The notes under the pieces: model-generated
The model's input: only the letters and a program-made list of their open reading frames with translations
The model's database searches: none
Told to the model about the DNA's origin: nothing
Shown here: one piece after another, positions 1 to 64,000 of the stretch
Position numbering within the stretch: position 1 is the first letter of the stretch
Layout of the letters: each line of letters opens with the position of its first letter
Origin: Candidatus Omnitrophota bacterium
GTDB lineage: Bacteria > Omnitrophota > Gorgyraeia > JAHJTE01
Direction: 5' to 3'
NCBI GenBank assembly: GCA_018830005.1
Contig: JAHJTE010000001.1
Coordinates: 449,332 to 513,331 of the forward strand
DNA length: 64,000 nt
Program-made: the position numbers and the translations under genes

Positions 1-40
1 AAGAAATAGTCTATGGAATCGACTATAGTTAAACAGATTA

Positions 41-244
41 ATGGAAGATATAGATAAAAGCATAAGGGAAATAGAAGTTGAGGCAAGTTCTCCGCAAGAG
101 GCTATAGAGATAGCCCTTAAGAAATTAGGCGTTAAAAGAAATGAAGTAGAGATAAAGATATTGAATGAGGAAACCAAAGGGCTTTTTGGAATGGAAGGAT
201 CAAAACCAGCAAAAGTTAAAGTGAGAGTAAAGGAAAGAAAGTGA
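41..244 (+). CDS. small KhpB/Jag N-terminal-domain (Jag_N-like) protein
   Basis: 67-aa ORF. The sequence EAIEIALKKLGV...EVEI.IL.E..KGLFG...KPAKVKV matches the Jag_N fold pattern. The stop TGA overlaps the GTG of the next ORF. Confidence 0.5.
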   Translation: MEDIDKSIREIEVEASSPQEAIEIALKKLGVKRNEVEIKILNEETKGLFGMEGSKPAKVKVRVKERK

Positions 245-500
245 CATATAAAATAACTGGAGATTGTCCTGAATGAGGCTATCCAAAGAAGTGAATCTTC
301 GGGATCCCGAAGAAGTTCTTTAGAAGTAACATCATTCGGGACAAACAATGCGGCCTTTGCGTAGAAAAGTGTCCTTTAAAAGTAATAGTAAAGAATGGAG
401 AAAGATACCAGATTACAGACAATTGCGAAGAATGCGGCATAGGTATAGAAAGCTGTCCAATGAGGGCGATTGTTGAAGTAGTAGAAGATTTTAAGAGATA
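241..500 (+). pseudogene. ferredoxin-like (CxxCxxxCP) ORF with two in-frame TGA codons; candidate selenoprotein or disrupted gene
   Basis: The frame runs from GTG 241 (GTGA overlap with the upstream stop) to TAG 500. It encodes VTYKITGDCPE*GYPKK*IFGIPKK...QCGLCVEKCP...DNCEECGIGIESCP. The TGA codons lie at 274-276 and 292-294. A 16-bp perfect palindrome (297-312) follows immediately. Confidence 0.35.
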
Positions 501-518
501 GAAAACGATTGATAGACT

Positions 519-716
519 ATGCCTAGATGTGTGGCTAAAGAAATACAAGCTAAAGAGTTTACTCCCAGAGCAATAGGCAAAATTAGAGAAGGCAATTTCT
601 ATATCCCTGATTGCCCATATTATGAATCGCGAATTAATTTCCCTAAAAAAGTCAAAATAGACGAAATTCTTATTGGTTGGCATTGTTTCAATTGTAATAA
701 TTTTAAAGAAGATTAA
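519..716 (+). CDS. hypothetical small Cys-rich protein
   Basis: 65-aa ORF containing DCPYY...WHCFNCNN. It is tightly packed with the next ORF (stop 716, start 720). Confidence 0.35.
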   Translation: MPRCVAKEIQAKEFTPRAIGKIREGNFYIPDCPYYESRINFPKKVKIDEILIGWHCFNCNNFKED

Positions 717-719
717 AAA

Positions 720-944
720 ATGGAATTTGAAAATCAAGGTATTAAATGTAGCAAATTTTGGGAAACAGAATTGGTCATCAAGAAGACTGAAGCTAAAATA
801 AGTGAGACAAGTAGCATTAAAGAGAGGCGATATTATGCTCAAGACATCTTACTTGAGGCAGAAGGTTTATTATCGTGTTTAAATTATAATTCTGGAAATC
901 CAGATTGCTTGAATTGTCACTCTATCTGCCGCGGCCACATTTAA
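720..944 (+). CDS. hypothetical small Cys-rich protein
   Basis: 74-aa ORF with a C-terminal CLNYNSGNPDCLNCHSICRGH cysteine cluster. Confidence 0.35.
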   Translation: MEFENQGIKCSKFWETELVIKKTEAKISETSSIKERRYYAQDILLEAEGLLSCLNYNSGNPDCLNCHSICRGHI

Positions 945-1006
945 GAATATGAATATTTAGCTAAAGAGAAAAGAAAAAAAGTTATTAATAGATAGGAGTC
1001 TCTCAT

Positions 1007-1402
1007 ATGTTTAAGAAAGACCAAAGATTGAAGATGCAAGAGAAAATTATTGATATCGAAGCCGGGATGCAAGGAAATATTAAATTTAGCAGCCCAGTCA
1101 ACTTAAGAATAAGCGGCAAATTTGAAGGAGAATTAGAAACCCAAGGAGTCTTAGCAATAGGAGAAAAGGCGGATGTAAAAGCTAAGAAGATCAAGGGAGA
1201 GTATATAACAATAGCCGGTAATGTAAAAGGTGATATTATAAGTAGTAAACGTCTGGAACTTTCTTCATCTGCAAAGGTGATTGGAAATATTAAGGCCCCA
1301 ATTTTGGTCATTAATGAAGGTGCTATGTTGAAAGGAAACTGTGAGGTCCCTTTCGAAGCTGAAAAAAGCGAGCCTAAAAAACACTCTAAAAAGAAGAAAT
1401 AA
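1007..1402 (+). CDS. bactofilin (CcmA/DUF583 family) cytoskeletal protein
   Basis: The ORF contains repetitive beta-helical motifs (GKFEGELE..GVLAIGEKADVKAKKIKGEYITIAGNVKGDIIS..LELSSSAKVIGNIKAPILVINEGA) and a Lys-rich tail. Confidence 0.8.
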   Translation: MFKKDQRLKMQEKIIDIEAGMQGNIKFSSPVNLRISGKFEGELETQGVLAIGEKADVKAKKIKGEYITIAGNVKGDIISSKRLELSSSAKVIGNIKAPILVINEGAMLKGNCEVPFEAEKSEPKKHSKKKK

Positions 1403-1544
1403 AGTTCCTTTCTATATTTTTTGATTTTATTTCTTTATACACCTTTTCAAAATTTCTCTCTATGCTTATCTTTACAATAAATCTTTGATGTCCACCTTTT
1501 AAAAGAGGACAGACATTAACTCTCTACCTTCCAAATAGTTACGT

Positions 1545-1752
1545 CTTTTTAAGCCCCAAAACATTGGACAAATAGGACTCCTTCGGCGCGCTCACTGCGT
1601 TCGCTTGCTCAGGATTTCGCTAAAGTGCTCAAAATTTAGCGAGGGGATAGCCTCTCTAAGTCCAGAATATTCTTGATATAACAAGGTATTGCGTATATAA
1701 TTACTCTATTAAATTGAGAGAGGTTTCCCCTCATGATGTTTGAGAGGGACCC
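1545..1752 (+). repeat. intergenic repeat-family copy A (promoter plus conserved leader module)
   Basis: It shares about 60 nt with copy B (ggacaaataggactccttcggcg..ctcac..cgttcgcttgctcaggatttcgctaaa). It also carries the GAGG-loop-CCTC hairpin, TTGATA-17-TATAAT, and the leader gagaggtttcccctcatgatgtttgagagggaccc. Confidence 0.7.
1673..1701 (+). promoter_or_regulatory. sigma70-type promoter (TTGATA-17 nt-TATAAT) inside repeat copy A
   Basis: TTGATA at 1673-1678, 17-nt spacer, TATAAT at 1696-1701. The identical architecture recurs in copies B, D and G. Confidence 0.6.
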
Positions 1753-1785
1753 TTGATTTTTCTACAATAACAGAAAAATCAAGGG
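1750..1785 (+). other. strong hairpin (11-bp stem) in the leader of a structured noncoding region
   Basis: cccttgatttttc-tacaataaca-gaaaaatcaaggg forms a perfect inverted repeat. Confidence 0.5.
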
Positions 1786-2177
1786 TGCTCCTAAGCCTAT
1801 CGGGAAAATATTGTAAAGATTTTCCCGATGTTTAGGCAAGGAGCCCCCTCAAAGTGTTTAAGCGAGGGGGCAGAGTATATTCGGAAAATTAATGGTTGTT
1901 CCGATGTTTAGGCAAGGAGCAATTTTCTTACTGTATTGATTAGAATTGAAATATAATAGCCTCAAAAAGGAGGCTGTATGGGCAGGATGAATTTAGAGTA
2001 ATTAGACTAATCTTAGGGCGCTAGTAAATTAGCGCCTTTTCTAATTAGGTACGTGTCCCCGGAATTTGGTGCAGTTTCTACAAAGTTAATATCCGATAAG
2101 AATGAGGAGATTATTGTCCTTAATTCAGAACTAGCCAAGAAGGTAATAAGAAAAATAACCAAAGGAGGCGGATAAAA

Positions 2178-2804
2178 ATGAACTATTGGTATAAGTATTT
2201 GGGAGCGGTTATAGTTACATCTTTAATGGGCTGTGGTATGTTAACAGAGCCAGTAAAAGAGACTTCTAATGGTTATGAGCTACAGAAAAATACTTCTTTA
2301 AGGGTTATCTTGCAAACTCCTCTTAGCTCCAATACGAATGAGAGGGGCGATCAGTTTACTACGTATCTTGCTCAGGCCTTGGTTTTTAAAGAAAAGGCCA
2401 TATTACCTAAAGATACACAGATACGCGGCTTAGTTAAAAGAGTCAAGAAATATGAAAAACTTGGAGACCGCGCCAGTTTATTTCTGCTTTTTGACCAGAT
2501 TGTTTTTTCTGATGGTATACGAATACCGCTAGTGGCAAGTTTAAATACAGAAGAAGGAGATAGGGTAATAAAGATCAAGGGAAAGGCTCTAAAAGATACC
2601 ACAATAATTGGAGGTAGTGCTCTTGTGGGAACTGTGGTAGGAAGAAAGACATTAGGAAAAGACGGAGCAAAGAAAGGCCTTATTGTTGGAGCAGGCCTTG
2701 GTACAGGTGCTGTGCTTTTGTCTAATATGAAAGAAATAAAACTTCCTGCAGGTACAGAACTTGTGATAAAACTTGATGAACTTCTTCTACTTCCCAAGGA
2801 ATAG
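2178..2804 (+). CDS. hypothetical lipoprotein with a Gly-rich C-terminal hydrophobic segment
   Basis: Signal peptide with lipobox LMGCG. The C-terminus reads GLIVGAGLGTGAVLLSN. An RBS (aaaggaggcgg) lies upstream. Confidence 0.6.
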   Translation: MNYWYKYLGAVIVTSLMGCGMLTEPVKETSNGYELQKNTSLRVILQTPLSSNTNERGDQFTTYLAQALVFKEKAILPKDTQIRGLVKRVKKYEKLGDRASLFLLFDQIVFSDGIRIPLVASLNTEEGDRVIKIKGKALKDTTIIGGSALVGTVVGRKTLGKDGAKKGLIVGAGLGTGAVLLSNMKEIKLPAGTELVIKLDELLLLPKE

Positions 2805-2934
2805 ATGTCAGAGAACTTTGAGGTAGGGGAGTCTAAGGAGTCGGTAGGAGTGTACTGTTTGTCACCTTGATGCAATTGTCCGTCTTCTAATAGAGGACAA
2901 ACAGCAATCCTTTACTTCCCAAATAGTTGCAGAC

Positions 2935-3160
2935 TTCTCAGCCTAAAAATACCGGACAAATAGGACTCCTTCGGCGTACTCACTTCGTTCGCTTGCTCAG
3001 GATTTCGCTAAATACTTATATTAAAGTACTCAAAATTTGGTGAGGAAATCGCCTCTCCGAATCCAGAATTTTCTTGATATAGCAAGGTATTGCGTATATA
3101 ATTGCTCTATTAAATTGAGAGAGGTTTCCCCTCATGACATTTGAGAGGGACCCCATTTTT
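2935..3160 (+). repeat. intergenic repeat-family copy B
   Basis: Near-identical to copy A across the upstream 60 nt, the GAGG-hairpin, the promoter (TTGATA 3074-3079, TATAAT 3097-3102) and the leader gagaggtttcccctcatgacatttgagagggacccc. Confidence 0.7.
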
Positions 3161-3189
3161 TTCATCTCTGATGAAAAAAGTATAAGAGT

Positions 3190-3327
3190 AGGGGACGGTT
3201 CCTTAGAATGTAACTGATTAAGAGGCAATAGATTACAAATACTAATAAACAAGCTAAAAACAAGTTGATTATTTGCTATTATAATTAATTGAAATAAAAT
3301 AACTTGCATCAAGAGGAACCGTCCCCT
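3190..3327. repeat. 14-bp perfect inverted repeat pair (aggggacggttcct / aggaaccgtcccct) bracketing about 110 nt of very AT-rich sequence
   Basis: Left arm 3190-3203, right arm 3314-3327. It resembles a MITE with terminal inverted repeats or a closing stem of a structured RNA. Confidence 0.5.
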
Positions 3328-3443
3328 TAATTCTTAATTCCACTTACTGCGCAAGGAGAAAACAGGAGGAGTTTTGTATCAGATAGCCGATAAACTGTAA
3401 TAAAGCAAATTCCGAAGAAGGGAGAAGAAGGGAGGATTAAAAC

Positions 3444-3581
3444 ATGGCAGACAAGAATAAACCATTGCAGTCAGGCGTTGGATCTCTAAAGCTATTTATC
3501 ATTGCGGCGGTAGTCATCCTTATCGCATGGATAATCGGCAAAGGCGTCTTAACGCTTATTTCATCTGCAAAACAAATGTAA
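3444..3581 (+). CDS. hypothetical small membrane peptide (45 aa)
   Basis: The ORF is below the size cutoff of the ORF track. It has a strong RBS (ggagaagaagggaggattaaaacATG). Translation MADKNKPLQSGVGSLKLFIIAAVVILIAWIIGKGVLTLISSAKQM contains one transmembrane helix. Confidence 0.4.
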   Translation: MADKNKPLQSGVGSLKLFIIAAVVILIAWIIGKGVLTLISSAKQM

Positions 3582-3770
3582 TGGTTTTAGGTTTCATGTT
3601 CTGGAATAATGTCTGAAAAACGGAAATTATAAGAATGAAAATAGCGCTTATTGAACCTCGCGCTTGCGAAGCAAATGTCTAAAGAAAGAGTTCAAATAAT
3701 ATAATAATATTCTAGCGTTAAGTAGCCGGAATAGCAAAGTTAGCAAAGGAATAAGGAAAGGATTAAAATC

Positions 3771-4805
3771 ATGAATGATTATGTGTTTTCTGGCATTTTA
3801 ATAGTATCCGGCTTTACTGCCGGGTGGATACTTTATCTTTTTGTTTCATTTTTGCTTAAACGGAGTGATGGTCTTTTCAAAGAGCTCAAGGCCGATTTAA
3901 GGCGAATTAAAAGTCCCTTACGTTTTTTGGTGCCCGCTTTGTGTATTTCGATGGTTATTCCTTTCTTGCGGTTACCGGAAAAGGTGGGTGGCTTTATTAG
4001 CCATTTTATTCAAATCCTGTTTATTGCGTTGTTTGGTTGGGTTATCGTAAAGATTGTTTTTATTGTCCGCGATGCGCTTTTGAACCGTTATGATATTAAT
4101 GCTCGGGACAATGTGCATGCCCGCAGCATGCATACACAAATACGTTTAATCGCAAACATCATTGGCGTGGTTCTAGTTTTGTTAAGTGTTTCTTTTATTT
4201 TGATGAGTTTTGCAGAAGTCAGGCAGATAGGGGTCAGCATATTGGCTTCGGCAGGAGTTATCGGTATAGTTATAGGTTTTGCTGCACAAAAAACGCTAGG
4301 GAATCTTATCGCCGGCATTCAGATAGCCATCGCTCAGCCAATTCGGCTGGATGATGTGGTCATTATTGAAGGCGAATGGGGATGGATTGAGGAAATTACC
4401 CTCACTTTTGTGGTAGTGCGTATTTGGGATCTAAGGCGATTGGTAATTCCGATATCGTATTTTCTTGAAAAGCCATTTCAGAATTGGACGCGGACTTCAG
4501 CAGATTTGCTGGGAACTGTTTTTATCTATACCGATTACACTGTACCCGTGAAAGAAGTACGTAATGAATTAACACGTATCCTGGAAAATAATTCAAAGTG
4601 GGATAAAAAGGTCAATGTGTTGCAGGTTACCAATGCTACTGAAAAAACAGTTGAACTGCGAGCGCTGATGAGCGCAGCAGATTCTCCTACTGCCTGGGGT
4701 TTACGCTGTGAGGTCAGGGAAAAGCTCCTGGAGTTTCTGCAACAACGCTTCCCGGAATGTTTACCGCGGATTCGCATTGAAATGAATAAGGGGGAATCAA
4801 GTTGA
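3771..4805 (+). CDS. mechanosensitive ion channel, MscS family
   Basis: The ORF has N-terminal transmembrane helices and the MscS core LGNLIAGIQIAIAQPIRLDDVVIIEGEWGWIEEITLTFVVVRIWD. Confidence 0.85.
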   Translation: MNDYVFSGILIVSGFTAGWILYLFVSFLLKRSDGLFKELKADLRRIKSPLRFLVPALCISMVIPFLRLPEKVGGFISHFIQILFIALFGWVIVKIVFIVRDALLNRYDINARDNVHARSMHTQIRLIANIIGVVLVLLSVSFILMSFAEVRQIGVSILASAGVIGIVIGFAAQKTLGNLIAGIQIAIAQPIRLDDVVIIEGEWGWIEEITLTFVVVRIWDLRRLVIPISYFLEKPFQNWTRTSADLLGTVFIYTDYTVPVKEVRNELTRILENNSKWDKKVNVLQVTNATEKTVELRALMSAADSPTAWGLRCEVREKLLEFLQQRFPECLPRIRIEMNKGESS

Positions 4806-4836
4806 TACGAACAGCGTTTTCTGGTAAAAACTCTGC

Positions 4837-4866
4837 TGTCCACCTAAAAGAGGTGGACATTTTATA
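4837..4866 (+). terminator. rho-independent terminator
   Basis: The stem tgtccacct/aggtggaca with loop aaaag is followed by a T-rich run. Confidence 0.7.
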
Positions 4867-4894
4867 TCTATCTATACTTCAAATGGTTACGCAA

Positions 4895-5050
4895 TTTCCA
4901 GCCCAAAATGACCGGACATTTTGGGCAATTCTAACGAGGAAACAGCCTCTCTAAAGTTGCAGTATTAGGCATATATTAAGGTGATTCCTATATATAAGCG
5001 TTATTTGGAAACAGAGAGGTTTCCCCTCATGGAATACGAGAGCGACCCCA
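4895..5050 (+). repeat. intergenic repeat-family copy C (diverged)
   Basis: It contains ccaaaatgaccggaca, the hairpin GAGGaaacagCCTCtct, and the leader gagaggtttcccctcatggaatacgagagcgacccc. The promoter hexamers are not conserved. Confidence 0.55.
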
Positions 5051-5188
5051 TTTTCTATTTCCGTGATTTTCGACGATGTAGCGCCAAGGATAACGGTATG
5101 CAATTACTGAAGTTGCGTTGTTTAAGGATATGTTTTAGCTGAGTTCTTCTTTTGTTATCTCAAAAATATTTATGAAAGGAGGATTGAG

Positions 5189-5719
5189 ATGAAGAAAAAC
5201 ATTGTATTTGCTTTTGCGGCAATTGTTTTTATTGCGTTTTTTCTTCCTTGGGTTTCAGTTGGGACGGGATCTGCAGTCGGAAAACTGACTAAAATTATCC
5301 AGGGAGAGGGGAAGCAAGCGCAATTTATGTCCATAAGCGGTTTTCAGGTTCCGGTTATGGCAAACAGTAAAGAATCAAAATTGATGGTCACAGTTATTAA
5401 AATTTTCCAGCCGGGCATAACAAATGCGGATAAAAAAAGTTACTTAATCTGGGTTGTCCCTCTTATGGCAATAATTATGTCTTTGGCAGCTAGGTTCTTT
5501 AAGGATAATAAGTGGGTGCATTTGGCTATCGCAATAATCGGGGTGTTGATATTTGTGGTGGCGGTATTTAAAATTGCTACAACCGATTTAGATAAAGTAG
5601 TGATGAAGGTAAATATTGAGTCCGGACTATGGTTGGTATTTATCGGTTATCTTGGGATCGGCGTTTTAAGCGTAGTTGAATTTTTGCGTTTATTTAAGGC
5701 CAAGGTCGATTCCGATTGA
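5189..5719 (+). CDS. hypothetical integral membrane protein
   Basis: 176-aa ORF with 4-5 hydrophobic helices and an RBS (aaaggagg). Confidence 0.55.
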   Translation: MKKNIVFAFAAIVFIAFFLPWVSVGTGSAVGKLTKIIQGEGKQAQFMSISGFQVPVMANSKESKLMVTVIKIFQPGITNADKKSYLIWVVPLMAIIMSLAARFFKDNKWVHLAIAIIGVLIFVVAVFKIATTDLDKVVMKVNIESGLWLVFIGYLGIGVLSVVEFLRLFKAKVDSD

Positions 5720-5830
5720 TTTATCCTGTGTATTAACCATTGATATAATGGTCGATTAGGAGTAATTTAAAGTTGTCTTATCAATTAAAAAATAGTTTTT
5801 ATGAGTTATTTTAATTTATGGGAGGTGGGT

Positions 5831-6505
5831 ATGAAAAAAAGAAGCGTGATGTTCGTTGTTGTGGGTTGCGTGTCTTTTCTCTTGCTTGTTACCTCAATCG
5901 CGAGAGCAGAGGAAGTAAAACCGTTGCAGCTAGCGCTAATTGATACAATTCAGCTTGTTCCAGCAACTGATTCGATCAAAGGGCTCCGGTTAGAAGTCTA
6001 CGGGGTTAACAATGATGTGACTGGTTTAAGTTTAGGTTTTGTGCATAAAGCTACAGGTAATGTTAAAGGAGTAGAATTAGGTCTAGTGGGAGTTGTCGAA
6101 GGTGATTTTTATGGTTGGCAGAGCTCTTGGATTCTTAGCTCCGTATCGGGAAGGTTTGTAGGCGTGCAAGGAGGAATTGTTTCTCTTGCTAAAGACAAAT
6201 TTACCGGTTGGCAGAGTGGTATTGTAGCTTCGACTGAGGGGATGTTTAAAGGCCTTCAGAGTGGCCTGGTGAATATTGCTAATACTGATGCCAAAGGAGT
6301 CCAGCTCGGTGCTGTTAACTGGACTGAAAATTCCTTTGAGGGAGTTCAGCTGGGCATTGTTAATCATGCCGGCGAAGTGCGCGGATTACAGCTTGGTATT
6401 GTCAATTATACCAAGTCTCTCAACGGCCTCCAGATCGGCCTTGCCAACTACAACGGCAATAAAGACCCTCTGGAATTCATGGTGCTTGTTAACTGGTCGT
6501 TCTAA
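5831..6505 (+). CDS. secreted protein with tandem about 14-15-aa G-x-Q-x-G-x-V-N repeats
   Basis: The start is at ATG 5831 (RBS ggaggtg), followed by signal peptide MKKRSVMFVVVGCVSFLLLVTSIARA. At least six repeats of the form G(L/V)Q(L/S)G(I/L/A)VN are present. Confidence 0.6.
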   Translation: MKKRSVMFVVVGCVSFLLLVTSIARAEEVKPLQLALIDTIQLVPATDSIKGLRLEVYGVNNDVTGLSLGFVHKATGNVKGVELGLVGVVEGDFYGWQSSWILSSVSGRFVGVQGGIVSLAKDKFTGWQSGIVASTEGMFKGLQSGLVNIANTDAKGVQLGAVNWTENSFEGVQLGIVNHAGEVRGLQLGIVNYTKSLNGLQIGLANYNGNKDPLEFMVLVNWSF

Positions 6506-6624
6506 TTAATCTATAAACTATCCTTTAGCTCAAACAGGGATATCTCCTAATATGCGCTCAATTGATATAGGGGGATATCCCTATATTTTAGCCTTATCTT
6601 TCAAATAGTTTAGAAAGTTAGGTC

Positions 6625-6827
6625 AAAAATGACTGGACAAAACGGACATGGCTCGACGCATTCGTTTCGCCCTTCGAAGAAGCTCAGGGTTTGCTTCATT
6701 TGCTCACCATGAGTGAGGAATCACCTCTCTGAAGTCAAAATATTCTTGATATAACAAGGTATTGCGGATATAATTGCCATTGTGAATTAAGAGAGGTTTC
6801 CCCTCGGCTAATATGAGAGCGACCCCA
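6625..6827 (+). repeat. intergenic repeat-family copy D
   Basis: It contains gactggacaaaacggac, ttgctcaccatgagtGAGGaatcaCCTCtct, a promoter (TTGATA 6746-6751, TATAAT 6769-6774) and the leader gagaggtttcccctcggctaatatgagagcgacccc. Confidence 0.7.
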
Positions 6828-6902
6828 ATTCTTGAGAATATGTGATTAAATAGTAGTAATGAGTCAAGGTTGCAATAAGCACAGCACAAAAGGGGTATCA
6901 AC

Positions 6903-7256
6903 ATGAAAAACCTTTTCAGCCAGTTACGTGTAAACAAAAACATCTGTTTCTGTCTTATCCTTTTCTCTGTTGCTGCCGTGGTTTGTGCGCAGACACTCGA
7001 GAGACAGCGTCCCCCTATATCTGCGCAGGAAGCCATCCGCCTGGCCGAACGATACGTGACTAATAACAAGATTGACGTCTCGAAGCATTTCATCAGTTCG
7101 GTGCGCTATATTGTGTCGGGAAGTTGGACAGATAGCTCAATAGGCAAAGGTCCCTATTGGCAAGTAACCTACGAATTGGTTCAATTAGCGGATGGGGGTC
7201 AGCACTTCATATTGATTTATATGGACGGTAAGATCGGCAGAATCGGCGGATTATGA
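6903..7256 (+). CDS. hypothetical secreted protein (possibly PepSY-like)
   Basis: 117-aa ORF with an N-terminal signal peptide (CLILFSVAAVVCAQT). Confidence 0.5.
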   Translation: MKNLFSQLRVNKNICFCLILFSVAAVVCAQTLERQRPPISAQEAIRLAERYVTNNKIDVSKHFISSVRYIVSGSWTDSSIGKGPYWQVTYELVQLADGGQHFILIYMDGKIGRIGGL

Positions 7257-7284
7257 AAACAAGTTCGCCGAAGCATTCATTGGT

Positions 7285-7328
7285 CGTTAAGAGAGGTTTC
7301 CCCTCGGCTAATATGAGAGGGACCCCAG
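7285..7328 (+). repeat. intergenic repeat-family copy E (3' leader module only)
   Basis: The sequence gagaggtttcccctcggctaatatgagagggacccc lacks the upstream promoter part. Confidence 0.55.
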
Positions 7329-7363
7329 TAATATCATTCTCTTCAGCATTCGGGAGAGTTTCA

Positions 7364-7399
7364 AGGCTATTGATTGATACCGGTCAATAGCCTTTTTTA
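7364..7399 (+). terminator. rho-independent terminator
   Basis: aggctattga...tcaatagcct followed by TTTTTT. Confidence 0.7.
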
Positions 7400-7665
7400 T
7401 CTGTTGCTGTTTCAAAGAGTTAGGGCATTATATTTATTGGCACTATATCGAATTTTTCCACACCATAAGCTGTTTATAAAGCCTCTCTGAATATCGCCAC
7501 TTAATCGCCAAAATAGGCCAATTCCTCTCTTAGTTTATGGCAGCTAGTTTATGCTATATTGGTCAAGATATTGGATATAGATCGGGTTGAATATGGGCAT
7601 AAACTAGGAATTGAGAAGGCTCATTATGTGTTGCAAATATATCAAATTGGGATATAATTCCTTAT

Positions 7666-8988
7666 ATGGAGAATAATGGCTTAATCATAGCATTGACAGG
7701 GCGGTTTGGGGCTGGTTGTTCAACAACAGCTAATTTCTTTGCCAATAATAAGAAGCTGAATTGTAAAAGCTATAGCATCTCAGCATTTCTGAAAGACAAG
7801 GCAAAGAAAGAAATAGTCAATTTTGAACAAAAGAATCCCGAAGAAAGAAGAAAGATTCTGCAGGATTTGGGTGATAGTTTAAGAAAGGAAAAGCTAAGCG
7901 CTCTGGTAGATCCTATAATTAAAGACATTAAAGATAACAATGTAGAAAATGTGGTTATTGAATGCATCAGAAATCCAGGTGAGGTTACAGAATTAAGGCA
8001 TGCATTTGGTAATCGTTTTTTTCTCTTAGCCATAGACTCAGAGACAGAAACTCGTTGGAAGAGAGTCGAAAAGATGTATAAAGGAAATAGAGCAAACTTC
8101 GATATTAATGACCGACGAGATGCTGGTGAGGAGCAGCCGCCATTGCCTAATGGGCAAAATGTGAAAAAGTGCATTGAGCTAGCGGATATATTGATTAATA
8201 GCGAAGATAATTTTTATAAAGAAGATGAAACAAAAGACGAAGTAGTTATTGATCGCTACGGACAAAAACTATCCGATTATACTGAATTAATGTTAAACCC
8301 GGGTGCCAGACCACCATATCCGGATGAATTATATATGCATCATTCTTGTAGCGTGGCTTTATGGTCTAAATGTTCCAGGAGACAGGTAGGGGCTACTATA
8401 ATCCATGAGGTGTTGAATAAGAAACCTGATAAGCAAGATGTAAAAAATAAGAGCGATAGCGATAAAGAAATTATACTTGAAAGTTACGTCATTGCGACTG
8501 GTTGTAATAATGTACCATGGGGAGAGATTGATTGCAGAGTTTTGTACAAGAGTGAGTCGACTAAAAAAAGATGTCATAAAGAAAAGGTTAAGATTAAACA
8601 TTTTAGCAAGTACAAATATTGCAGGGAATGTGGGGCGGCATTGAACGATCGTACTTTAGTTTGTACCTGTGGAGTTGAAAATTCAAAATTACCCGGAAAG
8701 TTGTTGGATGTTTGTAGAGCTGTTCATGCGGAAGAGTCAGCTATACTCCAGGCAGCCAAGTTAGGAACCACCCCATTAAATGGGGCTAAGCTTTATACTT
8801 CTACTTTTCCTTGCATGCTTTGTTGTAAAAAGATTATTAACGCAGGTATCAAGAATTTAATATATTTAGAGTCTTACCCGATGGAAGAGTCATTAGCTAT
8901 TAGCATGTTTAGGAAGTGTAATGTCAAGATTTCTAAATACGAAGGTGTGAATTCAATTGTATTTAACAGGCTTTTTAAAAGAGAATAG
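7666..8988 (+). CDS. P-loop kinase-like domain fused to a zinc-dependent cytidine/dCMP deaminase domain; candidate anti-phage dCTP deaminase
   Basis: The N-terminus has a Walker-A-like LTGRFGAGCSTT. The middle has a zinc ribbon (CRECGAALNDRTLVCTCG). The C-terminus has the CDA signature HAEESAIL...PCMLCC. Confidence 0.75.
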   Translation: MENNGLIIALTGRFGAGCSTTANFFANNKKLNCKSYSISAFLKDKAKKEIVNFEQKNPEERRKILQDLGDSLRKEKLSALVDPIIKDIKDNNVENVVIECIRNPGEVTELRHAFGNRFFLLAIDSETETRWKRVEKMYKGNRANFDINDRRDAGEEQPPLPNGQNVKKCIELADILINSEDNFYKEDETKDEVVIDRYGQKLSDYTELMLNPGARPPYPDELYMHHSCSVALWSKCSRRQVGATIIHEVLNKKPDKQDVKNKSDSDKEIILESYVIATGCNNVPWGEIDCRVLYKSESTKKRCHKEKVKIKHFSKYKYCRECGAALNDRTLVCTCGVENSKLPGKLLDVCRAVHAEESAILQAAKLGTTPLNGAKLYTSTFPCMLCCKKIINAGIKNLIYLESYPMEESLAISMFRKCNVKISKYEGVNSIVFNRLFKRE

Positions 8989-9045
8989 CGATAAAGTTCT
9001 TGCATTGAGACAAAAAAGAATTATAATATAGTCAAAGAGATAAAT

Positions 9046-9234
9046 ATGAAAAGATGTCCTCAATGTAAAAGATTTGGCGTTGAGTATGATCCCCAGACAG
9101 GAAAAGAGAAATGTGTCTGGAGTGATTGCTTGTGGATTAATGAAACAGATATTGATTTAGATACTTATGATTACGGAGTAAATTTTGTAGAATTTAGGGA
9201 TTCTATAAATATCAAGCGAGAAATGGCAGTTTAA
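9046..9234 (+). CDS. small zinc-ribbon protein (CPQC...C..C)
   Basis: 62-aa ORF with a CxxC pair (CPQCKRFG...CVWSDC). It is followed by a bidirectional terminator. Confidence 0.4.
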   Translation: MKRCPQCKRFGVEYDPQTGKEKCVWSDCLWINETDIDLDTYDYGVNFVEFRDSINIKREMAV

Positions 9235-9251
9235 AATTAAATATTCTGACA

Positions 9252-9283
9252 AAAGCGATAGCCAAAAGCTATCGCTTTTTTTG
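9252..9283. terminator. bidirectional rho-independent terminator between convergent genes
   Basis: agcgatagc-caaaa-gctatcgct followed by TTTTTTT. It lies between the + strand 9046 gene and the - strand recombinase. Confidence 0.65.
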
Positions 9284-9287
9284 TTTT

Positions 9288-10898
9288 TTATAATGATAAA
9301 GCTATAAGTAAGTTTTTCCACATTTCGAGCTGTTTATTCCAATTTAACTCGAAGGCAATGTTGCGTAGCTTGTACTCGGGGATTAAGGAGATATTTTTGT
9401 TTTCTGAGCAGAGGATTTCTTCTTGTATAGTTGGCGCAAGCAGCAAAAGGTTCATCATTTGATTGAGCCGCTGGTGATTCAAGTTAAGCCATTTGGCAAC
9501 TTGCTTTAAGCCTTCAGCTTTTCCTTCAGCAAGGATGCCTTGGACTTGATGTGCCAAGATAAGATTCTGCCTTAATTGTGGCTCGTTCTTGATATTTATT
9601 TGATTAGGAGGGACTGGCAGGTTTTTGAGTTCCTTGAGTCCTACCTTATATTGGCGTCTCCTATTATCTTTTAGCAGAACGATTTCAAGTATCCCTTTAT
9701 TACCATCGAAACTTGCTTCTTTAAGGACTGTTTTAATGATTGCAATCTTTTCTTGAAGGCTAAAGGTATCCCATATTTTTTCGTCGAGTTTGGGTAGAGG
9801 AGTCAAGGTTCTGAGTAATTCGACGATTTTCTGTTCAATCTTCTGCGTGCTCAGTAAGCGGGTAGGACAGGTTTTGTAGCCACGCTTACTGGCGCTCATA
9901 CAAAGGTAGTAGTGATACCTGTATTTATTGGCTTTGATGTTGTAGGAGAAGTACATCGCGCAGTTGCAGGCTTTACAGCGCAGGAGGCCGGTAAGCAGAC
10001 CCACATGTTTAGTCTTCTTGGTCATTTTCCAGTCAGGCTTGTTTTTTGCAAGTATGCTTTGTGCTTTCTGGAAGGTTTTTTCCGAAATAATTGCTTCATG
10101 TTCTCCCGGATATAACTCGGCCTGGTATGAAACCTTGCCGGCGTAAAGCACATTTCTTAAGATTAGCTGAATACCGTTGATTGTAAACTGAATCCCACCG
10201 AATTTTCTGCCTTTTTCAGATGTATGCTGCTTAGTTGTACATCCCAGGTCATTCATAATCATGGTTACGGACAGAAGGGAGCGCTTTTCAATATACGAGG
10301 TGAAGATTTTACGCACGATCTTGGCTTCTTTCTGGTTAACCACGAGCTTATGCTTATCCTTATCGATGTTATAGCCTAAAGATGGCCTTCCTCCGATCCA
10401 TTTGCCTTTTCTCTTAGCAGCGCCCATCTTGTCGCGGGTGCGTTCTGAGATAATCTCGCGCTCAAACTGCGCAAAAGAGAGGAGGATATTAAGCGTAAGC
10501 CTGCCCATCGAGTTTTGCGTATTAAAGTGCTGTGTTACTGATACGAAGGTGGCACCATGTTTTTCAAATACAGACAGGAGCTCTGCAAAATCAAGAAGTG
10601 AGCGCGATAAGCGGTCAACCTTATAGACTACTACGCAATTAATTTTATTGGCTTTGATGTCAGTAAGAAGCCTCTGAAGTGCAGGTCTGTCTGTATTGGC
10701 TCCGGTGAAGCCACCGTCATCGTAGTATTCTGGCGAAGCTACCCAGCCTTCGTTTTTCTGGCTGGTGATGTAGCTTTCGCAGGACTCGCGTTGGGCATCC
10801 AGAGTAGTAAAGTCGCGCTCAAGTCCATCGCTGACCGATTTGCGCGTATAAATGGCGCAATTAATAATCTTTTTTTCTTCGGGTTCTGTAGTTTTCAT
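9288..10898 (-). CDS. large serine recombinase (resolvase/invertase N-domain, recombinase domain and zinc ribbon)
   Basis: The N-terminus has the catalytic Ser region (AIYTRKSVSDGLERDFTTLDAQRE) and VVVYKVDRLSRSL. Further along are YRYHYYLC...CP and a coiled-coil. The start overlaps the stop of the upstream DUF2924 gene (ATGA). Confidence 0.9.
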   Translation of the reverse strand: MKTTEPEEKKIINCAIYTRKSVSDGLERDFTTLDAQRESCESYITSQKNEGWVASPEYYDDGGFTGANTDRPALQRLLTDIKANKINCVVVYKVDRLSRSLLDFAELLSVFEKHGATFVSVTQHFNTQNSMGRLTLNILLSFAQFEREIISERTRDKMGAAKRKGKWIGGRPSLGYNIDKDKHKLVVNQKEAKIVRKIFTSYIEKRSLLSVTMIMNDLGCTTKQHTSEKGRKFGGIQFTINGIQLILRNVLYAGKVSYQAELYPGEHEAIISEKTFQKAQSILAKNKPDWKMTKKTKHVGLLTGLLRCKACNCAMYFSYNIKANKYRYHYYLCMSASKRGYKTCPTRLLSTQKIEQKIVELLRTLTPLPKLDEKIWDTFSLQEKIAIIKTVLKEASFDGNKGILEIVLLKDNRRRQYKVGLKELKNLPVPPNQINIKNEPQLRQNLILAHQVQGILAEGKAEGLKQVAKWLNLNHQRLNQMMNLLLLAPTIQEEILCSENKNISLIPEYKLRNIAFELNWNKQLEMWKNLLIALSL

Positions 10899-11365
10899 AG
10901 GTTAAAAAAGTTATATCCGTTCCAATGCACTCCGGTTATTTCTTCAGCTATGGTGGTAAGATGCTTATATATTTTCCCGTTATATTCAAAGCCATTATCA
11001 AGTACCTTGACTTGGATATTTTTGCCTTTATATTTCTTGATGATGACACTTCCTGGGATAGGGAGACGTCTGTCCCTTCCGCAACTTTTCTTTCTTGCCT
11101 GCGTTTCTAGGCTTATCTTCGGTCTAATTGACTTATTATTGACAGGATCATAAAGCTTTATAAGTTCTCTAAGCCTATTTTCCGCTTTTTGCGATAAGCC
11201 GCCATATTTAAGCTCCTGCAGGCGGTAGGCAATCTTTCTTATTAGGTAGATTTTATTGTCTGAAGTCGCCTTTTGGCCATTAAATAGCGTCACAAATTCC
11301 TTCTGGAGCTCCGGAATCGCCTTATTTTTCAGGGCTATAATTTTGGCTTCTAATGTCTCTTTCAT
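10895..11365 (-). CDS. DUF2924-family protein (recombinase-associated)
   Basis: The C-terminus carries the DUF2924 signature (...KYKGKNIQVKVLDNGFEYNGKIYKHLTTIAEEITGVHWNGYNFF). It is translationally coupled to the serine recombinase. Confidence 0.7.
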   Translation of the reverse strand: MKETLEAKIIALKNKAIPELQKEFVTLFNGQKATSDNKIYLIRKIAYRLQELKYGGLSQKAENRLRELIKLYDPVNNKSIRPKISLETQARKKSCGRDRRLPIPGSVIIKKYKGKNIQVKVLDNGFEYNGKIYKHLTTIAEEITGVHWNGYNFFNL

Positions 11366-11631
11366 TGGCGCATTTTCCTCAGGTCACATAGGGCCATACA
11401 ATTCGAGATAAGTCAAGGGGATTAGAGAGGTATTTCATTCAGAAGGACAAGCCTTGCGATTTTTGCTAAAAGTGTTAAAATGGAGACAATATGAAAGAAC
11501 TTGACAAGAGTGGAATTTGGGAGTATAAAAGAAATATAGACGATGAGTGGTATGTTTCGAAGGGGGAACTGCCACGTAAAAATAATTAAAACCTTCGCCA
11601 AAAGCGGAGGTTTTTGTATTTATGGGTATAG

Positions 11632-12051
11632 ATGGACAGAATTTCAAAAGAAACGCGTAGTCAGAATATGGCCGCCATTAAAGGAACAGACACTACTCCT
11701 GAAATGGCTGTAAGAAGAATGCTTTATTCTTTAGGGTATAGATATAGGTTGCATAAAAAGGATCTTCCGGGTAAGCCCGATATTTTTATAAGGAATCGTA
11801 ATGCTGCAATATTTGTGAATGGCTGTTTTTGGCACCAACATCCGAATTGCAGATTTGCAACTAAACCGAAAAGCAACAGAAGATTCTGGATGAAGAAATT
11901 AAAGAAAAACATAAAGCGTGACGAAGAAAATCTTATGAGACTCAAAAAGTTGGGCTATAAGATTATCTCCATATGGGAGTGTGAAATCGGCAAACAGTCA
12001 GTCAGTTTGAATCAGAGGCTCGTGAAGAGATTAGCAAGATCATTAGGGTAA
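11632..12051 (+). CDS. vsr: very-short-patch repair endonuclease
   Basis: SQNMAAIKGTDTTPE...FVNGCFWHQHPNC...WECE matches Vsr motifs. It sits immediately upstream of the C5-methyltransferases. Confidence 0.9.
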   Translation: MDRISKETRSQNMAAIKGTDTTPEMAVRRMLYSLGYRYRLHKKDLPGKPDIFIRNRNAAIFVNGCFWHQHPNCRFATKPKSNRRFWMKKLKKNIKRDEENLMRLKKLGYKIISIWECEIGKQSVSLNQRLVKRLARSLG

Positions 12052-12056
12052 AAATT

Positions 12057-13121
12057 ATGGGTAAAGCCGGTTTTAATGTGGTCGATTTGTTCTGCGGATG
12101 CGGCGGTCTGTCGCTCGGGTTTATAGAAGCCGGATATAAGGTAATCCTGGGAGTTGACAATGATTCGGCAGCTCTGGAGACCTTTAAAGCCAATCATAAT
12201 GGAGCTGAGGCGTGCAATATAGATCTTTCCGATAATTCTTTTTTGAAAAAGATGTACAGGGCTGTAAAGGATGAGAAAATTGATGTAATAATAGCAGGTC
12301 CGCCGTGTCAGGGTTTTTCTCTTACCGGACCACGTAATTTCGATGATAAGAGAAATGTTCTTTATCTGGCGGTTATTACCGCAGTAAAAAAAATAAAACC
12401 GAAAGCGTTTCTTATTGAGAACGTGCCCGGACTGGCAGCTCTTTACGGCGGTCAGGTTAAGGATGAGATTATCAGGCGTCTTAAAGAAGTGGGATACAAT
12501 GTAACAATGGATATTCTTTGTGCCGCAGATTACGGCGTGCCGCAGTTGCGGAAGCGGGTCTTCTTTGGGGGACTGGAAAAGAGTCTGGGACAGTTTGAAT
12601 TTCCTTCAAAAACGCATTCACCGGATAATTATGTTACCTGTGCCGATGCTATCAGTGATCTGCCGGGCAGAGAAAGCGAACTGGGAGAAGAGGAGGATGA
12701 TTACGAAAGCTCTCCGCTTACTTCCTATCAGAGAAAACTGCGCAGCAACTGCAGGAAATTATATAATCACATAGCTACAAACCACACTGAAATTGTAAAG
12801 AGTGTTATTAAGCTTGTTCCGGAGGGCGGAGATTACAGGGATCTCCCGAAAGGAGTTGGCGAGCACAGACAGTTTAATGAAGCATGGACCCGTTATCACG
12901 GCAGTAGGCCTTCATATACAATTGACACCGGTCATCGCAACCACTTTCATTACAGACATAACAGGGTTCCCACCATAAGAGAGAATGCACGATTACAGTC
13001 TTTTTCCGATTCTTTTATTTTCTACGGGACTAAAACACAGCAAAACAGGCAGGTGGGTAACGCTGTGCCGCCTTTATTGGGATATCATTTGGCCAGGCAG
13101 ATTCTTCGCTATATAAAGTAG
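12057..13121 (+). CDS. DNA (cytosine-5)-methyltransferase
   Basis: Motif I FCGCGGLSLGF, motif IV GPPCQGFS, motif VI ENV (FLIENVPGL), and a C-terminal QxRxGNAV. Confidence 0.92.
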   Translation: MGKAGFNVVDLFCGCGGLSLGFIEAGYKVILGVDNDSAALETFKANHNGAEACNIDLSDNSFLKKMYRAVKDEKIDVIIAGPPCQGFSLTGPRNFDDKRNVLYLAVITAVKKIKPKAFLIENVPGLAALYGGQVKDEIIRRLKEVGYNVTMDILCAADYGVPQLRKRVFFGGLEKSLGQFEFPSKTHSPDNYVTCADAISDLPGRESELGEEEDDYESSPLTSYQRKLRSNCRKLYNHIATNHTEIVKSVIKLVPEGGDYRDLPKGVGEHRQFNEAWTRYHGSRPSYTIDTGHRNHFHYRHNRVPTIRENARLQSFSDSFIFYGTKTQQNRQVGNAVPPLLGYHLARQILRYIK

Positions 13122-13129
13122 GAGTATCT

Positions 13130-14395
13130 ATGGAAAAGTACAGATTTATAGATCTTTTTGCAGGATGCGGCGGTCTCTGCGACGGGTTTGAACAGACCGG
13201 ACTGTTTGAGCATGTTGCCTCCGTAGAATGGGAAAAAGCCCCGCGGGACACGCTTGTCAAACGCCTGAGGGATAAATGGGGCTATGCAGATGCCGAATAT
13301 CGTGCAGTCCGTTTTGATATTCAGCGGACAGGCGAGTTATTTAAAGGATGGGCAGATGATCCTGTTTATGGAAGCAGTATCGGACTGGATAATATTATTT
13401 CGAAAAGCGGACATATAGATCTGATTATAGGCGGTCCTCCATGTCAGGCATATTCTGTAGCAGGCAGGATTCGGGACGAACACGGTATGCAGAATGACTA
13501 CAGGAATTATCTTTTTGAATGTTATCTGAAAGCTGTCGACAGATACAGGCCGAAAGTATTTGTTTTTGAAAATGTCGAAGGAATATTAAGTGCACGTCCC
13601 AATGGAATAGCTATAATTGAGAAAATCAGGCATGCATTTTCAGATCACGGTTATGAACTGATTTCCGATCTGCGCGGAAAAGCGGTGATTGATCTGTCGC
13701 ATTTTGGTATACCTCAGCGGCGAACAAGGGTAATACTGGTAGGATTGAGAAAACAGACATTCGGAAGAGCATGCCAGGCAGCTTTAGCCGATTTTTATGA
13801 TAATATTCTGCAGGCATACCGGTCGCCGACCGTGGCGACTGTCAGGAAAGCCATAGGTGATCTGGATGCTCTTTATCCGACTCCAAAAGATTGTCGCATC
13901 GGCGGAAAAATGTTTTCGCATAAACCAGAAAGTTCCGGAATATCCAACCATACTCCCCGTTATCATAACAGAAGAGACATAGGGATTTTTGGAGATCTTG
14001 CAGGCGACATTGAGTCAGGAAGAAACCGGTACGCAGGCATAATAGAACTGCAGAAGCTTTATACTGAAAGAACAGGAAAAACTTCCAATGTGCACAAATA
14101 CTATGTATTGAGGTGGGCTCAGCCTAGCAACACAATTCCCGCCCATCTTTACAAAGACGGTTTGCGTCATATTCATCCGGATCCGAAACAGGCACGATCC
14201 ATTACTGTAAGAGAAGCAGCCCGTCTTCAGGCATTTGATGATGATTTTGAATTTATCGGCAGCATGGGGGATCAGTATAAAATGATCGGCAATGCGGTGC
14301 CGCCTTTATTCGCCAAAATTCTTGCCGAAGCAATATATGATTTTATTAGAGATTTGCAGGTCTCCGGAAGGAGGAAAGCATGTCGAAGGAAATAA
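13130..14395 (+). CDS. DNA (cytosine-5)-methyltransferase (second, paralogous)
   Basis: FAGCGGLCDGF, GGPPCQAYS, FVFENVEG, GNAVPP. Confidence 0.92.
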   Translation: MEKYRFIDLFAGCGGLCDGFEQTGLFEHVASVEWEKAPRDTLVKRLRDKWGYADAEYRAVRFDIQRTGELFKGWADDPVYGSSIGLDNIISKSGHIDLIIGGPPCQAYSVAGRIRDEHGMQNDYRNYLFECYLKAVDRYRPKVFVFENVEGILSARPNGIAIIEKIRHAFSDHGYELISDLRGKAVIDLSHFGIPQRRTRVILVGLRKQTFGRACQAALADFYDNILQAYRSPTVATVRKAIGDLDALYPTPKDCRIGGKMFSHKPESSGISNHTPRYHNRRDIGIFGDLAGDIESGRNRYAGIIELQKLYTERTGKTSNVHKYYVLRWAQPSNTIPAHLYKDGLRHIHPDPKQARSITVREAARLQAFDDDFEFIGSMGDQYKMIGNAVPPLFAKILAEAIYDFIRDLQVSGRRKACRRK

Positions 14396-15384
14396 TTTAT
14401 GCCCGAAAGCTGTATGATCAGGAATTAGGTTATAGGAAGGGGCAGCCTAAAAAAGCAGGGAGATATTTTTTTATATCGAAAGAATGTATAGCCTACTTTC
14501 CGCCATTAAGCACGCTGATAAAAAACGATCATATACTGATAAAAATCATTCCTCCTGATTCGCAGAAAATCGTTCTGAGTAATTATGTATATCATAATGA
14601 CAAAATCACTGATAATAAGTCGCACGGAAGAGATGAATACAGATTGTACTTAAACAGTGAGACTGATACGGAAAGGAACTTTTTTAAGCCGGGAGATATT
14701 GCAGTGCTCTATAGGTATGCCGTTGAAAATGAATCCATATATAAAATTTTCTATTTTCCGGTTTCGCAGAAAGATAATCATTATAAAAGGCTTGAAGCAA
14801 TGATAGAGGAGAGCAGGATTAAAGGCGGGCACGCCTTAATTGAAGCCTCGAAAATTCCTTTTATCAGACTGCCAAGCCGTATTGATTTGGAAGATAGGGT
14901 AATTCCAAAGGAAGTAATGGAAGATGTGCTGAGCGAACCTCTGGAACCCCTGCCTGCCGAAGTCATGGAAAACGAGTTTCTGTTTACACGTACTATACGA
15001 GAGAACAACTTCAGGGAACTGCTGCTGTTTTTTTATGATTATCGGTGTGCTGTTACCGGATCAGCAATGAGATATAAAAATCTGATTAACCTTCAGGCAG
15101 CGCATATAATACCTGATGAGCATGGCGGACCTCCGCATCCCAAAAACGGACTCCCCCTGTCCAGAGATTTACATTGGGCTTTTGACATCGGTTTTTTCAC
15201 AGTAGACGATCAATACGAAATAAACGTTCATGAAAAAGTTAAAGATATTCAGATAATGCGGGAGATAAATAACAGAAAGATAATATTGCCTCAGGATAAT
15301 CGGGCCTGGCCCAGTATCCATTCACTTAAATGGCATAGAGATAATGTATTTGGTATTTTTACGTCTAAAACACTGGAACCGTAA
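14380..15384 (+). CDS. HNH-family endonuclease; putative restriction endonuclease of the adjacent R-M module
   Basis: C-terminal HNH motif YRCAVTGS...AAHIIPDEHGG...NGLPLSRDLHWAFD. It overlaps the methyltransferase stop by 16 nt. Confidence 0.7.
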   Translation: MSKEIIYARKLYDQELGYRKGQPKKAGRYFFISKECIAYFPPLSTLIKNDHILIKIIPPDSQKIVLSNYVYHNDKITDNKSHGRDEYRLYLNSETDTERNFFKPGDIAVLYRYAVENESIYKIFYFPVSQKDNHYKRLEAMIEESRIKGGHALIEASKIPFIRLPSRIDLEDRVIPKEVMEDVLSEPLEPLPAEVMENEFLFTRTIRENNFRELLLFFYDYRCAVTGSAMRYKNLINLQAAHIIPDEHGGPPHPKNGLPLSRDLHWAFDIGFFTVDDQYEINVHEKVKDIQIMREINNRKIILPQDNRAWPSIHSLKWHRDNVFGIFTSKTLEP

Positions 15385-15538
15385 TATTTGCCGTTGTTGG
15401 CAGATGTTTTATATAAGCCTTTGCGGAACAGAACCCGAACAATCGGATCTTAGGCGAGTATTTGATTTATAGCCTGTTGAGGCACGGATAATTCGATAAA
15501 GCGTCTACAAACAGCAGATAGAATTCGTTGAATCTGAA

Positions 15539-15733
15539 ATGAATGTATCAGATAAAGAAGTTATATTCTTGCTTCAACTTGAAGATGTTCAGGAAGAAGC
15601 TATGCAGAAACTTAATCGCAGTCTGACTGCGGATGAGTTGTATGAGGTTAAAAAAGGAGTTGAGTTCGGATTAGAGCATTGGCCGGAAGTTGTCCGGCAT
15701 GCAATTGACAATCTGAAGGAGCATTCTAAATAG
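15539..15733 (+). CDS. hypothetical small protein
   Basis: 64-aa ORF with no recognisable motif. Confidence 0.3.
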   Translation: MNVSDKEVIFLLQLEDVQEEAMQKLNRSLTADELYEVKKGVEFGLEHWPEVVRHAIDNLKEHSK

Positions 15734-15918
15734 GTAAAGAATTTTGGGATATGGTAGGCGGCTCAGGAACGTACGAGGAAGTTCTGGGAATCTATCAGGA
15801 AGTCGGCAAGGAAAAAGGCTCTGATATGTTGGATCAATTAGCGTTAGGTTACTAAGGTAAAATCCTACCAAAAGTCCATCCTTTCGAAAGATTCAGAATC
15901 GGTTTATCTAAAAGGACG

Positions 15919-25613: not shown

Positions 25614-26834
25614 ATGAGAAATAGATATTTAATCTCGACAATAGACGAAATCTGTTTTCCAATGCACAAAATGGCTTTTGTTTCTGGGCCGCGCCAATGT
25701 GGGAAGACAACATTGGCAAAAATAATGCTCAAGAAGCGTGGAAAGGGCATCTACAACAATTGGGATGATGTAGAGTTTAGAAGAATATGGACAAAGAATC
25801 CTTCAAGCATAATACCCAAAAAGAGTAAGCATGCTCCTATTGTCATTTTTGACGAGATTCATAAAGCAAAGTTGTGGAAAAGAACCCTGAAGGGGATTTA
25901 TGATACCTTAGAACAACCATTAGATATAATCGTTACGGGTAGTGCACGACTGAATGTTTATAAGAAAGGAAGTGATAGTCTTTTAGGGAGATATTATCAT
26001 TTTCGTTTGCATCCTTTTTCGCTTGCAGAAATTGAAAAGAATCCTGTTATTAATCCGGATAATTTTCTCGACCAGGTGTTTTCAAAATCATTAAATTCAA
26101 AAAAGACAACCCAGAAAAATTTAGATGCTTTGATGCGGTTTGGAGGATTTCCGGAGCCATTCTTGGCACAAAATGAACGTCATGCCAGACTGTGGCAAAA
26201 AGGAAGAGTTGAGAAAGTTATAAGAGAAGATTTGAGAGATTTAAGCAGGATTCCAGAATTAAGTCAGATTGAAATGCTTACATCTTTAATACCGGAGAAA
26301 GTGGGTTCTTTTTTAAGTAGGGCTACATTGCGAGAAACTCTTGAAGTTAGTTTCGATACTATTCGAAGGTGGTTGACTTATCTTAAAGAGCTGTATTATA
26401 TATTTGAGCTAAAACCCTATCAAAAATCCATATCCAGAACATTAAAAAAAGAAGGAAAACTTTATCTGTGGGACTATAGTGAGGTTAAGGATATATCTGC
26501 AAGATTTGAGAACATGGTAGCGAGTCACTTGCTAAAGTTTTGTCATTTCTGGACAGATAATGGGACCGGTAATTATGAATTATTTAGTCTTCGTAGCAAA
26601 GATAAGGCAGAAATAGATTTTCTAATATGCAAGGATAATAAGCCCTGGCTGCCCATTGAGGCAAAGCTGAATGATGCGAATCTCTCTGGTAATTGGAAAA
26701 AGTTTATTAATCAGATACCTTGCAATAAAGGGATTCAAATAGTCCATAAGGCAAATTACAGGAAACTTCATAAGTATGGGGAAAAGCAAATTTTGGTTGC
26801 CAGCGCTTCTGATATACTATCCTATTTTGTGTAG
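25614..26834 (+). CDS. AAA-family ATPase with C-terminal DUF4143-like domain
   Basis: Walker A GPRQCGKTT and Walker B VIFDEIH. It has its own TTGACA...TATACT promoter upstream (25580-25610). Confidence 0.8.
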   Translation: MRNRYLISTIDEICFPMHKMAFVSGPRQCGKTTLAKIMLKKRGKGIYNNWDDVEFRRIWTKNPSSIIPKKSKHAPIVIFDEIHKAKLWKRTLKGIYDTLEQPLDIIVTGSARLNVYKKGSDSLLGRYYHFRLHPFSLAEIEKNPVINPDNFLDQVFSKSLNSKKTTQKNLDALMRFGGFPEPFLAQNERHARLWQKGRVEKVIREDLRDLSRIPELSQIEMLTSLIPEKVGSFLSRATLRETLEVSFDTIRRWLTYLKELYYIFELKPYQKSISRTLKKEGKLYLWDYSEVKDISARFENMVASHLLKFCHFWTDNGTGNYELFSLRSKDKAEIDFLICKDNKPWLPIEAKLNDANLSGNWKKFINQIPCNKGIQIVHKANYRKLHKYGEKQILVASASDILSYFV

Positions 26835-26920
26835 GCAGTTATCAGGCAGGTTCTAACTTCGTCTAATCAGCGACCCCAAGTTATTATTTAGACTTAATAA
26901 AAATTTGTAAAGGCATTAAT

Positions 26921-27949
26921 ATGTACCGTGTTAAGAATATTCTTATAGTTCGTACCGATCGTATGGGTGATGTGATTCTAACCATACCTGCTATCCGCGC
27001 GTTAGATCAGACATTTCCTTTAGCAAGGATTTCGTTGTGGGTAGATCAATCGACAAAGGATCTTGTAGAGGGCTTGCCTTTCATTGACGAGGTAATTATT
27101 GAAGATAGGGCTGGTGGCTGGTGGAGTTATTTTCGGCACGTCGCTGCCTTAAGAAGGAAGAAATTTGATCTCGCTATTATCTATCACACAAAAAAACGTA
27201 ATAATATGGCATGTTTCTTGGCCGGCATTCCCCATAGACTTGGATATAAGAATAATAAATTTGGTTTTCTTTTAACCCAGCCCATTGTTGATGATCGTCA
27301 TTTAGGAACGAAGCACGAAGCTGAATATTGTCTGGATCTATTGAAAGCTATTGGCGTAAAAGGTGGGGACTTAGAGCTTCAATTGGCTCTGCATGAAGAC
27401 GCTGAGGTCTGGGCAGAACGGTTTTTTATAGATCATAAACTTGTTGGTAGCCCTGTTATTGCCTTTCATCCTAGCGCAAGTTGTCCTACCAGGTTTTGGC
27501 CGATAGATTTTTACGCGGATTTGGCATCCCGGATTATTAGACAATATAAGGCGTCGATCATTATTGTTGGCGGAAAAACTGCGCAACCAGCAGCCGGTAA
27601 GATAATGGCACATGCTGGGTGCAGGGTGATTGATCTGACAGGGCAGACTTCGCTCTCACAGCTTACGAGTATTTTAAAGAGGTGTCGGATGCTTATTTCG
27701 AATGATTCTGGACCTGTTCATATGGGAGCAGCAGTGGGAATTCCTGTTATTTCTCTTTTTTTACGTTCGCAGCCAGGGATTAATCCTCAGCGCTGGCGCC
27801 CATTGGGTCAAAACAGCATACTTCTTCAGAACAAAAAAGGGGAAGAAATCCTTCTTGATCCCACCTGTAAAGTTGTAAGTGGTAGGTTTGATTCAATTAG
27901 CACCGAAGAAGTCTTCTCAAAAGTTGAAGAAGTCTTCTTAAAATGTTAG
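26921..27949 (+). CDS. glycosyltransferase family 9 (ADP-heptose:LPS heptosyltransferase-like)
   Basis: ILIVRTDRMGDVILTIPAIRAL N-terminus and C-terminal GNDSGPVHMGAAVGIPVISLF. Confidence 0.85.
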   Translation: MYRVKNILIVRTDRMGDVILTIPAIRALDQTFPLARISLWVDQSTKDLVEGLPFIDEVIIEDRAGGWWSYFRHVAALRRKKFDLAIIYHTKKRNNMACFLAGIPHRLGYKNNKFGFLLTQPIVDDRHLGTKHEAEYCLDLLKAIGVKGGDLELQLALHEDAEVWAERFFIDHKLVGSPVIAFHPSASCPTRFWPIDFYADLASRIIRQYKASIIIVGGKTAQPAAGKIMAHAGCRVIDLTGQTSLSQLTSILKRCRMLISNDSGPVHMGAAVGIPVISLFLRSQPGINPQRWRPLGQNSILLQNKKGEEILLDPTCKVVSGRFDSISTEEVFSKVEEVFLKC

Positions 27950-28488
27950 TCTTCTATCCTTATAGTCTTCGGAATGTTCGCTTTTTGTATAGAGGATAGC
28001 CTGCTATTTTTTCTTTATAACCAGTTGAGCGAATTTTGTTTCTGAAGATGTTGGGAAAAGATATAATTGCTTTTATGAATAAGGAGAGGAATTTCCTCGC
28101 GAAACGTTAGAAGGACCCCATTTACCGATTTTATGATATAATTTTAGCCAGATGAAAATTAAGGGTGTCGTCATGCGGGATGGGCCAAGATAAAAGGAGA
28201 TACGTTGGCAAGAGATAATTATTCATATAAAAAGTATCAGAAAGAATTGGCCAGGAAAAAGAAGGCAGAGGAAAAGAAACAAAGAAAACTGGATAAAAAA
28301 GCGATGGAGGCCACGCCTGAGTCTGGACAGGTTCCCAATGACCAGGTCGCCTTAGAATAAAGAAATACTTGTAATCTTTTTTAAAAGTCCTATAATCATA
28401 ACTCAAGGCTAAATCTTTAGCAGAAATAAAAGACACCCCGCGCTTATTGGAATTGCGCGGGCGTTGTCCTTGTAGACAAGGAGGAAAC

Positions 28489-28650
28489 ATGGGATATCAT
28501 GGTGGTGGTGGATTCGGCGGGCCACGGGAGATGCACAAGGCTGTTTGCTCGGAGTGTAAGAAAGAGTGCGAAGTCCCGTTTAAACCCAGAGATAATCGTC
28601 CGATATACTGCAAGGATTGTTATTCAAAGCGCAAGAATGAAGGTCGTTAA
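28489..28650 (+). CDS. small CxxC-x17-CxxC zinc-ribbon protein
   Basis: RBS caaggagg. Sequence MGYHGGGGFGGPREMHKAVCSECKKECEVPFKPRDNRPIYCKDCY. Confidence 0.5.
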   Translation: MGYHGGGGFGGPREMHKAVCSECKKECEVPFKPRDNRPIYCKDCYSKRKNEGR

Positions 28651-28920
28651 AAGAAGATATTTTGTTAGTCTCTTGTTTCTAGTAGATCCGCAAAGGTAAT
28701 GTTTTAAATCATTTTGTGGCGGTTCTTGCAATAATTTTAGACTTATTTCTCTTACAATTAATGCCTCTAGAAATCAGCGAGGAATTCCTTCTCTGGTGCT
28801 CAAAACTCCTAGATATAGTAGGATATTATGTCTAAAATACAACCAGGCAAACAAGAGAGTTTTTCCCTCGGCCCATACGAAAGGGGCCCTTAAGATATTT
28901 GGAATTACTAAAGGACGAAA

Positions 28921-29184
28921 ATGGATAAGGATAAACTAAAAGAGCTCCTTCATCCCCTATTTAACAAGATAAGCAATATCTGCCTTGCTGCTGGTTCAAA
29001 CAGGGAAATTTTGAAACAGGAAGGCTTGTATAAACTTTCTGATGAAGATTTAGAAGAGAGAATTTCCCATATTATTGATGTGTTAGGCAGTATTGAAGAG
29101 AATGCTAAATCTTTAAATAAGGCTCTAGGAGAGCTTTATGAGTTGTTAGCCAAAGAAGCAACTTTCCAGCCGCCAGAGCCATAA
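28921..29184 (+). CDS. hypothetical protein
   Basis: 87-aa acidic helical ORF. Confidence 0.4.
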   Translation: MDKDKLKELLHPLFNKISNICLAAGSNREILKQEGLYKLSDEDLEERISHIIDVLGSIEENAKSLNKALGELYELLAKEATFQPPEP

Positions 29185-29437
29185 GAATAGACCGCCACAT
29201 TTAACTTAACCTCTTATTTTACAATAGATTATGTAATTCGCTTTGTAAAATACCTATTCTTGTGTTATACTTATAAGTGGATAAGACTATAAAGTCAGTA
29301 AGACGAGAAAGGCAAACCATTTGAAAGAATGGGGCGGGCCGAGTGCCCGGTCCTAAAAGGACCGCAAAACTTCAAGAGCCTAAATCCTTGAAAGTGAGGA
29401 TATGGTAGTCAGTTGCCGAAACAGAACGAAGAAGTTT

Positions 29438-29471
29438 AAGCCTATTCTTTCAAAAGAATAGGCTTTTTTAT
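29438..29471 (+). terminator. rho-independent terminator (possibly the 3' end of a small RNA)
   Basis: aagcctattctt-tcaaa-agaataggctt followed by TTTTTAT. Confidence 0.65.
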
Positions 29472-29485
29472 TGGGGGTGGCAACA

Positions 29486-29860
29486 ATGAATCACAAGATT
29501 TTAGTAGTAGATGATGAGTCTGATGTACGCGAGGTAATTAGCCAATATTTTGATAGGAGAGGCTATGATGTAGATACTGCAAGCAATGGACAGGAGGCCC
29601 TGTCTAGAATATTGGTTGAGAGACCAGAATTAATATTGTTAGACATTAGGATGCCTGAAATGGATGGGATTGAGTGTCTGCGTAGAATAAAGAAACTTGA
29701 TAAAGAAATGACGGTTATTATGGTTACCTGCGTGGATGAAATAGATACAGCTAAGAAAGCGCTTAGATTAGGTGCTACAGACTACATAACGAAACCCCTT
29801 GGCTTTAGTGCCTTAGAGACAGCTATTTCAACGTACCTTTTCCTTAAGAGCGTTAATTAA
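29486..29860 (+). CDS. single-domain response regulator (CheY-like receiver)
   Basis: ILVVDDESDVREVI...LILLDIRMPEMDGIE...DYITKP. Probable ATG start at 29486 after RBS gggggtgg. Confidence 0.85.
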   Translation: MNHKILVVDDESDVREVISQYFDRRGYDVDTASNGQEALSRILVERPELILLDIRMPEMDGIECLRRIKKLDKEMTVIMVTCVDEIDTAKKALRLGATDYITKPLGFSALETAISTYLFLKSVN

Positions 29861-31024
29861 ATGAATAGGTGGCCCAAAATGGTAAAAGTACTGGTAGTAG
29901 ATGATGAATTGGATTTCTGTAATTCCCTGGAGGAAGTTCTTTCTAGAGAAGGCTATCGGGTAATAATCGCCACTTCAGGAAGAGAGGCCTTAGAAAAGGT
30001 AAAAACAGAAAGGCCGCAACTGATCCTGCTGGACATTAGGATGCCTGAAATGGATGGGATTCAGACTTTAGAGAGGATAAGGCAGATTGATAAACAGGTA
30101 GTTATTACAATGGTCACAATAGTAAAAGATACCAAAGTTGAACAGCGGACTTTAAAGTTAGGAGCAGTTAATTATATTACCAAGCCAATCGATTTAGACT
30201 TACTCAAAAGAAGCATCCATGGGTGGGCAACAAAGGTAGAGGTCCAACAGCTTGAGGAGGTTGATATTATAGCTTTGGATTACGATGAAAAAAAATTTAG
30301 GACAATCTTAGATCAATTTAGGAAAAAGGGCTATAATATAAAGAGTATTGAAAATAAAAGCAGTGAACTTGATTTAGCAGAGGGTCCTTTTGACCTTTTA
30401 ATTCTTAGGGCAGATTTATTAGGCGAGGATACAATACGGGTGCTGGCAAAATATAAACAAGCATATCCGGGACTACCTGTTATGATAGCAGTAGAGCCAG
30501 AATCAGTAAAGGAATTAATAGATAGAATTAAAAGATATGGCTCCTGTAAATATTTACCACCCTCCTTTGATGCAAACGGCCTTATTATGGTAATATATAG
30601 GATGGTATCCAAGGCTAAAGAAAAAAAGGAGATTAGAGAAGAAAAAAAGCCCAGCGATTACATTCTTATAGTGGATGATGAACCTGACGTATGTGAATAT
30701 ACGGGTAAGTTTCTAGCTAACGAAGGATATAAGGTGTCTTCAGTAACTGATTCCAAGGCTGTGTTAGAGCAGGTTGAAGCATTAAAGCCCTTTATCGTAC
30801 TTCTAGATATTGTTATGCCAGATGTAGATGGTCTTGAACTCTTAAAAAAGATAAAGAAAATTAGTCCACAGACTCAGGTTATAATTATAACAGGCCTAAA
30901 AGATGAATCTGTTTGCAGAGAATCTATAGAGTTAGGTGCTTGTGATTATATAGTGAAGCCATTTTCCCTGGATCAACTCAAAGTCACAGTACTAATCAAC
31001 AGCATCAAATCACATCTAAACTAG
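29861..31024 (+). CDS. multi-receiver response regulator (REC - central domain - REC)
   Basis: Two canonical REC domains (VLVVDDELD...LILLDIRMPEMDGIQ and ILIVDDEPD...VLLDIVMPDVDGLE) with no output domain. Confidence 0.8.
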   Translation: MNRWPKMVKVLVVDDELDFCNSLEEVLSREGYRVIIATSGREALEKVKTERPQLILLDIRMPEMDGIQTLERIRQIDKQVVITMVTIVKDTKVEQRTLKLGAVNYITKPIDLDLLKRSIHGWATKVEVQQLEEVDIIALDYDEKKFRTILDQFRKKGYNIKSIENKSSELDLAEGPFDLLILRADLLGEDTIRVLAKYKQAYPGLPVMIAVEPESVKELIDRIKRYGSCKYLPPSFDANGLIMVIYRMVSKAKEKKEIREEKKPSDYILIVDDEPDVCEYTGKFLANEGYKVSSVTDSKAVLEQVEALKPFIVLLDIVMPDVDGLELLKKIKKISPQTQVIIITGLKDESVCRESIELGACDYIVKPFSLDQLKVTVLINSIKSHLN

Positions 31025-31026
31025 AA

Positions 31027-31998
31027 ATGTACCAAAGGACCAGGATAATCCTTGATTGGACAATTGCAATATCTGTTTATTCCCTCTTATTATTAATCAT
31101 ACCTTTTTCTAACAAACTTCTTGTTAGTCTAAATGCAGATACAGTTGATGTTATTTTAAATATGATAATAAACTTATTAATCGCAGCAGTATTTATCTGT
31201 TTATTAATTTATTTAATCGCAAGAGGTAAAGAATCTGCCGCCTCTTCATATATATGGCTGGGAGTTTTTTTCATCGTAAGCATGTTCTTTTTAATGAATG
31301 TAAAAGTCACTACAGATAGATTACATTTCTTAGGATATGGTATATTGAGTTTATTTGTTTATCGGGCCCTAAGACATAATATTGGTACACAAATTCTCTA
31401 CGGATGGTCGAGTCTTTTTATAATGTTTTTTGCTGTTTTGGATGAGATGCTTCAGATATCTGGTTTAGGTGGACGTGGCTTCGAGATCAAGGATGTTGGT
31501 ATAGATTGGCTAAGTGGTCTAACAGGACAATTTTTAATCGCTCTGGTCGTTAGGCCAAAATTGGAGGCAGTAAATATAAAGATACGTAGATATGTTGAGG
31601 AGTTGAAAAAGATAAAGACTTATAAGGATGCACGCATGCCAAAAGCCCAAAGATGCAATCTCAAAAAAATCGCAAAGCAGATTTGTTTTGCTTTTAAAAG
31701 AAATACAGGTCATAATGGCGGTCATGTGCACTTCAAGTATAAAGGAAAACAGGATCATTTAGTTTTGATTTGTCACAATCGGAAATTAGAGCAGATTGTT
31801 GTCAAGAATAAGAATTGTAAAAAAGGAGAATATGTTGAATGGAATCAATCTGAATTTTCTGATCTTTTACCCAAGATAGCCTTTTTAAAATTGCTCCCTT
31901 CGATAGATAATATCATAATAGACCATACATCCTTCCAGAAGAGTTGGCCTTGTTTTGATGAATTTCAAAGCTGGCTGAATACCATCCCTGCTTGTTGA
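31027..31998 (+). CDS. integral membrane protein (VanZ-like N-terminal region)
   Basis: Several transmembrane helices, with GYGILSLFVYRAL resembling VanZ. Confidence 0.5.
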   Translation: MYQRTRIILDWTIAISVYSLLLLIIPFSNKLLVSLNADTVDVILNMIINLLIAAVFICLLIYLIARGKESAASSYIWLGVFFIVSMFFLMNVKVTTDRLHFLGYGILSLFVYRALRHNIGTQILYGWSSLFIMFFAVLDEMLQISGLGGRGFEIKDVGIDWLSGLTGQFLIALVVRPKLEAVNIKIRRYVEELKKIKTYKDARMPKAQRCNLKKIAKQICFAFKRNTGHNGGHVHFKYKGKQDHLVLICHNRKLEQIVVKNKNCKKGEYVEWNQSEFSDLLPKIAFLKLLPSIDNIIIDHTSFQKSWPCFDEFQSWLNTIPAC

Positions 31999-32165
31999 TT
32001 TTACATTCCGCGTATATAGATGAATGTCTTTTGAGTATAAATTGTGCCTTACGTAATCTCCAAGGGTTACATAGGACTAGTCCTGCAAAATTCTTTGAAT
32101 TTTGTAGGGATTTTTATAGGGAGATAATTTTGTAGCATTCGCAGGATTTCACTATATTTTTATAT

Positions 32166-32300
32166 TTTGGTGCTCAAAATTTGGCGAGGAAAATGACCTC
32201 TTTAGAACACCGAATTTTCTTGATAATTGGTATATTCTCGATATAATAAAGTCTTGTAGATAAAGATAGGAGTTCTCTCGTGATATTTGAGGGAGACCCC
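32166..32300 (+). repeat. intergenic repeat-family copy G
   Basis: It contains gctcaaaatttggcGAGGaaaatgaCCTCtt, a promoter (TTGATA 32220-32225, TATAAT 32242-32247) and the leader ggagttctctcgtgatatttgagggagacccc. Confidence 0.65.
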
Positions 32301-32330
32301 AGCTTTTTTTGCAGCATTAAAATAAAAGTA

Positions 32331-32768
32331 ATGAAAAATAAAATTTTTATAACGACAGTTATTATTTTATTGTATTCCTTTATTTGTTATGGACAGGGTG
32401 GCCTTTATTCAATAGTTGACCCGGAAGGAAAGAATAACCACGTAAAAATTGAATGGCATAGAATTGAACAAATAATCAATTCCGAGATAAAGGATATCAC
32501 AATTATTGAATTTAATGGTGGGTGGAAAGATGTCCAAGAAGCAAAAAAACAACTTCTAGAGAAATTGAATGATAAAGAAGTAAAAGTATCCTCTGTGCCT
32601 TTGTGGAACATGGACATCGCCGTAGAATTGGTTGGTATTATTGAATTTCAAGAGGGTTCACAAGGTAAGATTGCTGTGGCTCAATATAGAGTTGGTTTCC
32701 AAGATAACACTGGTAAACCATGGTATTTTCAATGGGATGAGAGAATGCCATTTAAACCAACAAGTTAG
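32331..32768 (+). CDS. hypothetical secreted protein
   Basis: Start at MKNKIFITTVIILLYSFICYG (signal peptide). The longer ORF beginning at 32280 starts inside the repeat leader. Confidence 0.5.
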   Translation: MKNKIFITTVIILLYSFICYGQGGLYSIVDPEGKNNHVKIEWHRIEQIINSEIKDITIIEFNGGWKDVQEAKKQLLEKLNDKEVKVSSVPLWNMDIAVELVGIIEFQEGSQGKIAVAQYRVGFQDNTGKPWYFQWDERMPFKPTS

Positions 32769-32858
32769 AAACAAAAAAAGTAGTTTCCCGTTACCCACCT
32801 CAGTTAAATTTTAATGTAGGATTTAACAAGATAGACCAGTTCTTTTTTTAAATGAGAA

Positions 32859-34640
32859 GTGAGAGAAAAATTAATTTATTGTTATAATAAGATCTCCAAG
32901 AATCCTCTAACTATAATTTGTGCAGTCCTTATTGGCTACCTAGTCCTAACCGTATTTTTTACTTACCCCTTAATTAATAATTTCACTACTGGTTTCTATA
33001 GCGATGGCGGTGATGGTCCATTATTTCTCTGGAACCTTTGGTGGGTAAAATTTGCCCTTCTTGACCTTAAGACCAATCCTTTCCATACAGATTATATCTT
33101 TTACCCGAACAGCATAAATCTGACCTTGCATGAATTGACCTTCTTAAACGGACTTATTTCTATACCGTTTCAGTTACTTTTTGATGTTCTTGTTGCTAAT
33201 AATATTCTGACTGTCCTATCCTTTGTCCTCTCTGGTTTCGGAACATACCTGTTAATCAATTATTTGGTTAAAAACAGGCTGGCAGCCTTTATCGGGGGTT
33301 TCATCTTTGCCTTTTGTCCTTATAGGTTTGCACATCTTTTAGGCCATTACGATTTAATAACGACTCAATGGATTCCCTTTTATGTCCTTTTTTTGATCCG
33401 CATGACCAAGGAAAAAGGTAAGCTATTTAATGCGATTCTAGCTGGTATCTTTTTATTATTCAATGTCTTCTCAGCTTATTATTATCTCTTTTATTTGATA
33501 ATTTTTACGTTTCTTTACCTTGGATATGTATTGATATCGGATAAGAAGTTAATTTTAAATCGCCTCTTTCTTAAAAAGATCTTAACATTTTTTCTTACCT
33601 TCTTCATAATCTTTTTGCCTCTTTTGATAGCTATCTTCAGATACGTGTCTTTAGAATCTAGACTTCTAGACTTAACACATTCGCAATTTGCAGAAAATTA
33701 TGTAGCAGATTTGGCTGGTTTTTTTACGCCCTCGGTATTACATCCGGTTCTTGGTGAATTTGCAGGCCAAATTGCGCAATACTTTAGGGGCAATACAGCA
33801 GAATGCACAGTCTTTATCGGCTTTACGGTTATTATTTTGACAACGCTGGCAATAATTAAATTCTATAATAAGAAGAAGGATGCGAAATTTTGGTCATTTT
33901 CTCTTATTGTTTTTCTTCTTTTGTCGCTAGGCTTATTTCCCCATTTTTTAGGAAGAAAGATAATGATTCCGTTGCCATTTTTTATTATTTATTTTACTCC
34001 TATTTTAAAGAATGTAAGAATCCCAGCTCGCTTTTTGATAATGGCAATGTTATGTTGTGCAATATTGTCCTCGTTTTCTCTTGTTTTTATTTTTGATAAA
34101 CTAAAAAAAACTTGGAAGAAATCGTTCGCTGCTATTATTATAATAGCATTGATTTCATTTGAATATTTAGCCAGAGTCCCTATAGAAAATATTAAACCGC
34201 CACTTATTTACGAGCAGATTAAAAGAGATAAACAGACAGGCGTTGTTTTAGAAATTCCTCTGGGGTGGCAGGATAGTATTAAGTTACTTGGCGAACAATC
34301 AAGCGTGCGCGCTATGTATTACCAGTCTATACATCAGAAGCCTATATTTGGAGGTTATGTATCGAGATTCCCTTCCAGCGCTGCGTTTTATTACTTACGT
34401 CAGCCAATTTTCGTAGCTATTCTCGAGTTACAGAGAACAAGGGAAATTCAGCTACCTAAAAATATTTCCCAAGAGCAGAAAAGGGTAGAAGAATTTATAG
34501 ACTCTTTTAATCTAAGATATATTATAATTCATTCGCCTTATTTAAATACACCAGTTCATGAATATATAGAAAATATATTCCCTTTAAATAAAATTTATGA
34601 AGATGCCAAAATAGTTGTCTATAGGATTAAGGATTTATGA
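32859..34640 (+). CDS. large polytopic membrane protein (possibly GT-C-type glycosyltransferase/YfhO-like)
   Basis: 593 aa with at least 12 hydrophobic helices and a soluble C-terminal domain. Confidence 0.65.
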   Translation: MREKLIYCYNKISKNPLTIICAVLIGYLVLTVFFTYPLINNFTTGFYSDGGDGPLFLWNLWWVKFALLDLKTNPFHTDYIFYPNSINLTLHELTFLNGLISIPFQLLFDVLVANNILTVLSFVLSGFGTYLLINYLVKNRLAAFIGGFIFAFCPYRFAHLLGHYDLITTQWIPFYVLFLIRMTKEKGKLFNAILAGIFLLFNVFSAYYYLFYLIIFTFLYLGYVLISDKKLILNRLFLKKILTFFLTFFIIFLPLLIAIFRYVSLESRLLDLTHSQFAENYVADLAGFFTPSVLHPVLGEFAGQIAQYFRGNTAECTVFIGFTVIILTTLAIIKFYNKKKDAKFWSFSLIVFLLLSLGLFPHFLGRKIMIPLPFFIIYFTPILKNVRIPARFLIMAMLCCAILSSFSLVFIFDKLKKTWKKSFAAIIIIALISFEYLARVPIENIKPPLIYEQIKRDKQTGVVLEIPLGWQDSIKLLGEQSSVRAMYYQSIHQKPIFGGYVSRFPSSAAFYYLRQPIFVAILELQRTREIQLPKNISQEQKRVEEFIDSFNLRYIIIHSPYLNTPVHEYIENIFPLNKIYEDAKIVVYRIKDL

Positions 34641-34816
34641 TTAGTTTAAGTAGCGAGATTAAATTAGCAGGAAATTTTTCTTTCAGTATTGCCTCTGAGA
34701 TGCTAAAGTATACTTGTAGCCAAAGAGATTATATCTGCGCTTTATCTTGAAATAGAGATAAGTTAGGCAGTTAATTTTTTGGATAAGGCTTTAGAGGTGG
34801 CTTAAAAGGAGATTGC

Positions 34817-35611
34817 ATGTTAAAAAAGATACTAATAACTCTTGGATTTTTAATGGTGACTGCAGGTTTAGTTTTTGTTTCTTCATGCGCCTTTTGCGAA
34901 AGCCAGGCTAGGCAAGACGTGACAGTAGAATTTCAAGGCCGTTATTGGGTTACGGATTTGGATACAGAGGCTAAAGTGGTTGAGTCTAATGTAGGCGCGA
35001 AGTTTGATTTCAAGACAGACCTTGGCATCGGTGATGAAGATTTTCCAGAAGGACGAATTATCTGGCATATAGGGCCGAATAACAAAATAAGACTTGGCTA
35101 CACCCAGGTAGATTATAGCGGCGATCAGAGTATATCACGTACTATTGAGTTTAAAGGTCAATCTTATACCTCAGGAGCGCAGGTAAAGTCAGATTTAGAT
35201 ATAACCTATTTAAGATTTGGGTGGTTATGGCAATTCGTTGACTTATTTGATGGAGGTATGAAATTTGGCACTATATTGGAGGCAAAAGGTATATTGGCAG
35301 ATGTTTCGCTTGATGCACCGGCTTTGACCATCAAGGAATCAGAGGAGTTCTTTGGCGTATTACCAACAGTCGGCGTTACCTTAGATATTAACCCAGTTAA
35401 AAAAATGAATCTCTTTGCTGAGATCTCTGGTATTTCGGCCGGGGACTATGGTTATTTTTTTGATGCAGAGGCAGGTATAAAGATACTACCGTTTAAGAAT
35501 CTTGACATAGTCGGTGGCTATAGAATGATCGACATCGAGGCAGAAGATGATCCTGATTTCTTCCAGGCTCAGATTTCAGGACCATTTTTGGCTGCGACGT
35601 TAAAATTTTAG
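34817..35611 (+). CDS. putative outer-membrane beta-barrel protein
   Basis: Signal peptide, alternating amphipathic beta-strand pattern, and a C-terminal aromatic residue (…ATLKF). Confidence 0.55.
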   Translation: MLKKILITLGFLMVTAGLVFVSSCAFCESQARQDVTVEFQGRYWVTDLDTEAKVVESNVGAKFDFKTDLGIGDEDFPEGRIIWHIGPNNKIRLGYTQVDYSGDQSISRTIEFKGQSYTSGAQVKSDLDITYLRFGWLWQFVDLFDGGMKFGTILEAKGILADVSLDAPALTIKESEEFFGVLPTVGVTLDINPVKKMNLFAEISGISAGDYGYFFDAEAGIKILPFKNLDIVGGYRMIDIEAEDDPDFFQAQISGPFLAATLKF

Positions 35612-35621
35612 GTTTCTTTAG

Positions 35622-35873
35622 ATGAAAAGTTTTATAATTGGATTAATAGCAGGAAGTTTGTGTACAATCTCTTTTCTTCCGCAAGTAATAAGGATTTTTA
35701 AGACAAAACGCACAAAGGACCTCTCTTTAATTACATTTTCTGTATTTTCTTTAGGCGTATTACTTTGGTTAATCTACGGGATATTGATAGGAGAGTTGCC
35801 GATTATTCTGGCTAATACCGCAACCTTGGCTTTGGCGCTTTTGATTGTGATAATGAAAATTAAGTATAAGTGA
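35622..35873 (+). CDS. SemiSWEET (PQ-loop/MtN3) sugar transporter
   Basis: 83 aa with 3 transmembrane helices and the PQ motif (SFLPQVIRIFKTK). Confidence 0.75.
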   Translation: MKSFIIGLIAGSLCTISFLPQVIRIFKTKRTKDLSLITFSVFSLGVLLWLIYGILIGELPIILANTATLALALLIVIMKIKYK

Positions 35874-35940
35874 ATTCGGCTAAATCACTTATGTTGTCTT
35901 GAGGACTCTATAAGTGATGTGCTCATTAAGGAGGTGTAAT

Positions 35941-36225
35941 ATGGCGATTTATTTTATGTTTGGTAAATATTCACGAGAGGCAATACAAGGAATAAGCGCT
36001 AATCGGACAAAGGAAGCTACGGGCGTCATTGAAAAACTTGGCGGCAAGTTAAAATCAACGTATGCCCTTTTAGGGGAGCATGATTTGGTTCTTATAGTAG
36101 ATTTTCCTGGTTTACAAGATGCGATGAAGGCGTCCTTGGCTCTGACTAGGTTAACAAATGTTGCGTTCTCTACATCACCAGCAATAACAGTAGAAGATTT
36201 CGATAAGATGATTGCTCAGGCCTAA
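35941..36225 (+). CDS. GYD-domain protein
   Basis: MAIYFMFGKYSREAIQGIS...GGKL...YALLGEHDLVLIVDFP. Confidence 0.7.
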   Translation: MAIYFMFGKYSREAIQGISANRTKEATGVIEKLGGKLKSTYALLGEHDLVLIVDFPGLQDAMKASLALTRLTNVAFSTSPAITVEDFDKMIAQA

Positions 36226-36265
36226 GCTTTTTTTGAATTCAGATCTGGATAGGCTAGGTGGTTTT

Positions 36266-36805
36266 ATGAAAAAAATTTTAGTTATGTTATCTTTAGTTAT
36301 TTTTATTGGTATTGCCTGTGGCTACAATTCTGCCCAAGACAATGATGTTGTAATATTGGAAACAAATCAGGGGATTATAAAAATTAGATTGTATCCTAAG
36401 ATAGCTCCCAAGGCCTGTGAGAATTTCACAGAATTGGTTAAACAGGGCTATTATGATGGGATAATTTTTCATAGGGTAATAAAAAATTTTATGATTCAGG
36501 CAGGCGACCCAACAGGAACAGGAAGAGGAGGTCAGTCAATCTGGGGCATGCCTTTTGAAGACGAGGTTACTACTGGTGTCAAATTCAATAAGCCAGGATT
36601 AGTTGCAATGGCAAATGCCGGTCCCGATACAAATGGCAGCCAGTTTTTTATTACAACAGTCTCTACGCCCTGGCTTAATATGCGCCATACAATATTCGGT
36701 GAGGTTATTTCAGGCTACGATGTAGTCGGAAAAATCGAGAATACAGCTACGGGGCCTCTAGATAGGCCACTTGTTGAACAGAAGATTATAAAGGCACACT
36801 TTTAA
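36266..36805 (+). CDS. ppiB: peptidyl-prolyl cis-trans isomerase, cyclophilin type (signal peptide/lipoprotein)
   Basis: YDGIIFHRVIKNFMIQAGDP...GPDTNGSQFFITT. ATG start at 36266 (MKKILVMLSL). Confidence 0.9.
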   Translation: MKKILVMLSLVIFIGIACGYNSAQDNDVVILETNQGIIKIRLYPKIAPKACENFTELVKQGYYDGIIFHRVIKNFMIQAGDPTGTGRGGQSIWGMPFEDEVTTGVKFNKPGLVAMANAGPDTNGSQFFITTVSTPWLNMRHTIFGEVISGYDVVGKIENTATGPLDRPLVEQKIIKAHF

Positions 36806-36820
36806 CCAAGGAGGGAAAAG

Positions 36821-37057
36821 ATGCCATATGACAGCAGTCTGGATGAATCTTTATTTTCAAAGTCTTGGGAAAACGATTCCGGCCGTTTAACAGTAAGTGT
36901 TTATTCTTACAATAAAGGCGCTAGGAAATTACAAATCAACAGGGAGAACAGGGATCCTGAAGGAGGCTTTAGGTTTGCTAAACTTGGCAGAATGACTAAG
37001 GCAGAGGCAGGGGCTGTTGTTCCATTAATCCAGGAGGCCCTAGAGTTCCTGGATTAG
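36821..37057 (+). CDS. hypothetical protein
   Basis: 78-aa ORF preceded by an RBS (aaggaggg). Confidence 0.4.
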   Translation: MPYDSSLDESLFSKSWENDSGRLTVSVYSYNKGARKLQINRENRDPEGGFRFAKLGRMTKAEAGAVVPLIQEALEFLD

Positions 37058-37077
37058 ATAATTAGTTTAGACTGAAA

Positions 37078-37506
37078 ATGGACGATATAATCATACAGAG
37101 AGCCAAGGAAGAAGATGCCCCCTACATTGAAGAGAAGCTGAAAAAATATCTTCTTGATTCTGAGAATGCCAGTCGGGAACAGTTTTTTGTTGCAAAGAAT
37201 AATAACAAGACAGTGGCGTTTGCCAGGATAAAAGATTATGGAGAATATTTCGAACTTGCTTCCTTGGGAGTGGATTATTGCCATCGGAAAAAAGGCATTG
37301 GCACGAAGATGGTTTTGTTTCTTATTGAAGAGGCAAAGAGACGTAATCCGCAAAAGCCTATATACGGCGTGACCCATAGGCCCAATTTTGTAGAAAGAGT
37401 TGGTTTTAAGGAAATCCCGAAAGGCCCTGAGGCATTAGAATACAAGCGACACCACAGAACAGTCCTTGGTCCTAAGAAGAATAAGATTATGCTATTTAAG
37501 GCATAA
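37078..37506 (+). CDS. GNAT-family N-acetyltransferase
   Basis: Acetyl-CoA binding motif HRKKGIGTKMVLFLIEEAKRR. Confidence 0.75.
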   Translation: MDDIIIQRAKEEDAPYIEEKLKKYLLDSENASREQFFVAKNNNKTVAFARIKDYGEYFELASLGVDYCHRKKGIGTKMVLFLIEEAKRRNPQKPIYGVTHRPNFVERVGFKEIPKGPEALEYKRHHRTVLGPKKNKIMLFKA

Positions 37507-37618
37507 TTTAGCAAACAGAGTAGAAGGAATTATAGAAGAATAAGTTCGAGGTGGTTCCTAGATTAGTTCTGAAACTACTGCTTTTAGGACTACCCACCAT
37601 ATAATATTCTTTTTTAAA

Positions 37619-38881
37619 ATGTCCTTTATGAGGATTAGTTCGGATAAAACAAGAAGAGGATTCCTGATTCTCTCCTGGGCGCTTTATGATCTAGCTAACC
37701 AGTTCTTTGTCCTGAATATAATATCTCTTTATTTTGTGCGCTGGCTTGTTTTGGAGAAAGGAGTACCGGAGATTCTCTATAGCATTTCTTTTGGGATTTC
37801 AATATTTTTCGTAGCTCTCTTGGCACCATTTCTGGGATTTATTTCAGACCTCACCCGAAGATACAAAGGTTTTCTCACATGTTTTACGCTGCTTTCTGTA
37901 ATCTTTACGATTTTTTTAAGTCTTAGCGAAAGTATTCTCTTAGCACTTATATTTTTTGCCATAGCCAATTTTGGCTGTCAGATTGCTGTTGTCTTCTATA
38001 ATGCCCTTATGGTTGATATTGCACCTAAGGAAAGACTGGGATTAATTTCAGGCTTAGGCAGAATGTTTGCATATTTGGGAGCTGTGTTATCACTATATTT
38101 TGTAAAGCCTTTAGTCTTAGAATATGGATACAAGTCAGCATTTCTTCCTGCCGCTTTATTTTTCCTGATATTCTCCCTACCTTGTATTATTCTCATAAAG
38201 GATAAATATTCAAAGCAGGCAATAGGTCTAATTCAGTTTTTCAAGAGGGATAGTATAAGTAAGGCATTTAAAACCATACGCACATCATTTTCGCAAACTT
38301 ACAAGATACCCGGCGCCTCGGATTTTCTAAAATCAGCCTTTTTTGGCTTGGCTGCTATAAATGTAATAATCCTTTTTATGTCCGTATATGCCAGTCAGGT
38401 ATTTAGATTAAACGAATCCCAGATGATTAACCTTGTTGCCTTTGGGGCATTTTTTGCAATAATCGGCAGCATTATTTCAGGCGCAATCAGTGATTATATA
38501 GGCTATAGGAGATGTTTGATTTCCGTATTTATTCTCTGGATATTTTGTTTTTTAGCTGGCGCGATAGCGAAAAGCCCTGGTTTCTTTTTCTTCGTTGGTG
38601 CGGCAGTAGGATTAGCCATGGGCGCAACCAGTGTTGTGGCTCGCGCCTTAGCTATTAGTTTAGTGCCTAAGGATAGAATTGGAGCGGTTTTTGGTTTGTT
38701 TAATTTTGTAGGATATATTTCAAGTATTTTGGGAGCCTTATTCTGGGGTCTTATGCTTTTATTACTTTCTCCCTTGGGAGAGATAGGTTATCGTCTGGCT
38801 TTATTCAGCCTAAATATATTCATATTTTTAGGCATATTTTTCATTTTACGCATTCCTAAAACGAGAAAGAATATAGGATAG
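37619..38881 (+). CDS. MFS transporter
   Basis: 420 aa with about 12 transmembrane helices and MFS-like loop motifs. Confidence 0.8.
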   Translation: MSFMRISSDKTRRGFLILSWALYDLANQFFVLNIISLYFVRWLVLEKGVPEILYSISFGISIFFVALLAPFLGFISDLTRRYKGFLTCFTLLSVIFTIFLSLSESILLALIFFAIANFGCQIAVVFYNALMVDIAPKERLGLISGLGRMFAYLGAVLSLYFVKPLVLEYGYKSAFLPAALFFLIFSLPCIILIKDKYSKQAIGLIQFFKRDSISKAFKTIRTSFSQTYKIPGASDFLKSAFFGLAAINVIILFMSVYASQVFRLNESQMINLVAFGAFFAIIGSIISGAISDYIGYRRCLISVFILWIFCFLAGAIAKSPGFFFFVGAAVGLAMGATSVVARALAISLVPKDRIGAVFGLFNFVGYISSILGALFWGLMLLLLSPLGEIGYRLALFSLNIFIFLGIFFILRIPKTRKNIG

Positions 38882-38899
38882 AATAATTTAGGAAATGAG

Positions 38900-39691
38900 A
38901 TGAAGAAAAGACTTAAGTATATCTATGGTCCGGTTTCATCCTGGAGATTGGGAAGCTCTCTAGGCATAGATCCTGTATCAGGCAAAGTAAAAATCTGCAC
39001 ATTTGATTGTATTTACTGTCAGCTGGGCAAGACCAAGATATTTAGCGATAGAAGAAGGATTTTTGTGCCTACGCAAAGACTCTTGCGAGAAATTAAAATG
39101 CTACCAGCTTTGGAAGCAGACTATATTACATTTTCTGGAACTGCTGAACCTACTCTTGCTAAGAATTTGGGCCAGATGATAAAGGTAATAAGGGGAAAAA
39201 GGCGTGAAAGAATCGCCGTCTTGACCAATGCCTCATTAATCTATAGGCAAGACGTCCAAAGAGACTTACTCTTAGCTGATTTTGTTGCAGTAAAAATTGA
39301 TGCCAATTCACAGGATTTATTCCTCAGAGTAAATAAACCCATGAAAAAGATAAAATTTCCTACTATAATAAAGGCAATAGGGGACTTTAGAGATAAATTC
39401 AAAGGTGAATTGGGATTGCAGATTATGTTTGTTAAGGAAAACAAAAGATATGCAAAGGAAATAGCCCAGATAGCAGCCCAGATTAGGCCGGATGAAATTC
39501 AGATTAATACGCCTTTAAGGCCTTCCCAGGCTGCGGCCTTGTCAAAGAAGGAATTAAAAACAATAGAAGACACATTTTTAAAAACATGCGCCAAGAATAC
39601 AAGGATTGTCAGTGTTTATAAGGCTAAAAATAAAAAAGTGATTCCGATAAATAAATGTGATACACTGAGACGAAGACCAAAGTTGCATTAG
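38900..39691 (+). CDS. radical SAM domain protein
   Basis: YGPVSSWRLGSSLGID...CTFDCIYCQLG (CxxxCxxC). Confidence 0.75.
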   Translation: MKKRLKYIYGPVSSWRLGSSLGIDPVSGKVKICTFDCIYCQLGKTKIFSDRRRIFVPTQRLLREIKMLPALEADYITFSGTAEPTLAKNLGQMIKVIRGKRRERIAVLTNASLIYRQDVQRDLLLADFVAVKIDANSQDLFLRVNKPMKKIKFPTIIKAIGDFRDKFKGELGLQIMFVKENKRYAKEIAQIAAQIRPDEIQINTPLRPSQAAALSKKELKTIEDTFLKTCAKNTRIVSVYKAKNKKVIPINKCDTLRRRPKLH

Positions 39692-39700
39692 GAGATAGCT

Positions 39701-41362
39701 ATGTTTAAAATCCGCAAACGCAAAATTATCTTTATTTCTTTAGCTAGTTTGTTTTTTGTGAGCCTTTTTACTTTGTCTGCGCTAGCTGCTGATAATAGCA
39801 GGCAAGATGATGCAATTTGTGTAGCTTTTTTAAGCGGAATCGGTTGCTCGCATTGTGCCAAAGTAGATCCTGTCTTATTTGTTGAATATACCGCAAAATA
39901 TCCAAATCTAGTAGTTATAGAATATGAGATTTATAAATTGCGAGCCTCTAATCGCGAGATTAGCGATGAATATTTCAAGACCTATCTTCCCGAGCGCAGA
40001 AGCGGCATACCATTTTTAATACTTAACAAAGAACAAACAGCAGTTGGCAGTAGCAATGTGTTTAAGCTAGAAGAGCTAATAAAGGGATCTTCTTCGAATA
40101 AGTGTCCTTTAGCAGATGGTTCCTCAGTTGATTTAGCTCATTTGGATATCACGAATCTGCCAGGTGAGGTAAAGTTCTGGACAAAGAATAGAGTTTTAAT
40201 TTCGGGAGAAGGGGGCCAGGGGCGGATATTAAGAAAGATTCTAATTGAAAAAGACATATCCTCTGCTTTGAGGAACGTTAAGTTTGTTAAGATAGATCCT
40301 GTAACTGTAGAGATATCAGGTGGTGAAATAAAATTTGATAATGCAATAAAGATAGGTAATTGGATTTTGCAATGGAGAGGAGCACCAATAAAAGCAGGGG
40401 TTAGCCAATTTGGCTTTGTATCAAATCCCATATTCTGGATGTTAATTACTTTCCTTCTGCTCATAACGCCGTTTTCCTTATCCAGAATTCGAAAGTCAAA
40501 GAAAGACATACACTTAAGTCCAGAGCAGGCAAGGAAAAGGAGGGATTGGATTATCGTTGCAGTTGTATTGCTTTCTTTGTTTGTTTTCTTCATTTCAGCG
40601 CGTGATATCCAGCCGGATTTATTAGAGCGGACTGGCTATAAGATGCCACTACCTATTTTTACTTTCATTATTGCCTTAATCGATGGGTTTAATCCCTGCA
40701 ATATGTTTGTTCTTACCTTTCTTCTGACGCTGCTTATTTCAGCTTCTGATTCAAAGGCGAGAATATATTCTGTTGGTTCTTGTTTTGTATTTGTAGTATT
40801 TGTCTTTTATTTTTCATTCATGGCTTTATGGTTGAATATCTTTAAATACATCGGATTCTTAACGCCGCTGCGAATCACAATAGCTATTATTGCACTAGTT
40901 GCAGGACTTATTAACTGCAAGGAGTTGTTATTCTTTAAAAAAGGCATTTCCCTTACTATAGGAGAGCAACACAAAGGGCCGCTCTTGGTAAGAATTTCCA
41001 GAATGAAAGATATAATCCAGAAAGGCTCGCTTCCTCTTTTAATAGTCTCTTCAATTACCCTTGCGGTATTCGCCTCTTTGGTTGAGTTGCCCTGTACTGC
41101 AGGATTTCCTATAATTTACACCGCTATATTATCTGCAAAGGTATTACAAACTAGCCTTATCTACTACGCCTATTTGTTTTTATATAATTTAATATATGTA
41201 ATTCCACTAGTAGCAATAATTGCAATATTCGGACATACCTTGAAAGCGAAACATATTACTCAAAGACAGGTACAGCTAATAAAATTTATGGGTGGGATAA
41301 TAATGATTCTGTTGGGGATAATTTTATTAGCTAGCCCGAAATTGATTGGAATAGGACTATGA
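39701..41362 (+). CDS. thiol:disulfide interchange membrane protein (thioredoxin-like CxxC N-domain plus DsbD/CcdA-type transmembrane domain)
   Basis: GCSHC (CxxC) in the N-terminal periplasmic domain, and a C-terminal transmembrane core with FNPCNMFVL. Confidence 0.7.
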   Translation: MFKIRKRKIIFISLASLFFVSLFTLSALAADNSRQDDAICVAFLSGIGCSHCAKVDPVLFVEYTAKYPNLVVIEYEIYKLRASNREISDEYFKTYLPERRSGIPFLILNKEQTAVGSSNVFKLEELIKGSSSNKCPLADGSSVDLAHLDITNLPGEVKFWTKNRVLISGEGGQGRILRKILIEKDISSALRNVKFVKIDPVTVEISGGEIKFDNAIKIGNWILQWRGAPIKAGVSQFGFVSNPIFWMLITFLLLITPFSLSRIRKSKKDIHLSPEQARKRRDWIIVAVVLLSLFVFFISARDIQPDLLERTGYKMPLPIFTFIIALIDGFNPCNMFVLTFLLTLLISASDSKARIYSVGSCFVFVVFVFYFSFMALWLNIFKYIGFLTPLRITIAIIALVAGLINCKELLFFKKGISLTIGEQHKGPLLVRISRMKDIIQKGSLPLLIVSSITLAVFASLVELPCTAGFPIIYTAILSAKVLQTSLIYYAYLFLYNLIYVIPLVAIIAIFGHTLKAKHITQRQVQLIKFMGGIIMILLGIILLASPKLIGIGL

Positions 41363-42162
41363 AGAAGATAGCTATCTTAATTTTAATTTTTGCAATTTTA
41401 ATCTCTGCATTAATATTAGCAAAAAATTTGATAGCAAAAGGAGCCATAACTGCTGCGGTTAAGGCCGTAACAGGCCTTCGTTTAACTATTGATAGCTTCA
41501 ATGTTGGAATACTTAAGAGCAATATCAACATTGAGGGCTTGATGCTGTATAACCCAGAAGGCTTCCAAGATAAGATAATGGTTAATATGCCACAGATTTA
41601 CGTTGATTATGATCTGGGTGATTTTTTAAAAGGCAAGGTTCATTTAGAGGAGCTAAAGATACATTTAGAGGAATTGATAGTTATCAAGAACAGTAATGGC
41701 GAGCTTAATCTTAATAGCTTAAAGGTTGTCCAAGAAAGAAAGAGAGAAAAAGAGGCTGCATCAGAAGAAAAGAAAGCAAAGGAAGTCCAATTACAGATAG
41801 ATTCCCTCAAACTAAAAATTGGCAAGGTTATTTATAAAGATTATTCAAGCCCACCCCGTGTGCACCTGAGAGAATATAAGGTAAATATAAATGAGAAATA
41901 CACAAATATTACAGACATGCGTACGGCCGCGAGTTTAATTATTGTCAGGGCCCTCATGAATACTGCTATTGCCAGCTTAACGGATTTTGATGTGGGATTG
42001 TTGAAGGATAGCGTGGGGGACGTTTTAAGATCAGCAAGTAAAGTTGCTATAGACGCTGCAGGTAAGGTTGTTGATGTTGGTAGAAAAGCTAAAGATACTA
42101 CTAGTGAAGCTATAGGCAAAACCGCAGATAGAATAAAGGATATATTTCCCTTTGGAAGGTAA
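41359..42162 (+). CDS. hypothetical membrane-anchored protein
   Basis: N-terminal transmembrane helix. Start overlaps the previous stop. Confidence 0.5.
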   Translation: MKKIAILILIFAILISALILAKNLIAKGAITAAVKAVTGLRLTIDSFNVGILKSNINIEGLMLYNPEGFQDKIMVNMPQIYVDYDLGDFLKGKVHLEELKIHLEELIVIKNSNGELNLNSLKVVQERKREKEAASEEKKAKEVQLQIDSLKLKIGKVIYKDYSSPPRVHLREYKVNINEKYTNITDMRTAASLIIVRALMNTAIASLTDFDVGLLKDSVGDVLRSASKVAIDAAGKVVDVGRKAKDTTSEAIGKTADRIKDIFPFGR

Positions 42163-43002
42163 CTAGGCTATTTCTTTTATCCTCTCGACTACTTCCTTGG
42201 TAGTTGAATCCGGTGTTGATGCCCCAGCAGTCACTCCTACATTCCTAATATCCTTAAACCAGCTTGGCTTCAAGTCTCGTTTTGATTGCACCCAGTAGCT
42301 TCTTGTATTAAGATTTTTTGCTATTTCATAGAGCCTTTTTGTGTTGGCGCTGGTTTTTGAGCCGATGATAATTATGACCTCATTTTTAAGAGGTAGTTTT
42401 TTAATCTCCTGCTGTTTTATTCTCGTTGGCCTACAAATCGTATTAAAAAATTCTGTCTTTTCTACAGTCTTATTTAAGACATCTACAATTTTTGATACCT
42501 TATCTAGATTTTGAGTGGATTGCACTACAACCGCAGCCTTTTTTATCTTGCTGATTATATTGATTGGAATAGTTTTAAGATCATGGATAACTATTGCCTT
42601 GCCTTTTAGTTGACCCATAATACCCTGCACTTCGTCGTGTTTCTTATCTCCGATGATTATGATTTTGTAGCCAAGGCGTTCCATCCTTGCCGCAATCCTG
42701 TGAATCTCTTTGACCATCGGGCAAGTTGCATCTACAATTCTATATCCACATCTTTTAGCCTTTTTGATGGTGTCTAGAGGAGCTCCATGGGCCCGGATTA
42801 GAAGTGTTTTAGCATTACCCCTGCCTATTTTTTTAATCTTTTTTATGCCTGCCTTACGAATCCGGCTTACGACATCTTCGTTGTGCACGATATCACCCAG
42901 CATGTAGGCGTTTTTTTTAGAAGTTGCGGTTTTAAGGGAGATCTGCAATGCGCGCTTGACCCCAAAACAAAAACCAGCAGATTTAGCTATAGTTATTTTC
43001 AT
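42163..43002 (-). CDS. ispH: 4-hydroxy-3-methylbut-2-enyl diphosphate reductase
   Basis: MKITIAKSAGFCFGVKRA...; a conserved LytB family pattern runs across the ORF. Confidence 0.9.
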   Translation of the reverse strand: MKITIAKSAGFCFGVKRALQISLKTATSKKNAYMLGDIVHNEDVVSRIRKAGIKKIKKIGRGNAKTLLIRAHGAPLDTIKKAKRCGYRIVDATCPMVKEIHRIAARMERLGYKIIIIGDKKHDEVQGIMGQLKGKAIVIHDLKTIPINIISKIKKAAVVVQSTQNLDKVSKIVDVLNKTVEKTEFFNTICRPTRIKQQEIKKLPLKNEVIIIIGSKTSANTKRLYEIAKNLNTRSYWVQSKRDLKPSWFKDIRNVGVTAGASTPDSTTKEVVERIKEIA

Positions 43003-43008
43003 ATCTAT

Positions 43009-44094
43009 TTAGTTTCTCAAGAAGAGACTTCCTAGGTATTTCCTAAGCAGCACTTTAAATTTCTTTTTCATTTTTAACTTGGAAAGGATTGAATATGCTT
43101 GCCTAAGTAGAGAGTTGATCTTATTTTGACAGTAGGTGTCAGCCCTGGATTTCTTTAGAAGGGACCTGAATTTTTTTAGGTCTTTATAATTTTTAGTTTT
43201 CTTTTCTAAGAGGTCTTTAAAGATTGATCTATCGTTCCTATTTAAATTCTTAAAAGTCTCACAGACTAGTAAAGTCTTTTTTGATTCTGCCAGATCGCAG
43301 AGTATGGGTTTTCCGATTTCTCTACTTGTAGCTAGGACACCGAGCATATCGTCCTGAATCTGAAACGCCTGACCAAAAAGAATAGCCATTTTTGAAATGC
43401 GGGCGAGTTCTTTCTTTCCTGCTCCGGAGAGGATTGCTGCTGTGAGCAAGGGGGACTCAAATGTGTATTTGGCGGTTTTTAATGTATAATTTAGGAACAC
43501 TCTTTTTTCATTAATGCTAGCAGGTTTCTTCCAACCATCTATTACATCGATGAATTCGCCGATACTTGTAGAAGCAGCAGCCTCTAGGAATTTCCTTAGC
43601 GCTAAATATTTTCTCTTTGAATCTTCTTCTATTGAAAGGAATGCATCAATGCTTAAGGTAAATATAAAATCTCCGACAACAATGCCTAGATTCTGGCCAA
43701 TGTCACTTTCAGAATGAGTCTTTAATTTCGCGTTGAAGAACTTGTGTAATGTTGGCTTGCCGCGGCGTAAAGCCGACTTATCTATAACATCATCATGCAC
43801 AAGCATAAAATCATGTAGCAGCTCAAAAGATAGGCAACAGCGTAGGAGATTCTTATAGGAGAATTTCCTCTTTTTTGTATATCCATGATAGCTGATAAGA
43901 AACAGAAGGGGTCGAATTCGTTTTCCTTTGCCCTGCAGAAAATATTTTATGCCGTTAAAGAAGGTATTTGAAATCAGGCGAAGTTTATAGTTAGCATTAA
44001 CTTCCTTAAGGAAAGAGGCAAGGTTCTTATCAATATCTTTTCTCCATTTGTTTAACATGGTATTAATGTTAACATAAAGGAAATCCATTGACAA
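43009..44094 (-). CDS. polyprenyl diphosphate synthase (trans-isoprenyl diphosphate synthase)
   Basis: GKRIRPLL and a first DDxxD motif (LVHDDVID). Confidence 0.85.
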   Translation of the reverse strand: MSMDFLYVNINTMLNKWRKDIDKNLASFLKEVNANYKLRLISNTFFNGIKYFLQGKGKRIRPLLFLISYHGYTKKRKFSYKNLLRCCLSFELLHDFMLVHDDVIDKSALRRGKPTLHKFFNAKLKTHSESDIGQNLGIVVGDFIFTLSIDAFLSIEEDSKRKYLALRKFLEAAASTSIGEFIDVIDGWKKPASINEKRVFLNYTLKTAKYTFESPLLTAAILSGAGKKELARISKMAILFGQAFQIQDDMLGVLATSREIGKPILCDLAESKKTLLVCETFKNLNRNDRSIFKDLLEKKTKNYKDLKKFRSLLKKSRADTYCQNKINSLLRQAYSILSKLKMKKKFKVLLRKYLGSLFLRN

Positions 44095-44212
44095 TCTAAA
44101 TTTAGTTGCAGTAATCCCTTAAATTGATATAATAAGAAAGGTGGAAATTATCTAAAATGTCTCCTCATTCCAGCGGACTGGTATGGGGTTATGTGTTCAT
44201 TGGAGGTGCTTT

Positions 44213-44401
44213 ATGTTTAGATTTGGCATGGGCGAACTTATTGTAATCTTATTGATAATCTTGCTTCTATTCGGCGCTAAAAAACTACCAGAGATTGCTC
44301 GCGCCTTAGGAAAGTCAATTAAAGAATTCAAGAAGGCGGGCAAAGAAATAAAAGAAGACGTCCAAGAAGTGACAAAGGGAGAAGATAAGGATATCTCCTA
44401 A
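44213..44401 (+). CDS. tatA: twin-arginine translocase subunit TatA/E
   Basis: [37 protein letters not shown]. The true start is probably at ATG 44213 or 44228. Confidence 0.8.
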
Positions 44402-44407
44402 GGTTTT

Positions 44408-45160
44408 ATGAGGCCTCACCTGGCAAGCTCAATGAATCCAAAAGATTCAACCAATCCAGATAGCTTAGATAAGCCACTTACGTTAGTAGGGCATTTGCAA
44501 GAATTAAGATCAAGGGTTATAAAGTCTATTTTTTGTATTTTAATCTGCTTTGTCTTTATTTTTAGTTATGCCGAAGATCTACTCTTGTTTTTGGTCAAGC
44601 CCATAGGCAGGCTTGTATTTATTGCTCCTCAGGAGGCCTTCACTACTAATATAAAGATCGTCTTTCTGGCAAGCTTATTTTTATCCTCGCCGTTTATAAT
44701 CTATCAGATTTGGAAGTTTGTCTCTGTGGGTTTGATGCCGAGAGAAAGAAAATTCGTATTGATATTCGGACCATTATCCTTTGTTTTTTTTATACTTGGC
44801 GCCGGCTTCGGATATTTTATAATTGTTCCCATAGGTTTGAGATTTCTCCTTAGTTTTGCTACTGAATTTATACCTGCGATGATAACCTTAAGTAAATACA
44901 TATCTTTTTTGGCAACTTTGGTTTTTGCTTTCGCCATAGTTTTTCAACTACCTTTAATAAGTCTGTTTCTTACCAAGATAGGCATAGTTACGCCTCGTTT
45001 CTTATCTGAGAAAAGAAGGCATGCAGTAGTATTTATTTTTATCATTGCCGCAATGCTTACGCCTCCGGATGTGATTACGCAGATTCTAATGGCCCTGCCC
45101 TTATTATTTTTGTATGAGATTGGGATTATTTTTTCTAAATTAGTATACCATTCAGCTTGA
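44408..45160 (+). CDS. tatC: twin-arginine translocase subunit TatC
   Basis: Six transmembrane helices and TatC family motifs (LVGHLQELRSR...). Confidence 0.9.
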   Translation: MRPHLASSMNPKDSTNPDSLDKPLTLVGHLQELRSRVIKSIFCILICFVFIFSYAEDLLLFLVKPIGRLVFIAPQEAFTTNIKIVFLASLFLSSPFIIYQIWKFVSVGLMPRERKFVLIFGPLSFVFFILGAGFGYFIIVPIGLRFLLSFATEFIPAMITLSKYISFLATLVFAFAIVFQLPLISLFLTKIGIVTPRFLSEKRRHAVVFIFIIAAMLTPPDVITQILMALPLLFLYEIGIIFSKLVYHSA

Positions 45161-45220
45161 GTTCCAAACCTTATTCAAGAGATTTAAGGCAGGGGTGAAT
45201 ATAGGAGAATTAAAAATTAT

Positions 45221-45250
45221 TTGACAAATGTATCTCTTTATGTTAGTATA
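45221..45250 (+). promoter_or_regulatory. sigma70-type promoter of the hydrogenase operon
   Basis: TTGACA at 45221-45226, a 17-18 nt spacer, then TAGTAT. Confidence 0.55.
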
Positions 45251-45251
45251 T

Positions 45252-45269
45252 TTGTGATTTTATTCACAA
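45252..45269 (+). promoter_or_regulatory. Rex operator (TTGTGAttttatTCACAA) overlapping the transcription start
   Basis: An 18-bp palindrome matches the Rex consensus TTGTGAA-N4-TTCACAA. A rex gene lies at 59174-59842. Confidence 0.65.
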
Positions 45270-45273
45270 AGTA

Positions 45274-46365
45274 TTGCCATCCCAATTCTTTGAGGTTTAC
45301 AAGGGCAATCCCCAGGCAACAATCCAAAGTTTAAATTTTATGCATTATCTATCTTCTGAAAGCCTCTCCAGATTTTTAGAAATCCTAAAAAATGACTATG
45401 AGGTCTACGCCCCTGTTAAAAAGGGAGATCAGCGTTTTTATAAGAGGTATACTGATTCTGGCGATTCTTTTATAATTGGTGAAGTGCGCTCATTTGAACC
45501 GCTAAAGTCATTTTTCTCTCGCGCCAGGGAAAAGGTTGCGGATGATTTCAAACCTGACATTCCGCATCATCGGGATAGGCCTCTTGCCATCGTAGGAGTA
45601 AAGGCCTGCGATCTAAAAGGTTTTAAGGTCCAAGACCATGTATTCAGAGACCACGATTATGAGGATCCCTTTTATCTTAAGGCACGCAAGGAAAATTTAA
45701 TTATCTCAGCTGATTGTACCTGTGCCATAGATACTTGTTTCTGCCTTGCCATGGGGATTAAGCCTTACCCCCAGGAAGACTTTGATATTAATCTTTCTCA
45801 AATCAGTAATGGTTTTATCGTAGAGGCTGGTTCGCGAAAAGGCGGCGAGCTTATTGACAAGAATTCTGCTCTTTTTGAAAAGGCAAGTCAGGCCTCTATT
45901 ACAGAGCGAGACCAGCAGAGGAGCAGGGTTATTAAGGAAGTCGAAAAAAATATTAAAGATAATTTTATTCCAAATCAAGGGTCTTTGGAAGGGATTATAG
46001 AAAAGAATTATGAATCCGATATCTGGGCTGATGAGGCTAAGACCTGCGTAGAATGCGGTGCATGTAATACTGTTTGTCCAACCTGTCATTGCTTCCTTCT
46101 CTATGACCAGAAGGATACAAGGGCCATGGCGCGTTTTCGTATTTGGGATTCATGTATGATAAAGGACTTTGCAAAGGTAGCGGGCGGTGCTAATCCTAGG
46201 TCAAAACTCTGGATGAGATTGAGAAACAGGTTCGAAAAGAAGTTCGATTTCTTTCCAAGGCTTGCCAATGTTTATGCATGCACAGGTTGCGGTCGCTGCA
46301 TATCTGCCTGTCCGGCAAAGATAGATATAAGAAAGGTTTTAAAGAGATTAGTAAAAGATGAATAA
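45274..46365 (+). CDS. AsrA / sulfhydrogenase-beta-like iron-sulfur subunit
   Basis: Cys clusters CTCAIDTCFC, CVECGACNTVCPTCHC and CTGCGRCISACP align with AsrA. The start may instead be ATG 45340. Confidence 0.8.
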   Translation: MPSQFFEVYKGNPQATIQSLNFMHYLSSESLSRFLEILKNDYEVYAPVKKGDQRFYKRYTDSGDSFIIGEVRSFEPLKSFFSRAREKVADDFKPDIPHHRDRPLAIVGVKACDLKGFKVQDHVFRDHDYEDPFYLKARKENLIISADCTCAIDTCFCLAMGIKPYPQEDFDINLSQISNGFIVEAGSRKGGELIDKNSALFEKASQASITERDQQRSRVIKEVEKNIKDNFIPNQGSLEGIIEKNYESDIWADEAKTCVECGACNTVCPTCHCFLLYDQKDTRAMARFRIWDSCMIKDFAKVAGGANPRSKLWMRLRNRFEKKFDFFPRLANVYACTGCGRCISACPAKIDIRKVLKRLVKDE

Positions 46366-47173
46366 TCCATACAGGCCTATTGAGGCAGAAGTCTTCGATA
46401 CAATCACAGAGACGCCTACAATAAAGACGATTAGATTCAAACCAAAAGAAGAGATAACGTTTCAAACAGGACAGTTCATAGAGTTGACTATTCCTGGTGT
46501 TGGAGAGGCCCCTTTTACTCCCTCATCGCGACCTTCTGTTAAAGATATAATGGAAGTTACTGTAATGAAAGTAGGCAAGGTTACTGAGAAGATTCACGAG
46601 TTGAAAGCGGGTGATATTATAGGAGTGAGGGGCCCTTTTGGGAAAGGATATCCTTTAGATGAATTTAGGGGAAAGGAAATCTTGGTTGTAGGCGGAGGTT
46701 GCGGCTTTGCGCCTTTAAGAAGTCTAATGTATTCTCTGTTTGAAAGAAGCGATGACTTTAAGAAATTATTCTTTAGAGGCGGCTGTAAAACATCTAAGGA
46801 GTTGGTATATAGAAGCGAGGCAGATGAGTGGGCCAAGAGAAAAGATTTAGATTTGAAACTTACAGTCGACAAAGGTGATAGTAGCTGGAAGGGACACGTG
46901 GGCCTGGTAACGACTATTTTAGATGATGTAAAGATGAATTATAAGCAAGGCATTGCGATTGTTTGTGGTCCTCCCATAATGATGAAATTTGCAACTATGA
47001 AATTGCTCGAAATGGGATTTGAGGAGAATAATATCTATCTTTCTATGGAAAAAAATATGTCCTGCGGCATTGGAAAATGCGGTCATTGTAGAATAGGCAC
47101 TTATTATGCATGCAAAGATGGGCCGGTCTTTCGTTATGACAAGATAAATAAATTCCATGAAATTTGGGAGTGA
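46358..47173 (+). CDS. AsrB / sulfhydrogenase-gamma / PyrK-like FAD-NAD(P)H oxidoreductase subunit with [2Fe-2S]
   Basis: VGEAPFT, GGGCGFAPLRS, and a C-terminal MSCGIGKCGHCRIGTYYACKDGPVF. Confidence 0.85.
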   Translation: MNNPYRPIEAEVFDTITETPTIKTIRFKPKEEITFQTGQFIELTIPGVGEAPFTPSSRPSVKDIMEVTVMKVGKVTEKIHELKAGDIIGVRGPFGKGYPLDEFRGKEILVVGGGCGFAPLRSLMYSLFERSDDFKKLFFRGGCKTSKELVYRSEADEWAKRKDLDLKLTVDKGDSSWKGHVGLVTTILDDVKMNYKQGIAIVCGPPIMMKFATMKLLEMGFEENNIYLSMEKNMSCGIGKCGHCRIGTYYACKDGPVFRYDKINKFHEIWE

Positions 47174-47174
47174 T

Positions 47175-47732
47175 ATGAGTACGAGTGCAGAAGAAATTCA
47201 TCAGGGAAAATTAAATATCAAGTCGGAAAAGGGTAAGGACAAGAGGCTTTTTATCGATCTTGATATCTGTTCTTCAGGTGAATGTAAGGACTGCGAAATA
47301 AATTGTAGTTATTTTTATCATCCAGATAATAATGGCATTATGTCAGTAGCAGAGCTAGCAACTTATGCTCTTGTCTGCAGAAGATGCGAAGAGCCGCACT
47401 GCGTTAATGCCTGTCCTGTCCAAGCCCTGGAACAGGATAAGGATAAGGATAAGTTTTTGATAAGGCATAATATGCGTTGCATAAGCTGTAAGTCTTGCTC
47501 CCATGCCTGTCCTTACGGCACGATATATCCAGAAAATGTCCCTTTGCTAATTCAGAATTGCGATTTTTGTCTTGATAGAAAAAATAAGCCGGATGAACCG
47601 TTGTGTATAAAGACCTGCCCTTACGGTGCCTTGGCCTTGAAGAAGAGCGATATCAAATTGGATAAGGATACTTTTTTAGTAGGTGATAATCTAATAGTCC
47701 ATTCTACACATTGGGATAGGGAAAAGGCGTGA
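47175..47732 (+). CDS. 4Fe-4S ferredoxin-domain protein (hydrogenase Fe-S subunit)
   Basis: Several CxxCxxCxxxCP-like clusters (CRRCEEPHCVNACP; CISCKSCSHACPYG). Confidence 0.75.
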   Translation: MSTSAEEIHQGKLNIKSEKGKDKRLFIDLDICSSGECKDCEINCSYFYHPDNNGIMSVAELATYALVCRRCEEPHCVNACPVQALEQDKDKDKFLIRHNMRCISCKSCSHACPYGTIYPENVPLLIQNCDFCLDRKNKPDEPLCIKTCPYGALALKKSDIKLDKDTFLVGDNLIVHSTHWDREKA

Positions 47733-48652
47733 TCTATATAATCTATTTTTTATTTTTTGGTTTTCTCTTAACAGCTGTTATCGGACTTCTGGCAAGCTGG
47801 ATAGATAGGAAGGTTACGGCCAGGGTTCAATATCGGGTTGGTCCGCCGATTCTGCAGCCATTGATAGATATCATAAAACTTCTCGGTAAGGAGACGCTTA
47901 TCCCAGGTAGGGCTCATAAGCTAACATTTTTGATGGCACCGGTTATTGGTATCGCGGCTGTTATATTAGTATCGACCTTACTATGGATGAATAATATCAG
48001 TCCTGATAAGGGCTTCCTGGGTGACCTTATAGTAGTATTATATTTATTGGTGATTCCTTCTTTGAGCATTGTTATGGGTGGCTTTGCATCAGGCAATCCG
48101 CTTGCAAGTTTAGGCGCTTCCAGAGAGATGAAGCTTGTATTAGGTTATGAACTTCCATTTTTGCTTGCAGTATTGGTTCCGATTATAAAATCTAATTTTT
48201 CTATTAGACTTGGCGAGATACTAGGTTTTCAGGCAGCTAGTGGTGTTATTATTGGGAGCTTCTCTGGCATCTTGGCCTTTATTGTTATCTTGATGTGTGT
48301 GCAGGCAAAGTTGGCCCTGGTTCCTTTTGATATACCAGAGGCAGAGACAGAAATAATAGGCGGTCCCTTGATAGAATATTCAGGTAGCGCACTTGCTATT
48401 TATAGACTCATGAAGAATATGTTCTTATTTGTATTGCCGTTTTTCTTGATGATATTATTCATGGGCGGGTTTAGATTTGATGGCATACACCTTTTATATG
48501 GTATTTTAAAATATGTTGGCATAGTTGCTCTTATAACAGTTATAAGAAATACTAACCCCCGCGTAAGGATTGATCAGGCGATTAGATTTTTTTGGGGTCC
48601 AATGACTATAATTGCTTTAGTTGCACTTGTCTTGGCATTGTTGGGGAAATAG
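47729..48652 (+). CDS. membrane subunit, NuoH/HycD/MbhM-like
   Basis: 307 aa, 8 transmembrane helices, complex-I subunit-1 family pattern. Confidence 0.8.
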   Translation: MIYIIYFLFFGFLLTAVIGLLASWIDRKVTARVQYRVGPPILQPLIDIIKLLGKETLIPGRAHKLTFLMAPVIGIAAVILVSTLLWMNNISPDKGFLGDLIVVLYLLVIPSLSIVMGGFASGNPLASLGASREMKLVLGYELPFLLAVLVPIIKSNFSIRLGEILGFQAASGVIIGSFSGILAFIVILMCVQAKLALVPFDIPEAETEIIGGPLIEYSGSALAIYRLMKNMFLFVLPFFLMILFMGGFRFDGIHLLYGILKYVGIVALITVIRNTNPRVRIDQAIRFFWGPMTIIALVALVLALLGK

Positions 48653-48656
48653 CAAA

Positions 48657-49079
48657 ATGAGTATGAAATTAAAGGCATTACTGAAATCTCCCTGGGTGTT
48701 TCACCTCTCGACCGGTAGTTGCAACAACTGCGATATCGAGATACTAGACTGTCTTACGCCCAGATTTGATGTGGAAAGATTTGGAATGCTCTTAGCAGGC
48801 AGTATTAGGCATGCTGATGTGCTTTTGGTTACTGGTTCAGGTAACAGAAAATCAATGCAGAGAGTAAAAAAATTGTACGAGCAGGTTCCAAAACCATGCC
48901 TTGTCGTTGCTATAGGAGAGTGTTCTTTGTCTCGAGGTATGTTTATTGACAGTTATAATTGCCCTATGCCTTTGGATAAAATTATACCAGTTGATGTTTA
49001 TATACCAGGCTGTCCTCCTAAACCAGAGGCGATTATTGCAGGTGTAGTAAAATTGATTGAGAAGGTAAAAAAGGGCTAA
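48657..49079 (+). CDS. [NiFe]-hydrogenase small subunit, NuoB/MbhJ-like
   Basis: GSCNNCDIE...GECS...PGCPP Cys motifs of the NuoB/HycG family. Confidence 0.85.
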   Translation: MSMKLKALLKSPWVFHLSTGSCNNCDIEILDCLTPRFDVERFGMLLAGSIRHADVLLVTGSGNRKSMQRVKKLYEQVPKPCLVVAIGECSLSRGMFIDSYNCPMPLDKIIPVDVYIPGCPPKPEAIIAGVVKLIEKVKKG

Positions 49080-49088
49080 AGAGAAAAA

Positions 49089-49562
49089 ATGAAAAGAGAA
49101 GAAGTCTTATCTGATTTAAAAGAAAGATTCAAAAAAGATATAGTTGATTTTTTTGATAAGCATTCCAAAAGGGTTTATATCGAGATTAAGCCTGAATCAT
49201 TGGTTAAGGTAGCCTCCTACATTTTTAAAGACTTAAAGGCGCGCTTTAATATTGCATCTGGACTAGATGCGCGAAATCATATGGAGATTTTATATCACTT
49301 TATATTAGAAGAAATAAATCTACTGATATCTCTAAGAGTAAAACTGGATAAGTCAAAACTGGAAATAGATTCACTCAGCAATGTCTTTGAGGGTGCGAAT
49401 TGGATTGAGAGAGAAATCCATGAACTTCTGGGTATAAATTTTAGGAATCACCCTGATTTGAGAAGACTTCTTTTGTCAGAGGATTGGCCTGAAGGCGTTT
49501 ATCCATTGAGAAGAGATTATAAAGAGTGGGATAAAAAGGCTATCCGGGATAGGGGAGTATAA
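49089..49562 (+). CDS. NuoC/HycE-N/MbhK-like subunit
   Basis: 157 aa matching the 30-kDa subunit family (EREIHELLGINF). Confidence 0.8.
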   Translation: MKREEVLSDLKERFKKDIVDFFDKHSKRVYIEIKPESLVKVASYIFKDLKARFNIASGLDARNHMEILYHFILEEINLLISLRVKLDKSKLEIDSLSNVFEGANWIEREIHELLGINFRNHPDLRRLLLSEDWPEGVYPLRRDYKEWDKKAIRDRGV

Positions 49563-50743
49563 TGGCGCGAACAATAGTTCCAATAGGACCATATCATCCG
49601 CTTCAAGAAGAGCCGGAATTTTTTACCCTGACAGTTGAAGGTGAAAGGGTAGTGGATGTTGATGTGCAGATAGGCTATAACCATAGGGGAATAGAAAAAC
49701 TCTCTGAGAGCAAGACATTTGACCAATCTACTTTTGTCATAGAGAGAATCTGCGGTATATGTTCTACAAGCCATCCATTTGCTTATACAAGGGCAGTAGA
49801 GGATATCATACCTATGGAGGTACCTCCTAGGGCAAAATATATAAGGACAATAATCGCCGAAGGCGAAAGAATACATTCGCATCTGTTATGGCTTGGGCTT
49901 GCCGGTCATTTCTTAGGATATAATACTGTTTATATGTGGGCCTGGAAGTTACGAGAAGAAATCTTAGATGTGATGGAAATATTATCCGGCAACAGAAATA
50001 ACTATGCTATGTTTAAGCCCGGCGGAGTAAGAAGAGATATAAAGCCTGAAGATATTCCGGGCGTCTTAAGCAAGATAGACTCTATTGTTCCTACTTTAAC
50101 AATGCTCAAGAAAGCTGTTATAGATGATCCTGTTCTTCATGCGCGTACCAAGGGAGTCGGGATTCTTACAAAAGAAGAGTCTATAGACTTTTGTGCGCTT
50201 GGGCCTACTGCGAGGGCATCAGGCGTTGGGCGAGACCTGAGAAAAGATTCTCCTTACGGAGCATATGAAGAAGTAGAATGGGACATGATAGTAACCCAGA
50301 ATGGCGATGTGTTTGATAAGGTAGTTGTCAGGATACTGGAGACATTTGAGTCGATAAAGATAATGAAGCACTGCCTATCAAATTTGCCAAAAGGTGAAAT
50401 AGACGCAAATATAAAGAGTATCCCGTCGGGTGAAGGTATTGGTCATATCGAGGCACCAAGGGGTGAATGTTTCCATTATGTAAGAAGCGATGGAACTAAT
50501 AGGCCAGTCCGACATAAAGTACGCGCACCAACCTTTATGAACCTGCCGACATATAAGGCGACTATTGTGGGTGAGACGATTTCTGATGCAACAATAATTT
50601 TAGCTGCTATAGATCCCTGCTATTGTTGTACGGAAAGGATGGCAGTGCGCAATAAGAAGGGTGAGAAGATGTATAACGGTCAGGATCTAGTTAGATTATC
50701 ACAGGATAAGACTAAACAGATTAGAAAGAAGATGGGTGTGTAG
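49562..50743 (+). CDS. group-4 [NiFe]-hydrogenase large subunit (MbhL/EchE-like)
   Basis: N-terminal RICGICSTSH and C-terminal DPCYCCTER Ni-binding motifs are both intact. A roughly 30-aa C-terminal extension is present for endopeptidase processing. Confidence 0.9.
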   Translation: MARTIVPIGPYHPLQEEPEFFTLTVEGERVVDVDVQIGYNHRGIEKLSESKTFDQSTFVIERICGICSTSHPFAYTRAVEDIIPMEVPPRAKYIRTIIAEGERIHSHLLWLGLAGHFLGYNTVYMWAWKLREEILDVMEILSGNRNNYAMFKPGGVRRDIKPEDIPGVLSKIDSIVPTLTMLKKAVIDDPVLHARTKGVGILTKEESIDFCALGPTARASGVGRDLRKDSPYGAYEEVEWDMIVTQNGDVFDKVVVRILETFESIKIMKHCLSNLPKGEIDANIKSIPSGEGIGHIEAPRGECFHYVRSDGTNRPVRHKVRAPTFMNLPTYKATIVGETISDATIILAAIDPCYCCTERMAVRNKKGEKMYNGQDLVRLSQDKTKQIRKKMGV

Positions 50744-52406
50744 GGATATGAATATGAGCGCTGAACTTTTCAGAATGGACAATCTATCCTTTTTCGTAAG
50801 TTTATTTATAGTTTTCTTCTCTTTGCTTACGATTATTTATTCCTTCGGATTCATGAAGGAGAGAAAAGGAAAGCTTAGCTATTACCTATATATACTACTG
50901 ACACTGATATCTTCCTTAGGTGTTGTTGTTTCGAATAATCTTGCATTGCTTGTTGTATTTTGGGGATTTTCCGGATTTCTTCTTTATCTTTTGATAGGTT
51001 TTGGTCAAACAAAGCGCACACCTTCCACTGCTAAAAAATCATTTATAATAATCGGCGCAACAGATGCATTTATGCTTTTGGGCTTGGCCTTTATCTGGCA
51101 TTTAGCAGGCTCGTTTAATATAGACAAGTTAAGCATTCCTCTAGATAATAGGCTTTCAGTTATTGCCTATCTAAGTCTTGCTGTAGGTGCCTTTGCTAAG
51201 GCAGGGGCTATGCCTTTTCATACATGGGTGCCAGACACTGCCGAAGATGCGCCTACCCCTGTTAGTGCGTTTTTACCTGCATCTTTAGATAAACTTCTTG
51301 GTATATATTTCCTGGCGCGAATCTCGCTGGATATCTTTCAGATGAATGCAGCCATGAATATGTTTTTAATGCTGCTGGGGAGTTTTACTATCGTGGCCGC
51401 GGTTATGATGGCACTTATGCAACATGATTTAAAGAGGCTTTTGGGTTATCATGCTGTAAGCCAGGTCGGATACATGGTTTTAGGTATAGGTACAGGCAGC
51501 CTTATTGGTATTGCAGGCGGCCTGTTTCATATGCTAAATAATGCTATATATAAATCCTGTTTATTTTTCTCTGGAGGTATAGTCGAGAAAAAAACACAGA
51601 CAACAGATTTGGAAAAATTAGGCGGCCTTGCCAAAATTATGCCCACTGCGTTTATTACGTTTTTAATAGCCTCATTCGCAATATCAGGTGTGCCGCCATT
51701 TAATGGCTTTGTTTCAAAATGGATGCTCTATCAAGGTATAATCGAGACTGCCCAAAGAGGTGGTTTTGTCTGGATAATATGCCTTATTGCGGCTATGTTC
51801 GGCAGCGCACTTACCTTAGCAAGCTTTATGAAACTAATACACGCTATATTTTTAGGTCAAGTCTCTAAAGAGCTCTCAATTGCAAGCAACAAGCAAAGGG
51901 ACATTGGTATTACTATGTATATTGCGCCTGTTGTACTTGCGGCCTTATGTGTTATCTTTGGCGTATTTGCATATAAGATACCGCTTAATATGTTTATCTT
52001 TCCTAGTTTAGGCCAAGATGTAGGATTTTCTGGGATATGGAATCCTGGTCTGGCTACTATTTTGATACTTCTAGGCATTCTCTTAGGTGTTCTAATTTAT
52101 TTTCTAGGTACGATAAAGACCGCGAGAGAATCTGAGGCCTTTATAGGAGGGGAGATACTAGAAAAACAGCCGGATATGAGGATTTCAGGAACTGAATTCT
52201 ATAATACGATCAAAAACATAGGTCCATTAAAGGTTATCTATAGATTAGCAGATAATAAGGTGTTTGATATTTATTCTGTTGGTGAAAAGATAACCCTAAC
52301 GTTTAATAAGATATTGCGCTATATTCACAATGGCATTCTTTCTTCCTATTTAGCATGGACCCTTTTAGGGATGATTGTTTTGTTCTACGTTTTATTGTTG
52401 AGGTAG
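50736..52406 (+). CDS. Mrp antiporter subunit D-like / NuoL-M-N family membrane subunit (MbhH-like)
   Basis: 556 aa, about 14 transmembrane helices, with the conserved WVPDA.D.PTPVSA motif. Confidence 0.8.
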   Translation: MCRDMNMSAELFRMDNLSFFVSLFIVFFSLLTIIYSFGFMKERKGKLSYYLYILLTLISSLGVVVSNNLALLVVFWGFSGFLLYLLIGFGQTKRTPSTAKKSFIIIGATDAFMLLGLAFIWHLAGSFNIDKLSIPLDNRLSVIAYLSLAVGAFAKAGAMPFHTWVPDTAEDAPTPVSAFLPASLDKLLGIYFLARISLDIFQMNAAMNMFLMLLGSFTIVAAVMMALMQHDLKRLLGYHAVSQVGYMVLGIGTGSLIGIAGGLFHMLNNAIYKSCLFFSGGIVEKKTQTTDLEKLGGLAKIMPTAFITFLIASFAISGVPPFNGFVSKWMLYQGIIETAQRGGFVWIICLIAAMFGSALTLASFMKLIHAIFLGQVSKELSIASNKQRDIGITMYIAPVVLAALCVIFGVFAYKIPLNMFIFPSLGQDVGFSGIWNPGLATILILLGILLGVLIYFLGTIKTARESEAFIGGEILEKQPDMRISGTEFYNTIKNIGPLKVIYRLADNKVFDIYSVGEKITLTFNKILRYIHNGILSSYLAWTLLGMIVLFYVLLLR

Positions 52407-52410
52407 TTAG

Positions 52411-52959
52411 ATGGCAGAGCTGTACTTGTTATTAATATTTATGATTATCGCTGCGATAATCGCCGTTGAAGTAGAGGATCTTCTTTCTTCGGTAATTGCA
52501 GTTGGTGCTGTAGGCTTAGGGCTTTCAATAGTTTTTTTGATACTCAAGGCACCTGATGTAGCCATTACACAGCTTGTTGTTGAGATATTGTGCCTTATTA
52601 TCCTGATAAGGGCGACATTGAAGAGGGATATTCCTTTTTCAACTACAGGCAGGTGGTTTTTTAATACACTTATTACAGTCTGTTTTATTGCAGTATTTCT
52701 GATGTTGGCTCACAAATGCTTAAAGGATATACCAGAATTTGGTTTTCCGATAATGCGGGTTGCAAAAACATATTTGTCACAAGGACTGAATAAGACAGGT
52801 GCCAGTAATCTCGTTGCTTCTGTAATACTTGATTTTAGGGCCTATGATACTTTGGGTGAGGCCACAATATTATTTACAGCTGTAGTGGGTGTTTTGGCGA
52901 TTGTGCGCGGCGTCGGCAGAAAGAAAGAAAAACAAATAATTAGGGAAGAGGATGAGTAG
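52411..52959 (+). CDS. MnhB-domain membrane subunit
   Basis: APDVAITQLVVE MnhB signature. Confidence 0.7.
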   Translation: MAELYLLLIFMIIAAIIAVEVEDLLSSVIAVGAVGLGLSIVFLILKAPDVAITQLVVEILCLIILIRATLKRDIPFSTTGRWFFNTLITVCFIAVFLMLAHKCLKDIPEFGFPIMRVAKTYLSQGLNKTGASNLVASVILDFRAYDTLGEATILFTAVVGVLAIVRGVGRKKEKQIIREEDE

Positions 52960-53407
52960 AGAACACGATAAAGGCATGACTCTGATTGTAAAGACGATTA
53001 CGCGTCTGACAGTAGGACTGATACTCCTTTACGGTATCTATATTATTTCGCATGGCCATGTATCGCCAGGAGGCGGATTTGCCGGAGGCGTTATCGTGGC
53101 ATTGAGCTTTATTCATCTTATGCTTGCTTATGGAAAGGAAGAGGCCTTCAAGCGATTGTCCAAATCAGCTGCCTCAATTTTTGAGAGTACGGGTGCAATA
53201 TTGTTTTTGGCTATTGCTCTACTTGGATTTAGCGGTGGTTACTTTTTCCTAAACTTTTTACCTAAAGGAGAGCCTTTCAGGCTATTTAGCGCTGGCACGA
53301 TTCCTTTAAGCAATATAGCCATAAGCCTAAAAGTAGGTGCAGGTCTTTTTGCAATTTTCGTTGCACTCGTATTGTTAAAATTGGATTCCAAAAAGGATAA
53401 AGAATGA
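52952..53407 (+). CDS. Mrp/Mbh small membrane subunit (MrpB C-terminal-like / MbhE-like)
   Basis: Transmembrane protein (GGGFAGGVIVALSF). Overlapping starts and stops with its neighbours. Confidence 0.6.
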   Translation: MSREHDKGMTLIVKTITRLTVGLILLYGIYIISHGHVSPGGGFAGGVIVALSFIHLMLAYGKEEAFKRLSKSAASIFESTGAILFLAIALLGFSGGYFFLNFLPKGEPFRLFSAGTIPLSNIAISLKVGAGLFAIFVALVLLKLDSKKDKE

Positions 53408-53739
53408 TTTATTTACTCTGTCTTTGTCTATTCTCAGTCGGACTTTATTGCATATTAAGGAAACGCAATATTATTAAGATTATTATTGGCATCGTCATAG
53501 CCGAATATGCAGTAAACCTATTTTTTATATTGATAGCCTTTAGGATGAATGGCCGCGCTCCGCTCTTTTCACCTGATGTGAACATAACAAATATGGTTGA
53601 TCCCTTACCGCAGGCATTGGTGTTGACAGCGATTGTAATTGGACTTGCGACCACTGCATTATTAGTAGCTATTGCTATGAGAATTTATGAGAAATACGGG
53701 ACATTTGATATAACAAAGATAAGGGAGCTTAGGGGATGA
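53404..53739 (+). CDS. MrpC/NuoK-like subunit
   Basis: 111 aa with 3 transmembrane helices. ATGA overlaps on both sides. Confidence 0.75.
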   Translation: MIYLLCLCLFSVGLYCILRKRNIIKIIIGIVIAEYAVNLFFILIAFRMNGRAPLFSPDVNITNMVDPLPQALVLTAIVIGLATTALLVAIAMRIYEKYGTFDITKIRELRG

Positions 53740-55241
53740 TGCAGTTAGAGAGTATAATACCGCTTTTTGTCGCTATTCCATTAGGAGGCGCGTTTCTAAT
53801 CTCGCTTCTCGGCAAAAGAATAAAATGGCTGCCGGATTGTTTTGGTGTAATAACAACGCTCCTTTTGTGTGGTCTGTCTTTGTTTAGCGTGCGCCTTTGT
53901 AGTACATTTGGAATACTTACCTATAATGTTGGTTCTTGGCTGCCGCCTATAGGCATAGGAATGGTTTTAGATGGATTGGCCTCATTTATGCTTGTGACTG
54001 TAAATTTGATTGCATGCTGTGTTACGGTTTATTCAATAAATTACATGGAAAGATTCACCGCTAAATGGAAATTTTATACATTGTTTCTTTTGATGCTAGG
54101 CGGGATGAACGGTGTGATTATAAGCGGAGACATATTTAATCTTTTTGTATTTTTAGAGATTGCCTCTGTGGCAAGCTATGCCTTGGTTGCATTCGGAACA
54201 GAGCGCCATGAACTTGAGGCAGCGTTTAAATATGCTGTTATGGGTACGGTAGCTTCGCTTTTTATTCTTTTGGGTATAGCATTTTTATACAGTTATACTT
54301 CTACACTGAATATGGCGGATATGTCAAGAATCTTGATGCTAAAAGGAACAGGTAATATTACCCTTTTGGTAAGCGTTCTCTTTATTATGGGATTCGGCTT
54401 GAAGGCAGCACTCGTTCCTTTCCATGCCTGGCTGCCAGATGCCCATCCTTCTGCACCCGCACCAATATCTGCTATGCTCTCTGGCGTATTAATAAAATCA
54501 CTTGGCATCTATGCCTTATGTAGAATATTCTACAATGTAATTGGTATAAGCCCTGCCATATCTTCAATATTAATGTTTTTAGGAACACTGTCTATGGTTA
54601 TTGGCGGCTATTTGGCTATTGGCCAATGGGATTTCAAACGACTCCTGGCATATTCATCTATAAGCCAGATAGGCTATATTGTTCTGGGTATTGGCCTGGG
54701 AACGCCATTAGGTATATTGGGTGGATTGTTTCACCTTTTTAACCATTCTATATTTAAGTCACTGCTCTTTTTGAATTCCGGAGCCCTAGAATATTCAACA
54801 GGCACACGCGATTTGCAGAAGATGGGAGGGCTTTCCAAGAGAATGCCTTTTACGAATGCAACGAGTCTCATAGGATCTATGTCCATTGCAGGCGTTCCAC
54901 CTTTTAATGGATTCTGGAGTAAACTACTTATTATAATTGCAGCAGTACAGGCGCAGAGATATGGATATGCATTTTGGGCTGTTTTGGTGAGTATATTGAC
55001 CTTGGCAATGTATACTAAGGTCCTGAAATACGCATTCTTTGGCAAATTAAAGGAAAGATTGAACAGGATAAAAGAGGTACCGTTTTTTATGAAGTTGTCT
55101 ATGGGTGTATTGGCATTTATATGTTTAGCAGGAGGACTCTTGCTTATTTCCGGCGAAGCCGGGTCTTTTCTTACTATGTCAACAGATGTTCTTTTAAATG
55201 GCACTGGATATGCGGCAATGGTTTTAAGGAATATACGATGA
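53736..55241 (+). CDS. Mrp antiporter subunit D / NuoN-like
   Basis: 501 aa with WLPDAHPSAPAPISA. Confidence 0.8.
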   Translation: MMQLESIIPLFVAIPLGGAFLISLLGKRIKWLPDCFGVITTLLLCGLSLFSVRLCSTFGILTYNVGSWLPPIGIGMVLDGLASFMLVTVNLIACCVTVYSINYMERFTAKWKFYTLFLLMLGGMNGVIISGDIFNLFVFLEIASVASYALVAFGTERHELEAAFKYAVMGTVASLFILLGIAFLYSYTSTLNMADMSRILMLKGTGNITLLVSVLFIMGFGLKAALVPFHAWLPDAHPSAPAPISAMLSGVLIKSLGIYALCRIFYNVIGISPAISSILMFLGTLSMVIGGYLAIGQWDFKRLLAYSSISQIGYIVLGIGLGTPLGILGGLFHLFNHSIFKSLLFLNSGALEYSTGTRDLQKMGGLSKRMPFTNATSLIGSMSIAGVPPFNGFWSKLLIIIAAVQAQRYGYAFWAVLVSILTLAMYTKVLKYAFFGKLKERLNRIKEVPFFMKLSMGVLAFICLAGGLLLISGEAGSFLTMSTDVLLNGTGYAAMVLRNIR

Positions 55242-55735
55242 AGAGCAGGATAATTTTATTTATAGTAGCGTTTGTGACTTGGTCCTTTTTGAACTGGGTG
55301 CCAGACTGGCAGCATCTTGTTACAGGCGTTTTTGTTTCCGGCCTTGTGGCTTATCTGACAGGTGATTTATTTATCCAGACGCCGGGAAAATTAAAACATC
55401 GCCTACGTTATTATTACTTTTTCTTTAATTATCTGCCCATATTCTTATGGGAAATAATTAAGGCCAATATAGATGTCGCCTATAGGGTTATACATCCAAA
55501 TCTGCCTATAAATCCTGGGATTGTGAAAGTAAAGACCAGTTTGAAGTCAGATACAGCCTTGACATTTTTGGCTAATTCGATAACGCTTACACCTGGTACT
55601 CTAAGCGTTGATATTGATAGAGATAATGGAATTTTGTATGTGCATTGGATTAACGTAGAGACAGAGGATATCGAATCTGCCACAAAGCGTATTGTGGGAC
55701 GTTTTGAAAAGATGCTGGCGAAAATTTTTGATTAG
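55238..55735 (+). CDS. MrpE-like subunit
   Basis: The start is ATG 55238, within an ATGA overlap with the preceding stop. It matches the MnhE family. Confidence 0.7.
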   Translation: MKSRIILFIVAFVTWSFLNWVPDWQHLVTGVFVSGLVAYLTGDLFIQTPGKLKHRLRYYYFFFNYLPIFLWEIIKANIDVAYRVIHPNLPINPGIVKVKTSLKSDTALTFLANSITLTPGTLSVDIDRDNGILYVHWINVETEDIESATKRIVGRFEKMLAKIFD

Positions 55736-55755
55736 GATAAGATTTTGGAGCAATA

Positions 55756-56142
55756 ATGAAAGATTCTAACAGGTTAAAGATAGTCAAATGGATTATAGGC
55801 GCAATTATCTTGACAGCCATTTTGGTCCTGATAATGATTCGGCCTATGCCCTGTCTTTTTCAAGCCGGGCTTATCTACGTTGAGTTTCTGTGTAGAGCGC
55901 TTTACATAATTATATTGGCCTGTTTCCTATGTCTTTACCGTATCTATCGAGGCCCAACCGGAGCTGACAGGATTGTTGCCATAGATATCTTGGGTATCAT
56001 GATTGTAGGATTCTGTTCATTATTGACTATAGCAACAGGTCGCCTCTGGTATATTGATATTGGTATAGCTTGGGCGCTTCAGAGTTTTATAAGCACGTTA
56101 GCACTTTCCAAATACTTGGAAGGAAGAGGCTTTGATGAATAA
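55756..56142 (+). CDS. MrpF-like subunit
   Basis: Small 3-transmembrane protein. Position in the Mrp gene order. Confidence 0.6.
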   Translation: MKDSNRLKIVKWIIGAIILTAILVLIMIRPMPCLFQAGLIYVEFLCRALYIIILACFLCLYRIYRGPTGADRIVAIDILGIMIVGFCSLLTIATGRLWYIDIGIAWALQSFISTLALSKYLEGRGFDE

Positions 56143-56470
56143 CATAATAGGACTGATATTTATAACGGTTGGTCTAATGTTTGATCTATTGGGATGCCTT
56201 GGGCTTGTACGGCTTCCGGATGTATATAATCGTCTGCAGGCTGCCACAAAATGTGTTACCCTAGGCACCTGTAGTATACTGTTTGGGACATTTCTCATTG
56301 TTGGATTTACTGCTGCAGGAATGAAATCACTTTTATGTATAATATTCCTTATCTTAACCTCTCCTGTGGCAGCGCATGCCATAGCCAGAGGTGCGCATCG
56401 CTCAGGTGTCAAGCTTTGGGATAAGAGCGTTGTTGATAAATACGCCCAAGATAAAGAGGGCGAGGTCTAG
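56132..56470 (+). CDS. MrpG-like subunit
   Basis: RLPDVYNRLQAATKCVTLG MnhG signature. Confidence 0.75.
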   Translation: MMNNIIGLIFITVGLMFDLLGCLGLVRLPDVYNRLQAATKCVTLGTCSILFGTFLIVGFTAAGMKSLLCIIFLILTSPVAAHAIARGAHRSGVKLWDKSVVDKYAQDKEGEV

Positions 56471-56472
56471 AG

Positions 56473-57087
56473 ATGAAATATCCTAAAATTAGAGAGTTGA
56501 TTGAGGCAATAAAGGCGCTTATTAAAGGACCTTATACGTCAAAATTTCCAAAACAGCCGCATCAACCACATCCGAATTTCAGAGGACAGCCGAAGTTTGA
56601 CGATAAAAAATGTGTTGGCTGTCTTGCCTGCGAAGAGGTCTGTCCGGTGGGAGCGATTGCTCATAGTGACGTAGATGCGACAGATGGTAAGCATAAGCGA
56701 ATTATAAGTCATTATACAGATACATGTATATTCTGTGGTCAGTGTGAGGCAGCTTGTATTGCTGATCATGAAGGTATAAAGTTATCCAATGATTGGGAGC
56801 TTTCATTCTTTGATAGGAGTAAGGCCGAAGAGAAAATAGAAAGAGAGTTGCAGGTTTGCGAAATCTGCGCTAAACCTATTGCCTGCAAAAAGCACCTGGC
56901 CTGGATTGCCGAAAGGATAGGAGAACTCAGTTTTTCAAGCCCCACACTTTATCTTACCCATCTTAAAAACCTTGGAATAGTTGATGAAAACATTACTTCT
57001 GTATTGAAAGACCAAGGACGTTCTGACCGAGTAAAAATTCTCTGTGCCGCCTGCAGGAGAGAAACTACCCTGACTACGAAAGAGTAA
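56473..57087 (+). CDS. 2x[4Fe-4S] ferredoxin subunit (NuoI/MbhN-like)
   Basis: CVGCLACEEVCPVGAI and CIFCGQCEAACIADH. Confidence 0.8.
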   Translation: MKYPKIRELIEAIKALIKGPYTSKFPKQPHQPHPNFRGQPKFDDKKCVGCLACEEVCPVGAIAHSDVDATDGKHKRIISHYTDTCIFCGQCEAACIADHEGIKLSNDWELSFFDRSKAEEKIERELQVCEICAKPIACKKHLAWIAERIGELSFSSPTLYLTHLKNLGIVDENITSVLKDQGRSDRVKILCAACRRETTLTTKE

Positions 57088-57138
57088 AAATAATAAATAG
57101 TTTAAAGGCAAAAAATCGCATAGCCTGAGGCATTATCT

Positions 57139-57594
57139 ATGCAAATGAAAGATATTTTCAAAGGAAAGGTTGTTGTTGTGGGTGTCGGTAATATCTTGCG
57201 TAGAGATGATGGCTTTGGTCCTGTTCTGATTGATAAGCTAAAAGCAAATACAAGTGTAGTATGTATTGATGCAGGTTCCTCTCTTGAAGGTTACGCTGGC
57301 AAAATTGCAAAAGAGAAGCCTGATACGATATTAATCGCTGACGCTGTGCATTTGGGGCTTGAACCAGGAAACTATGACATTTTGAAGTCATCTGAGATAG
57401 TAAAAGGTGGTTTAACTACGCATGATATTTCACCTAGAATGTTCCTTGACTATCTAAAAAAAGAAACAGGGGCAGATATATATATGCTGGGTATTCAACC
57501 AGAGGATGTTTCTTTTGGCGAGGGGTTATCTGAGAGCGTTAAAGGAGCCCTGGAAGAAATAGTGGGTTTAATAAGAGAGGCAGAACATGCATGA
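57139..57594 (+). CDS. hycI: hydrogenase maturation endopeptidase (HycI/HyaD family)
   Basis: VVVVGVGNILRRDDGFGPVLIDKL...ADAV. Confidence 0.85.
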   Translation: MQMKDIFKGKVVVVGVGNILRRDDGFGPVLIDKLKANTSVVCIDAGSSLEGYAGKIAKEKPDTILIADAVHLGLEPGNYDILKSSEIVKGGLTTHDISPRMFLDYLKKETGADIYMLGIQPEDVSFGEGLSESVKGALEEIVGLIREAEHA

Positions 57595-57829
57595 GTCACA
57601 TTTGATTGAGCCGATAATCAAAGGAATATCAGAGCACGCAAAAAAAGAAGGGGCCAAAAAAGTATCCAAGCTAATTCTAAAGATTGGAGAGCTGAATTGC
57701 CTAAATGAGGATTCGTTTAAGGCAACATTCTCTCTTCTGTCAAAAGGGACTATGCTTGATGGCGCTAAATTAGAGATTGTATTTTTCCCAGGCTCCAGGA
57801 TAGAGGTTGTATCCTTTGATGTGGAATAG
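57587..57829 (+). CDS. hypA: HypA-like protein lacking the C-terminal zinc finger
   Basis: The N-terminus MHESHLIEPIIKGISEHAKKEGAKKVSKLILKIGELNCLNEDS matches HypA. The ORF ends after 80 aa with no CxxC...CxxC. Confidence 0.6.
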   Translation: MHESHLIEPIIKGISEHAKKEGAKKVSKLILKIGELNCLNEDSFKATFSLLSKGTMLDGAKLEIVFFPGSRIEVVSFDVE

Positions 57830-57865
57830 AATTTTACCAATCTACATATAAGAGAAAGATAAACA

Positions 57866-59167
57866 ATGTGTTATGCAATTCCCGGAAAGGTAAAGGAAAT
57901 AGGCGAAAAATCAGTGCTGGTTGACTATTTTGGCGAGACAAGAAAAGCGATTAACGAATTTTACGATGTTCGTATAGGTGACTATGTCTGTGCCCAGGGA
58001 GGTTTTGTAATAAAAAAGGTTTCTCCTTCCGAGGCAGAGAGCACTCTCTCGGCCTGGCAGGAGCTTTTTTTCGAGCTTAAGCAAATAGATTTACGCCTTT
58101 CCAGATTAGATCTTAAAAATAAAGGGATAGATAAGAGACTTTCTTCAATACTGGATAATGCTTTAGAAAACAAAAGCCTGTCTTTAGAGGATTTACTGTA
58201 TCTATTCAATACAGAAAGCCGTTCTGGGATTGAACTGATTTATAAGACCGCTAATTTCCTTCGTCAAAAATACATTAAGAATTCCTGCTGTGTACATGGG
58301 ATAATTGAGATTTCAAATTATTGCACGCAGGGTTGCATGTATTGTGGTATATCGACTCATAACAAGGCTCTTGGCCGGTATAGAATGACTCATAAAGAAA
58401 TAGTTGATTCAGCCCTCCTGGCAATAGAGGAATTTGGATTTAAGGCCATCCTACTACAGAGCGGCGAAGATGCATTCTATACTGCTGATAGGCTTGCTGA
58501 TATAGTTGCGGAAATAAAGGCAAAGGCAGGCGTTCTTATCTGTATAAGTTTTGGCGAGATAGGTATTGATGGATTAGAAAAGCTTTATAAGGCTGGGGCA
58601 AGGGCAATCTTGATGCGTTTTGAGACTTCAAATCCAAAGATCTATGAAAGACTGCATCCTGGCAGGAGCTTGAATACGCGCTTAGACCACATTAAAAAGG
58701 CAGGGCAAATCGGTTATTTGATTATGACCGGTGGACTTATTGGATTGCCGGATCAGACCAGAGAAGATATTATAAACGATATATATCTGGCTAAGGAGTT
58801 ACAAGCTGAGATGTATTCCTTTGGTCCTTTTCTGCCGCATCCAGAGACGCCATTAGCTTCTAACTCTCCTCCTAATGAAGATGATGTATTGAAGGCCCTG
58901 GCATTAACTAGACTTATCGATCCAGAAAAGAGCAAGATCTTAGTAACTACTGCTTTCGAGACACTTTGTCCTGATGCCCGTAGGCATGGGCTTCTTGCAG
59001 GCGCAAATTCAGTAATGCTTAATGTAACCCCTATTAAATATAGAAAACAGTATTCAATTTATCCTAATAGGGCCTACGATAAAGAAGAAATAACGACTCA
59101 GATTAAAGAGACAATAGCACTTCTGCAATCTCTTGGCAGGGCCCCTACGGATTTAGGCGTGAATTAA
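57866..59167 (+). CDS. HypC (N-terminal 75 aa) fused to HydE-type radical SAM maturase
   Basis: MCYAIPGKVKEI...GDYVCAQGGFVI matches HypC, with the essential Cys2. The remainder carries CTQGCMYCG, YRMTHKEIVDSALLAIEEFGFKAILLQSGED, GLPDQTREDI, GPFLPHPETPLAS and GANSVMLNVTP, which match HydE. Confidence 0.85.
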   Translation: MCYAIPGKVKEIGEKSVLVDYFGETRKAINEFYDVRIGDYVCAQGGFVIKKVSPSEAESTLSAWQELFFELKQIDLRLSRLDLKNKGIDKRLSSILDNALENKSLSLEDLLYLFNTESRSGIELIYKTANFLRQKYIKNSCCVHGIIEISNYCTQGCMYCGISTHNKALGRYRMTHKEIVDSALLAIEEFGFKAILLQSGEDAFYTADRLADIVAEIKAKAGVLICISFGEIGIDGLEKLYKAGARAILMRFETSNPKIYERLHPGRSLNTRLDHIKKAGQIGYLIMTGGLIGLPDQTREDIINDIYLAKELQAEMYSFGPFLPHPETPLASNSPPNEDDVLKALALTRLIDPEKSKILVTTAFETLCPDARRHGLLAGANSVMLNVTPIKYRKQYSIYPNRAYDKEEITTQIKETIALLQSLGRAPTDLGVN

Positions 59168-59173
59168 TAGCAA

Positions 59174-59842
59174 TTGATAAAAACTATGAAAGTTAAAACA
59201 AAGTCAAAGGCCAGCTTTTCTCTTGAGACAATTAAACGTCTGAGTCTATACTTGAGAAATTTAAAGAGGGCCAAGGAGCGCAATGTTGATGTTATTTCCT
59301 CTGATAAGATAAGTCAGTTTCTTAATGTAACGCCTGTTCAGTTCAGAAAGGATTTGTCATACTTTGGAGGTTTTGGCAAAAGAGGCGTTGGCTATAACGT
59401 GGAAAAATTGATACTGGAGATCGAGAATATATTAGGAGTAAATAAGGAATGGAAGATTATTATGGTAGGTGTGGGAAGATTAGGAAGCGCCCTTTTAAGC
59501 TTTGAAGGCTTTTCTAAATTCAACATCAAAATAAGCTTTTGCTTTGATGTTGACGAAGAGAAAACGGGGAAAACAAAAAAGGGAGTAGAAATCCTGCATA
59601 TAAAAGATATGAAGAATATTATAAAAAATAATGATATTAAAATAGCAATAATTTCAACCCCGCCTGAGGCAGCGCAGGATGTCGCTGATGAGTTGGTGGA
59701 TGCAGGGATAAAAGGAATTTTAAATTTTGCACCCAGCATCCTTAAAGTCCCTGAATATGTCTCGGTCTCAAATGTTGATATGGCCTGTGAGTTGGAGAGT
59801 TTGATATTTTTTGCAAAGCGTAAACGCACCCTTAAGAGGTAA
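59174..59842 (+). CDS. rex: redox-sensing transcriptional repressor Rex
   Basis: IKRLSLYLRNL..., FSYFGGFGKRGVGYNV, Rossmann VGVGRLGSAL, and GIKGILNFAP. Confidence 0.85.
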   Translation: MIKTMKVKTKSKASFSLETIKRLSLYLRNLKRAKERNVDVISSDKISQFLNVTPVQFRKDLSYFGGFGKRGVGYNVEKLILEIENILGVNKEWKIIMVGVGRLGSALLSFEGFSKFNIKISFCFDVDEEKTGKTKKGVEILHIKDMKNIIKNNDIKIAIISTPPEAAQDVADELVDAGIKGILNFAPSILKVPEYVSVSNVDMACELESLIFFAKRKRTLKR

Positions 59843-59845
59843 TAG

Positions 59846-61345
59846 ATGCTCTTAGAGACAGTAAAAAAAGATTCCTGGATAGGCAATAGGATAAAAAAAG
59901 ACCAAATTGAAAAATATTTGAGTAAGGGTGAGAGTTTTATTAATGAAGGTTTAATAAATCAGGCATTGATTACTAATATTGAAGCCTCTCCTGCAAGAAT
60001 CAAGGATATCCTTAAGAAATCATTAGAGGTTAAAACCCTGACCCTTGATGAGGCCGCAGCCCTATTGAATGTTAAGGATAGCTCGTTATGGGAGGAGATG
60101 AGGCAGACTGCGGCTCAAGTTAAGAGAAAGGTTTACGATAACAGAATTGTTACCTTTGCGCCTTTATATCTTAGTAATCTCTGCGTAAATAATTGTCTTT
60201 ATTGTGCTTTTAGAGAAGACAATTCGATAATAAGAAGAAGATCGCTCAAGCTAGATGAGGTGCGCAGGGAAACAGAGGCATTGGCAGGAGAGATTGGACA
60301 TAAACGCTTAATAGTTGTTTATGGAGAACATCCAAAAACAGATATAGATTATATGGCTTCTACAATAGGAACAATTTACGGGGTCAAGGTAAAGACAAAG
60401 AATGGTTGCGGCCAAATACGCAGGGTTAATGTTAATGCCGCACCATTATCCATAGAAGATTTAGGGGTTTTACATGGATTGGGAATAGGAACCTATCAGG
60501 TGTTTCAGGAGACCTACCATTATGAAACTTACGAGAAGTTTCATCCCAAAGGGACGATAAAGGCAGATTATAAATGGAGATTGTATTGCATGCATCGGGC
60601 GCTTGAGGCAGGTATTGATGATATAGGTATCGGTGTCCTCTTTGGCTTATATAACTGGAAATTCGAAGTCTTAGCGCTCCTTTCTCATGCGCGCGAACTT
60701 GAGCAAAAATTCGCAGTAGGTCCTCATACTATTTCTTTCCCCCGAGTTGAAGCAGCTGCCAATACCCCATCTTTTACTAAGATATCGCCTTATAAGGTCA
60801 GCGATGAAGATTTCGAGAAATTGGTTACTGTAATAAGACTAGCTGTTCCTTATACAGGCATGATCCTTACTGCTCGGGAAAGTGCACAGATAAGAAAAAA
60901 GGTTCTTCCTTTAGGTTGTACCCAGACAGATGCCTCTACAAGGATAGGCATAGGCGCTTATAGCGATCGTGAGTCTAAACAAGAAGGGGCAAGACAGCAG
61001 TTTTTCTTGGGTGATACCAGAGATTTAGATGAGGTAACAAGGGAATTACTTCAGATGGGTTATATTACTTCTTTCTGTACTGCTGGTTATCGCTGTGGCA
61101 GGACTGGAAAATGTATTATGCAGCTTCTTAGAACAGGCAAGGAAGGGGAATTCTGTAAATTAAATGCAATACTTACGTTTAGAGAATGGCTCGATGATTT
61201 TGCAAGCCCTCAAACAAAACAACTAGGTGAGAAAATTCTTAAGAAAGAATTAGACGAGGTTAAGTCTAGGATGCCCTTAGATTATTCTAGGCTCATCCAA
61301 TATTACGAAAGGATTAAGCAGGGAGAGAGGGATCTCTATTTCTAA
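59846..61345 (+). CDS. hydG: HydG-type radical SAM enzyme (tyrosine lyase family, ThiH/HydG)
   Basis: CVNNCLYCAFR, GTYQVFQETYHYETYEKFHP, GIDDIGIGVLFGLYNWKFEVLALLSHA, and a C-terminal Cys-containing auxiliary domain (SFCTAGYRCGRTGKC). Confidence 0.85.
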   Translation: MLLETVKKDSWIGNRIKKDQIEKYLSKGESFINEGLINQALITNIEASPARIKDILKKSLEVKTLTLDEAAALLNVKDSSLWEEMRQTAAQVKRKVYDNRIVTFAPLYLSNLCVNNCLYCAFREDNSIIRRRSLKLDEVRRETEALAGEIGHKRLIVVYGEHPKTDIDYMASTIGTIYGVKVKTKNGCGQIRRVNVNAAPLSIEDLGVLHGLGIGTYQVFQETYHYETYEKFHPKGTIKADYKWRLYCMHRALEAGIDDIGIGVLFGLYNWKFEVLALLSHARELEQKFAVGPHTISFPRVEAAANTPSFTKISPYKVSDEDFEKLVTVIRLAVPYTGMILTARESAQIRKKVLPLGCTQTDASTRIGIGAYSDRESKQEGARQQFFLGDTRDLDEVTRELLQMGYITSFCTAGYRCGRTGKCIMQLLRTGKEGEFCKLNAILTFREWLDDFASPQTKQLGEKILKKELDEVKSRMPLDYSRLIQYYERIKQGERDLYF

Positions 61346-61487
61346 GCTTATTGATAATTTTCCCTAATGTCAAATTTATTGCTTTTATTTTTCTTTTATG
61401 ATAGGATTATTAACATCCTACCTTTGAACTGGGAATTATTTTTCCGTAAAATAAGACATAAAGTAATGAGTTAAAAGGAGCTATCAG

Positions 61488-64000
61488 GATGAAGAATTAT
61501 GTTTTTAAGTCGCTATTAGTCAGTATCTTAGTTTTAGGCTTTTTTCTTTCTCATGGCCCCTTGTTTACTAAACTTGCTTTTTGTAAAGACGCTCCCACTA
61601 GAGATATGCCAGAGTTACCTAAGGTATCTCCAGAGCCAACATCCCAACCACCTCATTTAAATAAACCAATAGACCCTAATTTTGATGCAGCTTACCTACT
61701 AGATTGGACTGATGCAGATTGTGCAGAGGCCTATAAGCTAGAAGAAGCAGATAACCCCCAGTTTAGCAACCCTGTTAGTTATAGCTCGAGCGCTTCTCAA
61801 TTCTTTGTTGACAAAGGAACCACAGGTACTTATTATTACCGCGTCAAAGCTGTTCTTCCTGCTTCAAAAGGCATAACTAAAGGAGAGAACTTTTTACAAA
61901 AGATCTTTTCCTGGCTGAAGCAGTATTTTTCTGCAAATCAAGCTTATGCTGGTACGACCTGCGATACGATTGCTACTACTGGCTGGAGTAATACAGAGAC
62001 TATAGACATTGTAGAGCCTATAAGCTTTATTGATGCTATAGTCTATACTGCAGATACTGAAATCCCTCTGCAAGATGCTGTAGTTACTTCACCAGACTTT
62101 CCTGGAAGTGCTACCTCTGATATAGATGGAAAATTCTCCTTTTCCTTCCAAACACTTTTCCCAGAATCAGGCAAACTTACCGTAACCATTGACATTACAA
62201 AAGGTGACTTTACCTCTGCTCAGAGAACAGTGGAAGTAGTAGCCAGCAGACATTCAGCTGTAGCCTCTATTTATCTCACACCCTTAGACCCAGTTGTAAC
62301 CACTATTCCTCCTGAAGGTGGAACGCATATTAATTCTACTGGAGAGATAGAGCTTATTTTCCCTGAAGGCGCAGTAGAAGAACCCACAGACATAAACACC
62401 ACCCAATACCAAAAAGGCAAGACCCTACCAGATGAGTTACCTGAAACCTCATTTTTTACCTATGCCCTTAATCTAGAAACAGAAACCACAATTACCAGGA
62501 GAAAGGTTACTACATTTCAACAGCCTGTAACCATGCGTGTGGCCAATACGTTAGGCTTCGCTCCTGGAACACCAGTTCCGGGAGGAGTCTATAATGAAGA
62601 AACGCACCAATGGGAAGATACAGGTCTTATGGGCTATGTCTCGACCGATGGAGCCTGGTTGGAATTTGAGATTACCAGCTTTTCATCCTGGGATTTGAAT
62701 TTGCCAGTGAGACGCAGGACTCGCACTAGACGGACAGTTGTGAGAAAAAATGCTGTAAAAGAAACTGTTAAGAAAGATGAAGAGGCAGAAGATCCTGGTG
62801 TAAGTGTCCGCTCCGGCGCTTTAAATATTGAGCATACTCTTCCTGCTATAAAAAGATTAGGTAAAGAGAGCTCATTAGTATTTAACTATAATTCAAATAC
62901 AGCCAGCCCTTCAGAATTTATTTCTATCGAAACAAATCTTGATACCGGGACTACAGATATACCTTATACTTCTACTTTTAGCGTAGATTTTGCTGGCAAG
63001 ATTGCCCAGGCAACATACCAAGGAGTAGAGGGGGATGTGCGGTATGCCTATTTGTTTGATGGTAAGACTCCTGCAGGTGAATATTTGTCCACTGGAAGCT
63101 ATCCTTACACAATAAAGATAAGCAATGATTACGCTGATTTAACTTATTGGACTACGGATAGTTTTGCTGGTGATCCAATAGCTGATACTGGGATACCAGC
63201 AATAGAGCCTGTTCCTATAACTTCTGATATAGACAGGAGACTAATTATAAACAATCAAAGAAATAGTCCTTTTGGTACTGGTTGGACTCTGAAGGGATTA
63301 GATAGGCTTTATCATGACCCTGATGGCGACATGCTTCTTATGAAAGGAGATGGTTCAAGTGCTGTATTTATGAACGCAGCCTTTATTTATGTGACTAACG
63401 AACTCTGGGATGTTTCAGTCATAAACGCAAAGACCAATTCCTTGATTGATGAAGTCTTACTCAATGAGGCTTCTTATGACATAGCTATTACACCTGATGG
63501 AACGCGTGCCTATCTAATTGCAGCAGAAGCTACTTCCGCGTATCTATCAGTTATAGATACCAGCATAAACGAAGTTATTGATAAGATCCTGATAGATATT
63601 CCTGGCGATCCATGGGGCAGTATTAGTATTACCCCGGATGGAAAATATGCTTATGTTTCAGGCTTTTCGCCTGGAATCATTATTTTTGACATCCAGAAGG
63701 GAAGCCCAACTTACCATACTGTAGTAGATACAATAACTACTCCAGATTATGTCCTTGACATGAAGTTTAATTCTAATGGCACTTTTTGTTATGCCACATG
63801 TCCGGATTCTGACCTTTTTATTGTTATTGATACAAACACAAAACAAGTTGTGGACGAGTTAGAATTGCCAATGTTTAGTGGTCCTTTTGGCCTTGCCTTG
63901 TCACCGTCTGAAAAAAGTGCTTATGTAGTTGAGAATTACGCAGGAACGGTTGATGTTATTGACATCGACCCTTTAAATCCCAGTTATTTAACTGTTTTGG
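61488..64000 (+). CDS. large secreted protein with C-terminal YVTN-type beta-propeller repeats (3'-truncated by the window end)
   Basis: Signal peptide (MKNYVFKSLLVSILVLGFFLS). The open frame runs to the window end. Repeats such as ITPDGTRAYLIAAEATSAYLSVIDTSINEVI and FIYVTNELWDVSVINAKTN are typical of YVTN propeller blades. Confidence 0.75.

What the first reader, a model, noticed from the sequence alone, without database searches (positions are those of the whole stretch)
241..500. Ferredoxin-like ORF with two in-frame UGA codons and an adjacent perfect palindrome: candidate small selenoprotein
The ORF begins at a GTG that overlaps the upstream gene's stop (GTGA coupling). It encodes a Cys-rich ferredoxin-like peptide (GDCPE, QCGLCVEKCP, NCEECGIGIESCP). 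It contains TGA at codons 12 and 18, directly preceding a 16-bp perfect palindrome (CTTCGGGATCCCGAAG, 297-312) that could form a SECIS-like hairpin about 20 nt downstream of the first UGA. 

Elsewhere in the window TGA is clearly a stop (ATGA overlaps), so global recoding is excluded. The options are selenocysteine insertion near a redox-active Cys motif (DCPE-U) or a decayed gene.
Basis: partly seen in the sequence, partly recalled or inferred. Interest (0 to 1): 0.55.

Follow-up and report, generated by a model that had tools for sequence, protein, structure and literature searches.

The report
Broken ferredoxin gene, not a selenoprotein
The two in-frame UGA codons lie inside a 75-base palindromic insert that splits the iron-sulfur motif of a small ferredoxin gene; related bacteria keep only relics of this gene or lack it, so it is most likely an ordinary decaying gene and not a selenoprotein.

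Summary
ORF 241-501 has TGA at 274-276 and 292-294, a perfect palindrome at 297-312 and a GTGA overlap with the upstream Jag_N gene. TGA is a normal stop elsewhere in the window.

The palindrome is only the tip of a 79-nt hairpin (265-343). It is a DNA quasi-palindrome that folds equally well on both strands.

Removing 75 nt (any placement from 267-341 to 276-350) joins GDCPE or GDCKQ to CGLCVEKCP. This restores a canonical CxxCxxCxxxCP motif. The resulting 61-aa protein aligns end to end with 54-77-aa clostridial-type ferredoxins. Both UGAs therefore sit in a 25-codon segment that no homologue has.

The organism is a Candidatus Omnitrophota bacterium. In relatives, the ferredoxin at this position is a 25-codon relic (L007, L024), an 11-codon relic (L015-L019) or absent (five loci). 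The window copy has also lost a nearly invariant Cys ligand (Gly, 442-444).

The hairpin geometry fits a bacterial SECIS for UGA1 only. A survey of 176 complete Omnitrophota genomes found selA and selD in 1 each.

Verdict: a ferredoxin pseudogene interrupted by a small palindromic insertion. Selenocysteine is not supported, and programmed bypass or excision is unlikely but not excluded. Interest is low.

The parts
41..244 (+). Jag_N-domain gene (67 aa). Its TGA stop overlaps the GTG of the ferredoxin ORF.
   Evidence: Pfam Jag_N, E = 1.2e-18. An identical protein is named 'Jag N-terminal domain-containing protein [Candidatus Omnitrophota bacterium]', MBU2540733.1.
241..273 (+). Ferredoxin 5' segment, codons 1-11 (V/M-TYKITGDCPE). 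It matches the family N-terminus MxYKITxDCxx.
265..343 (.). 79-bp quasi-palindrome (long hairpin) with 32 pairs, of which 2 are G-U. It folds equally well on either strand.
   Evidence: -33.7 kcal/mol, z = -6.7.: -34.8 on the + strand and -36.4 on the - strand; second most stable 80-nt fold in the window.
274..348 (+). 75-nt (25-codon) intervening segment that interrupts the first CxxCxxCxxxCP motif. Equivalent placements run from 267-341 to 276-350. It contains both in-frame TGA codons (274-276 and 292-294).
   Evidence: Removal gives GDCPECGLCVEKCP (or GDCKQCGLCVEKCP) and a 61-aa protein that aligns end to end with small ferredoxins.
297..312 (.). Perfect 16-bp palindrome CTTCGGGATCCCGAAG, the apex of the hairpin (loop GAUC at 303-306).
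   Evidence: A weak terminator-like match at 296-313.
272..279 (+). Left copy (AATGAGGC) of an imperfect 8-nt direct repeat that flanks the insert. The right copy, AATGCGGC, is at 347-354. The first TGA differs from the TGC of the right copy by one base.
   Evidence: Read directly from the sequence.
349..501 (+). Ferredoxin 3' segment: CGLCVEKCP, a linker, the second motif CEECGIGIESCP, a tail and the TAG stop (499-501). It has no in-frame start codon of its own until 460.
442..444 (+). GGT (Gly) at the position of the nearly invariant third Cys of the second cluster motif. This is a second lesion.
   Evidence: Alignment A1. The L024 relic keeps TGC at this position (CDECGTCIEKCP).
519..944 (+). 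Two small Cys-rich ORFs, C1 (519-716) and C2 (720-944), conserved in Omnitrophota. They were used as anchors to find relatives. The last 11 ferredoxin codons and the gap before C1 travel with them.
1007..1402 (+). Bactofilin gene, the downstream anchor of the locus.
   Evidence: Pfam Bactofilin, E = 7.6e-23. 215 relatives found.

Best explanation
ORF 241-501 is the remains of a small clostridial-type 2x[4Fe-4S] ferredoxin gene in a Candidatus Omnitrophota genome. A 75-bp stretch of a 79-bp DNA quasi-palindrome sits inside the first cluster-binding motif, between the first and second Cys codons. This stretch brings two in-frame TGA stops.

Translation from the GTG ends after 11 codons, and there is no usable restart. 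No ferredoxin is made, so the gene is a pseudogene.

Shown: the insert, its hairpin, the restored motif after removal, and the loss of the gene in relatives.

Inferred: (1) the palindrome arrived as a small mobile or repair-generated insertion; (2) the conserved last ~36 nt persist because they carry expression signals for the downstream C1-C2 genes.
For: 1. Removing 75 nt restores CxxCxxCxxxCP. Generic ferredoxins carry exactly C-x-E-CGLCVEKCP.

2. The spliced 61-aa protein gives 368 phmmer hits. Many are 54-77-aa ferredoxins aligned over residues 1-58 in one stretch at 45-54% identity. The consensus is MxYKITxDCxxCGxCxxxCP...CxxCGxCxExCPxxAIVE.

3. The unspliced protein, with C placed at the UGAs, stays below every Pfam cut-off and matches only residues 36-77. 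The spliced protein passes Fer4 and Fer4_16 and matches Fer4_9 over 1-52 of 52 positions.

4. The hairpin is equally stable on both strands, so it is a DNA palindrome and not a strand-specific RNA signal.

5. The ferredoxin at this position is intact in no relative. L007 keeps 25 codons without a start. L024 keeps about 25 codons without a start. L015-L019 keep 11 codons in a different genomic context. The gene is absent in L022, L023, L028, L029 and L030.

6. The window copy also has Gly in place of a nearly invariant Cys ligand.

7. An intact 58-aa ferredoxin elsewhere in the L024 locus has an uninterrupted CIGCELCAKQCP motif.

8. Gene callers never call this ORF. The NCBI accessions for Jag_N and C1 are consecutive.
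Against: Apart from the insert and one Cys-to-Gly change, the reading frame is clean: no frameshift and no other stop. The inactivation is therefore recent, or the gene is still read in some way.

The insert length is a multiple of three, which has a 1 in 3 chance.

No second copy of the palindrome was found in 69 kb of this genome, so mobility is unproven.

L024 has a related GGGATCCC-centred palindrome at the equivalent place. This hints that the hairpin may be older, or more specific to this locus, than a random insertion would be.
Confidence: 0.8

Rival explanations
1. Selenoprotein. Both UGAs would be read as selenocysteine with the hairpin acting as a bacterial SECIS, giving an 86-aa ferredoxin-like protein with a CxxU motif.
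For: UGA1 is 26 nt from a 4-nt apical loop (GAUC, G first) on a 7-bp upper stem. This fits the bacterial SECIS model (model in PMC13188914). UGA1-GGC lines up with the Cys-Gly of CxxCG. One Sec-containing ferredoxin family, HgcB, is listed in PMC13188914.
Against: UGA2 is 8 nt from that loop, outside the 16-37 nt range. The alternative hairpin 305-338 has no G in its first two loop positions, and its z-score is only -1.25.

Both UGAs lie in a 25-codon segment absent from all homologues, and that segment splits the Fe-S motif. The apparent match of UGA1 to Cys is explained by the AATG[A/C]GGC direct repeat.

There is no Rfam hit and no tRNA-Sec, selA or selD in the window. selA and selD each occur in 1 of 176 complete Omnitrophota genomes (bioRxiv 10.64898/2026.06.07.730766).

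No relative conserves the ORF, and the hairpin folds equally well on the antisense strand.
Confidence: 0.02
2. Programmed coding gap. Ribosomes would hop over the hairpin as in T4 gene 60 or mitochondrial byps, or the hairpin would be cut out of the mRNA. Either way an intact 61-aa ferredoxin would still be made.
For: A stop codon follows directly after the last ferredoxin codon (GAA-UGA). A very stable hairpin begins at the take-off region and ends 5 nt before the resume codon, bringing the two borders together. The rest of the ORF is free of lesions that would stop translation. A related palindrome is present at the same locus in L024.
Against: No matched take-off and landing codons give the canonical motif. 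GAA to CAA is non-cognate. GAU to GAC and UGU to UGC both lose a Cys ligand (read).

The hairpin is a two-strand DNA palindrome. No relative has the gapped gene, and relatives show plain decay. A Cys ligand is already lost. No bacterial chromosomal precedent is known to me.
Confidence: 0.04
3. Reversible knock-out. The palindrome flanked by short direct repeats (AATG...AATG) would be lost at low frequency by replication slippage, restoring the gene in part of the population as a crude on/off switch.
For: The architecture, a long palindrome between direct repeats (272-279 and 347-354), is the one known to favour precise excision. The length is in frame and the remaining ORF is clean.
Against: Two independent assemblies both carry the insert. 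The Cys-to-Gly change would remain after excision. Relatives have lost the gene outright. No read-level data were available.
Confidence: 0.08
4. Assembly or sequencing artefact, such as a chimeric hairpin.
For: Palindromes can arise from library artefacts.
Against: The sequence is identical in a 552-kb ENA contig, an 848-kb NCBI MAG contig (same Jag_N and bactofilin proteins) and an independent Logan assembly from another run.
Confidence: 0.01

Closest known systems
Clostridial-type 2x[4Fe-4S] ferredoxins (Pfam Fer4, Fer4_9, Fer4_16; about 55-75 aa)
   Same: After removal of 75 nt, the following all match: the length (61 aa), the N-terminus xYKITxDC, the first CxxCxxCxxxCP motif, the linker, the second motif and the AIVE tail. 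Identity to many small ferredoxins is 45-54%.
   Different: As encoded, the first motif is split by 25 codons with two stops. The third Cys of the second motif is Gly. The Pfam scores of the spliced protein are only just above the cut-offs (22.9-33.3 bits, against 53.6 bits for the intact L024 ferredoxin).
Bacterial selenoprotein genes with an in-ORF SECIS (E. coli fdhF type; bSECIS model of Zhang and Gladyshev as summarised in PMC13188914)
   Same: There is an in-frame UGA followed by a stem-loop. For UGA1, the spacing (26 nt), the loop size and the G in the loop all fit.
   Different: UGA2 does not fit the model. The UGAs are not at positions where homologues have Cys in a contiguous alignment. 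The stem-loop is a DNA palindrome. The phylum generally lacks selA and selD. There is no conservation.
Programmed translational bypassing (phage T4 gene 60; 'byps' of Magnusiomyces capitatus mitochondria). Recalled from my own knowledge, not tested against papers here.
   Same: There is a non-coding gap inside an ORF, a stop codon right after the last sense codon, and a hairpin at the take-off site.
   Different: There is no matching take-off and landing codon pair that yields a functional motif. The gap is 75 nt and forms one long hairpin. There is no evidence of conservation or expression.
Small palindromic mobile repeats of bacteria (REP/REPIN, Rickettsia palindromic elements, Correia elements and other MITEs). 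Recalled from my own knowledge.
   Same: The element is 75-79 bp, nearly all hairpin, with terminal inverted repeats (TGTCCTGAATGA / TCATTCGGGACA). It can land inside genes, and a possible short target duplication is present.
   Different: Only one copy was seen in 69 kb. There is no similarity to any plasmid or phage record. Unlike Rickettsia palindromic elements, it is not translatable in frame.

Membership tests
Bacterial selenoprotein gene | The in-frame UGA aligns with Cys (or Sec) in homologues. | tested here: not met
   Both UGAs lie in a 25-codon segment that 13 aligned ferredoxins and 368 phmmer hits lack. UGA1 mimics Cys12-Gly13 only through the border repeat AATG[A/C]GGC.
Bacterial selenoprotein gene | A bSECIS hairpin lies 16-37 nt after each UGA, with a 3-9 nt loop with G in its first two positions, a 4-16 bp upper stem and an energy of -7.5 kcal/mol or lower (PMC13188914). 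| tested here: inconclusive
   UGA1 meets the model: 26 nt spacing, loop GAUC, 7-bp stem. UGA2 does not: it is 8 nt from that loop. The alternative hairpin has loop UAG or UUUAG and z = -1.25. There is no Rfam match.
Bacterial selenoprotein gene | selA, selB, selD and tRNA-Sec are present in the genome. | not testable with these tools
   Only 69 kb of the genome could be read. There is no tRNA in the window and no SelA or SelD among 30 ORFs of at least 117 aa scanned, the largest ones included. In the literature, selA and selD each occur in 1 of 176 complete Omnitrophota genomes (bioRxiv 10.64898/2026.06.07.730766).
Bacterial selenoprotein gene | The UGA-containing ORF is conserved in relatives. 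| tested here: not met
   Relatives have relics or nothing at this position.
2x[4Fe-4S] ferredoxin (functional gene) | An uninterrupted ORF with two CxxCxxCxxxCP motifs. | tested here: not met
   The first motif is split by 75 nt with two stops. The second motif is CxxCxxGxxxCP.
2x[4Fe-4S] ferredoxin (ancestry) | Full-length similarity to the family and a Pfam score above the gathering cut-off once the insert is removed. | tested here: met
   Fer4 scores 22.9-26.4 bits against a cut-off of 21.1. Fer4_16 scores 31.4-33.3 against 30. Fer4_9 matches profile positions 1-52 of 52. End-to-end phmmer alignments.
Gene-60-type translational bypass | Matching take-off and landing codons flank the gap. 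| tested here: not met
   GAA/CAA is a mismatch. The cognate pairs GAU/GAC and UGU/UGC each give a product that lacks a Cys ligand (sequence).
Gene-60-type translational bypass | A stop codon directly after the take-off codon and a hairpin at the take-off site. | tested here: met
   GAA-UGA at 271-276 lies in the 5' arm of the 265-343 hairpin.
Mobile palindromic repeat (MITE/REP-like) | Several related copies are present in the same genome. | tested here: inconclusive
   There is no second copy in the window plus 5 kb upstream. The rest of the genome could not be reached. A possibly related palindrome sits at the same locus in L024.
Mobile palindromic repeat (MITE/REP-like) | Terminal inverted repeats and a target-site duplication. 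| tested here: inconclusive
   The inverted termini match at 11 of 12 positions. The candidate duplication AATGAGGC/AATGCGGC (7 of 8) does not sit outside the inverted repeats, so the two readings of the borders conflict.

The most novel reading that the evidence does not exclude
The 75-nt hairpin is a programmed coding gap in a bacterial chromosomal gene. Ribosomes that stall at GAA-UGA at the foot of the hairpin would resume at UGC-349, or the hairpin would be excised from the mRNA or DNA. Ferredoxin synthesis would then be conditional. The GGGATCCC-centred palindrome at the same locus in a distant relative (L024) would be a trace of the same device.
Probability: 0.04. Interest if true: 0.85.

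Novelty: already known. Interest (0 to 1): 0.12.

Why it matters
As read here, it matters mainly as a caution. An in-frame UGA next to a Cys motif, with a good hairpin at SECIS distance, can be produced by a palindromic insertion. A border repeat of the insert can even make the UGA appear to align with Cys.

It also documents a very plastic locus in Omnitrophota (PilZ, ACP, Jag_N, ..., C1, C2, bactofilin), in which a small ferredoxin gene is being lost in several lineages.

Only if the gap were bypassed or excised would it be important. That would be the first chromosomal bacterial case of gene-60-like hopping.

Tried and rejected
- Global UGA recoding: rejected. Long genes have no internal TGA, and TGA ends several genes.
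- Word-indexed protein search with the spliced ferredoxin: no hit.
- Genome and metagenome scans with the spliced ferredoxin: these returned only generic ferredoxins plus one true relative, L007.
- Other copies of the hairpin in the window and in all fetched loci: none, only 9-12-nt chance matches.
- Similarity of the insert to plasmid or phage records: none.
- Exact 18-mer of the apex in IMG/VR: two hits inside GC-rich coding sequence with no flanking similarity, about the number expected by chance.
- Rfam at permissive threshold on 200-420: only noise, and no SECIS family.
- A transposase near the other strong hairpins at 6500-7400: no Pfam hit.
- Vestigial ferredoxin sequence upstream of the L015 relic: not significant, score 18 against a shuffle mean of 19.5.
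- Double frameshift through the open +1 frame of the insert: considered and rejected as needing two compensating shifts.
- The antisense ORF 279-842 (187 aa): low-complexity mirror of the + strand genes, not pursued.
- P0004 (NCBI C1 variant): could not be looked up.

Full report
**Observation.** The stretch 241-501 on the + strand reads VTYKITGDCPE*GYPKK*IFGIPKKFFRSNIIRDKQCGLCVEKCPLKVIVKNGERYQITDNCEECGIGIESCPMRAIVEVVEDFKR*. The GTG at 241 overlaps the TGA stop of a 67-aa Jag_N gene at 41-244. The two in-frame TGA codons are at 274-276 and 292-294. The perfect palindrome CTTCGGGATCCCGAAG is at 297-312 and is unique in the window. The window uses the standard code: genes of up to 765 codons have no internal TGA, and several genes end in TGA. 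An independent assembly from another sequencing run (L020) is identical over 1,363 nt, so it is not an assembly artefact.

The 16-bp palindrome is the tip of a 79-nt hairpin spanning 265-343, with 32 pairs.
- Its energy is -33.7 kcal/mol, z = -6.7 against dinucleotide shuffles.
- It is the second most stable 80-nt fold among 15,980 windows on both strands of the 64 kb.
- It folds as well on the antisense strand (-36.4 kcal/mol) as on the sense strand (-34.8 kcal/mol), with only two G-U pairs.

It is therefore a DNA quasi-palindrome and not a strand-specific RNA signal.

**The hairpin interrupts a ferredoxin motif.** The protein before the hairpin ends ...KITGDCPE, and the protein after it starts CGLCVEKCP.
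- Deleting 75 nt gives GDCPECGLCVEKCP or GDCKQCGLCVEKCP, a perfect CxxCxxCxxxCP motif. Any placement from 267-341 to 276-350 gives the same kind of product.
- Unrelated ferredoxins found in genome and metagenome scans carry literally C-x-E-CGLCVEKCP.
- A full HMMER search of 1.84 billion representatives with the spliced 61-aa sequence gave 368 hits. Many are 54-77-aa ferredoxins aligned from residue 1 to about 58 in a single stretch at 45-54% identity.
- The alignment consensus is MxYKITxDCxxCGxCxxxCPxxAIVxxGxxYxITxxCxxCGxCxExCPxxAIVE.
- With Cys placed at the two UGAs, the unspliced protein stays below every Pfam cut-off and matches only residues 36-77. The spliced protein passes the Fer4 and Fer4_16 cut-offs and covers Fer4_9 from position 1 to 52 of 52.

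Both UGAs therefore lie in a 25-codon segment that no homologue possesses.

**Why UGA1 appears to align with Cys.** UGA1-GGC seems to line up with the Cys-Gly of CxxCG. This is because the left border of the insert (AATGAGGC, 272-279) repeats the right border (AATGCGGC, 347-354). One C-to-A difference turns TGC into TGA.

**Borders of the insert.** The exact borders cannot be fixed. There are two readings:
- The palindrome itself is the insert (267-341, with inverted termini TCCTGAATGA and TCATTCGGGA). This needs no coincidence.
- A 67-nt insert carries an 8-bp duplication. This would require the 3' end of the insert to be complementary to the target flank.

**Relatives.** Names attached to identical proteins place the organism in Candidatus Omnitrophota. 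I used the conserved neighbours (C1 at 519-716, C2 at 720-944, bactofilin at 1007-1402) as anchors. The locus is very plastic, and the ferredoxin at this position is intact nowhere.

| Locus | State of the ferredoxin downstream of Jag_N |
|---|---|
| L007 | Last 25 codons only, directly after the ACP stop, no start codon; Jag_N also missing |
| L015-L019 | Last 11 codons only, upstream of C1-C2, in a different neighbourhood (GH130 upstream; patatin and CD-NTase downstream) |
| L024 | About 25-codon relic (CDECGTCIEKCPAKAIVEVKE*) without a start, between Jag_N and C1 |
| L022, L023, L028, L029, L030/L031 | No ferredoxin sequence |

L024 also has an intact 58-aa ferredoxin on the other side of Jag_N. 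It is 39% identical to the spliced window protein and has an uninterrupted CIGCELCAKQCP motif.

The window copy has a second lesion. GGT (Gly, 442-444) replaces the nearly invariant third Cys of the second motif, which the L024 relic still has. L007 has scrambled the same motif in a different way.

Gene callers never call this ORF. The NCBI accessions for Jag_N and C1 are consecutive.

The last ~36 nt of the ferredoxin are kept wherever C1-C2 occur. I infer, but did not show, that they carry expression signals for C1.

**Selenocysteine.**
- The bacterial SECIS model asks for a 3-9-nt apical loop with G in its first two positions, a 4-16-bp upper stem and 16-37 nt between the UGA and the loop (PMC13188914).
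- UGA1 fits: 26 nt spacing, loop GAUC, 7-bp stem.
- UGA2 does not fit: it is 8 nt from that loop.
- The alternative hairpin that can form after the 5' arm is unwound has loop UAG or UUUAG and is not more stable than shuffles.
- Rfam has no match even at permissive thresholds.
- The window has no tRNA and no SelA or SelD among the 30 ORFs of at least 117 aa scanned, which include the largest.
- A survey of 176 complete Omnitrophota genomes found selA and selD in one genome each (bioRxiv 10.64898/2026.06.07.730766).

Together with the homologue evidence, this puts the selenoprotein reading at about 2%.

**Programmed bypass or excision.** A stop codon right after the last ferredoxin codon, at the foot of a strong hairpin whose other foot lies 5 nt before the resume codon, resembles the take-off site of T4 gene 60 (from my own knowledge). 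No cognate take-off and landing pair yields the canonical motif:
- GAA to CAA is a mismatch.
- GAU to GAC and UGU to UGC each drop a Cys ligand.

The hairpin is a two-strand palindrome, and nothing is conserved in relatives. I put this at about 4%. A passive variant is rare precise excision between the AATG repeats, which would restore the frame in part of the population. That is mechanistically plausible but untested, and I put it at about 8%.

**Unexplained point.** L024 carries TTCGGGATCC-CTCGAA-GGATCCCGAG about 45 nt upstream of its ferredoxin relic, also between Jag_N and the second motif. GGGATCCC occurs nowhere else in the 64-kb window or in about 130 kb of other loci. The local match beats all but 8 of 1,000 shuffles. 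However, AT-rich chance matches of similar score exist elsewhere. It could be the same element family hitting one locus twice, an old shared insertion, or chance. I could not resolve this with the searches left.

**Verdict.** This is a ferredoxin pseudogene interrupted by a small palindromic insertion, in a locus where relatives have lost the gene. The kind of feature is already known, and interest is low.

Noticed in passing
window 1489-1762, 2877-3163, 5001-5050, 6694-6835, 7278-7327: A dispersed repeat family on the + strand. It has a 50-nt core, GAGAGAGGTTTCCCCTC..GAGAG[GC]GACCCC, in five copies. Each copy lies in a non-coding gap upstream of a + strand gene. Two or three copies extend to 140-280 nt and include a near-consensus promoter, TTGATA-17-TATAAT at 1673-1701. 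There is no Rfam match. It looks like a repeated promoter plus structured leader of unknown function.
   Followed up: partly
window 1700-1870: Nested hairpins in the 780-nt gap after the bactofilin gene fold to -72 to -74 kcal/mol on either strand. A 31-nt direct repeat...CCGATGTTTAGGCAAGGAGC, occurs at 1814 and 1890.
   Followed up: no
window 519-944; L015-L018 1-2300: C1 (65 aa) and C2 (74-92 aa) are small Cys-rich ORFs conserved in Omnitrophota with no Pfam family. They usually sit before the bactofilin gene. In one lineage they sit, with the last 11 ferredoxin codons, next to patatin and CD-NTase genes (CBASS-like), as if the module had moved.
   Followed up: partly
L024 2024-2050: The palindrome TTCGGGATCC-CTCGAA-GGATCCCGAG lies at the position equivalent to the window hairpin, upstream of a ferredoxin relic. 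A 136-148-aa ORF (2066/2102-2512) starts inside the relic in another frame.
   Followed up: partly
window 18141-22949: A DEAD-box helicase ORF (18141-20198) ends in TGA. It is in the same frame as the following Helicase_C + MrfA Zn-binding (MZB) ORF (20214-22949). This may be one split helicase or two genes. The pair lies in an island with a serine recombinase (9288-10898), DUF2924, Vsr, two C5 DNA methylases and an HNH protein.
   Followed up: no
window 29301-29420: A c-di-GMP-I riboswitch (53 bits, E = 1.4e-7) lies upstream of two response-regulator genes (29471-29860 and 29861-31024). The two genes abut in the same frame.
   Followed up: no
window 57866-59167: One 433-aa ORF combines an N-terminal HupF/HypC domain with a radical SAM domain. 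It follows a cluster that includes an Mrp antiporter / complex-I-like membrane subunit gene (50736-52406).
   Followed up: no
L001 1-4732 (upstream of the window): Gas-vesicle genes (GvpA-like, GvpL/F, GvpK) and a PilZ-domain gene lie just upstream of the ACP, Jag_N and ferredoxin locus in this Omnitrophota contig.
   Followed up: no

What the first reader, a model, noticed from the sequence alone, without database searches (positions are those of the whole stretch)
1480..7330. Family of conserved intergenic modules (five copies in 6 kb) carrying an outward sigma70 promoter
Copies A (1545-1752), B (2935-3160), C (4895-5050), D (6625-6827) and E (7285-7328) each follow the terminator hairpin of the upstream gene. 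Where full length, they share these parts:
- a block cAAATAGTT…cAAAAtgaCcGGACAaa;
- a small GAGG-loop-CCTC hairpin (…GAGGaaatcaCCTCtct, resembling an anti-SD-like aatCACCTCtct in D and F);
- a perfect TTGATA-17-TATAAT promoter;
- a 45-nt leader, (a)ttaaattGAGAGGTTTCCCCTC-N8-11-tttGAGAGGGACCCCa.

Copies A and B are more than 90% identical over about 200 nt. The elements sit upstream of genes for a lipoprotein, a small membrane peptide plus MscS, a membrane protein and a secreted protein. This looks like either a MITE-like mobile promoter cassette or a dedicated regulon signal (shared promoter plus cis-regulatory leader) for envelope genes.
Basis: seen in the sequence. Interest (0 to 1): 0.7.

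Follow-up and report, generated by a model that had tools for sequence, protein, structure and literature searches.

The report
Portable promoter-plus-leader module in Omnitrophota
A roughly 250-base intergenic module (terminator hairpin, conserved boxes, near-consensus promoter and a 45-base leader that can fold into a hairpin) recurs in front of unrelated small genes in a subset of uncultured Omnitrophota bacteria and sits at points where gene order has been rearranged, so it looks like a reusable, movable expression cassette that has not been described before.

Summary
The window holds eight + strand copies of the leader AGAGAGGTTTCCCCTC-N9-GAGAGGGACCCCA, not five.

The same module, about 250 nt long, occurs in 38 stretches of species-representative genomes, almost all Omnitrophota, and in about 20 metagenome contigs. 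It is absent from Rfam 15, from viral contigs and from the searched literature.

The leader folds as a bulged hairpin. Support comes from a few compensatory changes and an excess of G.U over A.C substitutions.

Downstream content is mixed:
- small membrane, secreted or stress proteins;
- cytoplasmic enzymes;
- in about 30% of copies, a second hairpin plus terminator at fixed distance, giving units that look like ~120-nt sRNAs.

Thirteen loci around close orthologues of three array genes contain no copy. The module-bearing segments lie exactly at synteny breakpoints, two of which keep 3' remnants of ancestral upstream genes.

Best reading: a portable, insulated promoter-plus-leader cassette that rewires transcription. 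What the leader does, and how the module moves, remain unknown. It is not an envelope-only regulon, not a classic MITE, and not a supported riboswitch or inverton.

The parts
1489..1762 (+). Module A. Hairpin TGTCC..GGACA 1489-1511; CAAATAGTT 1532-1540; GGACAAATAGGAC 1566-1578; optional insert about 1579-1639; IR-L CGAGGGGATAGCCTCTCT 1640-1657; -35/-10 1673-1701; leader 1716-1754 (G1 = 1718).
   Evidence: (55.9 bits)
1763..2067 (+). Unique sequence downstream of leader A. It contains a hairpin at 1745-1787, a 31-nt direct repeat at 1814-1844/1890-1920, and a terminator-like hairpin at 2015-2038. It ends at the synteny breakpoint 2067/2068.
2068..2175 (+). Remnant of the 3' end of an MscS-family gene. 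In L171 that gene precedes and overlaps the orthologous lipoprotein gene.
   Evidence: L171 7892-8698 = window 2068-2875, 91% nt identity
2877..3163 (+). Module B. Hairpin 2877-2899; CAAATAGTT 2920-2928; GGACAAATAGGAC 2954-2966; IR-L 3041-3058; -35/-10 3074-3102; leader 3117-3155 (G1 = 3119).
   Evidence: (69.1 bits)
3164..3362 (+). Unique sequence downstream of leader B, with a long hairpin (14-bp perfect arms at 3190-3203 and 3314-3327). It ends at the breakpoint 3362/3363.
3363..3400 (+). Remnant of the last 12 codons plus stop of a DUF748 gene. In L164 and L160 that gene directly precedes the 45-aa peptide and MscS genes.
4820..5055 (+). Module C (variant type). Terminator hairpin 4837-4859; CAAATGGTT 4880-4888; GGACATTTTGGGC 4914-4926; IR-L 4935-4952; no TTGATA-17-TATAAT (candidate -10 TATATA ends 17 nt before G1); leader 5012-5050 (G1 = 5014; G to C at the sixth base of the 3' half). 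The left boundary 4819/4820 is defined by loss of homology with L159 and L164.
   Evidence: (58.8 bits)
5056..5162 (+). Unique sequence downstream of leader C, up to the breakpoint 5162/5163. Homology with L166 (90% nt identity) starts there, 26 nt before the start codon.
6599..6832 (+). Module D. It starts at the homology boundary with L166. CAAATAGTT 6602-6610; GGACAAAACGGAC 6635-6647; IR-L 6714-6730; -35/-10 6746-6774; leader 6789-6827 (G1 = 6791).
   Evidence: (64.2 bits)
7285..7400 (+). Unit E: a three-hairpin, sRNA-like unit with no recognisable promoter of its own. Leader 7289-7327; linker AGTAATATC; hairpin 2 at about 7338-7358; intrinsic terminator 7363-7394 followed by TTTTTTATCT.
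   Evidence: (63.8 bits)
28078..28125 (+). Diverged leader copy behind a TATAAT box, upstream of a 51-aa lysine-rich ORF.
   Evidence: (37.7 bits)
28849..28896 (+). Diverged leader copy, 32 nt (motif end to start codon) upstream of an 87-aa ORF. An IR-L-like box lies at about 28776-28795.
   Evidence: (44.8 bits)
32185..32306 (+). Diverged module. IR-L 32185-32203; TTGATA-16-TATAAT 32220-32247; leader 32259-32306, whose stem is kept in a shifted register without the bulged A.
   Evidence: (22.8 bits)

Best explanation
The repeats are copies of a lineage-restricted, portable expression module found in a subset of Candidatus Omnitrophota.

A full module reads, 5' to 3':
- a TGTCC-loop-GGACA hairpin, usually followed by a T-run, which would insulate the module from upstream transcription;
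- the conserved boxes CAAAGAGTTACG and GGACA-N4-GGACA;
- a small palindromic box, GCGAGGAAnnnnCCTCTCT (IR-L), centred near -65. It is an inverted copy of the first half of the leader;
- a near-consensus sigma-70 promoter, whose -10 hexamer ends 16-17 nt before the leader;
- a 45-nt leader that would start about 10 nt into the transcript.

The leader would fold into a hairpin of about 8 bp with a bulged A, a 2x2 internal loop and a 2-bp outer helix. The 5' AGAGA stays single-stranded.

The module starts transcription of whatever lies downstream: small ORFs, long 5' UTRs, or a second hairpin plus terminator (sRNA-like units of about 120 nt). It has been moved or recombined in front of pre-existing gene blocks, so it rewires operons into independent transcription units.

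Shown here: the anatomy, the conservation, the promoter geometry, the sequence support for the hairpin, the patchy distribution and the synteny breakpoints.

Inferred: that the promoter fires, and that the leader acts as RNA. The most likely roles for the leader are a 5' stabilising or insulating structure, or the binding site of a lineage-specific factor. The mechanism of movement is also inferred. No transposase, target-site duplication or fixed ends were found, so recombination at or near the repeats is the default.
For: Repeat family:
- Five exact and three diverged copies in the window, all on the + strand.

Occurrence elsewhere:
- 38 stretches in species-representative genomes, 33 of them titled Omnitrophota or Omnitrophica.
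- About 20 further modules recovered through an anchor in the upstream box, a search that did not select on the leader.

Promoter geometry:
- 46 of 79 leaders have a strict TTGNNN-16..18-TATAAT ending 16-17 nt before the first leader G. Only 0.9% of random positions do.
- IR-L is present in 59 of 79, and GGACA-N4-GGACA in 41 of 76.
- Module consensus over 59 copies.

RNA hairpin:
- 93% of cells are paired, with 11 double changes; 0 of 500 shuffles reach the observed covariation score.
- L155 changes CC to UU together with GG to AA on the partner strand. L038 changes C-G to U-A.
- G.U outnumbers A.C 38 to 15 on the sense strand.
- The consensus folds at -15 kcal/mol, z = -2.2.
- The diverged copy at 32259 keeps a stem in another register.

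Portability:
- No copy in 13 loci (about 160 kb) around orthologues of the MscS, 176-aa and lipoprotein genes, including relatives with 90-91% nucleotide identity.
- Homology with those relatives stops exactly at the module-bearing segments. The shared blocks are 2068-2875, 3363-4819 and 5163-6598.
- Remnants of the ancestral upstream genes remain at 2068-2175 and 3363-3400.
- Orthologous genes with 80% amino-acid identity (L019 and L012) carry different promoter subtypes but the same leader.

Orientation:
- The first long ORF downstream is on the module's strand in 54 of 62 cases.

Operational match:
- The family meets the definition of putative mobile promoters: similar promoter sequence upstream of non-homologous genes (PMC3488235).
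Against: - No transcript data exist. Promoter activity and the transcription start are predictions from consensus matches.
- No target-site duplications, no fixed ends and no associated transposase were found, so 'portable' rests on comparative synteny only. Gene blocks moving between fixed modules would give the same picture.
- Covariation is thin because the motif is almost invariant. Much of the alignment was also collected with the motif itself, which biases it towards conservation.
- Copies C and D carry a G to C change that weakens the stem.
- IR-L and the GGACA boxes lie upstream of the predicted start, and an RNA-only role for the leader does not explain them.
- In several units a terminator-like hairpin lies between the leader and the gene (A: 2015-2038). 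The module may therefore not be the promoter of that gene.
- Some orthologous pairs at 47-48% amino-acid identity both carry the module. That fits long-term functional retention as well as it fits mobility.
Confidence: 0.55

Rival explanations
1. A fixed regulon signal rather than a mobile one. A lineage-specific regulator (a DNA-binding factor at GGACA-N4-GGACA and/or at the GAGG-N5/6-CCTC palindromes near -65 and +20, or an RNA-binding factor on the leader hairpin) co-regulates a stress or envelope regulon. sRNA units carrying the same motif could titrate that factor.
For: - The same gene families recur behind the leader in different genomes. Examples are MscS-type channels (window; L004 and L002 by sequence inspection), YeaQ/GlsB-like proteins (L006, L026), rubrerythrin-like proteins (L151, L023) and one secreted family (L012, L019, L031 twice).
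- Orthologous pairs at 47-48% amino-acid identity both keep the module.
- Whole-module conservation extends to boxes at positions typical of activator and operator sites.
- IR-L, the promoter and the leader are strictly coupled in the window.
Against: - The module is absent from all 13 loci around close orthologues of the window's own array genes, some with 90% nucleotide identity.
- Gene content is heterogeneous: GreA-, CarB-, GpmA-, YajQ-, Fur-like proteins, a helicase and toxin-antitoxin-like genes (most of these names come from reading the sequences, not from a family search).
- Module segments lie at rearrangement breakpoints.
- The G.U over A.C asymmetry and the compensatory changes argue against a purely DNA-level site for the leader.
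Confidence: 0.2
2. A non-autonomous selfish repeat, similar to MITE, Correia, REPIN or BIME elements. IR-L and the first half of the leader would be the terminal inverted palindromic units flanking a spacer of about 70 bp. Promoter activity would be incidental, and a trans-acting transposase or RAYT-like enzyme would move the element.
For: - IR-L is an inverted copy of the leader 5' half (for D: 19 nt, 84% complementary; folds).
- Each unit is itself a small palindrome.
- Copies are clustered and vary between close relatives.
- Constant flanks are combined with at least six different internal promoter subtypes.
Against: - No target-site duplication.
- The conserved sequence extends well beyond both inverted repeats: the GGACA boxes upstream and the second half of the leader downstream.
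- Orientation is not random.
- Subfamilies are shared across species rather than being genome-specific bursts.
- No transposase with matching ends was seen in the window or the loci. The only recombinase nearby is a large serine recombinase associated with the sRNA unit, not with the array junctions.
Confidence: 0.15
3. A small riboswitch or attenuator. The 45-nt leader would sense a ligand or factor and control the downstream hairpin or terminator, or would itself act as a hairpin plus U-tract terminator.
For: - Almost every unpaired position is conserved, as in compact aptamers.
- About 25 of 77 leaders are followed by a terminator at a fixed distance.
- About 23 of 81 are followed directly by CCCCA plus a T-run (counted by eye).
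- In unit A the next hairpin overlaps the 3' CCC of the leader.
Against: - There is no match to any Rfam 15 family even at E <= 10.
- The downstream genes share no pathway.
- Stems are conserved in sequence rather than covarying freely.
- Terminator-bearing units lie 250-450 nt from the next gene. In L011 they lie upstream of a separate TPP riboswitch.
- Unit E follows a stop codon without a promoter.
Confidence: 0.07
4. An invertible promoter (phase-variation switch). The inverted repeats IR-L and IR-R would be the crossover sites for a recombinase that flips the promoter segment of about 70 bp.
For: - Inverted repeats flank the promoter.
- Many downstream products are surface or secreted proteins.
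- A serine recombinase gene lies 2 kb from unit E.
Against: - All of about 80 copies whose upstream sequence was printed in assembled genomes and metagenomes have the promoter pointing at the leader; none is inverted.
- The repeats are imperfect and short.
- The recombinase is a 536-aa large serine recombinase of the integrase type. Its homologues sit next to the sRNA units, not next to the arrays.
Confidence: 0.03
5. A promoter-proximal processive antitermination signal, similar to put or EAR RNA or to ops/JUMPStart. It would make RNA polymerase read through the hairpins and terminators in the long 5' UTRs.
For: - The position is fixed just after the promoter.
- Sequence conservation is strong.
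- Terminator-like hairpins lie between the leader and the gene in units A and B.
Against: - Most downstream units are short and monocistronic.
- About 30% simply end at a strong terminator roughly 70 nt later, which implies that termination is not suppressed.
- No similarity to Rfam antitermination RNAs was found.
Confidence: 0.05

Closest known systems
Putative mobile promoters (PMPs; Matus-Garcia, Nijveen and van Passel 2012, PMC3488235)
   Same: Highly similar promoter-containing intergenic sequence, 50-100 nt or longer and at least 80% identical, sits upstream of non-homologous genes within a genome and across genomes. It is inferred to rewire transcription.
   Different: - This module is longer (about 250 nt) and has a defined grammar: terminator hairpin, boxes, promoter and structured leader.
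- It is conserved across many species of one phylum.
- It also heads sRNA-like units.
- PMP is an operational class with no mechanism, so membership says little about how the module works.
Correia elements (CREE) of Neisseria and other MITEs that carry outward promoters
   Same: These are short intergenic repeats with inverted ends that can supply promoters. When co-transcribed they form hairpins, and they differ in presence between close relatives.
   Different: - Correia elements have 26-bp terminal inverted repeats, a TA target duplication, both orientations and hundreds of dispersed copies.
- Here no duplication was found and orientation is non-random.
- Conserved sequence extends outside the inverted repeats.
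- Copies cluster in arrays.
REP / BIME / REPIN elements
   Same: Small palindromic units occur in inverted pairs separated by a spacer, are confined to intergenic DNA, and persist for long periods in a lineage.
   Different: - REPINs lie mostly at 3' ends of genes, carry no promoter and are tied to a RAYT gene.
- Here the spacer is a promoter, and one unit is transcribed as the 5' leader.
- No RAYT was looked for genome-wide.
5' mRNA stabilisers (ompA 5' hairpin; Bacillus STAB-SD and aprE leader). This comparison rests on my own knowledge, not on a tool result.
   Same: A stem-loop and an SD-like purine tract (AGAGAGG) lie within the first 10-50 nt of the transcript, independent of the coding sequence.
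   Different: - Known stabilisers are not sequence-conserved families shared by many genes.
- No decay data exist here.
Integron cassette arrays with conserved attC repeats (for example Vibrio VCRs). This comparison rests on my own knowledge.
   Same: Co-oriented small genes of the accessory type are separated by a conserved repeat of about 120-300 nt with hairpin potential. The genes are found in other contexts in relatives.
   Different: - No integron integrase is present.
- The repeats lack attC symmetry and the R'/R'' cores.
- Each repeat carries its own promoter.
- Junction positions are not fixed.

Membership tests
Putative mobile promoter family (PMP) | Promoter-containing sequence of at least 50 nt and at least 80% identity upstream of non-homologous genes in one genome | tested here: met
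   A and B are 83% identical over 268 nt and 87% over 142 nt. The leader region is at least 90% identical among A-E. Downstream genes are unrelated.
Putative mobile promoter family (PMP) | Same sequence upstream of non-homologous genes in other genomes | tested here: met
MITE / Correia-like element | Terminal inverted repeats at the ends of the conserved unit | tested here: inconclusive
   IR-L and the leader 5' half are inverted copies of each other. However, conservation continues about 100 nt to the left and 25 nt to the right of them.
MITE / Correia-like element | Target-site duplication flanking copies | tested here: not met
   Junctions defined by comparison with relatives lie at 2067/2068, 2875/2876, 3362/3363, 4819/4820, 5162/5163 and 6598/6599. 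They show no duplicated flank.
MITE / Correia-like element | Insertion in either orientation relative to neighbouring genes | tested here: not met
   The first long ORF downstream is on the module's strand in 54 of 62 cases. All 8 window copies are on the + strand.
Riboswitch (any Rfam class) | Match to a curated covariance model | tested here: not met
   No match at 1400-7500 with E <= 10. In the window and 16 loci only c-di-GMP-I, TPP, nhaA-I and tRNA were found, all elsewhere.
Riboswitch (generic) | Association with genes of one pathway or transport function | tested here: not met
   The downstream proteins are heterogeneous.
Invertible promoter (inverton) | Inverted repeats flanking a promoter | tested here: met
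Invertible promoter (inverton) | Both orientations observed among sequences or reads | tested here: not met
   None of about 80 assembled copies whose upstream sequence was printed has the promoter inverted. Read-level data are not available with these tools.
Integron-type cassette array | Integron integrase and attC sites with R''/L''-L'/R' symmetry | tested here: not met
   Pfam on nine proteins encoded next to the array (1007-10898) finds only a large serine recombinase at 9288-10898. The repeat has no end-to-end dyad symmetry.
Structured cis-acting RNA (new family) | Base pairs supported by compensatory or wobble-compatible change on the transcribed strand | tested here: inconclusive
   - 11 cells show changes on both sides, and 0 of 500 shuffles reach the observed covariation score.
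- G.U outnumbers A.C 38 to 15, p = 0.002 without tree correction.
- Most columns are invariant, and the alignment was collected with the motif itself.
Sigma-70 promoter | Transcription initiates downstream of the -10 hexamer | not testable with these tools
   Only consensus matches and fixed spacing are available.

The most novel reading that the evidence does not exclude
The modules may be the junction elements of a previously unrecognised gene-capture system in Omnitrophota. In this reading, gene blocks cut out of operons (leaving 3' stubs of the upstream gene) are assembled into co-oriented arrays. Each block is placed behind a self-contained terminator-promoter-leader unit. The leader and IR-L hairpins would serve as the recombination substrate, or the leader would be a new kind of self-insulating or self-processing 5' RNA. 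That would make this an integron-like system in which every cassette brings its own expression signals.
Probability: 0.12. Interest if true: 0.85.

Novelty: new variant of a known kind. Interest (0 to 1): 0.6.

Why it matters
If the reading is right, uncultured Omnitrophota carry a natural, reusable 'insulated promoter plus leader' part that turns captured genes into independent transcription units.

- That would be direct evidence for promoter mobilisation as a route of regulatory evolution in a phylum with no genetics.
- It defines a new, very strongly conserved 45-nt RNA motif, and a family of sRNA-like units of about 120 nt, that Rfam does not hold. Both can now be annotated in MAGs.
- It gives a ready set of predicted transcription starts for metatranscriptome work on these organisms.
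- The part may also be useful as a compact expression cassette.

Tried and rejected
- **Rfam:** searches at gathering and at E <= 10 found nothing at the modules.
- **Viral contigs:** a scan with the leader pattern gave 0 hits.
- **Literature:** searches for the sequence, and for Omnitrophota plus promoter, leader or RNA motif, found nothing relevant.
- **Metagenome anchor:** Only about 20 were true modules.
- **Leader peptide:** ATG occurs in the loop of only some copies, so this was rejected.
- **Anti-SD mimicry, T-loop or tRNA-like mimicry, CsrA-type GGA sites:** I considered these by eye and dropped them, because the sequence fits none of them consistently.
- **Divergent promoter on the minus strand:** no credible -35/-10 pair (reading).
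- **Inverton:** no inverted copies were seen (see rival explanations).
- **MITE in the 5' UTR of unit B:** the 14-bp inverted repeat at 3190/3314 is unique in the window and absent from 170 loci.
- **Chimeric assembly at the repeats:** the breakpoints lie in unique sequence outside the repeated part, and the source contig is 848 kb. I consider this unlikely, but it is not excluded.
- **Orthologue test:** I expected orthologues of the MscS and 176-aa genes to carry the module. They do not, and this changed the interpretation from 'phylum-wide regulon' to 'patchy, portable module'.

Full report
**1. The observation**

The 15-mer GAGAGGTTTCCCCTC occurs exactly at 1718, 3119, 5014, 6791 and 7291, all on the + strand. 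None of 100 shuffles gave 6 or more matches. The repeat finder recovers a five-copy 50-nt family and a longer family joining A, B and D.

- the TGTCC...GGACA hairpin (A, B, C);
- CAAAT(A/G)GTT;
- GGACA-N4-GG(A/G)C;
- a GAGG-loop-CCTCTCT box;
- the leader AGAGAGGTTTCCCCTC-N9-GAGAG(G/C)GACCCC.

The promoter scan gives TTGATA-17-TATAAT (11 of 12 matches) at 1673-1701, 3074-3102 and 6746-6774 only.

Several details need correcting. C has no such promoter. E is the leader alone, 35 nt after a stop codon. A and B are 83-87% identical, not more than 90%.

A covariance model built from 81 instances finds three more copies in the window, at 28078, 28849 and 32259. All are on the + strand. The last one has its own IR-L box and TTGATA-16-TATAAT.

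**2. Occurrence elsewhere**

An exact-pattern scan of one genome per species found 38 stretches. Thirty-three are titled Omnitrophota or Omnitrophica, and the other five are MAGs labelled Planctomycetales, Patescibacteria or Chloroflexi. Viral contigs gave none.

A metagenome scan used the upstream box CCGGACAAAACGGACA, so it did not select on the leader. About 20 stretches were true modules, and nearly all of these have the leader about 130 nt downstream.

Approximate matching and the covariance model raise the count to about 80 distinct instances, with few intermediate scores. Copies cluster: L031 has four in 8 kb, L005 three, and the window five in 6 kb.

Rfam 15 has no matching family, even at E <= 10. 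Full-text searches found no description.

**3. Anatomy of the module**

The consensus over 59 copies reads:
- a terminator-like hairpin, atgtccg-loop-ggaca, plus TTTTATATC;
- tcAAAnAgTTacg;
- agccaaaAatnaccGGACAaaacGGaca;
- gcGagGaAatnnCCTCTCTaAa (IR-L);
- an AT-rich stretch, then tTgaTa, 17 nt, TATAAT;
- 16-17 nt containing taaAt;
- GAGAGGTTTCCCCTC, ggctnATac, GAGAGGGACCCCA.

A strict TTGNNN-16..18-TATAAT ends 16-17 nt before the first leader G in 46 of 79 instances. Only 0.9% of random positions in the same DNA have this. Many of the remaining instances have TATAAT at the same distance with a weaker -35.

IR-L is present in 59 of 79 instances. It is an inverted copy of the leader's first half. 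In the window, IR-L followed by TTG, and the GGACA repeat, occur only within modules.

At least six promoter subtypes, differing in spacer sequence, are combined with the same IR-L and leader. Each subtype is shared by several species.

**4. Is the leader an RNA structure?**

The consensus folds into a hairpin of -15 kcal/mol (z = -2.2). It has an 8-bp stem interrupted by a bulged A, a 2x2 internal loop and a 2-bp outer helix. The conserved 5' AGAGA is left unpaired.

On the 81-sequence alignment, 93% of cells are paired. Eleven cells show changes on both sides, and 0 of 500 shuffles reach the observed covariation score. Slid controls drop to 41-72% paired.

The clearest cases are these:
- L155 has CC to UU with GG to AA on the partner strand;
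- L038:4273 has C-G changed to U-A;
- many copies have C to U opposite G.

Single transitions give G.U 38 times and A.C 15 times on the sense strand. The binomial p is 0.002, not corrected for relatedness. This asymmetry is expected for an RNA read from this strand, and not for a DNA site.

The diverged copy at 32259 keeps a continuous stem in a different register.

There are caveats. The motif is nearly invariant, the alignment was collected with the motif itself, and copies C and D carry a destabilising G to C change. I put the probability that the leader acts as RNA at about two in three.

**5. What lies downstream**

A simple gene call gave 65 downstream proteins. Roughly half have hydrophobic N-termini.

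The window units encode a lipoprotein-like protein, a 45-aa membrane peptide plus MscS (Pfam PF00924), a 176-aa membrane protein plus a 234-aa protein, and a 117-aa secreted protein. Most have no Pfam match.

Elsewhere the leader precedes products that, by sequence inspection, look like GreA, CarB, GpmA, YajQ, rubrerythrin, Fur, DedA, an SPFH protein, Thi4, a DEAD-box helicase and toxin-antitoxin-like proteins.

In about 25 of 77 instances the leader is followed by a second hairpin and a strong intrinsic terminator at a fixed position. The stem starts 39-44 nt, and the T-run 67-70 nt, after the motif. These are sRNA-like units of about 120 nt with covarying hairpins 2 and 3, and unit E is one of them. 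Fourteen of 77 have a start codon within 70 nt.

The first long ORF downstream is on the module's strand in 54 of 62 cases.

This mixture does not fit a pathway-specific riboswitch or an envelope-only regulon.

**6. Distribution and turnover**

The window comes from an 848-kb contig of an Omnitrophica MAG. I fetched 13 loci (about 160 kb) around orthologues of three array genes:
- MscS, at 71-89% amino-acid identity;
- the 176-aa protein, at 46-91%;
- the lipoprotein, at 88%.

The covariance model with filters off finds no leader in any of them.

Nucleotide comparison defines sharp homology blocks:
- window 2068-2875 = L171 7892-8698 (91%);
- window 3363-4819 = L164, L160 and L159;
- window 5163-6598 = L166 5355-6784 (90%).

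Everything between the blocks is module-bearing sequence absent from the relatives: 1403-2067, 2876-3362, 4820-5162, and from 6599 onward.

Two junctions keep fossils of the ancestral operon. Window 2068-2175 is the 3' end of an MscS-family gene, which in L171 overlaps the lipoprotein gene. Window 3363-3400 is the last 12 codons plus stop of a DUF748 gene, which directly precedes the 45-aa and MscS genes in L164 and L160. In L166 a tRNA with duplicated fragments lies where module C lies here.

The array is therefore a mosaic of gene blocks taken out of other contexts, each now preceded by a module.

No target-site duplication or fixed module ends are visible.

Conversely, two orthologous pairs at 47-48% amino-acid identity both carry the module (window/L021 and L019/L031). 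L019 and L012, at 80% identity, carry different promoter subtypes with the same leader. The module is therefore both old and subject to turnover.

**7. Interpretation**

The best-supported reading is a portable expression module: an upstream insulating terminator, conserved boxes, a strong sigma-70 promoter and a structured 5' leader. It starts transcription of whatever follows and has been recombined in front of pre-existing genes.

It meets the operational definition of a putative mobile promoter family (PMC3488235). It differs in being longer, having a defined grammar, being conserved across species, and being shared with sRNA-like units.

The leader's role is inferred. It could be a 5' stabilising or insulating hairpin, or the binding site of a lineage-specific factor. 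IR-L and the GGACA boxes upstream of the start suggest an additional DNA-level partner.

The rival explanations (fixed regulon, MITE/REPIN-like selfish repeat, riboswitch or attenuator, inverton, antitermination signal) are weighed in their own sections. Each fails at least one direct test made here.

**8. Limits**

- No expression data exist.
- The collections could be scanned only once each, so I could not take a census of whole genomes.
- The taxonomy of the MAGs below phylum level is unknown.
- Gene calls in the loci are heuristic.
- Names given to downstream proteins, other than those and the precomputed Pfam tables, come from reading the sequences.

Noticed in passing
window 7285-7400; L026 3591 and 6382, L027, L033, L038 5644, L145, L151, L019 5192, L031 2141 and 6410, L137 2879, L016, L025 6882: There is a family of three-hairpin units of about 120 nt: leader, linker AGUAAU.., covarying hairpin 2, then a covarying terminator followed by TTTTTTATCT. 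They look like a multi-copy sRNA family that is not in Rfam.
   Followed up: partly
window 7396-7546 and 9288-10898 (-); L026 3723-3852 and 3954-4085; L016 2-598; L019 5494-5619; L145 5180-5316: A conserved sequence follows the sRNA-unit terminator. It is followed, in the opposite orientation, by a large serine recombinase (Resolvase + Recombinase + Zn_ribbon_recom) or by remnants of one. This suggests an integrative element that targets the flank of the sRNA unit.
   Followed up: partly
window 7666-8988: A 440-aa protein combines an N-terminal P-loop (AAA_18) with a dCMP/cytidine deaminase domain. This is a defence-like architecture, and the gene lies between the sRNA unit and the recombinase.
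   Followed up: no
window 3190-3203 / 3314-3327: A perfect 14-bp inverted repeat, AGGGGACGGTTCCT, encloses an AT-rich 110 nt in the 5' UTR of the 45-aa/MscS unit. It is unique in the window and absent from all 170 loci.
   Followed up: yes
window 1814-1844 and 1890-1920; 2015-2038: A 31-nt direct repeat (..TCCCGATGTTTAGGCAAGGAGC) and a terminator-like hairpin lie in the 420-nt stretch between leader A and the lipoprotein gene. Unit A may therefore be a separate non-coding RNA of about 330 nt.
   Followed up: no
window 29301-29420: A c-di-GMP-I riboswitch (53 bits) lies upstream of the ORF that starts at 29471. A diverged leader copy lies about 450 nt upstream, at 28849.
   Followed up: no
L025 ~170-230, L033 ~700-760, L037 ~850-910, L145 ~5080-5140, L151 ~2150-2200, L020, L065, L002, L027: A second conserved motif, GGAGAGGnCGTCCCCTTGTGCAATATTACTGCCCGTCC, is preceded by a CTCTCAAAT box. 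It resembles the leader's first half but has a different 3' partner, and it is not in Rfam.
   Followed up: partly
L048 ~1090-1140 and L158 ~3150-3200: The same upstream module and a promoter are joined to a different leader, GCGCGTTGAGAGATATAGTTATTACCTATACTGATGCGCGCAAC.
   Followed up: no
L166 4940-5345: In a close relative, the orthologue of the window's 176-aa gene lies behind a tRNA gene. That tRNA is preceded by two copies of a 178-nt repeat beginning with a tRNA-like fragment, which looks like integration scars.
   Followed up: no
L160 2269-7050; L161 4557-13035; L159 2543-4554: In relatives, the MscS orthologue sits among genes that suggest osmotic-stress functions: BON, Transgly_assoc, DUF748, TrkH/TrkA, CLC channel, trehalose-phosphate synthase and phosphatase, and DUF1646. 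None of these loci has a module.
   Followed up: no
L130 1216-1290, L064, L142, L152: Unrelated metagenome contigs carry tandem arrays of CCGGACAAAACGGACA-type repeats. They resemble iterons and have no relation to the module beyond the shared word.
   Followed up: no

What the first reader, a model, noticed from the sequence alone, without database searches (positions are those of the whole stretch)
7666..8988. Kinase-deaminase fusion resembling anti-phage dCTP deaminases, with a Lys-to-Cys Walker A
The protein has an N-terminal P-loop nucleotide-kinase-like domain, a central Cys4 zinc ribbon, and a C-terminal zinc cytidine/dCMP deaminase domain (HAE…PCxxC). This is the domain order reported for defense dCTP deaminases that deplete dCTP on phage infection. 

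The Walker A here reads GRFGAGCSTT, with Cys where the catalytic Lys normally sits, implying the kinase-like domain is a sensor or binding domain rather than a phosphotransferase. The gene lies inside a defense island beside a serine recombinase.
Basis: partly seen in the sequence, partly recalled or inferred. Interest (0 to 1): 0.6.

Follow-up and report, generated by a model that had tools for sequence, protein, structure and literature searches.

The report
Anti-phage deaminase with zinc-ribbon partner gene
This gene is a compact relative of the bacterial enzymes that starve phages of the DNA building block dCTP; its odd Cys-for-Lys nucleotide-binding loop is already present in the enzyme on which that defence was proven, but it is always followed by a tiny, undescribed zinc-ribbon gene that probably controls it.

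Summary
ORF 7666-8988(+) encodes a 440-aa fusion of a P-loop NMP-kinase-like domain (Walker A GRFGAGCS) and a zinc dCMP-deaminase-type domain (HAE, PCxxC). It sits in a defence island beside a large serine recombinase.

Corrections:
- The Cys4 ribbon is an insertion inside the deaminase fold, not a central domain. Validated enzymes lack it.
- The Lys-to-Cys Walker A is not new. E. coli AW1.7 dCTP deaminase reads GRTGSGC30T, and G29A/C30A abolished defence (Tal et al.). Every long family member lacks the Lys.
- The protein belongs to a sister subfamily. It scores 228 bits on NCBIfam NF041025 (cutoff 400; AW1.7 449) against 72 bits on ComEB.

New here: the 62-aa ORF at 9046-9234 (invariant CxxC...C...C) is a conserved downstream partner. 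It directly follows the deaminase in more than 30 loci from many phyla, often overlapping its stop codon. The family has 638 representative clusters, no Pfam family and no literature.

The closest relatives are likewise cargo next to serine recombinases.

Best reading: a mobile two-gene dC-nucleotide-depletion defence module. The ribbon protein is the regulator, possibly a protein counterpart of the AvcI RNA antitoxin; that role is inferred, not shown.

The parts
7631..7658 (+). Promoter-like site TTGCAA-16 nt-TATAAT. It ends 7 nt before the ATG at 7666, so the mRNA may be leaderless or have a very short leader.
   Evidence: 10 of 12 consensus matches. This is a consensus match only, and the total number of sites in the region is not above the shuffled expectation.
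7666..8988 (+). Gene for the 440-aa kinase-like/deaminase fusion, a compact Cys-type relative of anti-phage dCTP deaminases. NCBI MBU2540742.1, annotated 'hypothetical protein'.
7666..8295 (+). N-terminal P-loop NMP-kinase-like domain (residues ~1-210). Residues invariant across both clades: G12, G17, Q66, G69, R73, E106, R130, R133, D152, G163, Q164.
   Evidence: invariant columns. (Foldseek 3lw7 TM 0.85, rmsd 2.8). (AAA_18, weak).
7699..7722 (+). Walker A-like loop G12-RFGAG-C18-S19. Cys18 (7717-7719) sits where the canonical Lys would be.
   Evidence: The same G-C is found in E. coli AW1.7.
8170..8172 (+). Cys169 in the motif NVKKCIELADI. Conserved in the Cys-type clade and identical in AW1.7 (NVKKCIEISDI).
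8308..8985 (+). C-terminal zinc dCMP-deaminase-type domain (residues ~215-440). HAE is at nt 8725-8733 and PCxxC at nt 8809-8823.
8371..8715 (+). Span holding the four residues of an inferred second (structural) metal site: C236 (8371-8373), C290 (8533-8535), C303 (8572-8574), C350 (8713-8715).
   Evidence: C236/C290/C303 are near-universal. In one subclade all three switch together to D/D/D, with G at position 350. The metal site itself is inferred.
8620..8670 (+). Cys4 zinc-ribbon insert (C319, C322, C333, C335) inside the deaminase fold.
   Evidence: pLDDT ~84-87. Present in 73 of 117 Cys-type homologues and absent from AW1.7.
9005..9032 (+). Promoter-like site TTGAGA-16 nt-TATAGT in the 57-nt spacer between the two genes.
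   Evidence: Consensus match only.
9046..9234 (+). Gene for the conserved 62-aa zinc-ribbon partner. C4, C7, C23 and C28 are invariant and the C-terminal tail is variable. NCBI MBU2540743.1, 'hypothetical protein'.
9251..9279 (+). Hairpin plus T-run terminator that closes the two-gene unit. It also lies just past the end of the convergent recombinase gene.
   Evidence: 12-bp stem, 5 G-C pairs, T-rich tail.
9288..10898 (-). Large serine recombinase (Resolvase + Recombinase + Zn_ribbon_recom), convergent with the pair.
   Evidence: The same layout is seen in L096.
10895..11365 (-). DUF2924 protein, the usual companion of this type of recombinase.
11632..15384 (+). Neighbouring type II restriction-modification cluster: Vsr, two C5 cytosine methyltransferases, HNH endonuclease.
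15919..22949 (+). Neighbouring Druantia-like cluster: an unknown 743-aa ORF followed by a DruE-like helicase split over two ORFs (18141-20198 and 20214-22949).
   Evidence: DruE1 E 1.9e-85 and 8e-108.

Best explanation
Window 7660-9280 is a two-gene accessory module. It is carried at the edge of an integrative element that is mobilised by a large serine recombinase.

Gene 1 is a compact member of the AvcD / anti-phage dCTP deaminase superfamily. It has a Lys-less (Cys-type) P-loop NMP-kinase-like domain that still keeps the conserved Arg/Gln/Asp pocket. This is fused to an intact zinc dCMP-deaminase-type catalytic domain that carries an extra structural metal site and a Cys4 ribbon insert. By homology it deaminates deoxycytidine nucleotides (dCTP and/or dCMP to dU nucleotides). 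That empties the dCTP pool and stalls phage DNA replication.

Gene 2 is a 62-aa zinc-ribbon protein with a disordered tail. It is the deaminase's cognate partner. My preferred mechanism is that it is a labile protein inhibitor (antitoxin) that takes the place of the upstream AvcI/DifV RNA antitoxin of the Vibrio/E. coli systems. When phage shuts off host gene expression, the inhibitor is lost and the deaminase is released.

Shown here: the homology, the intact catalytic motifs, the operon-like linkage and its conservation, and the mobile/defence context.
Inferred: the substrate, the defence role of this particular subfamily, a physical interaction between the two proteins, and the inhibitory sign of the partner.
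For: Family identity:
- PADLOC dCTPase E 1.4e-81.
- NF041025 aligns over 6-439 at 227.6 bits against ComEB 71.9.
- 28% identity over 382 aa to the validated AW1.7 enzyme, plus the shared P-loop LTGRxGxGC[ST]TTAN and NVKKCIE motif.
- N-domain invariants are shared by both clades.
- Catalytic H354/E356/C383/C386 are intact.

Function of the family:
- dCTP depletion on infection, with both kinase-motif and deaminase mutants dead (Tal et al.).
- AvcD is held by a labile RNA antitoxin that is lost on transcription shut-off.

Partner linkage:
- An iterated profile over all six-frame ORFs of 81 loci hit 26 ORFs. All lie directly 3' of the deaminase on the same strand, at offsets -79 to +127 nt. Further examples are in L091-L099.
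- Reciprocal sampling: 5 of 7 partner homologues lie directly after such a deaminase.
- Four Cys are invariant.
- The two proteins co-diverge overall: r = 0.69, 0 of 5000 permutations reach it.
- A hairpin terminator follows the pair.

Antitoxin-like hints:
- In L086 versus L087 a 1069-bp deletion removed the deaminase but kept the partner.
- The partner has a structured ribbon plus a low-confidence tail.
- Phage-like contigs carry the same ribbon fused to a MazG-like domain.

Mobile/defence context:
- The window island.
- L096 has the identical layout, and L093, L095 and L097 have serine recombinases.
- L085 lies beside Wadjet JetABC.
- An AAA_15/AAA_21/DUF3696 ATPase lies near L097.
Against: - No member of this compact, partner-bearing subfamily has been tested experimentally, as far as the held literature shows.
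- It fails the NCBIfam equivalog cutoff: 228-260 bits against 400.
- Neighbourhoods of the deeper relatives are heterogeneous and largely metabolic: 149 Pfam families in 113 flanking genes, none seen more than 3 times.
- The 80%-identical homologue L001 lies directly after a class II ribonucleotide reductase.
- A partner homologue sits in a Nanoarchaeota NrdR-ribbon-RNR-dCMP deaminase operon.
- About a third of Cys-type loci lack a recognisable ribbon partner.
- Nothing tested here shows binding or inhibition. The partner lies downstream, whereas most protein antitoxins lie upstream.
- No deaminase-partner fusion was found.
Confidence: 0.6

Rival explanations
1. Housekeeping or metabolic enzyme. 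The fusion is a regulated dCMP deaminase that balances dNTP pools (dCMP to dUMP for dTTP synthesis). The Lys-less kinase-like domain acts as an allosteric nucleotide-binding module, and the ribbon protein is a metabolic regulator linked to ribonucleotide reductase.
For: - L001 (80% identical) lies directly downstream of a class II RNR.
- A partner homologue lies in the Nanoarchaeota operon NrdR-ribbon-RNR-dCMP deaminase.
- Short forms that retain Lys score equally on ComEB and NF041025.
- Two of 113 flanking genes are DCD-like dCTP deaminases.
- Many deeper loci have ordinary metabolic neighbours.
Against: - The query scores 227.6 bits on the anti-phage model against 71.9 on ComEB, whose cutoff is 219.
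- It shares the P-loop and other motifs with the validated defence enzyme.
- In the window and its closest relatives the pair is cargo next to serine recombinases, excisionase-like HTH genes, phage lysis genes and defence systems.
- There is presence/absence variation between near-identical contigs.
- The distribution is patchy across very distant phyla.
Confidence: 0.15
2. The module is a defence system, but the ribbon protein is a positive factor. It would be a phage sensor, an activator or an assembly subunit of the deaminase, rather than an inhibitor.
For: - It sits downstream and is often translationally coupled, as expected for a stoichiometric subunit.
- It is found with stand-alone deaminase domains (L087) and is fused to another dNTP-acting domain (MazG-like) in phage-like contigs. 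That suggests a general module that docks onto nucleotide enzymes or their targets.
- Zinc ribbons commonly bind nucleic acids or proteins; the best fold match is a TFIIB-type ribbon (not significant).
Against: - L086 keeps the partner after the deaminase was deleted. That is easier to explain for an antitoxin than for an activator.
- The characterised relatives are controlled by an inhibitor (AvcI), not an activator.
- AW1.7 works as a single gene without any such partner.
Confidence: 0.2
3. The deaminase edits or mutates nucleic acid (phage DNA or RNA), like APOBEC or polymorphic-toxin deaminases, rather than acting on free nucleotides.
For: Secondary Pfam hits to MafB19-like and XOO_2897-like toxin deaminases (E 1.2e-08 and 0.033). 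The extra zinc ribbons could bind nucleic acid.
Against: - The best sequence and fold matches are all dCMP deaminases, including the bifunctional dCMP/dCTP deaminase of PBCV-1.
Confidence: 0.04

Closest known systems
E. coli AW1.7 anti-phage dCTP deaminase (WP_045268677.1; Tal et al., bioRxiv 10.1101/2021.04.26.441389)
   Same: - N-terminal kinase-like plus C-terminal zinc deaminase.
- The same Cys-type Walker A (LTGRTGSGC30TTTAN against LTGRFGAGC18STTAN) and the same NVKKCIE motif.
- HAEE and PCxLC catalytic motifs.
- 28% identity over 382 aa.
- Carried on an integrase-bearing island.
   Different: - AW1.7 is 576 aa, with a ~150-aa insertion in the N domain.
- It has no Cys4 ribbon insert, Thr instead of C350, and no downstream zinc-ribbon ORF.
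- It passes NF041025 (449 bits), while the window protein does not (228 bits).
AvcD-AvcI (DcdV-DifV) type III toxin-antitoxin defence of Vibrio cholerae and E. coli (Hsueh et al., 10.1101/2021.03.31.437871; PMC10511110)
   Same: - Same two-domain enzyme superfamily and a Lys-less Walker A (the S52K construct).
- A two-component logic: a toxic deaminase plus a small adjacent regulator.
- The E. coli plasmid members have a small upstream ORF/RNA locus.
   Different: - There the regulator is an untranslated RNA encoded upstream.
- Here no conserved or structured upstream element is found (L001 has only 92 nt upstream). Instead there is a conserved downstream protein with four invariant Cys.
- The Walker position is Thr/Ser/Val/Ile in that clade and Cys here.
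Housekeeping and viral dCMP deaminases (ComEB TIGR02571; S. mutans 2hvw, T4 1vq2, cyanophage S-TIM5 4p9e, PBCV-1 bi-DCD 7fh4)
   Same: Fold and catalytic zinc site of the C-terminal domain (TM 0.77-0.85). A second zinc site in the same region is a known feature of dCMP deaminases (established knowledge, not tested here).
   Different: These enzymes have no kinase-like domain and no ribbon insert. The ComEB score is 71.9 bits against a cutoff of 219.
AdkA-like / UPF0200 NMP-kinase-fold proteins (SSO1041, 3lw7/3h0k) and dephospho-CoA kinases
   Same: Fold of the N-terminal domain (TM 0.85, rmsd 2.8 A). The P-loop glycines and LID/NMP-site arginines are kept.
   Different: The Walker A Lys is replaced by Cys, so canonical phosphotransfer is doubtful. 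The domain is fused to a deaminase.
Toxin-first type II TA pairs with a zinc-binding antitoxin, such as MqsR-MqsA (comparison from general knowledge, not tested)
   Same: The toxin gene comes first, and a small downstream gene product begins with a Cys4 zinc-binding module.
   Different: No sequence or significant fold similarity was detected. The partner has no recognisable DNA-binding domain.

Membership tests
Anti-phage dCTP deaminase (NCBIfam NF041025 / PADLOC dCTPase) | A single polypeptide with an N-terminal P-loop kinase-like domain followed by a C-terminal zinc cytidine/dCMP deaminase domain | tested here: met
   NF041025 aligns over residues 6-439 to profile positions 2-432 of 437.
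Anti-phage dCTP deaminase (NCBIfam NF041025 / PADLOC dCTPase) | Intact catalytic H-A-E and P-C-x-x-C zinc site | tested here: met
   H354-A-E356 and P382-C383-x-x-C386. Invariant in the alignment.
Anti-phage dCTP deaminase (NCBIfam NF041025 / PADLOC dCTPase) | Non-canonical Walker A without Lys, required for defence in AW1.7 (G29/C30) | tested here: met
   GRFGAGC18S here. AW1.7 reads GRTGSGC30T, with the mutant phenotype.
Anti-phage dCTP deaminase (NCBIfam NF041025 / PADLOC dCTPase) | Score at or above the curated equivalog cutoff (400 bits) | tested here: not met
   227.6 bits. Validated or named members score 449-499, and the whole partner-bearing clade scores 228-260.
Anti-phage dCTP deaminase (NCBIfam NF041025 / PADLOC dCTPase) | Match to the PADLOC dCTPase model | tested here: met
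   E 1.4e-81, 273 bits, two stretches. No curated cutoff is given for this library.
Anti-phage dCTP deaminase (NCBIfam NF041025 / PADLOC dCTPase) | Location in defence islands or mobile elements, with sparse phyletic distribution | tested here: met
   The window island. Closest relatives lie beside serine recombinases, Wadjet and an AAA_15/AAA_21/DUF3696 ATPase. Deeper relatives are heterogeneous, so this is met for the window and its near relatives only.
Anti-phage dCTP deaminase (NCBIfam NF041025 / PADLOC dCTPase) | Depletion of dCTP and protection on phage infection | not testable with these tools
   Requires expression, LC-MS of dNTP pools and plaque assays.
AvcID (DcdV-DifV) type III toxin-antitoxin system | A small untranslated RNA antitoxin encoded immediately 5' of the deaminase gene | tested here: inconclusive
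   No Rfam hit. The upstream 271 nt fold no better than shuffles, z = +1.25. No conservation with the upstream regions of relatives, and L001 has only 92 nt upstream. Known AvcI RNAs are themselves not conserved in sequence, so absence cannot be proven.
Housekeeping dCMP deaminase ComEB (TIGR02571) | Score above the curated cutoff (219.45 bits) and a stand-alone architecture of ~150 aa | tested here: not met
   71.9 bits, C-terminal part only. The protein is 440 aa with an extra N-terminal domain.
P-loop nucleotide/nucleoside monophosphate kinases | Walker A GxxxxGK[ST] with the catalytic Lys | tested here: not met
   Cys18 replaces Lys. Lys is kept only in six short relatives of 333-371 aa.
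Protein (type II-like) toxin-antitoxin pair | Two adjacent co-oriented genes, tightly spaced or overlapping, and inherited together | tested here: met
   Offsets of -80 to +126 nt in 27 pairs. Overall co-divergence r = 0.69, 0 of 5000 permutations reach it.
Protein (type II-like) toxin-antitoxin pair | The antitoxin binds and neutralises the toxin and is more labile than it | not testable with these tools
   Only indirect hints: the partner is retained after the deaminase is deleted, and it has a disordered tail.

The most novel reading that the evidence does not exclude
The small zinc-ribbon protein is a new class of protein antitoxin or regulator for nucleotide-depleting deaminases. It would be a protein replacement for the AvcI RNA, making this a previously unrecognised two-gene defence system that is widespread in uncultivated phyla. 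The same ribbon fused to MazG-like domains in phages would then be a hijacked copy used as a counter-defence that docks onto the deaminase.
Probability: 0.3. Interest if true: 0.65.

Novelty: new variant of a known kind. Interest (0 to 1): 0.45.

Why it matters

What does matter is that current annotation tools treat anti-phage dCTP deaminase as a single-gene system, or in Vibrio as a pair with an RNA antitoxin. NCBI leaves this whole compact subfamily and its partner as 'hypothetical protein'.

A conserved, translationally linked zinc-ribbon protein defines a distinct two-gene variant. It is spread across Omnitrophota, Bacillota, Chloroflexota, Planctomycetota, Nitrospirota, CPR and other phyla.

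If the ribbon protein is the switch, it offers a protein-based answer to how these enzymes are kept silent and then triggered. That question is open for AW1.7-type enzymes.

It also gives a handle for annotating hundreds of orphan small ORFs: 638 representative clusters.

Tried and rejected
1. **C18 and C169 as an obligate disulfide or metal pair.** Rejected as obligate. C169 also occurs with Lys18 (5 cases) and Ser18 (6 cases), and a few Cys18 proteins have A/T/S at position 169. The 3D distance could not be measured because model coordinates are not exposed.
2. **An AvcI/DifV-like upstream RNA.** No Rfam hit, no excess folding energy, and no conservation with relatives.
3. **Rosetta-stone fusion of deaminase and partner.** None among 200 deaminase homologues or the top 150 partner-family representatives. 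Only fusions to a MazG-like domain were found.
4. **Internal Cys4 insert as a captured copy of the partner ribbon.** Only weak generic CxxC matches, best domain E 0.003.
5. **Direct repeats D1/D2 at ~6.7 kb and ~25.4 kb as att sites of the island.** Rejected. There are five dispersed copies, and four follow a -10-like box, so this is more likely a promoter or leader motif.
6. **Partner fold search.** Only non-significant TFIIB-type ribbon matches. Pfam, PHROGs and PADLOC give nothing for the partner.
7. **Deep co-evolution of partner and deaminase.** No signal among distant pairs, rho 0.06. The ribbon is too short.
8. **Solved structure of any family member.** None in the PDB by sequence or fold.
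9. **Aggregate neighbourhood scan for defence enrichment.** Too heterogeneous and uncontrolled to give a statistic.
Full report
**1. What is in the sequence**

The ORF at 7666..8988 (+) is real and encodes 440 aa.
- Walker A-like loop G12-RFGAG-C18-S
- C319-x2-C322-x10-C333-x-C335
- H354-A-E356
- P382-C383-x-x-C386

Pfam places dCMP_cyt_deam_1 on residues 220-401 (E 7.8e-16). It gives only a weak AAA_18 match to residues 8-137.

An AlphaFold2 model built on 51 homologues is confident (pLDDT 89.7, pTM 0.87). Foldseek splits the model into two parts:
- an N-terminal NMP-kinase fold, best matched by the AdkA-like protein 3lw7 (TM 0.85, rmsd 2.8 A)
- a C-terminal dCMP-deaminase fold (2hvw, 4p9e, 1vq2, 7fh4; TM up to 0.85)

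No solved structure covers the fusion.

The Cys4 ribbon is not a central domain. It lies inside the Pfam deaminase envelope, between strand 269-280 and the HAE helix 355-366.

A second metal site is implied by C236/C290/C303/C350. The first three are near-universal, and in one subclade they switch together to Asp/Asp/Asp, with Gly at position 350.

The window comes from a Candidatus Omnitrophota MAG. There the protein (MBU2540742.1) is annotated only as 'hypothetical protein'.

**2. Which family**

- PADLOC's dCTPase model matches at E 1.4e-81.
- NCBIfam NF041025 'anti-phage dCTP deaminase' aligns end to end, but at 227.6 bits, below the curated cutoff of 400.
- ComEB scores only 71.9 bits.

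Calibration:

| Protein group | NF041025 score |
|---|---|
| Validated E. coli AW1.7 enzyme | 449 bits |
| Two E. coli plasmid enzymes | 483-499 bits |
| Six relatives from the window's clade | 228-260 bits |
| Short archaeal form that retains Lys | 141 bits (ComEB 136.5) |

So the protein is not a ComEB-type housekeeping enzyme. It belongs to a distinct sister subfamily of the named anti-phage enzymes.

Both clades share the same invariant residues in the N domain (G12, G17, Q66, G69, R73, E106, R130, R133, D152, G163, Q164) and in the deaminase domain. This argues for a conserved phosphate or nucleotide pocket despite the missing Lys.

**3. The Walker A cysteine**

In an alignment of 192 family members:
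- 117 have Cys at this position
- the others have T/S/A/V/I/L
- only six proteins, all 333-371 aa, keep Lys

[quoted passage not shown] I translated the construct sequence from their Table S5 and recovered the full gene from the AW1.7 genome. The loop reads LTGRTGSG29C30TTTAN, against LTGRFGAGC18STTAN in the window.

Hsueh et al. likewise mutated S52K in the Walker A of DcdV.

So loss of the Lys is a family trait, and the Cys is already present, and required, in the founding enzyme. It is not a novelty of this gene. 'Sensor rather than kinase' remains an untested inference. I also tested whether C18 and C169 form an obligate pair; they do not.

**4. The part that was missed: a conserved partner gene**

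Fifty-seven nucleotides after the deaminase stop lies a 62-aa ORF, 9046-9234 (+): MKRCPQCKRF...C...C. A strong hairpin terminator follows at 9251-9279.

*Adjacency.* tblastn and an iterated profile search over all six-frame ORFs of at least 30 aa in 81 genomic loci found 26 matches. Every one lies directly 3' of the deaminase gene on the same strand, at offsets from -79 to +127 nt, and many overlap the stop codon. There were no matches elsewhere. Further pairs appear in L091-L099.

*Phyla.* The loci span Omnitrophota, Chloroflexota, WOR-3, Elusimicrobiota, Bacillota, Patescibacteria, Nitrospirota, Planctomycetota and Armatimonadota.

*Conservation.* The only invariant columns are the four cysteines, and the C-terminal tail is free to vary. 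AlphaFold gives a ribbon (pLDDT ~80-87) and a poorly defined tail.

*Annotation status.*
- The family has no Pfam, PHROGs or PADLOC model.
- It has no significant fold match.
- It has 638 representative clusters at E <= 0.001, nearly all 45-90 aa.
- No paper in the library links a zinc ribbon to dCTP deaminases.

*Reciprocal sample.* Of seven partner homologues examined:
- five lie directly after a deaminase of this clade
- one lies in a Nanoarchaeota operon NrdR-ribbon-RNR-dCMP deaminase
- one is fused to a MazG-like domain on a phage-like contig; a second such fusion has the domains in the reverse order

*Distribution within the family.* The partner occurs with and without the internal ribbon insert and even with a stand-alone deaminase domain (L087). 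Its association is therefore with the deaminase domain. About a third of Cys-type loci lack it. A Planctomycetota subclade instead has a double ribbon inside the enzyme, followed by a basic Cys-less small ORF. AW1.7 has no such partner.

**5. Context**

In the window the pair is convergent with a large serine recombinase plus DUF2924. It is followed by:
- a Vsr / two C5-methylase / HNH restriction-modification cluster
- a Druantia-like cluster with DruE split in two
- a PDC-S01 candidate

The closest relatives repeat the theme:
- L096 has the identical order deaminase - 62-aa ORF - recombinase - DUF2924, with ~70% DNA identity in places, but different flanks.
- L095 lies between a large serine recombinase and phage lysis genes.
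- L093 and L097 have resolvases and excisionase-like HTH genes.
- L085 is next to Wadjet JetABC.
- Near-identical contigs L086 and L087 differ by a 1069-bp deletion that removes the deaminase but keeps the partner.

Deeper relatives have heterogeneous, often metabolic, neighbours. L001 follows a ribonucleotide reductase. This keeps a housekeeping reading alive at low probability.

**6. Mechanism**

By homology with the AW1.7 enzyme and with AvcD, gene 1 most likely deaminates dC nucleotides and depletes dCTP during infection. In the characterised AvcID system a labile upstream RNA holds the enzyme in check until phage shuts off transcription.

Here I find no upstream RNA candidate, but I do find a conserved downstream protein. 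I therefore propose that the ribbon protein is the cognate regulator. An inhibitor or antitoxin role is favoured for three reasons:
- the partner is retained after the deaminase is lost
- it has a disordered tail
- phages encode copies of the ribbon

An activator or sensor role is a serious alternative. None of this is shown directly.

**7. Verdict**

The family assignment and context are right. The 'special' Walker A is already known. The ribbon is misplaced. The protein fails the equivalog threshold. The partner was missed.
- The enzyme itself is a new subfamily member of a known kind. The conserved protein partner makes the locus a new variant of the known nucleotide-depletion defence.

Noticed in passing
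window 15919-22949: Druantia-like cluster. An unknown 743-aa ORF (no Pfam or PADLOC hit) is followed by a DruE-like helicase split into two ORFs, 18141-20198 and 20214-22949, which match the N and C parts of DruE1 at E 1.9e-85 and 8e-108. It could be a naturally split DruE or a frameshift.
   Followed up: partly
window 6778-6827, 7278-7327, 25494-25543, 28071-28120, 28842-28891: Dispersed ~50-nt motif AAGAGAGGTTTCCCCTCGG..ATGAGAGGGACCCCA. The 31-nt core is identical in the first two copies. Four of five copies lie ~17 nt after a GATATAAT box, so it is probably a recurrent promoter or 5' leader element. Together with repeat D2, two copies bracket the 18.7-kb defence cluster.
   Followed up: partly
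L086 versus L087 (ENA ERZ27241879 / ERZ27241875): Near-identical contigs differ by a 1069-bp indel. L087 has a stand-alone 181-aa deaminase domain of this clade plus the partner. L086 has lost the deaminase but keeps an intact partner gene.
   Followed up: yes
L090 4001-4417 (P0149); also P0157, P0235: The partner-type zinc ribbon is fused to a MazG-like domain that JGI names NTP pyrophosphatase, in both domain orders. L090 is phage-like, with a PAPS-reductase moron, a phage DNA methyltransferase and an HNH endonuclease.
   Followed up: partly
L088 3567-7232 (Nanoarchaeota GCA_964357655.1): Operon NrdR - partner-type ribbon protein (P0141) - class II ribonucleotide reductase - plain 148-aa dCMP deaminase. 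This puts the ribbon family in a dNTP-synthesis context, without the kinase-like fusion.
   Followed up: no
L022, L025, L026, L029, L033, L034: A mostly Planctomycetota subclade. The deaminase carries a double zinc ribbon in a 73-82 aa insert. It is followed, 12-24 nt after the stop, by a small basic ORF without cysteines instead of the ribbon partner.
   Followed up: no
L082 2405-3904 and L083 942-2525 (E. coli plasmids): Plasmid-borne anti-phage dCTP deaminases read GSGVKT / GSGIKS, so a Lys sits one residue after the canonical Walker position. Each is preceded by a ~60-codon 'hypothetical' ORF in the AvcI/DifV position.
   Followed up: no
window 11385-11435 versus L096 10756-10806: A 51-bp patch of 84% identity just upstream of the DUF2924 gene in two otherwise ~70%-identical elements. 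It may be a regulatory or recombination site of the serine-recombinase element.
   Followed up: no
window 7631-7666: The best promoter-like site (TTGCAA-16-TATAAT) ends only 7 nt before the deaminase ATG, and there is no Shine-Dalgarno sequence upstream. The mRNA may be leaderless.
   Followed up: no
window 11632-15384: Compact type II restriction-modification cluster with a Vsr mismatch endonuclease, two different C5 cytosine methyltransferases and an HNH endonuclease.
   Followed up: no

What the first reader, a model, noticed from the sequence alone, without database searches (positions are those of the whole stretch)
45221..47732. AsrAB/sulfhydrogenase-beta-gamma-like NAD(P)H module heads the membrane-bound hydrogenase operon, under a Rex operator
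Three genes precede the hydrogenase membrane and catalytic subunits: an AsrA-like Fe-S protein, an AsrB/PyrK-like FAD-[2Fe-2S] protein, and a ferredoxin-like protein. No siroheme AsrC is present. The promoter (TTGACA-17/18-TAGTAT) is immediately followed by a near-perfect Rex box, TTGTGAttttatTCACAA (45252-45269), and rex itself is encoded in the maturation cluster. 

This implies an NAD(P)H-linked, NADH/NAD+-ratio-regulated, ion-translocating [NiFe] hydrogenase. It couples a soluble sulfhydrogenase-type diaphorase module to an Mbh/Mrp complex, which is not a standard textbook arrangement.
Basis: partly seen in the sequence, partly recalled or inferred. Interest (0 to 1): 0.55.

Follow-up and report, generated by a model that had tools for sequence, protein, structure and literature searches.

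The report
Rex-controlled NAD(P)H-linked membrane hydrogenase operon
An uncultured Omnitrophota bacterium carries a membrane-bound, ion-pumping nickel-iron hydrogenase that appears to take its electrons from NAD(P)H rather than ferredoxin and is switched by the NADH sensor Rex; the layout is shared by well over a hundred related genomes and metagenome contigs, but nobody has tested it biochemically.

Summary
A TTGACA-17-TAGTAT promoter (45221-45249) is followed by the window's only exact Rex palindrome (45252-45269; 0.01 expected by chance). It heads 21 tightly packed same-strand genes.

- **Gene order:** asrA-like, asrB-like, a cooF/hycB-like ferredoxin, mbhMJKL, a complete mrp set, a hycF-like mbhN, hycI, hypA, hypC::hydE, rex and hydG.
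- **Input module:** the first two proteins are homologues of the beta and gamma subunits of P. furiosus sulfhydrogenase I (E 8e-49 and 3e-55). All their cofactor cysteines are invariant.
- **Catalytic core:** the large subunit is a true group 4 [NiFe] protein.
- **Docking:** MbhN carries the HycF-type C-terminal cysteine quartet. In E. coli formate hydrogenlyase that extension contacts HycB.
- **Synteny:** asrB-cooF-mbhM follow asrA in 58 of 60 genomes. All 37 testable metagenome loci seeded with MbhL carry asrA-asrB-cooF upstream.
- **Regulation:** rex abuts asrA in 46 of 78 loci. Rex boxes are enriched about 600-fold upstream.

The electron donor, the direction of the reaction and Rex binding remain inferred.

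The arrangement has been noted in metagenome papers as an "Mbh-Mrp-oxidoreductase" of unknown function. I therefore rate it a new variant of a known kind, of moderate interest.

Separately, a conserved HypC::HydE fusion closes [NiFe] hydrogenase operons in this phylum and deserves its own follow-up.

The parts
45221..45249 (+). Sigma-70-type promoter: TTGACA, 17-nt spacer, extended -10 TGtTAGTAT
   Evidence: A TTGACA plus TGn-TAnnAT pair is conserved upstream of the box in orthologous loci, while the sequence between them diverges.
45252..45269 (.). Rex operator TTGTGAttttatTCACAA. It starts 3 nt after the -10 and so overlaps the predicted transcription start.
   Evidence: Only exact match in the window, 0.01 expected. 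Perfect boxes lie upstream of asrA in 17 related loci, against 1 in 1.1 Mb of the remaining locus sequence. Near-perfect boxes, often two in tandem, lie upstream of rex where rex heads the operon.
45340..46365 (+). AsrA / sulfhydrogenase-beta-like Fe-S subunit (341 aa)
   Evidence: Fer4_22. PDB 9nez_B sulfhydrogenase 1 beta, E 7.7e-49 over residues 4-337. 15 cysteines invariant in 108 orthologues.
46358..47173 (+). AsrB / sulfhydrogenase-gamma / PyrK-like FAD, NAD(P) and [2Fe-2S] subunit (271 aa)
   Evidence: FAD_binding_6, NAD_binding_1 and DHODB_Fe-S_bind. PDB 9nez_C, E 3.4e-55. GGGcGfAPlRS and C236/C241/C244/C252 conserved.
47157..47732 (+). CooF/HycB-type polyferredoxin with four [4Fe-4S] motifs (191 aa)
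   Evidence: Fer4_11. PDB hits to AorA, HDCR HycB3/4 and FHL HycB. 16 cysteines conserved (0.99-1.00) in 71 orthologues.
47729..48652 (+). MbhM (NuoH/HycD-like membrane anchor)
   Evidence: PF00146, 1.4e-64.
48657..49079 (+). MbhJ (NuoB-like hydrogenase small subunit)
   Evidence: PF01058. Start taken from the public gene call.
49089..49562 (+). MbhK (NuoC-like)
   Evidence: PF00329.
49562..50743 (+). MbhL, [NiFe] large subunit, group 4
   Evidence: PF00346 and PF00374. 6cfw_L E 1.7e-91, 7z0s_E E 7.8e-82. CGIC and DPCYCC motifs.
50754..52406 (+). MbhH / MrpA N-terminal, antiporter-like subunit 1
   Evidence: PF00361. NuoL- and MrpA-like models.
52411..53739 (+). MbhD/E fusion, MbhF (MnhB) and MbhG (NuoK/MrpC-like)
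   Evidence: PF13244 with PF20501, PF04039 and PF00420.
53736..55241 (+). MrpD, antiporter-like subunit 2
   Evidence: PF00361, 1e-70. MrpD models.
55238..56470 (+). MrpE, MrpF and MrpG
   Evidence: PF01899, PF04066 and PF03334.
56473..57087 (+). MbhN, HycF-like 2x[4Fe-4S] subunit with a C-terminal CxxC...CxxC quartet
   Evidence: Best PDB hit is HycF 7z0s_F, E 8e-18; P. furiosus MbhN gives 5e-10. C129, C132, C191 and C194 invariant in 38 orthologues.
57145..57829 (+). HycI endopeptidase and a short (80 aa) HypA
   Evidence: PF01750 and PF01155. The 80-aa HypA is conserved in related loci.
57866..59167 (+). HypC::HydE-like radical-SAM fusion
   Evidence: PF01455 with PF04055. HydE 7o1o_A E 2.5e-72; HypC 2z1c_A E 3e-7.
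59174..59842 (+). rex, redox-sensing repressor
   Evidence: NF003995, 262.5 bits against a cutoff of 126. Put_DNA-bind_N and CoA_binding.
59846..61345 (+). HydG radical-SAM enzyme
   Evidence: TIGR03955, 463 bits against a cutoff of 312. 4wcx_A E 3.9e-134.

Best explanation
The region 45221-61345 is one Rex-repressed operon. It encodes a three-module respiratory hydrogenase together with its maturation genes.

**Module 1, input.** This is a flavin/Fe-S NAD(P)H dehydrogenase homologous to the beta-gamma half of soluble sulfhydrogenase I.
- The AsrB-like subunit binds NAD(P)H, FAD and one [2Fe-2S] cluster.
- The AsrA-like subunit carries about three [4Fe-4S] clusters.
- A HycB/CooF-type ferredoxin with four clusters wires this unit to the core.

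**Module 2, catalytic core.** This is a group 4 [NiFe] hydrogenase: a HycF-like MbhN, MbhJ, MbhK, MbhL and the membrane anchor MbhM. The wire subunit docks on MbhN, as HycB docks on HycF in E. coli formate hydrogenlyase.

**Module 3, ion translocation.** This is a complete Mrp antiporter with two antiporter-like subunits.

**Proposed path (inferred).** NAD(P)H, then FAD, [2Fe-2S], the AsrA-like clusters, the HycB-like clusters, the MbhN clusters, the MbhJ cluster, and finally the NiFe site producing H2.

**Energetics.** The NAD(P)H/H2 couple lies close to equilibrium. The Mrp module would therefore either conserve a small amount of energy when H2 is kept low, or use the ion gradient to push H2 evolution from NADH.

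**Regulation.** When NADH/NAD+ is low, Rex sits on the operator that overlaps the transcription start. A rise in NADH releases it. The enzyme is then made when reduced pyridine nucleotides need an outlet. Because rex lies inside the same operon, the circuit is autoregulated.

**Shown here:** gene content, homology, cofactor motifs, operon compactness, conserved synteny, and operator conservation.

**Inferred:** physical assembly, the donor, the direction of the reaction, the translocated ion, and Rex binding.
For: **Homology of the input module.**
- AsrA-like against sulfhydrogenase 1 beta (9nez_B): E 7.7e-49.
- AsrB-like against sulfhydrogenase 1 gamma (9nez_C): E 3.4e-55.
- FAD, NAD and 2Fe-2S Pfam domains are present.
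- All putative ligand cysteines and the GGxGxxP motif are invariant or nearly so in 71-108 orthologues.

**FHL-like wiring.**
- The third protein is a HycB/CooF/AorA-type four-cluster ferredoxin.
- MbhN matches HycF better than P. furiosus MbhN.
- MbhN has an invariant CxxC...CxxC quartet. [quoted passage not shown]

**True group 4 [NiFe] large subunit**.

**One transcription unit.** The 21 genes lie on one strand, with overlaps or gaps of at most about 57 bp.

**Synteny.**
- 58 of 60 AsrA-seeded genome loci carry asrB-cooF-mbhM.
- 37 of 37 MbhL-seeded metagenome loci carry asrA-asrB-cooF upstream.
- In loci where the mrp genes are split off and divergent (L079, L138), asrA-asrB-cooF stays with mbhMJKL-N.
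- Several genomes carry a second, plain group 4 cluster without this module right next door: L014, L054, L112, L116, L129, L134 and L162. This argues for a different donor.

**Rex.**
- A bona fide rex gene is present.
- The box is unique and exact.
- rex abuts asrA in 46 of 78 loci.
- There are 17 perfect boxes in 29 kb of asrA upstream sequence, against 1 in 1.1 Mb elsewhere.
- Promoter and box form a phylogenetic footprint.
- The published Rex consensus is TTGTGAANNNNTTCACAA, and Rex-controlled NADH-oxidising hydrogenases have precedent (PMC5317091).
Against: - No biochemical or expression data exist for any member.
- The first two proteins score far below the NCBIfam equivalog cutoffs for ShyB, HydB, AsrA and AsrB. 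They are a separate clade, only 31% and 42% identical even to group 3b beta and gamma subunits from another Omnitrophota. Their substrate could differ.
- NADH to H2 is endergonic under standard conditions. An H2-evolving role therefore needs low H2 or an energy input.
- Basic residues (K-T-S-K) align with the R..K stretch of the NADPH-specific gamma subunit. This hints at NADPH, which Rex does not sense directly.
- Published annotations of Omnitrophota Mrp-linked Mbh assume ferredoxin coupling (PMC8542988).
- Physical attachment could not be modelled, because no multimer prediction was available.
- In the MbhL-seeded set, 12 of 17 loci without an upstream rex had no recognisable box.
- The Desulfosarcina locus has neither rex nor a box nearby.
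Confidence: 0.6

Rival explanations
1. The hydrogenase is an ordinary ferredoxin-dependent Mbh, the literature default for "group 4g". On this view the AsrA-like, AsrB-like and CooF-like proteins form a separate soluble NAD(P)H:ferredoxin-type oxidoreductase. It would be co-expressed to balance the ferredoxin and NAD(P)H pools but not physically attached.
For: - P. furiosus MBH takes ferredoxin directly, and group 4g is listed as putatively ferredoxin-coupled (PMC5037454; PMC8542988).
- Nothing done here shows a physical contact.
- Beta-gamma modules are soluble in sulfhydrogenase.
Against: - Genes are translationally coupled (overlaps of 8, 17 and 4 bases) right into mbhM.
- The module co-occurs with this MbhL clade in 37 of 37 loci.
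- The module stays with mbhMJKL-N when the mrp genes are moved away.
- MbhN has the HycF-type extension that contacts HycB in FHL.
- Plain group 4 clusters coexist next door in several genomes.
Confidence: 0.17
2. The complex is the same, but its physiological direction is H2 uptake. It would be an energy-conserving H2:NAD(P)+ oxidoreductase that supplies reduced pyridine nucleotides, for example for CO2 fixation, while pumping ions.
For: - H2 to NAD(P)+ is exergonic under standard conditions (established thermodynamics, my own knowledge).
- Some Omnitrophota with Mrp-linked Mbh encode the Wood-Ljungdahl pathway (PMC8542988).
- Group 3b enzymes carrying the same module are described as bidirectional (bioRxiv 10.1101/765248).
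Against: Rex derepresses its targets when NADH is high. That fits an NADH-consuming enzyme, not an NADH-producing one; the same logic is applied to a Rex-controlled hydrogenase in PMC5317091. Group 4 enzymes characterised so far are H2 evolvers (PMC5037454).
Confidence: 0.15
3. The AsrAB-like pair is a sulfur-compound reductase module (sulfite or polysulfide), as its AsrAB and "sulfhydrogenase" names suggest. The complex would then couple H2 or ion flux to sulfur reduction rather than to NAD(P)H.
For: The top NCBIfam model for the second protein is AsrB, at 234.7 bits. Sulfhydrogenases reduce S0 in vitro (cited in PMC8542988).
Against: - There is no AsrC-type siroheme subunit among the 21 operon genes.
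- The tblastn synteny maps of the related loci show asrA, asrB, cooF and mbhM directly adjacent. Those loci were compared only with the window's own proteins and were not domain-scanned.
- AsrA and AsrB scores fall below the equivalog cutoffs: 127 against 323, and 235 against 289.
- The closest solved homologues are the NADPH-side subunits of sulfhydrogenase I.
- Rex control points to pyridine nucleotides.
Confidence: 0.04
4. The palindrome is bound by a CRP/FNR-family regulator rather than by Rex. Its core, TGTGA-N6-TCACA, is also the CRP consensus.
For: The sequence fits both consensus patterns (read directly from the sequence; the CRP consensus is my own knowledge).
Against: - The rex gene is physically linked to this operon in the window and directly abuts asrA in 46 of 78 related loci.
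- Where rex leads the operon, the boxes move to lie upstream of rex.
- The outer T and A of the Rex consensus are conserved.
- The site overlaps the transcription start, which is a repressor position.
Confidence: 0.04

Closest known systems
Three-module "dehydrogenase + Mbh-type hydrogenase + Mrp" respiratory clusters (HydDB group 4b, formate- and CO-respiring) and E. coli formate hydrogenlyase (group 4a)
   Same: - An electron-input enzyme is wired through a HycB/CooF-type four-cluster ferredoxin to a HycF-like subunit, and from there to the NuoB-like and NuoD-like hydrogenase core.
- Mrp or antiporter-like subunits provide ion coupling.
- The HycF-type C-terminal cysteine quartet is present (PMC5037454, PMC9474812).
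   Different: - The input enzyme is neither a molybdopterin formate dehydrogenase nor a CODH. It is an FNR-fold flavoprotein plus an Fe-S protein of the sulfhydrogenase beta-gamma type.
- The presumed donor, NAD(P)H, has a much higher potential than formate or CO. The energetics are therefore near equilibrium.
P. furiosus soluble sulfhydrogenase I (group 3b), beta and gamma subunits (PDB 9nez)
   Same: Full-length homology of both subunits (E 7.7e-49 and 3.4e-55). Fe-S, FAD and NAD(P) motifs are conserved.
   Different: - Here the pair is joined to a membrane-bound group 4 enzyme through an extra polyferredoxin, instead of to the group 3 delta and alpha subunits.
- Scores are far below the equivalog cutoffs.
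- Identity to an Omnitrophota group 3b pair is only 31% and 42%.
P. furiosus MBH (group 4d, PDB 6cfw)
   Same: Closest solved large subunit (E 1.7e-91). The MbhA-N-type subunit set and Mrp-derived membrane arm are shared.
   Different: - MBH takes ferredoxin directly and has one antiporter-like subunit and a short MbhN.
- This operon has two antiporter-like subunits, a HycF-like MbhN and a dedicated input module.
"Mbh-Mrp-oxidoreductase type" or "enigmatic" group 4 hydrogenases described from Saganbacteria and Elusimicrobia metagenomes
   Same: The gene vocabulary matches: hydrogenase subunits, Mrp-like subunits, cooF, asrA and asrB. The closest relatives were reported in Omnitrophica (PMC6349859; bioRxiv 10.1101/765248).
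   Different: - Those descriptions include an unclassified molybdopterin oxidoreductase, which is absent here.
- They leave the function open.
- Rex control and the HycF-type docking feature were not reported in the passages I read.
Respiratory complex I
   Same: An NAD(P)H-oxidising flavoprotein module feeds an Fe-S chain into a NuoB/C/D/H/I-type core coupled to antiporter-like subunits.
   Different: - The input module is unrelated to NuoEFG: it uses an FNR fold with FAD rather than FMN.
- The acceptor is H+ at a NiFe site rather than quinone.

Membership tests
Rex regulon (Rex operator plus Rex repressor) | A Rex protein with a winged-helix DNA-binding N-terminus and a Rossmann NAD(H) domain is encoded in the genome | tested here: met
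   59174-59842: PF06971 with PF02629. NF003995, 262.5 bits against a cutoff of 126.
Rex regulon (Rex operator plus Rex repressor) | An 18-bp palindrome matching TTGTGAANNNNTTCACAA | tested here: met
   TTGTGAtTTTATTCACAA has one deviation, at position 7. It is the only exact TTGTGA-N6-TCACAA in 64 kb, against 0.01 expected. Consensus as quoted in PMC5317091.
Rex regulon (Rex operator plus Rex repressor) | The operator overlaps the promoter or transcription start of the target | tested here: met
   The box starts 3 nt after the -10 hexamer. The transcription start itself is predicted, not mapped.
Rex regulon (Rex operator plus Rex repressor) | The site is conserved upstream of orthologous operons | tested here: met
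   17 perfect boxes in 78 asrA upstream regions, against 1 in 1.1 Mb of the remaining sequence. Boxes lie upstream of rex where rex leads the operon. The site is not universal: some loci lack it.
Rex regulon (Rex operator plus Rex repressor) | DNA binding that responds to NADH | not testable with these tools
   Needs a gel-shift or footprinting assay with and without NADH and NAD+.
Group 4 membrane-bound [NiFe] hydrogenase, Mrp-linked (Mbh type) | Large subunit with both CxxC NiFe-ligand motifs, closest to group 4 and NuoD proteins | tested here: met
   RICGICSTSH and DPCYCCTER. 6cfw_L E 1.7e-91, 7z0s_E E 7.8e-82; group 1-3 large subunits match only at the N-terminus.
Group 4 membrane-bound [NiFe] hydrogenase, Mrp-linked (Mbh type) | NuoB-, NuoC-, NuoH- and NuoI-like partner subunits in the operon | tested here: met
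   PF01058, PF00329, PF00146 and a 2x[4Fe-4S] subunit.
Group 4 membrane-bound [NiFe] hydrogenase, Mrp-linked (Mbh type) | Mrp antiporter subunits encoded with the hydrogenase | tested here: met
   MbhH/MrpA-N, MbhD/E, MnhB, NuoK-like, MrpD, MrpE, MrpF and MrpG.
Group 4 membrane-bound [NiFe] hydrogenase, Mrp-linked (Mbh type) | HydDB subgroup assignment (4b, 4d or 4g) | not tested
   No HydDB classifier or reference set was available. The literature places Omnitrophota Mrp-linked Mbh in 4g (PMC8542988).
Sulfhydrogenase (group 3b) beta-gamma module | Beta and gamma homologues with conserved Fe-S, FAD and NAD(P) sites | tested here: met
   9nez_B E 7.7e-49 and 9nez_C E 3.4e-55. Conservation shown.
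Sulfhydrogenase (group 3b) beta-gamma module | Equivalog-level score, and adjacency to group 3 small and large subunits | tested here: not met
   ShyB scores 191.9 against a cutoff of 690, and HydG 186.5 against 650. The neighbours are group 4 subunits. Genuine 3b operons in other Omnitrophota look different.
Anaerobic sulfite reductase AsrABC | AsrA and AsrB at equivalog score, plus the siroheme subunit AsrC | tested here: not met
   AsrA scores 127.1 against 323, and AsrB 234.7 against 288.6. No AsrC-type gene is found in the operon. In the related loci, tblastn with the window's own proteins shows asrA, asrB, cooF and mbhM directly adjacent; those loci were not domain-scanned.
Formate hydrogenlyase or CODH-hydrogenase type (input enzyme, HycB/CooF, group 4 core) | A HycB/CooF-type four-cluster ferredoxin, and a HycF-type subunit with a C-terminal cysteine quartet | tested here: met
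   The role of the quartet region in contacting HycB is from PMC9474812.
Formate hydrogenlyase or CODH-hydrogenase type (input enzyme, HycB/CooF, group 4 core) | A formate dehydrogenase or CODH catalytic subunit in the cluster | tested here: not met
   None of the 21 operon genes has such a domain.

The most novel reading that the evidence does not exclude
These operons may encode a widespread but uncharacterised respiratory enzyme: an ion-motive NAD(P)H:proton oxidoreductase. In function it would be a "complex I that reduces protons instead of quinone". It would have arisen by an independent recruitment of an FNR-type NAD(P)H module onto an Mbh/Mrp scaffold.

Such an enzyme would let fermenters and syntrophs dispose of NAD(P)H as H2. 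They would either gain or spend ion-motive force depending on the H2 pressure. Its synthesis would be set by the NADH/NAD+ ratio through an autoregulated Rex circuit.
Probability: 0.45. Interest if true: 0.75.

Novelty: new variant of a known kind. Interest (0 to 1): 0.55.

Why it matters
**Metabolic models.** Current reconstructions of Omnitrophota, and of other candidate phyla carrying "group 4g" Mrp-linked hydrogenases, assume ferredoxin as the donor. If the donor is NAD(P)H, their predicted redox balance, H2 yields and ATP gains all change.

**A missing reaction type.** It would add a direct, ion-coupled link between the NAD(P)H pool and H2 to the repertoire of energy-converting hydrogenases.

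**Evolution of complex I.** It would give a living example of an NADH-input module grafted onto an Mbh scaffold. That speaks to how complex I arose.

**Testability.** The operon also occurs, at 60-81% protein identity, in a record titled Desulfosarcina variabilis str. Montpellier chromosome, complete genome (L073). I take that to be a cultivated strain, so the hypothesis can be tested at the bench now.

Tried and rejected
- **AsrABC sulfite reductase.** Rejected. There is no AsrC, and scores fall below the equivalog cutoffs.
- **Misplaced group 3b sulfhydrogenase.** Rejected. The large subunit is group 4, and true 3b operons in the phylum are distinct.
- **Recent duplication of the module from the phylum's own 3b enzymes.** Not supported. 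Identity is only 31% and 42%.
- **T. onnurineus Fdh3 as a precedent for a portable beta-gamma module.** Rejected. Its NADP subunit is modelled on NfnI, which is a different family.
- **Chance palindrome.** Rejected.
- **Synteny exceptions.**
  - L006, L013 and L039 contain runs of N.
  - L005 (L003 appears the same) and L067 are rearranged, or possibly chimeric.
- **hyp genes upstream.** The stretch I domain-scanned upstream (11.6-28 kb) holds no hyp genes, only defence and housekeeping genes.
- **Rfam.** Nothing was found in the operon leader.
- **Literature.** Searches for the 9nez structure paper and for any HypC-HydE fusion report found nothing in the held library.
- **Multimer modelling.** I did not attempt it, because the structure tool takes single chains only.

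Full report
**Origin.** The window matches a contig of a Candidatus Omnitrophota metagenome-assembled genome (GCA_043815545.1, JBDRIX010000020.1). Public sources name the identical proteins as Omnitrophica/Omnitrophota.

**The observation.** The sequence reads TTGACA (45221-45226), then 17 nt, then TAGTAT (45244-45249) preceded by TG. TTGTGAttttatTCACAA follows at 45252-45269.
- The promoter scan gives this site 10 of 12 matches with the extended -10 flag. Promoter-like sites as a class are not enriched in the region.
- The palindrome is the only exact TTGTGA-N6-TCACAA in 64 kb, against 0.01 expected. Relaxing to two mismatches adds only chance-level hits.
- It differs at one position from the published Rex consensus TTGTGAANNNNTTCACAA (quoted in PMC5317091).

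**The genes.** From 45340 to 61345 there are 21 genes on the + strand. They overlap, or are separated by at most about 57 bp. In order:
1. AsrA-like (Fer4_22).
2. AsrB-like (FAD_binding_6, NAD_binding_1, DHODB_Fe-S_bind).
3. A Fer4_11 polyferredoxin.
4. MbhM, MbhJ, MbhK and MbhL.
5. A complete Mrp set: an antiporter-like MbhH/MrpA-N, MbhD/E, MnhB, a NuoK-like subunit, MrpD, MrpE, MrpF and MrpG.
6. A NuoI-like MbhN.
7. HycI, then an 80-aa HypA.
8. A HypC::HydE-like fusion, then Rex, then HydG.

No siroheme AsrC is present. The first three genes overlap each other and mbhM by 8, 17 and 4 bases, so separate transcription is unlikely. Because rex sits in the same unit, the circuit would be autoregulated.

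**What the first three proteins are.**
- The closest solved structures are the beta and gamma subunits of P. furiosus sulfhydrogenase I (PDB 9nez): E 7.7e-49 over residues 4-337 and E 3.4e-55 over residues 3-262.
- NCBIfam ranks ShyB, HydB and AsrA highest for the first protein, and AsrB and HydG for the second. All fall well below the equivalog cutoffs. The proteins are therefore homologues, not orthologues, of those enzymes.
- They are also only 31% and 42% identical to the beta-gamma pair of a genuine group 3b operon in another Omnitrophota. They form their own clade.
- Across 107-108 non-identical orthologues, the four [2Fe-2S] cysteines, the GGxGxxP nucleotide-binding motif and 15 cysteines of the AsrA-like protein are invariant or nearly so.
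- The third protein has four [4Fe-4S] motifs whose 16 cysteines are conserved at 0.99-1.00 in 71 orthologues. It matches AorA, HDCR HycB3/4 and FHL HycB. This is the class of ferredoxin that wires catalytic modules together.

**The hydrogenase.**
- MbhL has both NiFe cysteine pairs.
- Its best solved homologues are P. furiosus MbhL (E 1.7e-91) and E. coli HycE (E 7.8e-82), ahead of complex I Nqo4 and the sulfur reductase MbsL. It is a true group 4 enzyme.
- MbhN resembles HycF (E 8e-18) more than P. furiosus MbhN (E 5e-10).
- MbhN carries an invariant CxxC...CxxC quartet at C129, C132, C191 and C194. [quoted passage not shown]
- This is the most specific indication that the HycB-like protein docks on the hydrogenase, as in formate hydrogenlyase. 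It remains an analogy.

**Conservation of the arrangement.**
- A genome scan seeded with the AsrA-like protein returned 80 species-level loci. Most are Omnitrophota. Others are labelled Desulfosarcina variabilis str. Montpellier, Desulfococcus, Methylomirabilales, Nitrospiraceae, Spirochaetota and Sumerlaeota.
- Where enough sequence follows asrA, asrB-cooF-mbhM are present in 58 of 60 loci and mbhL in 48 of 52. The exceptions contain runs of N or are rearranged.
- An independent metagenome scan seeded with MbhL returned 80 loci at 82-89% identity. All 37 with at least 4.4 kb upstream carry asrA-asrB-cooF.
- In Spirochaetota-like loci the mrp genes are split off and divergent, but asrA-asrB-cooF remains fused to mbhMJKL-N (L079, L138).
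- Several genomes have a second, plain group 4 cluster immediately upstream that lacks this module: L014, L054, L112, L116, L129, L134 and L162. This suggests the two enzymes use different donors.

**Rex.**
- rex itself is unambiguous.
- In 46 of 78 related loci rex lies directly upstream of asrA on the same strand.
- Where rex does not abut asrA, a perfect box lies 44-184 bp upstream of asrA in 17 loci. The remaining 1.1 Mb of locus sequence holds one perfect box, an enrichment of roughly 600-fold.
- Aligned by eye, these regions share TTGACA, an extended -10 and the box, while the sequence between them diverges.
- Where rex leads the operon, one or two near-perfect boxes 21 bp apart sit just upstream of rex.
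- In the metagenome loci, nearly every box with at most one mismatch lies upstream of rex or asrA, or just beyond mbhN.
- The site is not universal. In the MbhL-seeded set, 12 of 17 loci without an upstream rex showed no box. The Desulfosarcina locus has neither rex nor a box.
- The core TGTGA-N6-TCACA also fits the CRP consensus. The repeated physical linkage with rex makes Rex by far the better candidate.

**Mechanism.** I propose the path NAD(P)H, FAD, [2Fe-2S], AsrA-like clusters, HycB-like clusters, MbhN, MbhJ and finally NiFe, coupled to the Mrp module.
- From general bioenergetics (my own knowledge), NADH to H2 is uphill under standard conditions. It approaches equilibrium, or becomes favourable, at the low H2 pressures of syntrophic habitats, especially from the more reduced NADPH pool.
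- A full Mrp with two antiporter-like subunits could therefore conserve a little energy, or spend ion-motive force to drive H2 release.
- Some relatives have three antiporter-like subunits (L025, L026, L046, L109, L160, L166).
- Rex derepression at high NADH fits an NADH-disposing role. The same reasoning has been applied to a Rex-linked [FeFe] hydrogenase in Caldithrix (PMC5317091).
- Cofactor preference is open. Basic residues (K-T-S-K) align with the R..K stretch of the NADPH-specific gamma subunit, which is a weak hint towards NADPH.

**Comparison with what is known.**
- HydDB lists 4b as formate- or CO-respiring Mrp-linked complexes, 4d as ferredoxin-coupled Mrp-linked, and 4g as a loose class of undetermined role (PMC5037454).
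- Omnitrophota Mrp-linked Mbh have been classed as 4g and assumed to oxidise ferredoxin. The passages I read do not mention the upstream module (PMC8542988; PMC9324843).
- Two metagenome studies did see it. One describes an "enigmatic" group 4 hydrogenase region in Saganbacteria with Mrp-like subunits, cooF, asrA, asrB and a molybdopterin oxidoreductase, closest to Zixibacteria and Omnitrophica (PMC6349859). The other describes an "Mbh-Mrp-oxidoreductase type" whose oxidoreductase function is unknown (bioRxiv 10.1101/765248).
- The arrangement is therefore not newly discovered. What is added here:
  - the specific NAD(P)H reading;
  - the FHL-like docking feature;
  - near-universal synteny within this large-subunit clade;
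  - the conserved Rex circuit;
  - the presence of the operon in a cultivated sulfate reducer.

**Verdict.** I rate it a new variant of a known kind: the modular dehydrogenase-Mbh-Mrp hydrogenases, with a sulfhydrogenase-type NAD(P)H module in place of formate dehydrogenase or CODH. Interest is moderate (0.55). It is testable and it affects how a whole phylum's energy metabolism is modelled, but the design principle is familiar.

**Side observation.** The HypC::HydE-like fusion (57866-59167) is a family of at least 120 clusters, all with both domains.
- In every context I inspected, it is the gene that follows HycI, or HycI and the 80-aa HypA, at the end of a [NiFe] hydrogenase operon. That operon is either the group 4 type described here or a group 3b type. 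The fusion is often followed by rex and/or a HydG.
- One contig (L167) also carries a separate HydF, HydG and free HydE-like cluster (gene names inferred from Pfam domains). The fusion is therefore a distinct paralogue tied to [NiFe] operons.
- In sister lineages where rex leads the operon, HypA is instead followed by a 356-aa protein, then by a 72-aa and a 337-aa ORF whose N-terminal sequences look like free HypC and HypD (I did not domain-scan them).
- The window's HydG replaces the second cysteine of the canonical C-terminal CxxC with glycine.
- I found no report of such a fusion in the held literature.
- Whether HydE- and HydG-type radical-SAM chemistry contributes to [NiFe] cofactor assembly here is an open and potentially more novel question than the assigned finding.

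Noticed in passing
window 57866-61345; L163-L168, L109, L121, L144, L156: A HypC::HydE-like radical-SAM fusion forms a family of at least 120 clusters, all carrying both domains.
- It always follows HycI, or HycI and HypA, at the end of a [NiFe] hydrogenase operon. The operon is group 4 here and group 3b elsewhere.
- It is often followed by rex and/or a HydG.
- L167 also has a separate HydF, HydG and free HydE-like set (names inferred from Pfam domains), so the fusion is a paralogue linked to [NiFe] operons.
- This hints that HydE- and HydG-type chemistry may take part in [NiFe] cofactor maturation.
- I found no report of the fusion in the held literature.
   Followed up: partly
window 60980-61090 (HydG C-terminus): The canonical HydG auxiliary-cluster motif CTACYR reads CTAGYRCGRTGKC here. 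The second cysteine is replaced by glycine, and extra cysteines lie 3 and 9 residues later. The third cysteine (FCKLNA) is conserved relative to T. italicus HydG.
   Followed up: no
window 57587-57829; L089, L109, L121, L144, L156, L166-L168: HypA is only 80 aa and matches Pfam profile positions 1-68 of 112. It keeps the N-terminal MHE motif but lacks the C-terminal zinc-finger region. The same 80-aa length recurs in all related loci I looked at.
   Followed up: no
L014, L054, L112, L116, L129, L134, L162 (upstream of rex/asrA): A second, more distant group 4 hydrogenase cluster lies immediately upstream of the AsrAB-linked one. Its large subunit is about 45% identical, and it has no AsrAB/CooF module. 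Two membrane hydrogenases therefore sit side by side.
   Followed up: partly
L107:12500, L112:17871, L116:17871, L129:17999, L142:13984, L162:17889: A further perfect Rex box lies just downstream of mbhN in several related loci. This implies another Rex-controlled gene or operon right after the hydrogenase in those lineages.
   Followed up: no
L025, L026, L046, L109, L160, L166; L079, L138, L140: The membrane arm varies between relatives.
- Some have three antiporter-like subunits; L166 also has a PhoU-like gene inserted after mbhL.
- In others the mrp genes are split off and transcribed divergently, while asrA-asrB-cooF-mbhMJKL-N stays intact.
   Followed up: partly
window 29301-29420: A c-di-GMP-I riboswitch (Rfam RF01051, 53.3 bits against a gathering score of 35) lies just upstream of the ORFs at 29471-31024.
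   Followed up: no
window 11632-22949: A likely defence island: a Vsr endonuclease, two C-5 cytosine methylases, an HNH protein, a 743-aa protein with no Pfam hit, a DEAD-box helicase, and a 911-aa helicase with an MrfA-type zinc-binding domain.
   Followed up: no
window 61462-64000: A very large open reading frame of more than 846 aa runs off the window end. It has an N-terminal hydrophobic segment and repeat-like beta-propeller-type sequence. It is not part of the hydrogenase operon.
   Followed up: no
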